From: Atractiella rhizophila
Taxonomy: Eukaryota
Direction of reading: 5' to 3'
DNA: 46,608 nucleotides
Assembly (NCBI GenBank): GCA_021432655.1
Contig: MU271441.1
Coordinates: 19,096-65,703 of the forward strand
Numbering within the stretch: the stretch's first letter is position 1; every line of letters starts with the position of its first letter. This document shows positions 1 to 46,608 of the stretch, piece after piece. The notes below the pieces were generated by a model that was given only the letters and a program-made list of their open reading frames with translations, was not told the origin of the DNA and did not search any database. The position numbers and the translations under genes were made by a program.

Positions 1-2996
1 ACGACGCACTTCCCACCCTACACGCCTTAGCTCCTCCACTGCACGATCCCGCTCCCATGACCGTTCGTATCCCTGCCTGGATGATCACATCTGTTTGCCA
101 CAGCCCTCGGGCACACGTCATGAAGCCATCATTCCAGAAAGGGTCATCGAGGGAAAGGGACTTGAGTTCGTCATAAGTTGACAATTTTTTCGGGAGTGCT
201 TCGTCAGGAAAGTCTTGTTGTACTTCGCAACATGCCGAAGGTAGGCATTGAAGGTTGTTTTGGCGGCAGGTGATGTTTGGATACAGAGGCAAGGATACGT
301 TCACGCTTCTTGTATCCTACAAGAATTAGTCTTGATAATGATTCCTGAGGTTGACAAACCTGTCAAATAACCCCCGCGTCGTTCTTTGGCAAGAGTGATC
401 GGACGCAGTTTCCTTAATACGAAGGTGACGCCGTTGCAATTCTAGTTTTGCATGCCGAATAAAGGAGAAGCTGTTTTCTCCTCTCTTCTGTTATTTAACA
501 CATTGCACGTAAGCATCCGGCCTAGAGAGCGAGAAGCACCTTACTTTCAGCAGGACGGAGGTCACGAAATGCACCTCCCAACTCCTGTGCGAGTAGTTCC
601 AATTCCGCACTATATTTGTCCATTGCGGCAAGCGCCTTTGCGGCTGTTTCTGGAAGGATCTGGCGTGTGGACTCAAGTGTTCTTCTACCCTGATGGATCA
701 GCAATGCGACAAAGACTGAAGGAGAGCATACATACGCAGTTTGTTCTAGTCGATACTGCAGGCCAAAGAATGCACCTAGTTTCTCCTCTTCCTCCTTTTG
801 TCGAGTTTTTTTGGACTCTTGACCAAGGTCTCTCTTCTCCTGTCTCCATTGTTCGTAGAAAAACGCTTCAGTGTATTTTGACCCTGGGTGGTGAATGTTG
901 TCGATGGATTTGAGAAAGTCGAGTCGCTTGGACGCCTGCCGCAAAGAGGTTGTAGCATTAGCATACTTTCGACGAAGGGTTACAGCTATAGACGCACCTG
1001 TGAGCGTGCTGAATATAATTGGAACAAGTGGACGACATACCGAGGCCCACAAGTCCTTCTTCAACAATGTGCTGAGCTCGAAACTCAATGGTGAGGAGGC
1101 GGTTGTTACGCGTCATGTAACGGCATCCTCCAATGATGGAGGACATCTTGCTCCATGTCCGCTCCGTTCCTTCGCCCTCTGACTGGCCAAATCCAGTGGA
1201 GTACTTGGAGTTGTAATTGATCTGGCAGTCCCAACCATGAGCATAGCCATGAAAGGTCGGAAGACGGGCTTGAATTCGCTCTCGGATGTCAGTGGGGAGG
1301 AGGTTACGCTGACAATACATTCTCAATGACATTCCACGATTGAGGTACTACGCACTTTGTCCACATGCTTTTCGAAATTGCAGGCGATATCATATTGGGC
1401 TCCAAATCGTCGGTCCACGAAAGCTTGAGCAAGGTATTTAACAACCACGACGGAATAGCAAAGTCTGAAGACAGTCAATAAGGTACAAATTCATATGCAA
1501 GACTCTGTACTTCTCTCCCGATTTGAAGATGTTTGCAAAGATCAATGGTTGATCATGGCGGCAAACAGCAGCAAAGAGCCCCGTGTCATCTGAGTTCCTA
1601 AAGCTTGACTGGCTCCGTTTGTCGTCTGCAGCTTTGAAAGACTCCGTGCAAGCGTCCTGGTGACATCTAATACTTCAGTCTTGATATAGCGGAAGTACAT
1701 ACCTTGTCATGGGACTTATACTTGCTAGTAGCTGTTTCATTCGTTTCTCTTGCGTCATCAATGGCCTCCTGAGGGATGAATGATGGAGGATGGCGAAGAG
1801 GAATGGCATTGATGGTGCTATTTGCTTGATGCCGCTGAACGAAGTTGCCATCCATACTGAAGATGTTGTCCGGCACTTTGTCTTCTTTTCGCTCGTTCTC
1901 CATTGGTCCGAAGCAGGGGGGGCAGATCATCGCGAGCCGATCAGAGTTGCGATGATTCAATGTCTCTTCAAGCAGTTGTTGCACTCCTAGGAGGATGCAC
2001 CGGAACACAGAGACCGTCTTCCCAAATGGAATGCGAAACGACCGTGCCTGGTCCCAAAGTGAACACTTAGCACATAACCCTAACATGGAGCAGGAACATA
2101 TGAAGGCGCTTGGGCGAACGGTGTGGAAGACGAGCAAGGGATGGCGGACATACTTGATCAGTCCCGCGTCCTTTCAAAGCAGTCGATTTGCCAGGTAGCA
2201 GATGAAGATATTTCTGCCATCCCTCAATCCAGCTTTGGATTGAAATTCCGGAAGGCGCCCACATAGAATGATGAAAGCGAAGGAAGCGGATAGAGAAGGC
2301 GGTTCGAGGGGAGTGGGGAGAGGCGGGGAGATATCCCATGCAGAGAAGTCGGACTGGCTCTGGAGTACATCTGCAGAAAGACACTGTCGCACGGCGTTCA
2401 CCTTCCCACCAACCCCATGACCTCGTGTTCAACGTAAGGAGAGGCAGCATACCTAGGATATCCAGCAAATCTACTTCTTTCTCACTCCTATCGCCCTGCT
2501 CACAGCGACAAAGAAAGACCTCCCCAACCCGGTCCTTGAAAGCTTCCTCGCCATCCGCCCAACCTCCACTCCAACCTTCTAGCAATAAATAATGTGCCAC
2601 CATCTCTGGCATCAGTTCAGTCCAGCGTCTATCCTCTTCGACAAGCTTGCTGACATAACGTTCTGATCGATAGCTCTTGCGAAGGAATTGTCGAGCGCGA
2701 TCCAAACTGGACTGGCTTGGGTCGGAGTGGGTGTCACCGTCCTCCCATTTCCAATCAAATGGTTGTGCACCTTCTGAAATATTCGTGAGAGGGATGGCTG
2801 AGGAGTTTGGTGATGGAGGGGAGGAAGGAGAGGAATGCGAGAAGTCGATGGCATCCATAATCACGTCCTGGGTTCGAGATTTGGCGAGAAATACGTCTGC
2901 TCTTCTGCCTGACAGACGACCTGAGCTGGTGAACAACGTTGTCTTTCCATTATCCTTGAGCGGTCTGACACGCCGGCCGTCTCGCGAACGCTTCAT
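1..2996 (-). CDS. CxC1-type Kyakuja-Dileera-Zisupton (KDZ) transposase, multi-exon, runs off the left edge; 3' part has apparent 1-bp frameshifts
   Basis: ATG at 2996. CxC1-like cluster (CRC...FCRC...LLCMGYLPASPHSPRTAFS), then CPPCFG...SMDGNF, TGLFAAVCRHD, YDIACNF, FHGYAHGWDCQ, GFGQSEGEGTERTWS and C-terminal DDPFWNDG...RAVEELRR. Pieces are joined by short GT..AG introns (e.g. ~2451-2403, ~1701-1656, ~1354-1308). Confidence 0.9.
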
Positions 2997-3978
2997 GGGA
3001 GCGAGGTTGTCGAGGCTATGGAGGGTGGATTGGGGATGGGCTGGTCGGTTGGGTTTAGACGCTCAAGGTGGTTCACGAACGTACGCGTCTTAAAGCTTGA
3101 AGGAGGGAGGATGGGAGCAGAAGTTGTTATGATGTGGTCAGAGTTGTCATTTTCCCGACCGCACTGCCAACTCACAAGTTGTGAATCGTTTTGAGAATTG
3201 GCTGGCGTGCTGGTCTCAAAGACCGTGAATCTGGTCTTCATTTCTCGGTCTCGTTGTCCTCTAGAACAGCCGACTGGGGTGCCACGAACTGACACTTTTC
3301 GTTTTTTTCCGCAAAAAAATCAGTGCACCGTATCTAGTCCTCTTCGCACTGTTGGGAGCGACGTCCCTCGAGTTCGGTAAGATATATAATTCATCCGCAC
3401 ATCCTTTCATGTCCGAGGGATCACACACACATCGATTTTGATCTCGATTCTACTTTCATTAATCCGACCACATCGCAGGGAACTTTACTCTGGCCTTATC
3501 CAACTAACAATTCCCTTCCGGTCCCTGAGCACAGAAGCAGGCACTTCCTAAAACAAAATTGGACTGCTAAACTGATGCATGGCTCCGAGACTTCAACTGT
3601 CGTATGGCTTCCCTCATTTCTTGTGGATACATGACTCTGAACTATGGCAGAAGCACGGTGTGTGTGGGCGTAACTGTTCCGGAAAAATGACCGATTGAGA
3701 TATCTAGAAGTGCAGGGAAAAGAAAATTCGATGTGATAAAGTATATTGATTTTGCATCAAATGGATAGTGACTAATCCTTGTAAAGAAAATCCCCTGCGC
3801 GCCATGCTTGAGGTAGGTGCTCATCTTGAATCGTCCTTAGAGCTAAATAGAGGCTCAGTAGAGGAAAAGAAAGCGAATGCAGCCGTGAACCCGGTCAAGC
3901 GCAAAAACGCTCTGTGCGTGCGCCGTGCAGCTGGGCTTTTGAATTAATAGGGACACAGTCAACACCACCTGCCAGTAC

Positions 3979-4801
3979 AATGAACAACAGTCAGCCAACA
4001 CCACCTGCTGGTAGAATCAGCGATCAGTCCACATCATCTGCGGCAACTATTGGCAGCTTGCAAATTCGTAAGCGACATGCCGTTAAGTACTCATCTTGAT
4101 TGGTTCCCCAGCTTGCAATGCCGCAAAGGAAGGGCCTTTCTCCGCCTTGCAGCAAATGTTTGACGCTTTCCAGCGTAGGCTCGACTCGTTTGAAGTGGGT
4201 AAGACTAGGCACTGAGTTCTGTATATTCCTGACCACCTATGTAGAGATGGGCTTACTGCAGGAGGAGAACGAAGAATTGCGAAGTGGTAAGAATAGACAC
4301 TTATTTCTGTAGTATTCTTGACCATCCGTGCAGACATGCGCTCTCTACAGAGGGAGAGCGAAGAATTGCGAAGTGGTACGACTGGTCACTCCTTGTGGTA
4401 ATACTTGTGACTACCTACACAGGCATGAGCTCCCTCCAGATGGAGAACGAACGATGCGAAGAGAGCGGTGGAGCCTGCAGATGCAGACATCTGACATCTC
4501 TGTCGCCAACCGATCTAACCACCATTCCATTTCCTCCAGCAACTCCACTTCCTTGTCCAGTGTTGTGGGGGATGAGGTCGGTTACCGGATCCAACGCTTC
4601 ACAGCTGCACCATTTGTGTTACAAGAACCCAGCCAGATTCCTCATTCGACTGAAGCAAGGTTGAGCCCACATCAGTTCCAAGACGAGAGCCAAACTATGG
4701 GTGACGTGAGATCTTCTGGTCTCGAGCAGTTCGGCTCATTGATCGCCCCAGATCCCGAGAAGACCACACCTCCACGGCGTTGGCGGGTACAACAAATGTG
4801 A
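3979..4801 (+). CDS. hypothetical multi-exon protein with a possible CCCH-like motif
   Basis: ATG 3979 (MNNSQPTPP), short candidate introns, and ORF 4328-4801 containing C-x8-C-x3-C-x3-H (CEVVRLVTPCGNTCDYLH) followed by a Ser/Pro-rich tail. Confidence 0.35.
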
Positions 4802-5509
4802 AGGGCGTCTTCCTCTACATACGGCGGATACGAAAGTGGGAACATTACACGCATCCGAGTCACCGGCCTCTCTCCAAACAGGCTTCAACCCACCAAGTTC
4901 CACCAGCACCTCTGCTAGTTTGTCAACACTCACAAAGGTGGAGAAAGGTTCCGAATACACGTGCAGAGACTGACGGTATGTTTGAAAGTGTTTGTTAGCA
5001 AAGGTGCAAATTAGTGAGAATATATTTTATCGATTTCATAAGGAGCCAGATTGTGGGGTCATCGTCCCACCGAGAAACTGGTGTGGTGAGGGAAGTGAAT
5101 GTGTTGAGTAAACTGTTCGGCCGTCTGGTCACCTACCTCATTCTAACATCCTAACTCCTTGACGGCACCGAATTCAATTTAGCATTGACAAAGTGAGTAT
5201 CCTGTAGGGGCACAAACAAGACGGTAGATCACTCCTTGGAAGTTTGGAGGGTGGGTTGAGTGCTAAGGAAGGGACAGAGTAGTGTATCTAGTGCCTAGGA
5301 AGAGTTGAATGTTTGTGGTTCATGACAACTGTAATGGTTGCTAGAAATGCGAACTAGAGACAACATCAGCAATCAGCAACAGAATTAAAGGAGGGGATGC
5401 GCAAATCAGCGTAGAAAATAGAAATTTTTGTTGTTCGAGTCACACTTGCAAGAACAACCAACAACGCGATGGGGAATGCTACAATGGTTTTTTTTGCCGT
5501 CTGCCATGT

Positions 5510-7584
5510 TTAGCTCGAAACCTTGAGATTGTCATTGAGGTAGAAGGAGGCTGAATGCATATTTACAGGTACAGATAGTGCTACAATAGGTGAAAAGCAC
5601 TTGAATAATGCAACCCATAAATGAGTAAGAGTCTTAAATTGAATCTGGAAGATACATTTCCTCATTCTAATCCTTATCTCCTTCAACCGGAGAGTCATCA
5701 GCATTCAGTTCCAGAGCTGTATCAGTGATTGTATCAGAGTGGTGGCGAAAGAAGAATCCACATAAATGTTCTCCCTCGCCGTCTTCAGCTTGGAAGATCC
5801 CAATCAAATGGTGGATCTGGTCCAGAGGTATAAGCCGATACTTGTTGCTCCACTCGCAGAGTGTCTCGCTCTGGAAGAGGTTTGTTCGTTTGCTGAAATG
5901 CTGAGATAGACGGCCATGAAGGTGAAGAGACAGAGCTACGAGAAGGTATCGAGGAAAATTGATGGAACTGAGGGGCAGACTTCCCATGAGTAGGATGTCA
6001 CCTGGATAGAGAACATCAACAATGTTTAGCTGTTCTTGAAAAAAGCTCTTGGTTAAGGAGATTCTCTTGATACTTGTTGTCCTGGCTGATACACTTTTTC
6101 AGATAAACAATCATTCCCTCTATTGGAAATTGTGAGTAGAGAATTCCTGGCTCCCCCCAGAGAATCCAATTGGCAACATGTAAGAGATAGTGAATGCACA
6201 TGGGCATTTAAACAAGTTGAGGACGATCCCCATGTACAAATACCTTCTTCCAGCCTGTAACAAATCTGGTGAAGTATTCTTGAATTCTAAGATGCTTCTC
6301 TTCAGTAATCTGATGCTGCCATGCAAGGCGGCAGCTAAAGACAAAAGAGTTGATTATGTTTAGGGCGTTGAGAGGAAATCCTAGGAGGAAGAGGCTGGAA
6401 TAAGCAGCCAGTCGTATATATCCCGCATCTTGTACTGAGTGTTTTGAAATCGATGTGTGTTTCGAATAGCAGCCTGAGAGAAGGTGTAAGGAATATTGAT
6501 TTTGGAGCGTTCAATCATGTTCTCAAATTCCTCACAAATCTGCTATGTCAGATGCCGTGGTTCAGGAAGAGATTCCTGCTTGTTGATCCCATGGTAGAAT
6601 CAAAAATGAGTTCAGCACCATTCTTCCAGAGGAGATGAGCGAGATCTCCAGCAAAAAAGGTCCAAGGATCCCGAAAGGTAGAGAGACCAGATATTGGAGT
6701 GATGGAAATGACGCCACTGTCACAAGCTGTCTCTTAATGAGCTCTTTGGGTCATTGCAAGGGCAAGGTCCTTAGCTATTTGTGTGTACTCTGTTGTTGTA
6801 CAGATTGGAAGATTGAGAGGATCATAGAGGACAGTATGATAATCAGGTAGTGTGCAATCATCCTGGAGAAGTGATACACATGGATAATAGTAGTGTTGGT
6901 CAAGAAGCTGACCTATAAGCTTGCAAAAGAGACAGTCACACTTGCCTTGATGACCGGTGCAGACATTAGCCTTTGCAGAGCCAAGCATACTATCTGTGTT
7001 TCTTTCAATGTGGGGTTTAGGAAGCAGTATGAGACACTTACCCAGCTTGTTGATCAGCCATCCTTTCTAAAGGAACCACCTTCGATACCCAGCATCCCAC
7101 AATTTTGTCATAGTTTTATAGAAGAGAATGAGAAATTGGATGTCAACGAGATTGTTTGGACCAGGAACACCTAACCTGAAAAATATATGACGCTGTTTCG
7201 CTTGTATGCCTGTGTCGAAGCCCAGAAACGAGAGGACGACAAACCACATGTTGGGGTTGCAGGTGGCATGGATGGCTGTGCCATCTGTTGCAGCCATCTG
7301 TTGAAGCAACGATTCTCGTTCATCTTCCTATCTTTTACAAGAGCTTGGATTGCTGTGCCATGGTGGAAGTCATTGTAAGTATATCCATGGGACAGTTTGT
7401 CTAATAAATGCTCCGTCTTTGAAAGGAAGCTAGAGGAGACACTAGCAAAGGAGCTCATCATCTCATCAGTCTGTGGAGCCTGGAACATTGCCTTAATTTG
7501 ATGGAGTCGATTGCAGAATAGAAAATGCTTTTCACTCTTCTTTTTATGTTCTCTATGAATCGCCTGATATTGCTGATTGGCCAA
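5510..7584 (-). pseudogene. degenerate CACTA/EnSpm-like (tnp2-family) transposase
   Basis: Colinear fragments broken by stops and frameshifts: YNDFHHG, ATDG, VPGPNNLVDIQFL..L...GYRRW, GHQGKCDCLFCKLIG..HYYYP, IHYLLHVANWILWGEPG..YSQFPIEGMI.YLK. Confidence 0.72.
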
Positions 7585-8869
7585 AGGAAAGAGAAAAGCG
7601 AGGTTAGTACAATGGCACCGTTAACTTTATGCCAATGTGGACATCTGAGTCTTTCTTTAGCACATTTTTTGCTATTTAAAAATAACGCTACCTATCCAAT
7701 TTCTCATACTTGTCAAGATAGGAGCTGCAAGAGGCTCCACATATTGATAACCACTCTCTGGATAAGACCAGAACTTAGTTTTCTGGGCTTTTAGGTTGGG
7801 ACAAAGTCGAAAACTGAAGATAACTCGTCTGCCAGCAGCGTGATTCCATTCCTTGCTAATTGTATATGCAAAATTTTAAACATAGACAATGTATACTCTT
7901 AAAAAAAGAAAGGGAAATGGACTTTGAAGCTGAGATATGAGCAAAAGACCACCGAAATCACACTTTTTCATATAGTATTCAGCTCATACTAGGCCAAATG
8001 TACTTAAAATTTTTATATACAAACAGCTCGAGCATCTGTTCATTTGTTACACTCATTCCTAAGCCTTTCTGTGTTAGTTGTAGTGTGTTGTTTTGGTCAT
8101 CTGCCTCTTATGACTCTATGAGTCATCACTATGTAGTTTAGTTCTGCCTAGGAGTGTTGGTGCTCATTATTAACCACAAACTACTGCTAGGTATGTCTCT
8201 CTATACTTCGCTAATGTCTCAATTATTGACCACCAACTACTCCTAGCCTTAGATCTTTACATAGTAGCGAGAGCTGGTGGCTAGAATTACACTTTGCTGC
8301 CCCATCACCTTCCCCCTCCTCCAGACTGCATTTTCACCCCTCCTGCACTCAAATTTCACTTAATTTCAATGATCAAGACAGATCTGTGATTGTCAGACCT
8401 TCCTTTACCACCTCAGAAGGTGTCTGCTTACTCAGGAATCAAGAAATATCGAAATCTATCACCTTACCACACACTTCCTGCCTCAAAAACACACTTTGCC
8501 ACCCTGGACTCAAACTTCGACGAATTTCGACTTTATAGGGCTTATTTTGATCGCGAAACACTATGCTACAACTTTACTAGGAACCATCTTGGTCACAACA
8601 AGCAAAAATTTCGAGATAGCCACTCCGTCACCTCCTTCATGACCCCAAAGCACATTTTTCGACTTTTTGAAGTCAAATCTGGTCTGATCTAGACAATTTT
8701 ATTGCCATTGGATTCACAATAGGCTACTCTACACTATTCTACTATCCTACAACAGATCACCTTGATCAGAAGAGTCAAAATTTCGAAATTTGCCACCATC
8801 ACATCATCATCACATCAGCCCCTACCTCCTTTCTCCATCACATCAGTGGATCTTAGAACTCAACCACAG

Positions 8870-9185
8870 GCACTAGGAGGATGTTTGGGATGGAAATGAC
8901 TCTTAATGGGTTGGAATTTGCTGGACTGAACAGTCTTACTGCCACTGTGGACTACAAGAATGGAAGCATGGCTGGCATACTTGATGGGACACACTTCCTA
9001 CTCCAGAACTTGCTGGAAATGCTTCTACACTGCCCATGGATGCTTCTCTGTGGCACAGAAGACTTGGACATCTTAATTATGAGGACATCAAGCCTCTAAA
9101 GAGGAAGGAGCTTGAATGGGATGACTTTGGACTTGGAGGATAATCCAGACCCTGTTTGCGAGCTATGTCTGATACAAAGCAAGTA
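8870..9185 (+). mobile_element. Ty1/Copia relic (GAG-pre-integrase / integrase zinc finger)
   Basis: DASLWHRRLGHLNYEDIK from ~9039, then after a frameshift NGMTLDLEDNPDPVCELCL (HHCC pattern). Confidence 0.8.
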
Positions 9186-9599
9186 GATAGAGTATTAAAA
9201 AGATTTGTATAAATTTTTTGCAAATAAACCCTTTGAAATAGACTTTAGAGAACATTTAAAAAAATTTGGATGAGTAAGGATAAATTTTCTTCATAGGATG
9301 GTTATTGGGAAAGTATTAACTTTCTGAAAAATATTAACCTTCTTTTCCAACCTGAGGAGGCTGGGTACCAGTTGGTAAGCGCCTGGTATCTGGGATTTTT
9401 AACTTTTTCTAATTTTTGTTTTAAAAAAATGTTAATTAAGGAAGGGAGGAAGATAGACAACCTAAAAGAGCTGAAATTAAATAATTTGGTAGACTAAGAT
9501 AGTCAATTATGCAATGGCGCATTATATAATGGAGTAAGCAAATTTGATCTTTTTCAAAGGAATTGTCATGGGATAGGAGAAGTGTATAGATAAATTTCA

Positions 9600-10010
9600 G
9601 AGAGACAAGTCATTGATTGTCTTCATCGGTTAGCCTAGCTAATATGTTCAATAATCATGAGAGACAAAGCAAGGATATTGAGGTTTGTCCCTTCCCATCC
9701 CACCTTCCAATATGGGATATGAGAAGGGAACTTCTTAGAAATTAGAGGCAACGCTGAGTAGATGATATCTTTCTCCACACAGTAGCAACAGAGGCTGAAA
9801 GGAGAAACTCATTAATGAATTGTTGATGTTTCCTATGCCATCTCTTCATTAACCAGAAATCTTAATTACTTACTCTTAATGGGTTGATGGGCTTAGTTTT
9901 ATGGCACATGCATGGATCATAGATATTGCAATTATATTTGTCCACCTGGCAACCCAAATATCAGCAGCACTGAGAACTAGCTAAGCCTAAATTTGAACTG
10001 AATTGCAACT
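9600..10010. repeat. dispersed repeat, longer copy (partner at 16440-16666)
   Basis: Shares ATTGAGGTTTGTCCCTTCC and ATATTTGT..A.CTGGCAA.CCAAATATCAGCAGCA.TGAGAACTAGCTAAG.CTA.ATT.GAACTGAATTGCAACT with the 16.5 kb copy, same orientation. Confidence 0.85.
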
Positions 10011-11519
10011 ATAGTGTCATTTATATGACGACTCACTTTCAAATTACGAATGACATATATAAACTTAAAATTGTCACTCACTAGCCTCACCTCCATTATA
10101 CACAATCCGTCATATTTGCTTAATTTGAGGGCAAAAGTGTTGTAAAAGTATTATACGGATCGATAGAAACTAAACAGGTACAGTTTATAGCATTGTGAGT
10201 AACAGTATATTATATACCATATGATCATCATACTGTCCTGGTGTACGTGCTGGATTGAGCTGTCAATGAATCAACCACCATAGATTTCTACTAAACAACT
10301 CTTTTCATGTAAAGCTGGAGTTTGGTTTCTCTCACTTAAATCACCCAATGGATCCACGAGCATCTGGCTGTGTTTTTGCGCAATGTAAAATGCTAATTGC
10401 TCGAGATAATCAACAAAATACGAAAATCGTGATAATATTTACTAGCCCGTGCAAAAATCATTATAAAGCCCTCACTTTGCATATGTCGGATGGGCTTTTG
10501 TTATTAAACTGAAATCCAAACTGTGGAACACATCATTGGAAACCAACAAATTTATTGTTTATATTATCATACCATAAATTCTTACCTGACTACCCTTGTA
10601 TCAGAAACAATATACCTAACCAGATTGAATATAAGATCTTTGTTGGAAAATGAGAGGAGTGTTGAAATGCTGAATTCAGATCAATTTATATACACAAAAG
10701 GAAAACAGAAACAGAAACATCTTTGCCTACACTTTTCCATACTCTAAGATGTCGACAGAATAGATAACATAATGCTATGAACTCCAAAGATAAACTTGTT
10801 TGTAGTGGTTAAGTTCTGTATCAACAACAATGCTTAAGCTTTATAGAAGTATAGAAAGAAGAAAACTTATCCATTGTATGATATTCTTCCTCTTGCACGC
10901 AAAGGAGTCTTCCTCTCTCTTCCTTGGACTCTCTCCTATGAGATGTGAGATGGGGAAAACCATGTGCAGTAGATACAAGTGACGCATTCATCTCTCCTTT
11001 CTTTTCTATTTGCATGGAATGCTGTTTGTTTTGTATATGGCTCTACCCATGCTCCATAAGGAGGACACCTTTGCAGGACATCTATTCGGCTGTGTCGGTG
11101 AGCATCTGTAAAACAAAAATGTTGGCACATCAAACTTGAGCAAAATGATACTGAATGAAGGCTCAAATGTCTGAGCCAGATCTTCCAATATACTAATCTA
11201 AAAGCTCACCTTGGACCAAAGGTTAATAACACCGAGTTGACCAATCAGAGCATGGCAATAAATTGTTATTTGTAACTGGAATCATGTCAAATTCACTGCA
11301 TAAAAAAGTAGTCTTTTTTGTTCCAACAACATGCAAGTTATCCAGTTCGTTCCTTGTTTTTTTGTGGTGCTTGTTGGACGAATCTACAATGTCCACTGTA
11401 ATGTCCAATCTCACAACGATGTAGGGGCAGCATATCCCATCCTGCTTGCCACCAAAATAATTGTGACTACATCTATTTTGGCTTTGATTGTGGGCTTGGT
11501 GATATCCTGAATGTCAACC

Positions 11520-12019
11520 AGTATGGTACTCGTGGATACTTGTGCCACAGGTACCCGTGCACAACAAGTTACAAATCAGCTACAGAGGGTTAATTTTCAT
11601 CAGGGGTACCCGTTCGTGTTCCCTACTAAGTACCTAAGAGTACTTGTGAGCATATGTCCTGAAATGGCAGGTATCCGTGAGGTACTCGTTTGAAAGAGAG
11701 TTAAAGAGAGTTTTATATCAATTTTTGATCTTTTTCACATTCACAATGGCTCTATCTGGCTCTGAGATACAAGTAATAGTGGTGTTTAAGCCATAAGTAA
11801 TGTATAAAACGTCATCTGTGTAAACTAATGTGCCTAAACTGTAAAATTATGTTGACGAGTAGAGTCTAAGTTAATACAAGGGTACCCGTGAGTAGTACTC
11901 ATGAGTACAAGGGTACCTGTGTCAAAGGTTCACAACAAGCCCCAAATCAGGCTCTAAGCTGATCGATACTCGTGAATAAGGGTACCCGTACTCACGAGTA
12001 CTACTCGTTGGCATCTCTA
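11520..12019. mobile_element. hAT-like transposon end with GGGTACCCGT/GTACTCG subterminal repeats
   Basis: Many GG(G)TACCCGT and GTACTCG(T) motifs ending in GGCATCTCTA at 12010-12019 (TAGAGATGCC on the minus strand, a hAT-type TIR start). No partner TIR seen. Confidence 0.65.
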
Positions 12020-14426
12020 TGCTCCCAAAGGACTCTACTTCTATCCAAGTACCCCTGGGACAATCCAATTGTTGACTTGGGGCTGCCTAAAGTTGTTTTT
12101 CCTCGAGCTATCGAGCACAGAGGCACTGCCTGATGGAGACATGAGACATCGTCAAGCTGAAATTCTGTGAGAACTTGAAGGGCAGAACCAGGAGGCACAT
12201 TCTCCTTTGTTCCAGAACTTGGGGAAGGACTGATGTTCCTTGCCTCAGAGTGGTGTAAGCAACCTGTTCCCTGATAACTAGCACTCAAGTCACTTGCCTT
12301 GCCTTGGCACAATCAAAAATTGGCAGGCTTGAACCCCCTATCTCTCAATCTCAAGCTGTGTCTTTTTTGATAGTGTAAATGTTCATAATCCCTAGTGCTA
12401 ACAATTCACATCTTATCTTCAATCTGGCACTCAACCAATTTGCCAATTAATGCTGCCCTTGCGAAGGAGGAAAGCGTCGAAATGCATTCCTGAGAATGAA
12501 CGGTTCGTGTTTTGTCAGCTAATGACATTCGATCAATTATTAAGTGTGCAGTGGGGTTATATGAGTTCATGGCTGTCCGACTCTTACAAGCACTTTTGTC
12601 CAATGAGAAGATCCAACACAAGCCAAGCGAAGACATCGAATTCGTTTACGTTCTTGTTTGGACACCCATCCAACTTGCCGTAGCGGAATGGACGTGGCGA
12701 CCCGCCAGAGCTACCTGAGACAACCTAGGAATGACGTGTGGAACACAATCAAGCGACGAACTGCAATCATCAATCATAACTGGCGCAGCGGCCGCACTGC
12801 ATTTAAGCACAGCCAAACTTGCTACACTGCTCAAGCATCTCTTTACCCACCTTAATTATCGTTTGCTTGAGTGTGAAATGGTGATAAATCAGCTTCAGGT
12901 TGCCTTCAAGAATGAGACAACAGCACAAGTCAAGGTTGAGGAGATAATCGGTCGCTTGAGTACTCATGACTTCATGCGAAACCAGTTGCGAAACACCATT
13001 GAGGATGAAGAACTGAGAAAATGTGTACAGGATCCCGCCGTGCAACCATTGAAACACAAGAGTAGGCTTGAAGGCGGCGCAACGAGTTCAGGGGCGAAGA
13101 GACGGAGCAGTTCTTGATCTCAGTCAGGTACTACTCAATAACTTTCAGATTGCAATTCTATTGATGATGTATTTTACCGTGACAGTAGGAGCTGAAGGCG
13201 TCAATGGGTGGAGCGGATGAGCACTTGACGCTGTCCAGTGGGAGCGTTCATTTGGCTCTGAATGAAAGAGTTGGGTGAGTTCCAATTTGAACAAAATGAG
13301 AAACACGAGGGACTGAACTGATATTCTTGTCTTGTTCCATGTCTTCTGCATTAGCCACTCCATTCATCTCTACATCAATATTCAATATTCATCGACATCT
13401 CTATTGGGTTTTTCAGTCTTACTGTGTGCCACTTGGTGGCAAAGTTCTTGAATGTTCTACCACTTTCTAGTTGCCACTCCTGTAAACTATATAAACACAT
13501 AGAATTTCATTGTTGGTGCTCATGCATTTGCAAGAGCTCAGCCAAACGTACAAACACGTCCCGTGATCCGCTCGCCAGACCCGTATATCTACATCAGCAG
13601 AATCCTGGGGGGGTGCATATAGCGGTATGGGAGCTATAGTAGCCCATAGCCAGTTCAGCACCTGGCACGGTCATAGCTGCAAACTATGAGCCTATGTGCT
13701 GTGCTATCAGTAGCAGCGCTAGGAGACCTCGTGACGAACTTTCTGAGGTTTGATCATTGCCACGATTGCTGCAGGATTGCTTCCTCCCATCAGGTGAGTA
13801 CTTCTGGTCTATGCTTTGAGGTCTCAGTCCAAGGCGGCTCCCAGCGTCGATCGAGTTTCAATCTGAGTCAGCTCAAACATCTTCTGACCCCACAATATCA
13901 GAAAATATGAAAGAAGATCCACACTTATTACATGGAGAGAGAAAGGAAGGGCCTACAGTTTAGACCTGCTGTTAATGTTAATCAAGATCTATGGTGCAAG
14001 AATACAGAGTTGTCAGGCAGAGTTGAGGACAAGCTTTGCCAACTTGAAGGAAAACTTGTGTGGGGCTTTCTTGGACTTTGCGTTATTTATTGCTTCGCCA
14101 GGAAGCCCCAGAGGCTGGAGTACCCCCATGGTTCCCGAAGAGATGCGACGTGTGATACGTGACAGTTCAGCCTTCTAAATTGACATGTGACCCCATAGAG
14201 CCAGCATCATGTGTGCCATAGTTCCGATAGTTGTATATGAAAGGCAGCAGACCCGTCGCCCCAGGGGTCGGCAATGTCGGCGTTATAACTGCTCCAAAAC
14301 TGAATGACCTGCTTTTTGGTTGGAAATTTTCTCAAAATTGAAGGGCCAAACCATTTTTCCCTTGCGGCCTCCGGCCGCTTGCGCAAACCCCTGGGGGCGA
14401 CCAGTTTGCCCTGTATTTCATCTACC

Positions 14427-14753
14427 ATGTCCTCGGCAGGCAAAAGTCTGCAGCAGCTCCTTCAGAGGCTCGATGTGATTGAATCAAATATCAATGCAAG
14501 ATTTAATGCTCTGGATGCGCATATCAATCCCCAAACCACAAAGGTCTCAAATCTTGAAACTCTCCAAGGTGAACAAGCAGCATCTGTGTTGACCGCTATC
14601 ATGCGGACCAGTGAGGAGATGAAGGCAGAAATGTGCTGCCTGTTTCAACTTCGGGATTCTCGGTTGGAAGCAATGGAGGTGAATATAGTGACAAAGTCTT
14701 CGTGTGAATGTCCAGCATCTCCTAAGTGCTTTTCCCAGATGCTTGATGGATGA
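14427..14753 (+). CDS. hypothetical coiled-coil ORF, possibly TE-derived or decayed
   Basis: MSSAGKSLQQLLQRLDVIESNINARFNALD... heptad-like composition; no family recognised. Confidence 0.25.
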   Translation: MSSAGKSLQQLLQRLDVIESNINARFNALDAHINPQTTKVSNLETLQGEQAASVLTAIMRTSEEMKAEMCCLFQLRDSRLEAMEVNIVTKSSCECPASPKCFSQMLDG

Positions 14754-16439
14754 TTTTGTAACTACAAGTTTAGGAAATCGTCGCCATGCTAGTACTGAAG
14801 AGAGAAGCAAAGAGATGGAACCTCCCCTCCGTACGTGTGAAGCGCATCATTTTTTCATTTGGCTAATTGAATCTCCAGTCCTTCTGCAGCATCTGCTCAC
14901 ACCTTTGGCTGAGTTCACTTCTAAGGCCTAGTTTGGTTGCCCTTTTTGCTCACATGACCATTCTTATGGAATCAGTCCCAGAAGACACAAAATTCGTTGG
15001 AGCAATCTGATTTATTTATAAATGATAAACACAGAAGCAGCCTTTTGCACAACTCAGGTTTTGAAGAGAAACTAAGCACTCTTTGATTTCTGTGGAGCTT
15101 TCTTTAGTTTTCCTCACACTAAGGCGTTGACACAGTTTTGTGTTGAGCGAAGCGAAGACCGTGCCGACCCAGCCCGCGACCGTACATACCTCGGACGGAT
15201 ATCCCTGCGTGGAGATGAGGACTGTGTGAGTGGCGGTCTTCACTTCTGAGGAGGAAGATGATCGGGGTCAACCATGGGGAGTCCGTGAGCATCGACTACG
15301 CCATGGAGAGGGTGACGACGGCACTGGGGCACAGGGGAACGTGCTAGGGAATGCGCCGCGAGGGGACGGGGAGATAGTACATGAGGAGCATTAAGGTGAG
15401 GGAAGGAGGACTGATGGTCAGGCTTACAAGAGTATTGTCGGATAATGGCACCTTTCGGACATTGGTAAACCACCGGACAAGGAGTGATCGAGTGATCGAT
15501 GATCGATGATTCTCCACGAGAACAGACTTGAGTCAATGTTCAGTCAGTTCCGTCAATAGTCAGTCACTGCGCGATCAAAATTCAGTCCGCCAAATTGCCT
15601 GAAAATTCCACAGTGCAATGTCAGTTGTTCTTCAGTGCTCATTTATGCTGCCGTTCACATTGCAGGAGCCCAGCAGGAGCGGGAGCTGGCGGCCGCATCA
15701 ACATACTTCATCTGAATTTTTTTACAGAGGACAAGTTCCATGTCTTACTCGTCCACCTTCCCTTTCTGCCAATCTTCCTATTCCTCTTGTCGCTCAGTCA
15801 CTCGTCCCTCCACCTCTCTGTTCGCAGAAAATGGAAAGGCGGAGCGGATTGAGTGGTTATCGAAAAGATGGAGAAGAGAGAAGCGGGTAGCGGGCGCTGG
15901 TGAGTGGTTTGCTGATTTGCCGTTGCACAGAGAGTGACCTGTCAAGGAGATGCAAGATTGGTCTTGACCTTTGCGAACAGCGGTCGTAGAGGAGTTTTTA
16001 AAATGGGCCATGGCGAGTGTTTTGGATGCTTTGCATGCCATGTCGCATGTCATGAGCTCTGCTTTCCTCCCTTGGTCCTACCAATAAAGTCGAGACCTAG
16101 GTTACTAGATATCTTCAAGATCAAGGCTACACACGGAGGGAATAGTGGTTGTTGTGACGACGCAACGACATGCACCTCACACCAAAGTCTGTTATTTATC
16201 CTTTCAATTTCTTCATTCCTTTATTTTGTTTGGTCTATATGTTTATATCTTACTGTGGGGACTGTTTTCTGACGAAATTGGATCTGTAGCCTGGTCAATC
16301 GGTTCGCCGGACAAGTCGTAATCCCACGTCTTTGGGGCTGTCGTACGCTTTCCAGGCTGGTGCTTCGTTGTGCTAGGCTCGGGAATTGAAGTACAAGTGT
16401 GTCTCCTCGCTGCCCTCACTATTTTTCTTTCTCGGAGTG

Positions 16440-16666
16440 TCCTTTAACTGATTGTATTCATCGGTTCGACCAGTTACTGTTGTCAATAAGCTTGTGAGGC
16501 AGAGCGAGGACATTGAGGTTTGTCCCTTCCTTCCCCACACTCTCTCTTCGTGATAGGTCGGGCATGTATGGATTGTAGATAGTGCGATCATATTTGTACA
16601 ACTGGCAAACCAAATATCAGCAGCAATGAGAACTAGCTAAGGCTACATTCGAACTGAATTGCAACT
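16440..16666. repeat. dispersed repeat, internally deleted copy of 9600-10010
   Basis: Same two conserved blocks as 9660-9695 and 9934-10010, but much closer together. Confidence 0.85.
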
Positions 16667-17887
16667 GGGGATGGACTGACTGAATGTGCAGCTGCAGCAG
16701 GTTGAAAGTCATCTCATTTGGCACAAACTGAAGTTCAGTCGCTCAAAAGTCAGTCGCATTTCAGTCACCGATTTCCTCCTGACTTTTGACCCATAAATGA
16801 TGGAATCCGTTTTCACAGAAGTTCAGATCTTAACACGTGTATAAGAATCACTACTCAAGGCACGTCCTGGAGCTGCAAGAGAGACGTGCCAAAGGTCCCT
16901 TTGACAGAGGAACTCCAGCTACATAGTCAAGACTGACCAAGTCAAGGTCCGGAATTTAAACAAATTAGGCCCCGCTGATTCTGAGGTGCAAAATCGTCTC
17001 GAAGGGTCAGTACTCCGTTCCTTCCCCGCATTCCTCTTTTTGATTGGCATCGCTATGGGTGCTCTTTGTTTGTGGTGGTTTGGGGCAATCAGATTCTGTG
17101 CAACAAGAGTTCGAGGTACAAGACGAGACAGCACTGATGAATCAGTTGAAGAGAATTCTGCACGGATACAAATGTCCTCAGTTAAGATCTGGCATCTTTT
17201 CTGTCTTCAGTCACACCACAGTACTTCTGCAAAGCACCAGTCACATGCTTTTTCTGTCAGGAGTAACGACTCACTCTCCTCCTCCTCCTCATCGTCCCAA
17301 TCCGCAAGCTTTCTCTCCAGAGTTGTCATCGATTTGGCACTTACTCTCTTGCAGCATTCCAATCGTCGACGCCGCAGCGATGGTTGCTTCCTACTGTTCG
17401 AACGATGTAAACCCAGCCTCGTTTTCGATGTTCGCATCCCCCTTCGTTCCTCCTGTCGATCGAGCTGTGCAAGTGACACGACAGCTGGCACTTACAGGAT
17501 AACAGGAGATGCGGGACACCTCACCACATGAACAGAGAGCATGGACATATGAATCATGCATCAAGTTCTGTCAGCTCGTTTCACTGGGATAGACGCTTCA
17601 GAGGGATCATCAGCAAATTCCCTGGTGCTATATCTATCCTAGGGTTACCGTATAAACCGTTCCTAGGAGCTCCTAGCAGCCCCTATAGACCTTTGGGACC
17701 CTACGGCAAACTTCAAAAACCGACCTTCCATAAACTTTAAACACGTTCCCCGTGTCCGCTTCAAACAAGACCAGCTGCCGAGGTATCACATTCTTGACGA
17801 ATGCACGATAAGTTTTACGAGGACTTTACATATGCTGCCAATACATGTCAATATTTGTCTATGTTAATATAAAACGTCAATATATTG

Positions 17888-19124
17888 TCAGTCCTCATCA
17901 TCGGTCAATGTACAGGGTACCTCTGGGTATACCATGAACTCATCGTACCCATAAGAGACGAACTCGACCCCTGATTTATGGCAAAGAGATCGCCAAAGGT
18001 TGAAGACTTTTTCAACCAGAACAGACTCACGTCCTCCTTTTGAACCTGTCAAACATTTCATTGTAAGATACACAGAAGACCTTCAAGTTGGCGAAGAGCA
18101 CCAGTATGTTGTCGAGTATTAGATCAATATAAGTGGTGTCCTGCAGCTTATGAGCCTGATAGCAAACGTGAAGTCTTGTTATGTGAGGAGAAATATTTTC
18201 GTTGAGTGGAAAGGCTCTGAGCATTCCTGAAGAAATGGTGAGCGTGCGGATAGTAAAATCGCTATTGCAAAGAATCTCTTGAAGACTCGCAAAATCGATG
18301 CTGCCCCTGTTCTTTACATCATAAAACGTTTCGTAGCGGAAATGAGTTAATGAAGTGAGGTTGGCCACGGAAATGCATGTGATGACACTGGAGAGAGAGC
18401 TGTCTTCTTCGTCTTCTTGGGCTCCGCCTTCTGCTTCGTCATCCAGAACCTTGGCTAGAGCAAGGTCGGAGAGGAGCGGAGCTCCTTAAATAAATCGTGT
18501 AAGCAGGTCAACGTCAACCTCGATAAAACCAAGTTTCAGACAATGAAGATTAACAAGCTTTTCGATGTTTTGGGGAAAGTCTCCTAATGATCTGCGACCG
18601 CGAAATTCGATTGCCAAGGTCGTGAGATGACCAACAATTGGGAGAACTGATTGGAGTTGATAAGCTGGAGGCACTGGTTGGTATAAAAGTACCAGCTGAA
18701 GGGAAGCAATTTGCTCAGGGAGCATTGCAGGTAGAGAGGGATGAAACATATGCTGCCCTATGTCCAGTGTTATCCTTTTGACATGATCGAGCCTAGCAAT
18801 TTTCTCCACCTGCGAGGCGACTTGCTCCGACATGGGTGTCATGCCCAAGCCATCTAAGCGAAAGTCTACATGTTGCACATAGTCTAGTTGCAGATTCTTC
18901 TTCTTCTCTTCCGTCAGTTGGTAAAATAGTCCGATTTTGGTAATTGAATCCAACCGAACAGTCGAATAAAGCACGAAGGAGGCAATGGCATGAAAATTCT
19001 TTGAAACTAAGAAGCAAGGTGCCAGACGGTAGTAGCGATATTCTCGGTAATTATTTCCCCCAAAGCTTAGGCCTATTAGGAGTAGAATTTCAGGAAGAAT
19101 CTCGTTCGGCAGTGCGACTGGCAT
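17888..19124 (-). pseudogene. F-box-like protein (N-terminal F-box, LRR-like body), interrupted
   Basis: MPVALPNEILPEIL...LAPCFLVSKNFHAIASFVLYSTVRL F-box pattern. A single TAA at 18486-18488 separates in-frame ORFs 18486-19124 and 18027-18368; a frameshift near 18045 leads to the last segment (LCHKSGVEF..DDED*). Confidence 0.75.
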
Positions 19125-20047
19125 CTAAACAGTCAGCATCGGAGACGACCTGAGAGCTTCTGCTAATCTGTAAAGACAGTCTAGCAGATTTGAATGTGAG
19201 CGACATTCGCAAAGCAGCGCGAAGACCTACTGTAACCTAAACGACCAAAATTGCAGGAAGGAGGACCGTAAGGAAAGGTTCGGAATTCGACAGATGATGA
19301 AATTTCGCTGCAATTTGATCTAAATTCAAAGTGTTTACGCGAAAGGTTTGCAGATAAAAGGGAGAATAACCCTTCTGTCTTATGACTACGTGTGTTTAAT
19401 GCCCTTCTCAGTACTTCAAGTTTGTAACGTATTTAGCAGATTCCAGATGGCTGTCGCGGCAGTAGAGACGACAAGAAAACGGGCGAGGGGGTATTCTGGT
19501 TTAAAAGGTGATAGGCGGATATGGCTGAAATGACCTGCCATATCGTATTTGATTGCCTTTGAATTAGAGTTCTTTTCGGCAGAAGTGGTACAGGTCTGAG
19601 TTTGTTTTATTTGTTTGAGTTCCTGCCTTTCGTACCAGAACGCATACACTCATATGCGAGACCCTCCGCCTCTCCGCCTGAAACGCCGAATCACCTCGGA
19701 TTGGGGCTGTATCTATGACGCAAACCGTGGGAACTTGAGAACGTTGTTTGAGGAGGTGAATAACCTCTCGTACGAAAGTATCGAGGCGGTGGAATCAAGA
19801 TGGAATAGACCCGAATGAACGTCACCTCACCTCAAAGCGACTTTCGGCAAACCGGTCGCCCGGTCAGTTTTGGTCCGGGTTTTTAACCCCTACATCGCTG
19901 ACCCTGCGCCACCACTCCATTGTCTGTTCCTTTCTTAGGATCACACGAAACACACTGTGTACGTTTCGCAAGCTGATTTGGGGCAGCACTCACTATGCTA
20001 TCGCTAGCAAGCCTAGGACGGGATGGACAAGCAATGAATCTCGAAGA

Positions 20048-20623
20048 TCGTGATCCTTTCGTACGAGCAACACAAGCATCGTGAATTTACGCTGTCCCGC
20101 AGAAGATTACGCAGGAGGCATCTCCTTGATCCGTCCTCTTACGCTGGGTTTGTCTCCGGATCATTTCCCATTGACGACTCCTCCATTGAATTGACAGAGA
20201 GATCCTACAGTCCCTGCTCAGCTCGTTGTAGTGTCGCAAGCTCCGTCATAAACAATAATGAAATGCTAAGCTCTGTGAAATGCCCTTTCGTACGAAAGGT
20301 TATGCTTTCTCGTACGAAAGGTTATGCTTTCTCGTACGAAAGGTTATGGTCTCTCGTCGAAGGGTTGAGCTCTCTCGTACGAAATGTTATTTCTCTCGTA
20401 TGAAAGGTTATTCCTCTCGCACGAGGGTTTATTCCTCTCGGACGAAAGGTTATGCTTCTCGTTGCATTTCCTACGAAATCCTAGGTGACACTATGAGGTC
20501 GTTGATGGGGAACTGATCGGGAGAATCCCGCGTAAGGGGACGGATCAAGGAGACGACGAAAGTATTTTCTGCGGGACAGCGTAAGATCACCATGCCTGTG
20601 TCGCTCGTACGAAAAGATCACGA
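20048..20623. mobile_element. foldback/MITE-like structure: long inverted arms enclosing a 22-bp tandem array
   Basis: 20048-20180 is the reverse complement of 20495-20623 (TCGTGATC.TTTCGTACGAGC.ACAC..GCAT.GTGA..TTACGCTGTCCCGCAGAA...TCTCCTTGATCCGTCC.CTTACGC). Confidence 0.75.
20281..20465 (+). repeat. 22-bp tandem array, about 8 units of TCGTACGAAAGGTTATGCTTTC
   Basis: Period 22 visible directly; units degrade toward the right. Confidence 0.9.
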
Positions 20624-20951
20624 CGAAAAGATTCGGAAAATACGATATCCTCTCGACCGAAAGAATCAGGAAACTATCCTCTTGTACGAAAGGATCGGGA
20701 AAGCGAACAAATCCCTGCCCTACTTAAGGTAGTATGTCTTCACTTTCTCTCTCAGCAATCACCGTTGCCTGATAACCATCATCGTGTGACTCATACATTC
20801 CCAGTTCGGCCATCCTCGCGCTGTCCCAGCTATCTGCAACGTAACGCACCTGTACTCGTATTCCGTCAATTTTGCTGCAGGTTGACACGATTGGACCATC
20901 CTGTCCTTTCTTCTCCGGCAACCGCCTTCACTGTTTCTACATAGGTTTATA

Positions 20952-21674
20952 GTGGCAGAAATCGGAAGGTATTATCTAGCGCATCGCCGTCTCACTTTCA
21001 CAACGGTGCGACGACCTGAACTGCTGGAGCGTCGTCCGCGTTTTCAACTTGACAGCAATGGGAGACCTCTCCGGATCGCTGATGCCTCAAGTCGCTACGA
21101 CAAGTATTTGCGATTGACCTACTTCGCCAGACGCCTGTGTGGGTTGAGGAGGGCTTTCAATCCTTTTTTGGAGTTCTCGGCTCTTGCTGCTTCAATCGCT
21201 GCGAATCCGACCTCTTCCATCGAAATCAGGAGTGGTTTTGCTGTCACAGGAATGGTCATCTCCTCCATATCTTGCCTCACCTTTGTGTCTGGGATCCTCG
21301 TCGAAGTTTTGGAAACCAAATTACGACGACTTATTCTGGAAGTCGCTCCACAAGGATCCCTAACACAGAATCACATTCGCTCAAATTTCATCACGAACAT
21401 CACCTCCCTCAAACGCCACTCGGCAGTTTTCGTTGCCTTCGCAGATATCGCGGCTTCTGTAGCTTCCCATCCTGACATATCTGAGACGAGGAGGAGATCG
21501 TTCGCCTTCGCCGGGATCATGCTTGCCGCCATTGGATGTGCTCTCTACATCGTCAGCGGGTTAACGTCTCTTCTTGTCACGGATGGTATCGTGGACGATG
21601 TGGCGAAGGATGCAAACATGCCGGTCGACCTCAATGCTTTTAGTTCTCGCTCTTCGACGCTCAGCCCAGATTAG
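20952..21674 (+). CDS. hypothetical membrane protein with an internally duplicated two-helix hydrophobic unit; true start probably in an upstream exon
   Basis: Uninterrupted 240-codon ORF with two similar blocks: FLEFSALAASIAANP..IRSGFAVTGMVISSISC..FVSGI and FVAFADIAASVASHP..RRSFAFAGIMLAAIGC..IVSGL. The GTG start overlaps a TTTATAG acceptor-like site. Confidence 0.6.
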   Translation: MAEIGRYYLAHRRLTFTTVRRPELLERRPRFQLDSNGRPLRIADASSRYDKYLRLTYFARRLCGLRRAFNPFLEFSALAASIAANPTSSIEIRSGFAVTGMVISSISCLTFVSGILVEVLETKLRRLILEVAPQGSLTQNHIRSNFITNITSLKRHSAVFVAFADIAASVASHPDISETRRRSFAFAGIMLAAIGCALYIVSGLTSLLVTDGIVDDVAKDANMPVDLNAFSSRSSTLSPD

Positions 21675-22356
21675 GACGACATTGGATTACGTTGCGGGGT
21701 GCCTCCCTCATCCCAGCTTCAAGATCTTTCGCGGCTTCCTGTCGTAACCAAGGGATTCCTCGACAAGAGGTTGAGGAGCTCCGAGGCTTGATAGTATTGC
21801 TCCGCAATGTATGGAATATATTCAGTCTTCAGCACAACCTCAGCGTGCAAAAACAACAGCTCCAGGGTCAAGCTTCATTAACAAGAATGTAACAGTCCAG
21901 CTCATCCTCCTTTGGAAATGCAGTTACTGTGATTGCGATCTATGTTTCCAGAAGTAAGGAACGCCTGACAACACAAGGCGGTCTCAAGAGATTCGAAGCG
22001 GCGGAAATAGCTTCCCAGTCTGCCACCACCTTCGACTTCCCCTGCCTGCGCTCAATCCCCTCCAGTTAAGCGGTTCCGAATACGTTGTTCCCCTTTCTTA
22101 ACCCCAAACATCGAGTTCTGGCATACCATGTCACTGCGAAACCGCCAACTCGCAAAAATGATGGATGCTAACGTGTGAATAGGCCGGGAACCGATCATAA
22201 TGTAATAGTAATAGTAATCAACGGTAAGCATTCAAGTTGCCCCACGGATTGGGACTCTGCTCCTTATGTGTATCCAAAAATCAAGCTCACATTTGCAAAA
22301 TCAGTAACTGAGACACAGCAAATCGCACAGTCCTCTTTCATATGGGCTTTTAGCTT

Positions 22357-22397
22357 CTCTTCACTCTTCACTCTTCACTCTTCACTCTTCACTCTTC
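22357..22397 (+). repeat. (CTCTTCA)n microsatellite, about 6 units
   Basis: Perfect 7-bp period. Confidence 0.95.
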
Positions 22398-24035
22398 GCA
22401 ATACTGCTTCTAGCCCTTCGACGTCTCCAAAGCCTGATTAGATGACAACCCCGTTCCCTTTCTTTTTGCATTCTCTGACCGGGACGCCAGAGCCTCGTTA
22501 ACATAGCATAGAGATGTGTGAGGAAACGAAGCAAGCACGCCTGAAACACTCAAAGAGTTCACAAACGCTGAGAACAAGCGGTTCAGGCTGTTGGTGCAGC
22601 CCTAAGATCATGGCGAGGTTCGTAGGAGAAAGAGGGTGGTAGAATAGAAAGGTGCGTCCAGCTCGGGAAGAAAAGCGGACCTTTGGAAGCGCGTTTACAG
22701 TAAGTACAGCTGACATGAATGAAATAACATTTACTCACCTCCCACACAAGTGCAGCAAGGCTTAGGGCAAGCTCTACAGGATGGTGGTTGTGTGTGAGGG
22801 AAAAGGTCACAGAATGAAGACTGCGAAAGAACTGACTCATAATAACACGACACTGATAAATGGGAATGATATATTGTATTTGTATCACAGTGACACCACC
22901 CTATACGCTTGCAACCTTGTTCTCTGGAAGAGGTATTCAAGATGCATCACCTTCGGGACCTTTATTCTTGTTACCGCGGTATCACACATTACTGGACAAT
23001 TATCCGTTAGTCACCTCAGTCTTCTCTCTGGTGTCAATGGCCATCGAGACACAAAACGGAACAATGAGCCGCTTTTATAATCCTCGGAGCATTTCACTTT
23101 TTCTGTTTTGAAGTGGCGTCGTACTAGAAATTCTTCAGGTACTTCCCTGGATCTCGGTGGGTCGACTGTGGTAGCTGGCAGACTTTTCCGCATTTTCTTA
23201 GTCATTCCTACATAAACAGCTCCAGGCAGTTGCCTCATTCATTGGCTTCTGTACCGACATGTGCACGCTAGGAAACATTTTCCGACATGACCGCTTTCCA
23301 TCCACGGACACGTGAGCAGCCGATTCACGGCGCCATGCAGACTTATCTTCTCTGTGCTTCGTTCAAGTTCCCAAATTGACTTATTTCAACTTCTTTCCTC
23401 CCAAGAAACGCCATATCGCATGGCTGGTAAGCCGGTTCCTTCTATAATATCAGCCAGTTCCGACACGTGAACTGTAGCTGGCATTCTTGTCCAACAGGCA
23501 TCTATCAACAAGGAATGATGACATTTTAAATGCCACAAGCTAACCAATGATTCGATTCTTAAGGTTGGTCGCACATCGTTACATGACGTTTTCCCATAAT
23601 ATTCAACCATATTAGATGTTGACCTGGATAATTCGTCGTGATCATAAATCAACATCGGTCCAATTCGCCTTGAAGAACTCCAATCCTATGACCATGAACC
23701 TTGCCCCAAGTTGCTCCTTCAAGCTTTCATAGTTGGACCATTGTTTTCGGGTCAAGTAAATAGTTGGAACTCCATCGGACAGATGTTGAAACGTGAGGTT
23801 TTCCAGCTGATCCGTCCAAGTTGCAGCGGAAAAAAAGGTAATGAACGGTGCATATCCTCCGTCGCCGACGTAGGTATTGTTGGTTATACAAGGCGTGTGG
23901 TGACGCGAACGCAAAGCAACTTGAAATCGGGACGTGAGACTTTTGGCGGCGCACGAACCTTGGCTGAAAGTTGAAGAATCAAAAGTACAATCGCCCCAGC
24001 GTGAATTAGGATCAGAGAAACTGCCTGAGAGGCGC

Positions 24036-26783
24036 AAAGCGTTATTTGGCCACGAAGCTCCACCGCGTTATCGGCTCCATTCTCAAAGTCGCTTGGGGTG
24101 GCATCATCGTCGCCGCTTCCAAGGTATTGTTTCGCGCTTGCAGAGAGAATTTGGTGGCGCCACAGCAGAGAACAGAAATATTGCAGTTTACCATAGTCGG
24201 AAAATCAGGAGCGGGCTACACTTCACCCCCTTCCACCTCTTTCTCCAAATCAGCTTCACCTCACTTCATTCACCGGTGAAGTACATGGTATCAGGAGGTG
24301 AAGTGAAGTGGTATCGGCCAACTCTGGTTCGAAGGATTGATGGAAGAGAAATGGGACCTACGAGTGCAGCAGCGCTGAGTTTGGCGCCGAGGATTATAGC
24401 GTCGACATACCAAGTGTCCCACAGAAAGTTCGTGAGGACAGAAGGCAGGAGAGAGAAGTTTGACGGACCCAACCCATGGCGAAAGATAAGGAAGGGTCGA
24501 CGACTCTCTCCTCAATCCCATGCTGACCTGCTTTCTCCTCCTCAAGTCTATGTCGTCGGTGTTAAAACTGGTATGGACTTTGCAAGTCCATCAAGCAGAT
24601 AGTAAGCAAAAGAAACACCAGCTAATGCCACTGGTGGGTCAGTGGAGATGTGACCAATCGTGCGAAACGGTTCGTTAAGGCCAGAAGCTGCACGAGCTCT
24701 TCTAAGATACAAGGACATACCATTCTATTGGTAGTAGTAAGAGGGGGCGAAACTTGTTCCAGGACCTACATCCGGAAGTGTTGACAAAGGTCGAGAGTCC
24801 GGAGGAGGAACAGGTGTCAATGGAATGGGGAGGACCGCAGGTTATGTAAGTCGATTGTTTCTACACGAAGCTTGGCTGCCATACCTTCCAGGCCACATGG
24901 CTTTCTCTTCCTCAGGTAGAATGGTCGTTCCAGTCGCCATTCTCTCTGTCCGCAGCAAATTCATAATTGAATCCCAAATCCTTTCCTTTTCCCGATCTCG
25001 CATCCCTTCGACCGTTTGCCCTTCAAGGCTGTTTGAAGCTTCTATTTCGTCCAGTTCAGCCCTTGTTCGACTCCGATAAGGACAACTTACCAAGAGAACG
25101 CTCAACGCCTCCCTTGATTTTACTCCAAGCTCTTTAGCATGCATCAAACCCATCCTTGTCCTTCCAACACTATCGTATGCGAGCCTGGCACTTTCGTTGT
25201 CTATTATCACCACGAAATCACCCGTCGCTTATCAAGGAATATATCAACCTTACGCTATTTTTTCACCTTCCAGCCTTATTCCGTTTTGGATTCACCACCT
25301 TTGAATCGCCTAATCCAAACAATGCCTCGAAACCTGTCTTCGCATCCAATGCCCTGTTCTTCACCAGAACCTGTAACCTTCGTCCGAGTCGAGGTATACG
25401 CGAAGCCAGTTTGTGGGTCGTGTACTTCCAATCCTTTGCCTCCAGCTGAAACCAATAGCCTGTCAGGTCATCCCGCTGTGATGTTCGAAACCCTCATCTT
25501 TCCTGCTCGCAAGACCGCCGCACGAATCTCCATCATTCCCACTTGCAAAGTCCTGACAGCATCACCGTACTCCTCGAACTTCGAAGCCAGTCCAGCGTTG
25601 TCATTTGCGGTGTTGTGCTGAGGAGGTAAATCCGGACGTGTTGATGGCTTCGACTCCACCTGAAGAAGGAGAGGACGGAGAGGAGATATCGAATACTGTA
25701 AGCGAGGAGGAAATGTGCCAAGTCCACCTGATCCAGAAAGCGGAAAAGGCTATAGGTTCGAGGGAAGGTTTGGAACGAAAGAAGGTTGGAATCAGTAAAG
25801 AGAAGGTCAACGCAAGAACCACAATCGCCTTCCACCCGTGCACTCTTTTACTGCCTCGATCTCCTGTCCCTTGTGATGGCCGCTAGTAGGAGATTGGTTT
25901 GTTGATGCTTAGCATCTTTCGTGCTCTGGTGCTGAGTTGCGTTATAACCTGCTGCCTTGCAGGATGTGAAACTTACACACTTTATAAACCAGGAGTATAG
26001 AATAGTCACGAAAGAGTAAAGTGGTAATAAAGTGAAAACACAAGAACAAGGAGCAAGTGATCAATCAGGAGAAACAATGAACGACAACACAAAGATAGTT
26101 CGAGAACAATTACCACTCAAGCGAGATGGCAACATGAACGTTGAACTGTAACTATGGGTCTAAGAGTAAGTCAAAGTAGTTGGAAGTTGTAGGCTGCAGG
26201 TGTGAACATGCCATCGTTTAGAGCTGGACAATCTTCACTTCCCTTAGTCGCGTTATTCCCTTTTCTCTTGTCTTTGGTAGTGAATAGTTTGTTTTTTTCT
26301 GACTTGCGTTTTTTTTGTTCTTCTCGCAATGGCGACTTGTGTGACTGATTTTCGTCAATCCCCGACCAGAACGACTTCTCGAACGGAAAGAAGTTCAGAG
26401 ACGGCCTTTGTCGGCAAAATGATCGCCCCCACGCAGACAAAAGATCGTTTGCGCTTTCAATGATGACCCAAAGGGCCACACTTAACTTTCCATCAGTTTT
26501 ACAAAGACCAACTCGATCCAATCACTTCAATTCTCAGCCCCAGAGGGGCTGCATCTACCCCATGTGGCCACGACTGGCAGTTGGATCCTTTCAGACTGTT
26601 TGGGACAGTTTGGGGATGGTTCAGGAACTCCATGTTTTGTTTCTTCACCTTGCTGGATCCGACAGGTCTTACAGAGTGTTTGGGGATGGCAAAGTGCTTT
26701 TAAACCTCATTTACCCTCATTTTCAACGTGTTCACGCCATCAGGCCGCAATTTTGTTCGGCTCTCGCACTCAACCCCTGGAAC
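24036..26783 (-). repeat. copy A of a large inverted segmental duplication; includes the 5' part of a FunK1-like gene, truncated at RGQITL
   Basis: Colinear reverse-complement match to 33739-36766 along its length (e.g. ATKLHRVIG, KWYRPTLVRRIDGREMGPTSAA, EGDCGS, LHVLFLHLAGSDRSYRVFGDGKVLLNLIYP occur in both). Confidence 0.92.
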
Positions 26784-27003
26784 GAGGTTATGTTTCTCGT
26801 ACCAAAGGGTATGTCTTCTCATATTTAAGGTTAGTTATCCACGCTGCAGTCCTGGGGAAGGTTACGCTGTCTCGTACAAAAGGTTATTTCTCTGTTACGC
26901 AAGGTTATGACCTCTCGTACGAAAGGTTATGACCTCTCGTACGAAAGGTTATTCTCCTCGTATGGAAGGTTATGTTGTCTCGCATGAAAGGTTATGCCCT
27001 CTC
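26784..27003 (+). repeat. 22-bp tandem array (CCTCTCGTACGAAAGGTTATGA)
   Basis: Same unit as 20281-20465; starts exactly where homology of copy A to copy B stops. Confidence 0.9.
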
Positions 27004-27052
27004 TTTTCAGAAGCACAGGTCATACTGTAGAAAGCTTTGCTCTGTGCAAAGG

Positions 27053-27180
27053 GTGAATAAGCTCTCGTACGAAAATATCGAGCAAGTGAATAAGCTCTCG
27101 TACGAAAGTATCGAGAAAGTGAATAACCTCCCGTACGAAAGCGAAAGTAACGAGAAAGTGAATAACCTCTCGTACGAAGG
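27053..27180 (+). repeat. 33-bp tandem array (GTGAATAA(C/G)CTCTCGTACGAAAGTATCGAGAAA), 4 units
   Basis: Units start at 27053, 27086, 27119 and 27158; single related units at ~19755 and ~32593. Confidence 0.9.
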
Positions 27181-27924
27181 CATCCACGGCGCAGAGCTGC
27201 TTAAATATGCAAAATGGTTCTTTACCAACAGGCAAGTCCATGCGGGAGTTGCATTAACCCTCTCAACGGCTCATCGACTCCTACAAATTCTTATATAAGG
27301 CATAAGAACTATTCTACAGCCCTCGAATTATAATCCATAACTTGTCGACCGCAGGTAGTGGAAAAAAATTGCGGTATTTGTCCCGGCTTTTAATTTACAT
27401 GTACACTGATGTCGTGTCATCAAGGAAAGGTTACTCATTGTCTTTGTCTTCATGGAGATTGATCCCCCAAGAGAGGGTAAAGCTAAGGACGCACTGGAAA
27501 TGACATCACATGTTTCCAACCTCCAGCCTTGCAGTCTCCCTCAGCTCTAGGAGAGAGAACAGAATGGGCCACTAGTATCTGGCGTGCTAGAGCAGAACCA
27601 CTTGAGCAGACGGTGAGAGAAGAAGTTCTGGGCATGATAAATCTTGTCCCAGGGGTAGTTGAGAGGGATTGGATCCTTGATAAGGTATGTCTTATCTCAA
27701 GAGCTACACCTGCTTACATTGATGACCTACAAAGTTTTACAACCATGTAAAGTCTCTTGCCCTCCTCAACGAAGTGTATTTTTGACAAACAGCGGTCCAC
27801 ATAGCCGGATTGGACACACCGTTGCATCCATTTCCCAATTTTCATTTCTGAAGTCAACTTTTTTATTCTCGGCACTGTCTCCTCCTTTCACCTGGCCAAG
27901 CTTTTCCTCAGACCAGTATCGATC

Positions 27925-28209
27925 TGCTATGGCTAGCCTTTTTTTTCCAGATCTTATCAAACGGAATGGAAGCAGGACTGGTGAAATCACGTGGTCTGGA
28001 GGGGTTTTCTGAACTTTCACGCGAAGAGGTCCAACAGAAATTTCCAACAAGGTATTAAAAGAGGTTAGGTCGGAGATTCGCCAACCCCTCTTCACCATCT
28101 TTTCAGCTTGCTACCTTGTTGGATATTACCCAAAGTCTTGGAAAAGCTTCACGACGGTCATTCTCAGAAAGCCCAAACGACCGGATTACTCCCTTCCTTC
28201 AGCCTACCG
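27925..28209 (+). mobile_element. Tad1-like LINE ORF2 fragment (start of the RT domain), normally oriented
   Basis: LFFPD...FSELSREEVQ, then EISNKVLKEVRSEIRQPLFTIFSACYLVGYYPKSWKSFTTVILRKPKRPDYSLPSAYR, the usual fungal LINE RT lead-in. Confidence 0.9.
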
Positions 28210-29198
28210 TAGAACTAACAGGACCACCGTTAGCTCTATGCACGTGATGAAATCCTCTATAAGGGGTATAGGAAATCAGAGCGCCGAGCTTCTTCGGACC
28301 TGAGGGTAGGCGGTAGAGTGAATCTGCGAGGTGTTAGCTCAAGCTAATTACATAGCAATGAGTTTAACCTAAAGCTCTTGTGTGAGTGGATACGGTGAAC
28401 CGTCAAAAATCCCCGGTAAGTTAAATAAATCCTCAGCCTCAGCCAGCCGTAATTTTGACGAGGTCTTCGACAACTTTTCAAAACCTGACTTTACAGCGTT
28501 TTGGTTTCGCGTTATGTCATAACTCGCTCGCGCGAACTCTCACGTTTGACAAAGGGTTAGCAACGAGTTTTACCAACACACGAAATCATAACTCTTGCAA
28601 ACGTCGGTTTTCGCTGCAGTGTTGCTCTGGTGAAATAGCGGCTAGTAGCTAGTGAGGTAGAGGCGACTAAATGGTTGCAGGCCTGCAACAAACCTTTGCT
28701 AACTCGTTGCTGGTAGTTAGGGTGAACGTCTAGTTCCCGGTCCGCGTTCACGGTGTCGGAACAAATACCTTCTAGCGGTCGTTTTGACGTAAAGCGTAAG
28801 TTGGTCGTAAGTTTGTGGGTGGTTACGTAGGCTTGAAAGCTGAAGTCAGGGAAAGCGCTGTCTACGGTACTAACACCTGAAAGGCGTTAGGCTGGTGGTG
28901 CTTGGGGGAAGTAAACAAGGAAGACTAAAGTATGGGCCGTTCGTGAGTAACCAGCGTGAACTTCTAGGAGCCGCCGCTTGCGAGGGTGTTGGCCACGGAA
29001 GAAAGCCCGTGCGTCTTTTGCAGACATTGTCAGGTTAATTATTGGGTCCTGGATTAGGTTAAAGCCGGATGTTATGTAGACAACACGGAGTAAACGTTGT
29101 GCCTGAAGTCCATGGAGAAGTTTTAGGACGCGGAGGAGGGAAGGGTATAAAAGGTTCACTGATAAGCTTGCGAGGCTCGTCATACGTGGATGGGTGGT

Positions 29199-30780
29199 GA
29201 AACTGAGTTTGCCTGCAGATAGGAAGAACCCTTATTCTTGTATCCGTCACGTAGGTTTTTGAGCCTCCACACTATGACTTCCAAAGGAGAACTTCTCGTG
29301 AAGCATGCCACATCAACATAGGTAGTTACGGGCACAACCGTCAGAAGCCTATTGTACTTGTTCTCATCGTTCACGAAGTGGGGTTTTCGAACCACCATCT
29401 GATCTGAGACTCTCGTAACTTCACTAAGCAAGAAGTTCTCAAGCTAACTACGCAAGTCGTTGTGGTAAGACAACTCCTCTACGACATCGTCAGACGACTG
29501 CTTACTAAGGCCTAAGAAACTCTTTACGCAGTTTAAGCTCCCTCCTCATAAGAGGGGGACGTAGTAGAGACTAAAAGAATTCGACGACAGGTCAGACGAA
29601 GAGACGGTAGCAGAACTTCAGTGCTTTTCGAACTATACGAAGCGAAAAGAAAGCCTCTTCCATATGGGTACCCATAGCCCTTACCAGTAGATGTTTCCAG
29701 TAAGTTATAGCTTTAGGGGAACGCCAGGATTGGCCGTATCCAGGGAAATTTAGCCATACGTGTTCGAGTTCTTGAACACTCGAGGACGACCATCTATTAA
29801 ACCCTTTACCTACCGCTACAACAAAAGGAAACTACGTTGAAAGTGTGTAGAGTCCTTTAGGACAAAACGATAGGTACGCGTATAGAAATTGGTCTAGGAA
29901 AACATATTGGTCTAGGTCAGCTAGAAAGGGATACACTGTCTCTGCCGCTACGGTATTCAGATTCAGTACTCATACTGTACTGACTCGGAATCGAAGACAT
30001 GCGCGTTCTGACTCCTTAACTCACAATTGGAGACAATAAGGCAGGTTTCACCGTTGGAACAGGAGATAACAACGACACTTAGCTTAGAAAGGGAAAAAGC
30101 TCTTGAAATATTTCAAGAGTGCCTATTGTTAATGCATAACAAAATCCCTCTTCTGACTCTCCTCTAAACTAAAGTTGAAGCCTTGCATCTCTTGTAAAGA
30201 CTATTGATAACCGAAACATCCAACAAACAAACTTGCCTTTATATAGCTAGGAAAAGGAAGCCTCATCTACTACCAAGGTAGACGTTCAAGCTAGCCTTAC
30301 GCTACCAAGACCATTAGTAAGACTTAGGTTACCGCTACTCCGCAGTATCCTCGACACCGAGGTCACAGATGGCAGGTAGAATGTAGTCGGAAGAGGTAGC
30401 GAGGTAAGCGTTCGTTACGAGCATGAGACCGTCAGAAAGGTCGGAAGTGGTGGAAGTTAAAAAGAAATAAAAGAAGGAGCCTCAGTGGTCTACTACCTAG
30501 GAGGAAACTCGGTGATCGTTGGAAACGGAAACGGTAGGAAAAGAATAGGAAAGCAAGGAAAAACTTCCATAGAACCCGGAAGAAAGACTTTGCTGTGAGA
30601 CGGAGTCATACTAATAACATAGGTGTCTTACACGTTGACTCCGAACTTCCTCCAAATAAGCTATATCAGCATCCATCGAAGAAGTTCCTACCAACCTGTG
30701 CGTATCGATAAAGACTGAAGCGAAGAAACGCCCCGTAAGTACACTGGTATTAACAGTGACAAACAGCGAATAGAGGTTGT
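29199..30780. mobile_element. Ty1/Copia element (LTR stub, gag knuckle, protease, integrase), legible only backwards; truncated before RT
   Basis: Reverse reading starts TGTTGGAGATAAGC, then CTFCGYNNHTEAEC (CCHC), WTVDTGATAPMTPHRHW, VLYVPKLKSNLLSV, LWHRRLCH, CESCIKGKQ, VHTDLKGP, TFVDDHSRY, DDAGGEY, PQQNGVAERINRTL, FWGEA, HLRVFGCTAYV. One TGA at ~29705. Confidence 0.95.
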
Positions 30781-32191
30781 CAGAAACCTAAGCAGTATCG
30801 GTCCGGCGTTCGATGGGGAAGGAGACAGGAGCTCGGTAGGTACTTCTAGGTCTAGAGGGGGAGCAGAAGGAATTCAAGAAATTTCAAGACCTCTCGAAGA
30901 AGGAAACTTAGTCGCTACTTCCTCAGTTTACCTCCGTACACAGGACCCACTCACCTTTTCCTTCCCTACTAAAGCTCCAGAGCTCCATTCAACTTCACAA
31001 AGCTAGGCTGCTCTCCCAAGTCTCCCCTCGTCACAAAAGAGCCCCCCCGCCAACTCTACTCCACAACACGTTACTGAGGACGACCCAACCACAAGCCTTC
31101 CCTATCATCGGACTGGTACCGAGTACAATGATGAAACAGGTCAGACCGATACTGGCCTCCCTCCAAACTTAGCATCCTCTCTCGTCCCCGACCCCACCAC
31201 ACCTTCCGAGGATCGTACTCCGCAACCCGTATGGCAACCTGCTAAAGCTCCGCTCGGCGAGGAGGACGAAAGAAAGGTTCCACCACGGTCTATTACCGCA
31301 ACAACAGGCAGTAACGCGTCTAACGTCGGAGTTTCTCCGCGGCTATCACACTATCTCCATAAGGAAAACACCACAACCTCTCACAGCGGTCTTCCCTCTC
31401 GCTCCTGAAGCGGAAGAAGAGCTAGCGAAAATTTACTCTTAACTTTCAATCGGACCTTAGCTCCTCGTAAGGGTCCATAAAGTAGAGTTCGCTGACGAAA
31501 TACCAACATCTAGGATGTGCTTAACACTCGCACGGTTTAGCCCTGAAGTAGGGGAAGTCAAAGGGCATCTCCTGCTTCAGGCAGAACCGAAGGAGCTTTT
31601 ACCGTGGTACAAAGAGTGGGGTCTGGTAACGAAACAGCTCGTAGTGGAGCTCCAATGGTTACCGGCAGCCTCCCAAGCAGCGTGCCCGTAAGTACACCTA
31701 CAGCAGATGCTTGGGCGTAAACTCTCTAAGGGGAAGGCCGCGGACATAAAGTTCGTCTAGTCGTAACATTTTGTCCATCTCTTATCCTCTCTCCCCCCTA
31801 GGAACACGGTCAGGATACCGTTCCCGCTTACCGAAACTCCACATCGGCAGCTTCAACATCCAACAGAGGGATAGGTATTCGGTGCTAACCTACTAAAGTT
31901 AGAGCGAAAGACCCTGACGAGAAAAGGAATCCAGCAGCTAATCAGCTCCCACCTGGTGACACCCTTTCCGCGGAAACTGCAGGTTCCTCTGACTTCGGCA
32001 ATGGAGAGGGAAGGAGGTCGGAAGAGCTTACTTGACACAGGTGTCAATCATTCCGCAGCAAACACCTAGCTGGACCGGACCGTGGCTTCACTACCCTCCC
32101 CTCCCGTGGTATAGAGAGACGCACCTTCCACTCAGACCGACTCTATTACGGCAGCTTTTGGAAACGGTGTGTCAGGTCCTCTCGCTACCCG
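30781..32191. mobile_element. Tad1-like LINE RT + RNase H, legible only by reading the + strand backwards
   Basis: Reverse reading: PIALLDCVAKVF, LPSHHFGARPGRSTNDALL, SLDVKGAFPTV, GLAQGSPLSPILYLFYNADL, GFVDD (FVDD 31712-31701), KYLGMLLDSRLTF, LGAFHTTP, IWIFMDGSRTEEGV. One frameshift (~32040) and one TGA (~31123). Confidence 0.95.
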
Positions 32192-32216
32192 NNNNNNNNN
32201 NNNNNNNNNNNNNNNN
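32192..32216. other. assembly gap (25 N)
   Basis: Run of 25 N directly after the mirror segment. Confidence 1.
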
Positions 32217-32249
32217 AAATTGTGAAGTCGCTTCATAATCGTGGCCCCT

Positions 32250-32345
32250 TACTTTCGTGCGAAAGGTTATTTTCTCGCACGAAAGGTTGCGGTCCCTCGC
32301 TCGGAGGGTTATGCCCTCTCGTTCGGCTTCGGTGCGAAAAGGGAT
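32250..32345 (+). repeat. degenerate 22-bp array of the same family
   Basis: CTTTCGTGCGAAAGGTTATTTTCTCGCACGAAAGGTTG...GGGTTATGCCCTCTCGTTCG. Confidence 0.75.
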
Positions 32346-33738
32346 GGTTGTGAATGAAACAGTCATCTCACGAAACGATCATATTCAATAACTCTGGAGA
32401 TTACTCTTTCATACGTACCGAAGGCAAGGCCCTGGCTCACTTACTGAGCAATAATGACTGCAGGAGACGTTTTAGAGATCAGCATATCCAGCCGCTCAGA
32501 ACACTCGATTTTAGCGCAGTGGAATCGTTTGGTTGCTCAACGGCGGGGACATCCCCTTCGCAAAAACTAAGTGGTAGAATGCGGCGAAAGGAGGTGAATA
32601 ACCTTTCGGGCACGAAAGCATTGAGCACGTGAAACAGCAAGGCGTGGGTCCGCAGATGAATGGCCTTTCAAATATGGCGTGTATTCCAAAGGGGGGGGGG
32701 GGGGGGGGGTTTGAGAATGGATTGGCAGGACATGAGTACGACTACGACTACAAGTTATCTGTGTAAGAAATCAGACCAAACAAGAAGTGTCTGATAGGCT
32801 ATGGAGGAGAAAGAACTATTTCTATGACCAAAGCACCATCAACTACGGGACCTCGTTCCCGTTTACTAAGGATATAGGAGATTATCGGATGTCGATCTCG
32901 TACGAACGACTAATCGACATGTGCGCATTCGTCCCTGTGATCCCTGATGCAGTATTAAAGAGCCCAGTCGATCGCCATTACAAGTAGGCAACCTAGCCCA
33001 AAGAATCTTTCGTTCGTGCAGTGAATGACCGCTGACGAAGTGAATGCGCCGAACAGTCGAGGGCACAACGTTTGGTTATTCTCCGTTGCCCGCTCGTTTT
33101 GAATTCATCAACTCTTTGACTCAACATAATTACAGTTCAACCAACATCTCGCCCATCGCGTGTAAACGGCTGAACGAACGGACTCCTCGATTAGCCCGTG
33201 GGACGAAGATAAAAAGGCAGGCGTGGATGTTAGACGTTGTAAACGGGCGAGAGAGTTAGTACGCATTTCAATCTCGACATCTTTGCACAGGCATAGAGCA
33301 GGATGCAATCAGGTCTGTTACCCCATCGCCACCTGGCAAGTTTCCACGTCGTTAACTTCGGATAACTGAAGCTGATGCTCTCGCCTCAGTCTGATGAAAA
33401 CCAACCCGTCCCCTGATAACTAGCAGTCGACCGCGTGGCATATGAAGAGTGATAAAGTTGCTGGCTATGAAATGGGTTCAAGTCTTTGATGGAAAAGTTC
33501 AACAGCAGTTGGGGATTTAAATCGATTCCGCTTCTGCACCCTTTCCCGTACAAATCCAATGAAATACTGACAGTTCAGACTAAACAGTTGGAGTCGGAAG
33601 TCGACCCGCTTGGCTAACAAACCTCCAAAAATTGCGACTCCAAAGCCTTTAAACCGGCTGGCGGCCACCAGTTTGCTGGAGCGCCGCAGCTTGACCTCCT
33701 TTTTCAACTCGAAATTGATCCGCGGCCGTTCCTCCGTT

Positions 33739-36700
33739 GTTCAAGGGGTTGAGTGCGAGAGCTGAACAAAATTGTGGCCTGACGGCGTGGCCATGTTGAA
33801 AATGAGGGGTAAATGAGGTTTAAAAGCACCTTGCCATCCCCAAACACTCTGTAAGACCTGTCGGATCCAGCAAGGTGAAGAAACAAAACATGGAGCGCCT
33901 GAACCATCCCCAAACAGTCTGGAAGGATCCAACTGGGAAGTGGGGGAACTAGGGCGTGGAAGAAAGTCCGATTCAGACCCTCCGGGGTTGAGAATCCGGA
34001 GTGACCGTGAAGTGGGTGGCCATTGAGTCAAAATTGAAAGCGCAAACTATCTTTTTCGGGGGCGATCATCTTGCCCACTTCTTTCGTTCGAGGAAGTCCC
34101 TCTCTTCGTTCCAGTCGCCAGAGATGGACCAAAACTTCAGTCGTAAAGATCGCCATTGTGAGAGGAACAAAAAAAACGCTTGTCAGAAGAAACAAACTAT
34201 TCACTACCAAAGACAAGAGAAAAGGGTTTAACACGACTGTGGGAAGTGAAGATTGGTGCAACCCTGAACGATCGCGCGGTCACACCTGCAGCCTACAACT
34301 CCCTTTGACTTTCCCTTAGACCTATAGTTACGGTTCAACGTTCAACCCTCCATCTCGCTTGAGTGGTAATCGTTCTCGAACTATCTTTGTGTTGTCGTTC
34401 ATTGTTTCTCTTGATTGTTCACTCGCTCCTTGTTCTTGTTCTTGCGTTTCGTTTTGTTACCACTTTACTCTTTCACATCCTTCATGAGTATATAAAGTGT
34501 GTAAATATCAGAGAAATATTATTCACATCCTGCAAAGCGACAGGTTATAACACAACTCAGCACCAGAGTACGAAAGATACTAGGCATCAACAAACCAATC
34601 TCCTACTAGCGGCTGTCACAAGACAAGGGACAGGAGATAGAGATAGAGATGGGGAACCGCAGTAAGAAGAGTGCACAGTGGAAGGCGATTGTGGTTCTGA
34701 CGTTGTCCCTCTCTTTGCTGTTTTCGACCTTCTTTTGTTCCAAGCCTTCCCTCGAACCTATAGCGTTTTCCGCGCTTCTAGATCAGGTGGACTCGGCCCA
34801 TTTTCTCCTCGCTACAGTATTCGATATCTCCTCTCCGTCCTCTCCTTCTTCAGGTGGAGTGGGAGCCATCAACACGTCCGGATCTACCTCCTCAGCACAA
34901 CACTACAAATGACAAAGCTGGACTGGCTTCCAAGTTCGAGGAGTACGGTGATGTTGTCAGGACTTTCAAGTGGGAATGATGGAGATTCGTGCTGAGGCCT
35001 TACGAGGCATGAAAGATGTTCGGCGAGGGTTTCGCAAATCACAGCAGGGATGACCTGAAAGGTTAATGGTTCAGCTGGAGGCAAATGATTGGAAGTACAC
35101 GAAGAACAAACCTGCTTTGCATATACCGTACTCTTTGGATTGGAGTGGACAGGGTGGAGACCGTCACAAGTATGGAAGCAAATATGAGTCACAATTTAGC
35201 GGACTGACCACTCAAAGTCCGTTACCCAATCCGAATAGTGGAAAGTCCGAATCTGACATCCTAGAAATTTGGAGCTAGTGCACAAACTGTTGGTATTCAC
35301 CCCGTTGGGACTGTTTGAACATTCTAATGCAGTGTGAGGGAGTTGAAATGAAGGAGTAGGCGTTCTAGCTGGCTGGGGACTGGGAGTAAGTTTCGAGCCC
35401 AGGGACACATTTGACATTCCGAAAATGGTAGGACGTGGGAGAAATCACAGAGACTGCTCCTAAAAGCCATCCAGCTGGAGCACCAATGCTTTAATGGAAT
35501 CCAAGCCACCACCACTGCTCAACAAAGCTCCCATTCTACAATTTTCAACCATCCCTCCAACCCTTACCCCGACCTCTTACCACACCTTGTTAACCTCATA
35601 CACCATCCGAATACACTGAAAGATTTCCATGGTTGTTTGGGAGAGAGAAGAGAAGTGAATTGCAAAGAAGAATGTGTGGGACGGAAGCCACCCAAGGATG
35701 ACCAAGTTCACGACACAACGAGTGGAGCTTGCAACCAGCGTTACTGAACTTTGTTGACCTGCTTCCTTTTTCTGGAATGGTCGCGCGTTACACGTTACAT
35801 GCCCCAAAATAGTGGACTGGAATGCGGTTGGTGTTACGCGTTACAGTCCACTCCAATCGAAAGAGTACGGTACCTCGACTCGAACGAAGGCCACAGGGAC
35901 GGACATTCTACCTGCGGAAGAGAAAGCCATGTAGCCTAGAAGGTATGGCAGCTAGCTTCGTGTAGAAACAATCGACTCACATAACCTGCGGTCCTCCCAT
36001 TCCATGACACCTGTTCCCGGACTCTCGACTTTTGTCAACACTTCCGGATGTGGGTCCTAGAACAAGTTTCGCCCTCTTACTACTACCAAATAGAATGGTA
36101 TGTCCTTGTATCTTAGAAAGAGCTCGTGCAGCTTCTGGACTTAACGAACCGTTTCGCACGATTGGCCACATCTTCACTGATCCACCAGTGGCATTATCTC
36201 GTCTTTCTTTTGAAATTCATACCAGTTTTAACAGCGACGACTCAGAATTAAGGAGGAGAAAGGAGGAGAGAGTCGTCGACTCTTCCTGTCTTTCGCCATG
36301 GGTTGGGTTCGTCAAACTTCTCTCTCCTGCCTTCTGTCCTCACATACTTTCTGTGGGGCAATTGGTATGTCAACGCCATAATCCTCGGCGCCAAGTGCAG
36401 CGATGCTGCACTCGTAGGTCCCATTTCTCTTCCATCAATCCTTCGAACCAGAGTTGGCCGATACCACTTCACTTAACCTCCAGATACCATGTACTTCACC
36501 TCCCGATACCATGTACTTCACCGGTGAATGAAGTGAGGTGAAGCTGATTTGGAGACAGAGGTAGAAGGGGGTGAAGTGTAGCTCCTGTTTTTCCGACTAT
36601 AGTAAACTGCAATATTTCTGTTCTCCGCTGTGGCGCCACCAACTTCTCTCTGCGACGAAACAATACCTTGGAAGTGACATCGGGAAGGGCGACGATGATG

Positions 36701-36766
36701 ATACCCCAAGCGACTTTGAGAATCCAGCCGATAACGCGGTGGAGCTTCGTGGCCAAATAACGCTTT
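33739..36766 (+). repeat. copy B of the large inverted duplication
   Basis: Reverse complement of 24036-26783, with a 745-bp insertion and a deletion of about 430 bp (copy A ~24935-25370). Confidence 0.92.
35126..35870. mobile_element. 745-bp non-autonomous Tc1/mariner-superfamily (pogo-like) element
   Basis: 25-bp TIRs CCGTACTCTTTGGATTGGAGTGGAC / GTCCACTCCAATCGAAAGAGTACGG (24/25 match), TA on both sides (35124-35125, 35871-35872); the empty site GCGTA-TA-CCTCGACTC is in copy A at ~25385-25400 (minus). Confidence 0.93.
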
Positions 36767-37895
36767 CTAACACTGTCATTCAAATCCTCCAACACAGGAC
36801 TCGCGTCTTTTTCAGCTGTATTGGTAGAGAAACAGCGCGCCTCGTTTGTCATTCTCGTGCTGGCACTGTCGTCCCCCAATTACAATAAGGAACCTTATCT
36901 TCATCAATTTTTGTTTCAGTGCGACCCTGTCGAGGAAGAAAATGCAAGGGATCGCCTCAGCCTTAGGGCTGACGATCCACTGTACGTCGTCAAGTTCGGT
37001 TTGGCGAGCTACTACATCTCGAAAGCTTTCACCGACTTTCACATATATCCTGTCGGTCGTAGCACGAAATGTTTCTACGCTTATTTCCCCCGTCTAAAGA
37101 AGCTTGTACTTTTGAAGGATATCTGGAGGAAGATGGAGTACGAAAAGGAAGGAGACACCATTCGCAAATTAAATGTTGCAAACGTTCCCGCCATTCTTGA
37201 CGACTACGACATCGAGGGCGACCTCCAGAAGATCGAGGGGCCTTATCGCCAAACGATGCAACGTTACGTTCAGGTAACTGACAAGATCGGACGCCGTCTA
37301 TCTTCCTGCACGTCCAGCTGGGAAATGGTCAGCGCAGTCTGTGAAGCTGTTCGTGGTATGTTTCTGTTGCTTTTTTGCTGTTTGTCTGACCAGCACACAG
37401 GTCACGAAGCTGCATGGGAGAGGACGAGCATCTTACACCGCGATATTTCCTCAGGCAACATCCACCATCAACATCTAACGACGAGCTAGCAGAATGGCAA
37501 GGACTTTTGATTGATTGGGAAATGGCAGAAGTCGTCAGAGTCATAACCCCGGACTACTCAATGTACTGTAAGTTCTCCTAGTTAACTGTACGACGCCATT
37601 CCTGAATCGTGAGCGATGCAGGGTACCCTTCAATTCATGATAGGCAAGGTGGGACGCCCAATAGGCGAGTTTCGATCTAGCTATGAGCTTGTGAAAGGAT
37701 GTGCGGATGCCTTCGAGGGTAAGCTGCTTTGCCTTCTCCGAAAACTGAGTGTCATCGCCGTCGGGTAGCTCATTTTTGCGCCTGGAAAGACCAGAAAAAT
37801 GTTGCACCGAGATATCTCTTCTGGGAACATTATTCTGGGTCCTATCTAAGAAGAGCGGCAGGGATATTTGATTGATTGGGAATTTGGGCTAGTAA
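36300..37895 (+). pseudogene. FunK1 (fungal-specific protein kinase) pseudogene, chimeric, with two catalytic-loop segments
   Basis: RGQITL..LQHRTRVF..ARLV, VGRSTKCF..VLLKDIWR..EGD, IGRRL..HEAAWE..ILHRDISSGNI..GLLIDWE..GTLQFM; then again VGRPI..SSYELV..MLHRDISSGNIIL..GYLIDWEFG. Stops and frameshifts present. Confidence 0.88.
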
Positions 37896-39031
37896 GCAAG
37901 CACGAAGTCGTTCCTCAGTAACAATCCATTAAACTACATAATCTCTTCAGCGGGTCGCCTCCATCAAACTGCTTCTCGTAATGTGCGGCTCTTCGTGCAC
38001 AATTGTTGACGTGGTTCTGCCCCATCACTGATCAAAGCGGTTCATGAGAGTGAGCGTATACCTTTATTATGGAGGGCTTTTTGGTCGAGAAATTAAAGCT
38101 ACAACCCACGCATTTTTGTTGCCTCAGCCAAAATTAAATTCCGTGTCCGGGTTAACTTCTATTCCGTGACGAAGGACATGGTAGAACGTTCTTTTGTCCA
38201 ACCGAAACCAAGATTTAGCTCCGAAAGAAGAGAAAGGCTCTCCGCACACCTTGGGGCAAATGTGCAAATTTCGAAAAGCTGTGGTGCAAACGGATTTTCC
38301 GTTTGAATCAAGTTCGCAAGTCAGTTTTCCGAGACAAGCGTTTGAACCTCGTGAGCGAAGTAGAAGGTCACATAATTTTGGTTGAGTGCGATAATGACAG
38401 ACATGATGACTGTCGACACTGGAGAAGGAAGTCGGAAATGGGGGACGGACCAGGCTGCTCGCCGTTTTAAGGCATTACCAACATACCGAGACGAACATCA
38501 GATGAAGATTTGGTTCAGCCTTCGGGAAGCGCGAGAGGGGGACGCAGGTTGAACATTGAACGGTGCGGTGAGAGAAGCAGGAAATGTCCGAGTCTTCGCA
38601 GAACACAAATCGTGGCTTGAAGCCACAATGAAGGTTCCAAACGTCAAGATGATACATCTCATGTGGTATGGTCACTTTTGACGTAACATTCAACTCGTAG
38701 TTACCTGAGTAGCGTTCCTACCTTGATGTGGCCAGAACCAAATATGTGTACCTTATCCCCGCCTGAAATCACATCCCATAAACAAAGTGTACCACCACAA
38801 ACAAAGCGTACCACCACAAGACAAGAAGATATAGCAGCCCATGTTTCCATCCCCCAAATATCAAATATCAGATAGCAGAGCACCAGCAAGATCGTAAATA
38901 TGTTGGAGGAAAAATTGGGCAAAGCCAGAGATGTCTCAAACCCTCATTTGCATCAAATTTCTTTCAAAAAAAGAGTCTTCATTCCCTGACGCATCGTCTG
39001 GATCATCGTATTCCCCTGGACGTCTCAACCC

Positions 39032-39739
39032 CTAGTTTGCACCAAAATTCTTCCAAAAAACGAGAGAGTCTTCATTCCCCGGCGCATCGTCTTGATCGAT
39101 GATCCACACATCGACCCCAAATTGATGTCCTGGCTGCAAGCAGAAAATGTTGAACACTGTCCCTGACTTTGAAGGGTCGAACTGAAGCTGGTATTCAAGG
39201 TTTCTCTTTTGATACCTCTCATTGAAAGATTCAGCGGGAAACACTATCAATGCATTCCGAACCGATGCAGGCAGGGCCTCAGAGAACCAGGAGGTAGAAA
39301 AGTCATAGTCTCCAAACAATGGTTTCAGCTGCACAAACAAGTTGGTCCCACACCGATCGCGTAACTTTGCACTGCTACCACAAAACAACTGGTGGACTTG
39401 ACTGACTGGAAAATAAGAGTAAACCAGAATCAGCTCTGACAGATACAGCCAAGGAGAGGCTGTCAAAAATCGATCGGAAATGAGATTTGAGCCCTCCATT
39501 CCTGCATCAAGGTAAAGTGTACCCCACTCATTTGGCCTGTAAGGTCTGCGACGTGTTAGGTAACCGAATCCTGTTTGTAACCACTTAAGGAGGGCAGAGT
39601 CAATATGTCTTCCAGTGTCCTGGGCCATCCTGAATGCACTATTGGCGTCGTCACTGTTTGAAAGATTTTGAAAAGCAAAGCAAATATGATCGGGGTCCAA
39701 CTTTAGCAAAAACGAACCAAAGCATTCAGCAGAGGGCAT
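39032..39739 (-). CDS. hypothetical 235-aa protein, 5' end abutting the hAT remnant
   Basis: Long uninterrupted ORF with globular composition; its last ~90 bp are tandemly duplicated at 38945-39030. Confidence 0.45.
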   Translation of the reverse strand: MPSAECFGSFLLKLDPDHICFAFQNLSNSDDANSAFRMAQDTGRHIDSALLKWLQTGFGYLTRRRPYRPNEWGTLYLDAGMEGSNLISDRFLTASPWLYLSELILVYSYFPVSQVHQLFCGSSAKLRDRCGTNLFVQLKPLFGDYDFSTSWFSEALPASVRNALIVFPAESFNERYQKRNLEYQLQFDPSKSGTVFNIFCLQPGHQFGVDVWIIDQDDAPGNEDSLVFWKNFGAN

Positions 39740-41649
39740 AGGACGACGGAATCCGTGTTACGTGCTCAATTCCATGAGTGTATAATGTGTAAAATAAAGT
39801 CAGCTCATCTGACCGTGACGTCTATCCTCTTGCAATATCATTCTCCATTGGCTTTACCTCCTTTTGCAATTCCATGAGGTGAGACTTTCCCTGCACTCGC
39901 AGTGTGGTCTTGAGCATAATGAGGTCATGTATGCTTTTTGGATCCAAGCAACAACGTCGTAAACCAATGGTATCGCGAGCTCCAGAAAAGATCCGCTCAA
40001 CTGCCACAGCACACCCTATCAACATTTATATCAGCTGGTGTATAAAGAGAGACTAACTCAATACGGAGATACTTACCTGGAATAGCCAAGATATCTCGAG
40101 CCAAATGTGCAAGGTTTTCAAGGTTGTCTGTTGACTCGTACTTCCAAAAGGCTAACGGATCAGAGTCCCACGCCAAAGCTTCGAACCTAAACAAATAATT
40201 GATCTCCTTCATCACAGCATCTTCAGCTCTTGCTCCTGGGCCTTGCCGAATCGTAGCAAGGAAATTAGCGGTCAGGTTTACCCTTCCTTTCATTGACTTT
40301 GGTAGCGGCTGCAGTTGAGAAGGAATGGGTTGTGAAGAGGTGCTGGGAGCTTTGTAGTACTGATACCGAAAGAGGTTAATGAAGTTCTGTTTATGCTGCT
40401 CAATCTCATCACGCTCGGAGTCAAACACGGAGGAGTCCAAGAAAGAGACACCAAGACGAGGATCACAGACTGCTCCATGTCTTAATTGGCTATGGAAAGA
40501 AGATCAAGAAATGACGCACTAATCGCATAGATGTAATACGGCGAGAGATCAGATCGATAATGGTAATCACTTAACTTGTAATAGCAGTCAAGGAGAGCTT
40601 GGCGATACTCCTTGTCTACTACTGTATTTGTGACCCTAGATATTTCTTCCTTGAGGAATCCGAGGAGAGAGTGGTACACCCCAAGTGTTTGGGAGAGGCA
40701 GGAAGCCTTGTTCATTGACATGTCGTATGTCGCCTGTCGGAAAATTGCAAGCCATTTGCACACCTATACGCAGTCAGTATACTGCAGTACACTGTACACA
40801 CAGCCCATCCCAAACAGATTTGAGGCTCTTGAGCCCACGTCGAAAACCGGAATCTGCTGAAGACTGGGGCGGTATCCAGAGAAGGCACAGTGGAAGGGGC
40901 AATCACTGTCTTCATCCTTGGAGGACAGCTGGGTCTGAAGGTGTTTGCATGTTGTATAAAGCCAGGAAGTAGTCTATACTTGATGGGTGAAAATTACCGG
41001 ATCAAGTGAAATAACACACATAATCTTGATCATGTCCTATCGTTGTAGCGGCTGCCATCAAAACCTCAAGCTCCTTGTATCCAGGAATGTCTGAGTTCCT
41101 ATCACACAATTAATAGTCAATGAACAGGACAAATCGTCAAGGGACATAGACATACGCTTCTCGTTCATGCTTCTTTTTCTCTGCCTCACTGATGGCAGTT
41201 CCTTCTTCATTATTCCGCTTCACCATGTCTACAATCTTGATTTGTCGAGCTGGCCTTTTGGACACCATGTTGATAGACCGTTTTGCGGGAATGACAAAAG
41301 CTCTAGAGGTCTGCCTCCTTTTATCGACTTTTTGGTTGGGAAACGGCAGGTCGAGAGGAGAGGCCGGGGTAACATTGTTGGGGAAGAATGTTCTGGAGGT
41401 CCAAGGACTGGGAATGGGTGGCAGAACGAACATCGTGGAGCTTCCATGTAATGTTGTCAGGTCAGAACCTATTGGACTGTTGACGAAGGACTTACGAAGA
41501 CGGGGTACACAACTTTGGCGCGACGCACGTCCTCCGTCCCATTAACAAAGCGGGCGAGTAACACGGGTCACTGTTCAGATCCCGCACGTCAAAAACGACG
41601 TCGAACCCGTACGGGTTTACGACCCGACCCGTCCCGTTGAGCATCCCTA
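39740..41649 (-). mobile_element. internally deleted hAT transposon
   Basis: TIR TAGGGATGC ending at 41649 with ACGGG/CCCGT subterminal repeats (41545-41640). Transposase remnants FRQAT..MS, YYKLSDY..SPYYIYA and dimerisation domain DPLAFWK..LAHLARDILAIPG/(intron)/AVAVERIFSGARDTIGLRRCCL (39822-40763). Left boundary uncertain. Confidence 0.88.
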
Positions 41650-43439
41650 GACAGACCGGACTGGAAAATATTAGGCAAGAAAGGCATGACTAAATTGGGA
41701 GGCTGTTAGCACTGTTACAACGGAAAAACGCATAACAAACAAAGTTTACACAATGCAGTCTGAGAGGCCGCTGCTCCCAACATTGCGCTTGAGCTAGCAC
41801 TAGGGTGATTGCGTCCTGAACCACTGGTATATTGGTCCATTGCAACCCATTGGCCATGGGAGGCACCAGACATTGTCACCGCAACGAATTGCACCATGAT
41901 ACGCACATACTTTGCTCCAGCTCCACCAGTATAAAACACGCCCTTTTAATTTCACCACCATCAAATGTTTAAATATATTCTTCCTGTGAATCAAATTTGA
42001 AGGCAATTGAACTCGGACTGGCAGCTTCAAGTCTCACAAGATTGCTTGAAGGAATCAAACATCGAAGCATGACAGCAGTTATGATATGGTGCATGGGGAA
42101 ATAATCGAGAGACAACACTGAATAAAAAGTACCCAAGTGTTGTAACAATTGCCGCAATAGTGCTTCGACTCTTGTCATTATCGTTTCACAATTTTTATGT
42201 TTTTAATTCGCACAGATGTTTGACGTCAACAAAACGACGACCCCTCCCCATTACGATCCTCTCCCATTCCTTCCACTCTTGATTTTCCCTCTAATGCCAG
42301 TGTGACTCTGCGATGAAGCTGGTAGGAAGCGAAGTCTATCTCAAAATCCTGGTTGGATAGGATGAAGTTGTCTCCATAGGTGAGCAGCTGTGTGAAGATT
42401 CTCTGGCTAGTAGGGGGCGGAGTATGCAATGGAGAAGGCGTGGTACTATGGGCTGTGGTGCGGGAATGAAGCAAAAAGCTGAGGTCTGAGTTTTCGGAAT
42501 GGGTGGCAAACGAAGCCATATTACCAACGCGTGAAACTCACTGAAGTTTGCCACATCTTCGGCATGTACGTATTTCCGACTTCAATTTCTCTGCTAACAA
42601 AAGATATATTGTGGCGAGAGAAATGAAATGGATGTTCAATGTCTTCGAGTGCGATTCCACATATCCGTAAGTTCTCTACCAAATTCACAGAGCTTGAGCG
42701 TGAGCGAATCTCCCTATTGTCACGAAGGTACCAGCTGTAATGGCTCCTTTCTAGATGCCTTGGAGCGTTCCTAAATGAATAGCCTAGCAGTTCGTGCCTT
42801 ACCTCTTATCTTTCACATTATAATCCGACGTCCTCACTGGGGATTTCTTCTTAATTATATCGAAGAACTGTATCCTGTATCATTTCTTCAGCGGTTGGAG
42901 TTCTTTCTACAATATCAGGTCATCAGAGCAGGCACTCACGTTGGTTCATGTTGGTTGCAGAATTCGTTCCTGTCAATAGTTCTCCGATAATCTCTTTGTA
43001 TGACCAAAAGGATCTTGCTCACTCGAGTTATCTAGTACAGCTTCACGGAACGACTGTTGCTACTTGCCTCGTCAGTCTCATTTATAACGTTTCAGGCTGA
43101 GCTGAATTTGACCATAGACTAGGACTTCGGAGACAAAGGTTATGATTTCATGTGTAAGTAACATCTTTGTTGGTTTCACATAGCTCTAGTAACGCCTCCT
43201 CGTAGAAATGGATCATGTTCCACACCGTTAACATGGAATGTGAGCCTCCCGGTCCACTCATCAGCCTTTTTAACCAACGGCATTAGGCGTGTCATCGTAA
43301 TGGGATAGGTCGGAGCCATGAGACGAGGGACATGTTGAAGGAATGGGGAAGGCAAGTGGGTCTGAAAGTGTTGGGCTTCGACGAAGTGCGTTGTGCTCCG
43401 TTTTTTCTTCTGAGGTGAATATCTGACTCAAAGGTGTCA

Positions 43440-44150
43440 TCAGTCGAAGCTTTAAGCGCCGCCAATCCCTTTCCTCACATCCCTCCGAAGCCAGAAGATA
43501 TGGTCTCCATCTGCTACACGTCCGCAACGACCGGTACCCCAAAAGGCTCAATCCTCACGCATGCCAGCGTCACCTCTGCGGTTCTTGGAAACCTGCAGTT
43601 CGTCGTGCTTTTGTACTAGATGGATCACGACTTCACAATCGTGTTCGTTACAGCGGCGGCATAAACACTGCCGAGGACGTTGCGCTCAGTTTCAACCCTC
43701 TCTCCCGCATCTATGAACAGTTCATCGAGGAGTTCACAATGTGTGAGTCCCCCATCTTTCATCCCTGCCCTGAATCTTCAGCTGAGGCGACACGCAGGTA
43801 TTGGGTAAAGTCATTGCTTTTGTTTCCTGCCCAATCCTCCCTGGATGTCCGCTCGGTTTCGCTTGTGGTGATACACTCCGGCTCGTCGAGGACATGCAGA
43901 TCCTGCGTCCTACCGTTTTGGTCGGCGTGCTTCATATCTTGAACCGGTTGTATCAGGCTGTCAAGGTACGTGGCCTTCCATCAGAGGTTGGTTACAGTTG
44001 CTGATTTGAACACAGTTTCAAACCCTGGAAGCACCAGGCGTCAAAGGTAAGCATCCCAAAACAGAGATATCACGAAGCTAAAGAACGTACCAGGCAAACT
44101 CCTGAACCACATTATAGATCCGAAAATTCACAACCTGCGAACCTACAACC
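43440..44150 (+). pseudogene. long-chain acyl-CoA synthetase fragment (AMP-binding family)
   Basis: PPKPEDMVSICYTSATTGTPKGSILTH, then across short introns DVALSFNPLSRIYE, GFACGDTLRLVEDMQILRPT..GV..ILNRLYQ, APGVKG, GKLLN. Both ends missing; YTSGTTG altered to YTSATTG. Confidence 0.88.
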
Positions 44151-44902
44151 TTCCATTTCCCTTGCCCACAGGTCCCTCCGACATAATACTGATCCTCACA
44201 GCAGAGGAACAGGTGCGCTGTCGCTTCCTCGCCCTACCTTGCACTTCTAACACTTGATTAGCCGTCTATTGTCATTAATTCCCCGCTATCGTCGACCTAA
44301 CTCGAATGACAACTCGAACGACCACTCACATCCCCTCCGCTCGGCTCCTGACATCTCCACGACAGTTGGTAACAATGGGACGTTGTGCGGACCACTGGAG
44401 GCTGGAGGAAAGCAGCAGATGGGAAATCGTGAAGGGGATGCGATGCGAGGCAGAAGGAGGACGTAAGGAACGGGAAGAGCGACAGGGAGAGAAACAGGCT
44501 GTAGTAAAGGTGGTATACAAAAATTCAAGCGATTTAAACCAAATCTGAATCTGCTGGTGCCATCTTGGAGTCGAATGTTTAAGAAATTATCAGATCTTGA
44601 AAATTGTTATTTCGGATCTCATGCTGTGGCTTCACGGTTTTTATATAATCTTACAACTGTTTCCTAGTAGCAACAATCTTTGTTCAAGCATCGTCGAGCC
44701 GCAAAAGCATTGCCAAGACGTGGTTACTTGGCCATCACTCGCTGATGATTAATACATTATCTCTCAGAATGGTTGAAGTATGGTTTTTTCATTGCCCAAA
44801 TATTGTCAATCCCAGGCAATGGTGCTTGGTTGACGTCGATGATTTTCACCGTTGGCAGTGGTTGGACAAGGATCTCAAAAAGAGCCCTGTTCCGGCTAGG
44901 TA

Positions 44903-45330
44903 TCAACCGAGAAACGACGGTGGCAGTGGCCCGTCTGACTTCGCTGCATCTTCATCTCGATGTTGTTTGCAACCCTTGAGCAATCCGCAGCTATCGCCCT
45001 TCAAAGCTCGCTCGACATTGTCCAACTTGACGGCAGGTGCAATTCCAGAGCCGAGAGACACAACGCAGGCAATCTTACAGTTGCGTCCCCAAATGCGCTT
45101 TGTCTCTTCGACAGCTATTGCGGTAGGATTGTCGTGAATCAGCGAAACGTACTCGGTGGAATCCATGTTGATGGGAGGGAAGAAGAGAGGTGCAGCGGCA
45201 GTCGCCCTTGCAGCTTCCCAGACCGTGTAAGCGGAGGCTGGTACAAACGGCGAGGCCCTGGACTCGAACCCCGCTCTAATGAGCGGCCGGAATTAGCGTC
45301 GGGTTCAAGGGGCCTTGCCCATTGCAAGTG
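44903..45330 (-). pseudogene. patatin-like phospholipase fragment (C-terminal half)
   Basis: TVWEAARATAAAPLFFPPINMDSTEYVSLIHDNPTAIAVEETKRIW..IACVVSLGSG; the catalytic DGG expected after YV is missing and no GxSxG half is seen. Confidence 0.85.
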
Positions 45331-46197
45331 CGTTGGTGGCCTGAGGTGGCAAATCCAATAATAGCTGCAGTTTGATGGAGCCATGGACGTCTAAAAGGCG
45401 GCGAGCGAAAAGAAATCGATGCTGAGCTGTTCGCTGGCGTTGTGGGATGGTATGGAGTTTGACGGAGAGGGCCGGATGGAGAGTTAAGCGGTGAAGATGA
45501 GGATCGGTGTCTGCGAGGAGTACGAAAAACTCTCTTTCTCCACTGCTATCTGCAATTTGTCTCTTTCGCTTCCGCACCATGAAATCGATTGTACCATCCT
45601 CTGTCAGAGTTTGGCACCGTTTTAAGTTGCATTCGTGCCACTTTCATTTGTGGCTCTAGTTTTCTTTCCCCTTTGCCGTTTCTCTTGTTTTTGCCGAGTT
45701 CCTCAAGGTATAAAAAGCCAATTATAACATCATTGTAATGCATTCCTTTAGACCCTTGGAATCAACATCCTCTATCTGTTTCTACTCGTCATCTCGAAGG
45801 GCAGATTCAGGCAAATGCCAGAATGTTAAGGAGTGTCGGACGAGACCGCCAACTGAATGGTCGTTGGTGGGAGGGGACATGGCTGCTTGTGAATTTCTGA
45901 CACGGGTTGACGTAACGGCGAATGGGATCAGGATGAGGTTTCAAGTTGGTTTGTTGTGGAAGGCATCCGGCAAGGGAAGGCATCTGGTTGCAGTTGTGAG
46001 GGACTGCACCACACTCCCGCTTTGGATTGAGCACAGGGCTGCATCGCTCGAAATGATGAGGGTTGTACATCTTATTACACTAAAATCCCACCACCAACAC
46101 AAACGCTCGTTAAACAGCCATTCTTTCTCCAAGTCCTTCACGAGACAAAATGGCGTCCTCGCGCCATAAGGAAAAAAAATCCCATATAGCTGTTGCT

Positions 46198-46505
46198 TCA
46201 ACCTCCGAGCGCGTCTGCACCAGTGGCGCACCGTAACTCCTCCTCGGACATCTCAGCTTTCTGCTTCCACGTGTCCCTCTCGTGCATCAACTTGTTCACC
46301 TCCTGCTCGAGCGACCTGATATGTTCCTGTTTCTTGGCATACGATCGGCGAGCGGCCAATCTGTTTCCGAAAAGATTTGTAAATAAGTATCTGGTGGGCA
46401 TGCGTGGATAAAGACGAACGTGTTCTGCTGCCGCTTGATCGCGATCGAGGATACAAGGGACCGAGTAAGCTCTTTGCTGTCATCTCCACGATTGGAATGA
46501 TTCAC
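46198..46505 (-). pseudogene. GCN4/CpcA-like bZIP domain fragment
   Basis: Removing a GT..AG intron at 46419-46361 gives KRQQNTLAARRSYAKKQEHIRSLEQEVNKLMHERDTWKQKAE. No ATG or activation domain upstream; the invariant Arg is Tyr. Confidence 0.8.
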
Positions 46506-46608
46506 TTTCCCACATATATAAAAATCAGCTGCAAATTGCTATCAAGGGGTAGCAGAGACGAACTTTGTAATGAGTCATCGGTTGGGACATCGGTACGATC
46601 ATTGACCA

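What the first reader, a model, noticed from the sequence alone, without database searches (positions are those of the whole stretch)
28210..32191. Four kilobases of mirror-written DNA: reversed without complementation, in frame with the flanking LINE RT
Seen: the LINE RT on the + strand stops mid-codon at 28209 (..DYSLPSAY-CG) and the next 3.98 kb are nearly ORF-free. Reading the + strand backwards from 32191 supplies the missing G and continues PIALLDCVAKVF through the RT motifs and RNase H, then a Copia polyprotein. Established: no known polymerase or recombination reaction yields a reversed, uncomplemented copy. Inference: a gap-extension tool pasted the extension with the wrong string operation; the adjacent run of exactly 25 N resembles the spacer I recall PBJelly using. 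Such segments are invisible to six-frame annotation and could be mistaken for novel dark DNA.
Basis: partly seen in the sequence, partly recalled or inferred. Interest (0 to 1): 0.9.

Follow-up and report, generated by a model that had tools for sequence, protein, structure and literature searches.

The report
Backwards-written DNA block: assembly artefact
About four kilobases of this sequence record are written back to front without swapping the bases, which is a computer error beside an assembly gap and not a biological feature; it hides ordinary mobile-element genes from normal annotation.

Summary
Window 28210-32191 (3982 nt), directly left of the window's only N run (25 N, 32192-32216), is real DNA written in reversed letter order without complementation.

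Four lines of evidence agree.
1. 150 proteins were fetched with the normally written left flank alone. They are non-LTR retrotransposon ORF2 proteins. 87 hit the letter-reversed block (best E 1e-75) and 0 hit it as written on either strand.
2. The join is exact to the base. In 62 of 63 references that reach the junction from both sides, one residue is left over: the codon split as CG|G.
3. A k-mer direction test trained on the rest of the window picks out 28175-32331 and nothing comparable elsewhere. TA/AT is 0.69 outside the block and 1.73 inside.
4. Read-derived contigs of a public run that align up to 28209 continue with letters matching the block read backwards from 32191 (27/30). As written the match is 5/30.

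Read backwards, the block holds the LINE reverse transcriptase up to the first residues of RNase H. A Copia-type gag knuckle, protease and integrase follow, then about 845 nt unassigned.

The cause is a string-handling error during gap extension or editing. PBJelly is plausible (25 N is its gap minimum) but unproven. This is not a real genomic feature.

The parts
27878..28209 (+). 5'-truncated non-LTR retrotransposon (LINE) ORF2 fragment, written normally. It ends two bases into a codon (CG) just before the conserved RT start.
   Evidence: tblastn of ORF2 references: flank HSPs run from window 27878/27923/28016/28028 to 28207. 148 of 150 references hit this flank. No endonuclease homology lies upstream in 26001-28209. 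One in-frame TGA at 28010-28012.
28210..32191 (.). The block written in reversed letter order without complementation (3982 nt). The true order is 32191 down to 28210, following 28209.
   Evidence: 0 of 150 references hit it as written and 87 of 150 hit it reversed. The k-mer direction score is negative only here: change point 28175-32331, sum -70.1, against -7.2 for the next segment. The loose end of read-derived contigs at 28209 matches the backward reading from 32191 at 27/30.
30747..32191 (.). Continuation of the LINE ORF2, read right to left: RT domain and the following region up to the first residues of RNase H. One frameshift near window 32035-32047; in-frame stops at 32048, 31124 and 30740.
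   Evidence: P0006 aa 545-613 align to reversed nt 2-208 and aa 596-1003 to nt 156-1388 (E 1e-75, 38% identity). No HSP of any reference passes reversed nt 1445. RT motifs lie at window 31965-31982, 31785-31805 and 31701-31712; the RNase H start lies at 30831-30845 (motif names recalled).
29055..30737 (.). Copia-type (Ty1/copia order) polyprotein fragment, read right to left in the same frame: gag zinc knuckle, aspartic protease, integrase zinc finger and DDE core. It lacks the gag N-terminus. One in-frame stop at 29705.
   Evidence: Motifs: CX2CX4HX4C at 30594-30635; DTGA at 30357-30368; HX4H..CX2C at 29835-29951; D..D-35-E at 29454-29753. A home-built HMM from 5 E. coli IS transposases carrying Pfam rve hits reversed nt 2490-3137 at E 1e-9; the next best of 1282 ORF pieces scores 1.2. 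Assignment to Copia rests on domain order (recalled knowledge).
28210..29054 (.). The far end of the extension in true order (it should abut the gap). No recognisable coding sequence. A 274-aa P/S-rich stop-free run lies on the other strand of the reversed string (28412-29233).
   Evidence: Its composition is reversed like the rest of the block: the cumulative score falls from 28200 to 29000. Translations and ORF list. No reference hits.
32192..32216 (.). Run of exactly 25 N (scaffold gap); the only N run in the window.

Best explanation
Window 28210-32191 is not a sequence that exists in the organism. It is a real 3982-nt stretch of the genome: the continuation of a 5'-truncated LINE, followed by a Copia-type gag-protease-integrase fragment. 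A program or an editor wrote this stretch into the record in reversed letter order without complementing it.

The stretch belongs directly after 28209 and runs towards the 25-N gap. It therefore behaves as an extension of the left contig into an unclosed scaffold gap that was pasted in after a wrong string operation. That operation was either 'reverse' applied to a plus-oriented extension, or 'complement without reverse' applied to a minus-oriented one. Both give this result.

Shown: the reversal, its exact left boundary, its end at the N run, and disagreement of read-derived contigs with the junction as written. Inferred: that the step was gap extension or gap filling, and which tool did it. 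PBJelly is possible, at roughly one chance in three by my estimate.
For: (1) 150 proteins were retrieved by phmmer with the normally written flank alone (window 28013-28207). 14 of 14 long ones scanned carry Exo_endo_phos_2 and RVT_1, and 6 of 14 also RNase_H. In tblastn, 87 of 150 hit the reversed block (143 HSPs, best E 1e-75) and 0 of 150 hit it as written on either strand. Of 78 references with at least 100 aa downstream of the flank match, 72 hit.

(2) The hits are collinear. All 87 lie on plus frames of the reversed string and downstream in the query. In 62 of 63 references whose alignments reach the junction from both sides, exactly one residue is unaccounted for: the split codon.

(3) A direction test needing no reference was run: an order-3 Markov model trained on the rest of the window. 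Every 1-kb window lying wholly outside the block, and both that overlap it by under 300 nt, scores as-written over reversed (+1.4 to +37). All 8 windows from 28001 to 32500 score negative (-9.6 to -31). The change point lies at 28175-32331 with sum -70.1, against -7.2 for the next segments.

(4) Public run X1: 2 contigs aligned up to 28209 go on with a consensus that matches the block read backwards from 32191 at 27/30. It matches the window as written at 5/30, and 18/30 is the best match anywhere else.

(5) The integrase HMM hits only the reversed reading, at E 1e-9.

(6) The block ends exactly at the window's only N run, 25 N. In PBJelly, 25 N is the threshold that defines a gap, and unclosed gaps get flank extensions (PMC3504050 passages; PMC6240028 passage).

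(7) Established knowledge: DNA strands are antiparallel, and templated synthesis and recombination give reverse complements, never a reversed uncomplemented copy.
Against: No raw reads were laid, only Logan contigs, and only on the as-written version. The loose end at 28209 comes from one run (X1, 2 contigs, agreement 0.88, 3 of 30 letters different). The flank is a repeat (depth 300-970), so these contigs may come from other copies of the same LINE family rather than from this locus. X1 and X2 are one sample and one study and may be the source of the assembly.

No assembly methods, AGP file or tool log could be seen, so the step and the tool are inferred. No paper found describes such a bug.

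The LINE-to-Copia junction inside the block (LINE cut within RNase H, Copia cut within gag) is not a normal nested insertion and is unexplained. The extension itself could be chimeric. Six of 78 long references did not hit the reversed block.
Confidence: 0.95

Rival explanations
1. The reversal was made by hand or by a generic script during finishing or submission, for example a 'reverse' button used instead of 'reverse complement' in a sequence editor. It was not made by a gap-filling program. The biology is the same as in the best explanation; only the origin of the error differs.
For: The end state is identical, and nothing in the window identifies a program. No published bug report was found. 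There is only one block in this 46.6-kb window.
Against: The block sits exactly between a contig end and a 25-N run, as an automatic flank extension would. Hand-finishing a TE nest in a draft fungal-type assembly is unusual (inference).
Confidence: 0.2
2. The block was put there on purpose. Either it is a decoy or null sequence (reversed, uncomplemented DNA is a standard negative control), or it is a planted test in the data given to this scan.
For: Reversed uncomplemented genomes are used as null sets, as seen in a passage of the RRE preprint 10.64898/2026.04.14.718546. Dfam (PMC3531169) appeared in search listings only.
Against: A decoy would not continue the flanking codon to the base and stop at an N run. 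Nothing else in the window is reversed.
Confidence: 0.03
3. The DNA exists as written: a true 'mirror' segment in the genome made by an unknown process.
For: None beyond the record itself.
Against: Contigs built from reads leave the window at 28209 and follow the reversed reading, 27/30 against 5/30. No known polymerase, ligase or recombinase makes a reversed uncomplemented copy, and joining one in would need 5'-5' and 3'-3' links (established knowledge). The block keeps codon-level homology only when reversed, which selection on real DNA could not maintain.
Confidence: 0.005
4. An ordinary inversion (reverse complement) or a run of unrelated, fast-evolving non-coding DNA; the reversed ORFs are then chance.
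For: A 2.7-kb inverted repeat brackets the locus, so inversions are conceivable here.
Against: tblastn searches both strands, and 0 of 150 references hit the block as written. A true inversion would have hit on the minus strand. E 1e-75 and exact codon continuity exclude chance.
Confidence: 0.002

Closest known systems
Flank extension of an unclosed or 'overfilled' scaffold gap by a long-read gap filler (PBJelly; English et al. 2012, PMC3504050, passages read)
   Same: New sequence is added to a contig end and runs towards a remaining N run. The N run has the length (25) that this program uses as its lower limit for a gap.
   Different: A correct extension is written in the contig's own orientation. 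Here every letter is in reversed order without complementation.
Reversed, uncomplemented sequence used as a null or decoy set in repeat and homology benchmarking (a passage of 10.64898/2026.04.14.718546; Dfam, PMC3531169, search listing only)
   Same: The transformation is the same. It has the same property of keeping length and base composition while destroying all homology and swapping XY/YX dinucleotides.
   Different: Those sets are made deliberately and kept apart. This one sits inside a genome record, joined in frame to real sequence.
Non-LTR retrotransposon ORF2 with APE endonuclease, RVT_1 and RNase H domains (for example P0006, P0025 and P0045)
   Same: The flank plus the reversed block align collinearly with residues of about 435-1040 of such proteins at 28-38% identity.
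   Different: The copy is 5'-truncated (no endonuclease) and broken by one frameshift and stops. It is cut off within the first residues of RNase H, and it has no 3' end or tail.
Ty1/copia-type LTR retrotransposon polyprotein (gag - protease - integrase - RT order; recalled knowledge)
   Same: A zinc knuckle, a D[ST]G protease motif, an HHCC finger and a D,D-35-E integrase core follow each other in that order. There is no room for an RT between protease and integrase. The integrase core is supported by a profile at E 1e-9.
   Different: There is no gag N-terminus, no RT/RNase H and no LTR.

Membership tests
Reversed-uncomplemented assembly artefact | No homology as written, on either strand | tested here: met
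   0 of 150 ORF2 references hit the block as written at E<=1e-3. 0 Pfam families on its four ORFs of 95 aa or more. The rve HMM scores 2.5 at best as written.
Reversed-uncomplemented assembly artefact | Strong homology once the letters are reversed | tested here: met
   87 of 150 references hit, best E 1e-75. rve HMM E 1e-9.
Reversed-uncomplemented assembly artefact | The reversed block continues the normally written flank without loss or gain of a base | tested here: met
   62 of 63 junction-reaching references leave exactly one residue, the split codon; 1 of 63 leaves 7.
Reversed-uncomplemented assembly artefact | Direction-sensitive k-mer bias is flipped inside the block and only there | tested here: met
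   TA/AT is 0.69 outside and 1.73 inside. The order-3 log-likelihood ratio is negative only for windows 28001-32500. Change point 28175-32331.
Reversed-uncomplemented assembly artefact | Independent read data follow the reversed reading at the junction | tested here: met
   Loose end at 28209 in run X1 (2 contigs): 27/30 to the backward reading and 5/30 as written. Contigs only, one run, possibly from paralogous copies.
PBJelly flank-extension product | Extension abuts a remaining gap of the program's minimum size (25 N) | tested here: inconclusive
   The 25 N are present. The papers say that 25 or more N define a gap and that 25 is the default minimum. Neither says the program leaves exactly 25 N.
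PBJelly flank-extension product | The assembly was processed with that program, and a version that reverses extensions | not testable with these tools
   No assembly record, methods or whole genome is held. No bug report found.
Non-LTR retrotransposon (LINE) ORF2 | RVT_1-type reverse transcriptase | tested here: met
   Collinear tblastn alignments to proteins whose RVT_1 domain Pfam places at, for example, aa 533-783 of P0006. The RT motifs were located. Pfam could not be run on the reversed-derived protein itself.
Non-LTR retrotransposon (LINE) ORF2 | APE-type endonuclease upstream of the RT | tested here: not met
   No reference residue before about aa 435 aligns anywhere in window 26001-28209. 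The copy is 5'-truncated.
Non-LTR retrotransposon (LINE) ORF2 | RNase H domain and 3' end | tested here: not met
   HSPs stop at reversed nt 1445 or earlier. Only the first RNase H motif is present, at window 30831-30845.
Ty1/copia LTR retrotransposon | Integrase (rve, DDE) directly after protease, before any RT | tested here: met
   Motif order in one frame. The rve-type HMM hits reversed nt 2490-3137 at E 1e-9.
Ty1/copia LTR retrotransposon | RVT_2-type reverse transcriptase and LTRs | tested here: not met
   Nothing recognisable lies in reversed nt 3138-3982. No direct repeat of the block occurs in the window. No RVT_2 reference was available, so the RT test was by eye only.

The most novel reading that the evidence does not exclude
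The block is one instance of a systematic, so far undescribed software fault. In that case a gap-extension step has written reversed, uncomplemented extensions beside short fixed N runs in this assembly and in other public assemblies. That would seed databases with kilobase blocks of non-biological 'orphan' DNA that six-frame annotation and repeat masking cannot see. A simple k-mer direction scan like the one used here would find them.
Probability: 0.35. Interest if true: 0.5.

Novelty: not a real feature. Interest (0 to 1): 0.3.

Why it matters
For biology it matters little: once read in the right order, the block is a broken LINE next to a broken Copia-type element.

For data quality it matters more. 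About four kilobases of a genome record correspond to no molecule. They have no homologues, escape repeat masking and can yield spurious orphan ORFs (up to 133 aa here). They could also be mistaken for novel or 'dark' DNA. If the fault lies in a program, other assemblies will carry the same kind of block.

The order-3 k-mer direction score needs no reference. It separated the block from every other part of this window, so whole assemblies could be screened cheaply.

Tried and rejected
- Depth of Logan contigs on window 24000-36000. All 11 bins from 24000 to 28410 and all 10 bins from 32020 to 36000 have depth in X1 and X2. All 9 bins from 28411 to 32019 have depth 0 in all 3 runs.
- Whole genome: none is held. 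A search for further blocks in the assembly was therefore impossible.
- The search for homologous proteins with the 65-aa flank, longer proteins: 3 candidates, none scored. The references came from the HMMER search instead.
- blastn and tblastn of the reversed block against the window itself. One 43-nt match (86%, at 15456-15498) and no protein hit, so there is no normally written copy of either element in the window.
- Pairwise tblastn of E. coli rve transposases against the reversed block was weak (E 0.002 and 0.037, in the right frame and place). The profile built from them was needed.
- Other long reversed-reading ORFs elsewhere in the window, for example 25633-26301 (223 aa) and 41118-41666 (183 aa). 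They have no reference hits, and the k-mer direction there is normal. Taken as chance.
- Names of the nearest references: 4 looked up, of which two carry names ('ribonuclease HI' and 'hypothetical protein') and none an organism name.
- Earlier notes of this scan: none for this genome and none by words.
- Literature. Six searches found no paper describing reversed, uncomplemented blocks as an assembly error, and no statement that any gap filler does this. Only CC-licensed PMC and bioRxiv full texts were searched.
Full report
WHAT WAS CHECKED

The window is TE-rich, fungal-looking DNA. Pfam on 100 stop-to-stop ORFs of 95 aa or more finds a KDZ transposase with CxC1/CxC2, a fungal protein kinase fragment and a hAT dimerisation domain. 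That scan finds nothing in 28210-32191. The only N run is 32192-32216, exactly 25 N. No whole genome is held for the window.

THE OBSERVATION

The + strand frame that starts at 28013 reads a LINE-like peptide and ends at 28209, two bases (CG) into a codon. As written, the next 3982 nt have a longest stop-free run of 133 aa. Reversed without complementation, they give stop-free runs of 307, 127, 344 and 216 aa in one frame, separated by single stops. A further 274-aa run lies on the other strand. Joined in a script, the flank plus the reversed block reads straight through the conserved start of a non-LTR reverse transcriptase, with the G at 32191 completing the split codon.

HOMOLOGY TEST

I therefore fetched references using only the normally written flank. 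phmmer with window 28013-28207 (65 aa) against 1.84 billion representatives gave 403 hits at E<=1e-3, and the best 150 were kept. Of these, 14 of 14 long ones scanned carry Exo_endo_phos_2 and RVT_1, and 6 of 14 also carry RNase_H. They are non-LTR retrotransposon ORF2 proteins.

tblastn of all 150 against the block gave:
- 87 hit the reversed string (143 HSPs; best P0006, E 1e-75, 38% identity over 412 aa).
- 0 hit the block as written on either strand. This also rules out an ordinary inversion.
- Of 78 references with at least 100 aa beyond the flank match, 72 hit and 6 did not.
- None hit the right flank 32217-36000.

EXACTNESS OF THE JOIN

P0006 residues 484-543 align to window 28028-28207. 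Residues 545-613 align to reversed nt 2-208, and residues 596-1003 to reversed nt 156-1388. Across all references whose alignments reach the junction on both sides, 62 of 63 leave exactly one residue unaccounted for, which is the split codon; one leaves 7. All 87 are collinear and on plus frames of the reversed string. The left boundary is therefore 28209/28210 to the base. There is one frameshift about 150 nt into the block.

COMPOSITION TEST WITHOUT ANY REFERENCE

Reversal swaps each dinucleotide XY with YX. TA/AT is 0.69 in the rest of the window and 1.73 in the block. CA/AC is 1.25 against 0.76, GA/AG is 1.09 against 0.86, and CG/GC is 0.84 against 1.11.

An order-3 Markov model trained on the rest of the window prefers the as-written direction in every 1-kb window lying wholly outside the block, and in both that overlap it by under 300 nt (+1.4 to +37). 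It prefers the reversed direction in all 8 windows from 28001 to 32500 (-9.6 to -31). For the whole block the difference is -81 to -118 nats at orders 1 to 4. A change-point search on a 4-mer score returns 28175-32331 (sum -70.1). The only other negative segments in the window are two short ones, at -7.2 each. The last 845 nt of the block, which have no recognisable genes, are reversed like the rest.

READ DATA

The left flank 18210-28209 is held by three public runs kept as Logan contigs: X1 (0.83 of the words), X2 (0.79; same sample and study as X1) and X3 (0.33; another organism label). I laid them on window 24000-36000. In X1, two contigs that align up to 28209 continue with a loose end of median 52 nt, with agreement 0.88 between them (table 7). 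Its 30-letter consensus matches the block read backwards from 32191 at 27 of 30 positions. It matches the window as written at 5 of 30, and nothing else in the window at better than 18 of 30.

Caveats: these are contigs and not reads. They come from one run of a sample that may be the assembly's own source. The flank is a repeat, so they may derive from sister copies of the LINE. Either way, real DNA of this element continues in the reversed order. The depth table is reported under Tried and rejected, as the tool requires.

WHAT THE BLOCK HOLDS IN TRUE ORDER (32191 DOWN TO 28210)

1. LINE ORF2. RT motifs lie at window 31965-31982, 31785-31805 and 31701-31712. Homology to references runs to reversed nt 1445 at most (window about 30747). 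Only the first motif of RNase H is present, at 30831-30845. Together with 27878-28209 this is a 5'-truncated copy without an endonuclease, with stops and one frameshift.

2. Copia-type fragment, in the same frame from about window 30737 to 29055. It has a gag zinc knuckle (30594-30635), an aspartic protease motif (30357-30368), an HHCC finger (29835-29951) and a D,D-35-E core (29454-29753). A profile built from five E. coli K-12 IS transposases that carry Pfam rve finds this ORF at E 1e-9. The next best of 1282 ORF pieces, drawn from the block and the rest of the window in both letter orders, scores 1.2. Protease followed directly by integrase is the Ty1/copia order (recalled knowledge). No Copia RT, LTR or gag N-terminus was found.

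3. Window 29054-28210: nothing recognisable.

The LINE-to-Copia junction cuts both elements internally. It is not a normal nested insertion, so it may be a genomic deletion or a chimera of the extension. This is unresolved.

HOW IT AROSE

The block belongs after 28209 and points towards the gap, and as written it ends at the N run. That is the geometry of a one-sided extension of a contig into a gap that was not closed. Either of two errors gives the observed string: reversing a plus-oriented extension, or complementing without reversing a minus-oriented one.

Passages of the PBJelly paper state three things: 25 or more N define a gap, flanks are extended when a gap cannot be spanned, and N are left when a gap is only reduced (PMC3504050). 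A passage of PMC6240028 confirms 25 as the default minimum gap. Six literature searches found reversed uncomplemented sequence only as a deliberate null set, for example in a passage of 10.64898/2026.04.14.718546. None found it as an assembly error.

VERDICT

The artefact interpretation is supported by four independent kinds of evidence. The responsible tool is not established. The block is not a genomic feature. Its value is as a data-quality warning and as a worked example of a cheap screen for such blocks.

Noticed in passing
window 24036-26783 and 33739-36766: A large inverted repeat: about 2.7 kb per arm, in 20 collinear pieces that are 76-98% complementary. It brackets the whole locus (LINE, reversed block, gap). 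Contig joints on opposite strands (26029/34481 and others) and loose ends at 24036 mark it as a repeat with a sharp outer edge. It may be two head-to-head copies of an element, and it may be why the assembly broke here.
   Followed up: partly
window 26858-27003, 27053-27178 and 32240-32330: Minisatellites of 22-nt and 33-39-nt units lie left of the LINE. Units of the 22-nt kind recur in direct orientation just right of the 25-N gap (repeat family D1, copy at 32274-32323). The LINE/Copia nest may sit inside one repeat array.
   Followed up: no
window about 30740 (reversed nt about 1445-1560): Inside the block the LINE stops within the first residues of RNase H, and a Copia-type gag zinc knuckle begins about 100 nt later in the same frame. 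Both elements are cut internally. This could be a deletion, a recombination or a chimeric extension.
   Followed up: partly
window 28412-29233: A 274-aa stop-free, proline/serine-rich reading lies on the other strand of the reversed string. It overlaps the end of the integrase region, has no match to any reference used, and may be chance.
   Followed up: no
window 961-3062 (- strand): KDZ transposase (Pfam E 1.4e-20) with CxC1/CxC2 cysteine clusters (E 3e-23), split over two ORFs. A DNA transposon relic.
   Followed up: no
window 36761-37486 (+) and 40000-40503 (-): A fungal protein kinase (Pkinase_fungal) fragment at E 8.7e-12, just outside the right arm of the inverted repeat, and a hAT dimerisation domain at E 2e-4.
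   Followed up: no
window 33624-34024 and 26406-26806: Very high summed contig depth (5200-16470 and 1949-4400, against about 100-1000 nearby) in runs X1 and X2. These are high-copy repeats lying in the inner ends of the two inverted-repeat arms.
   Followed up: no
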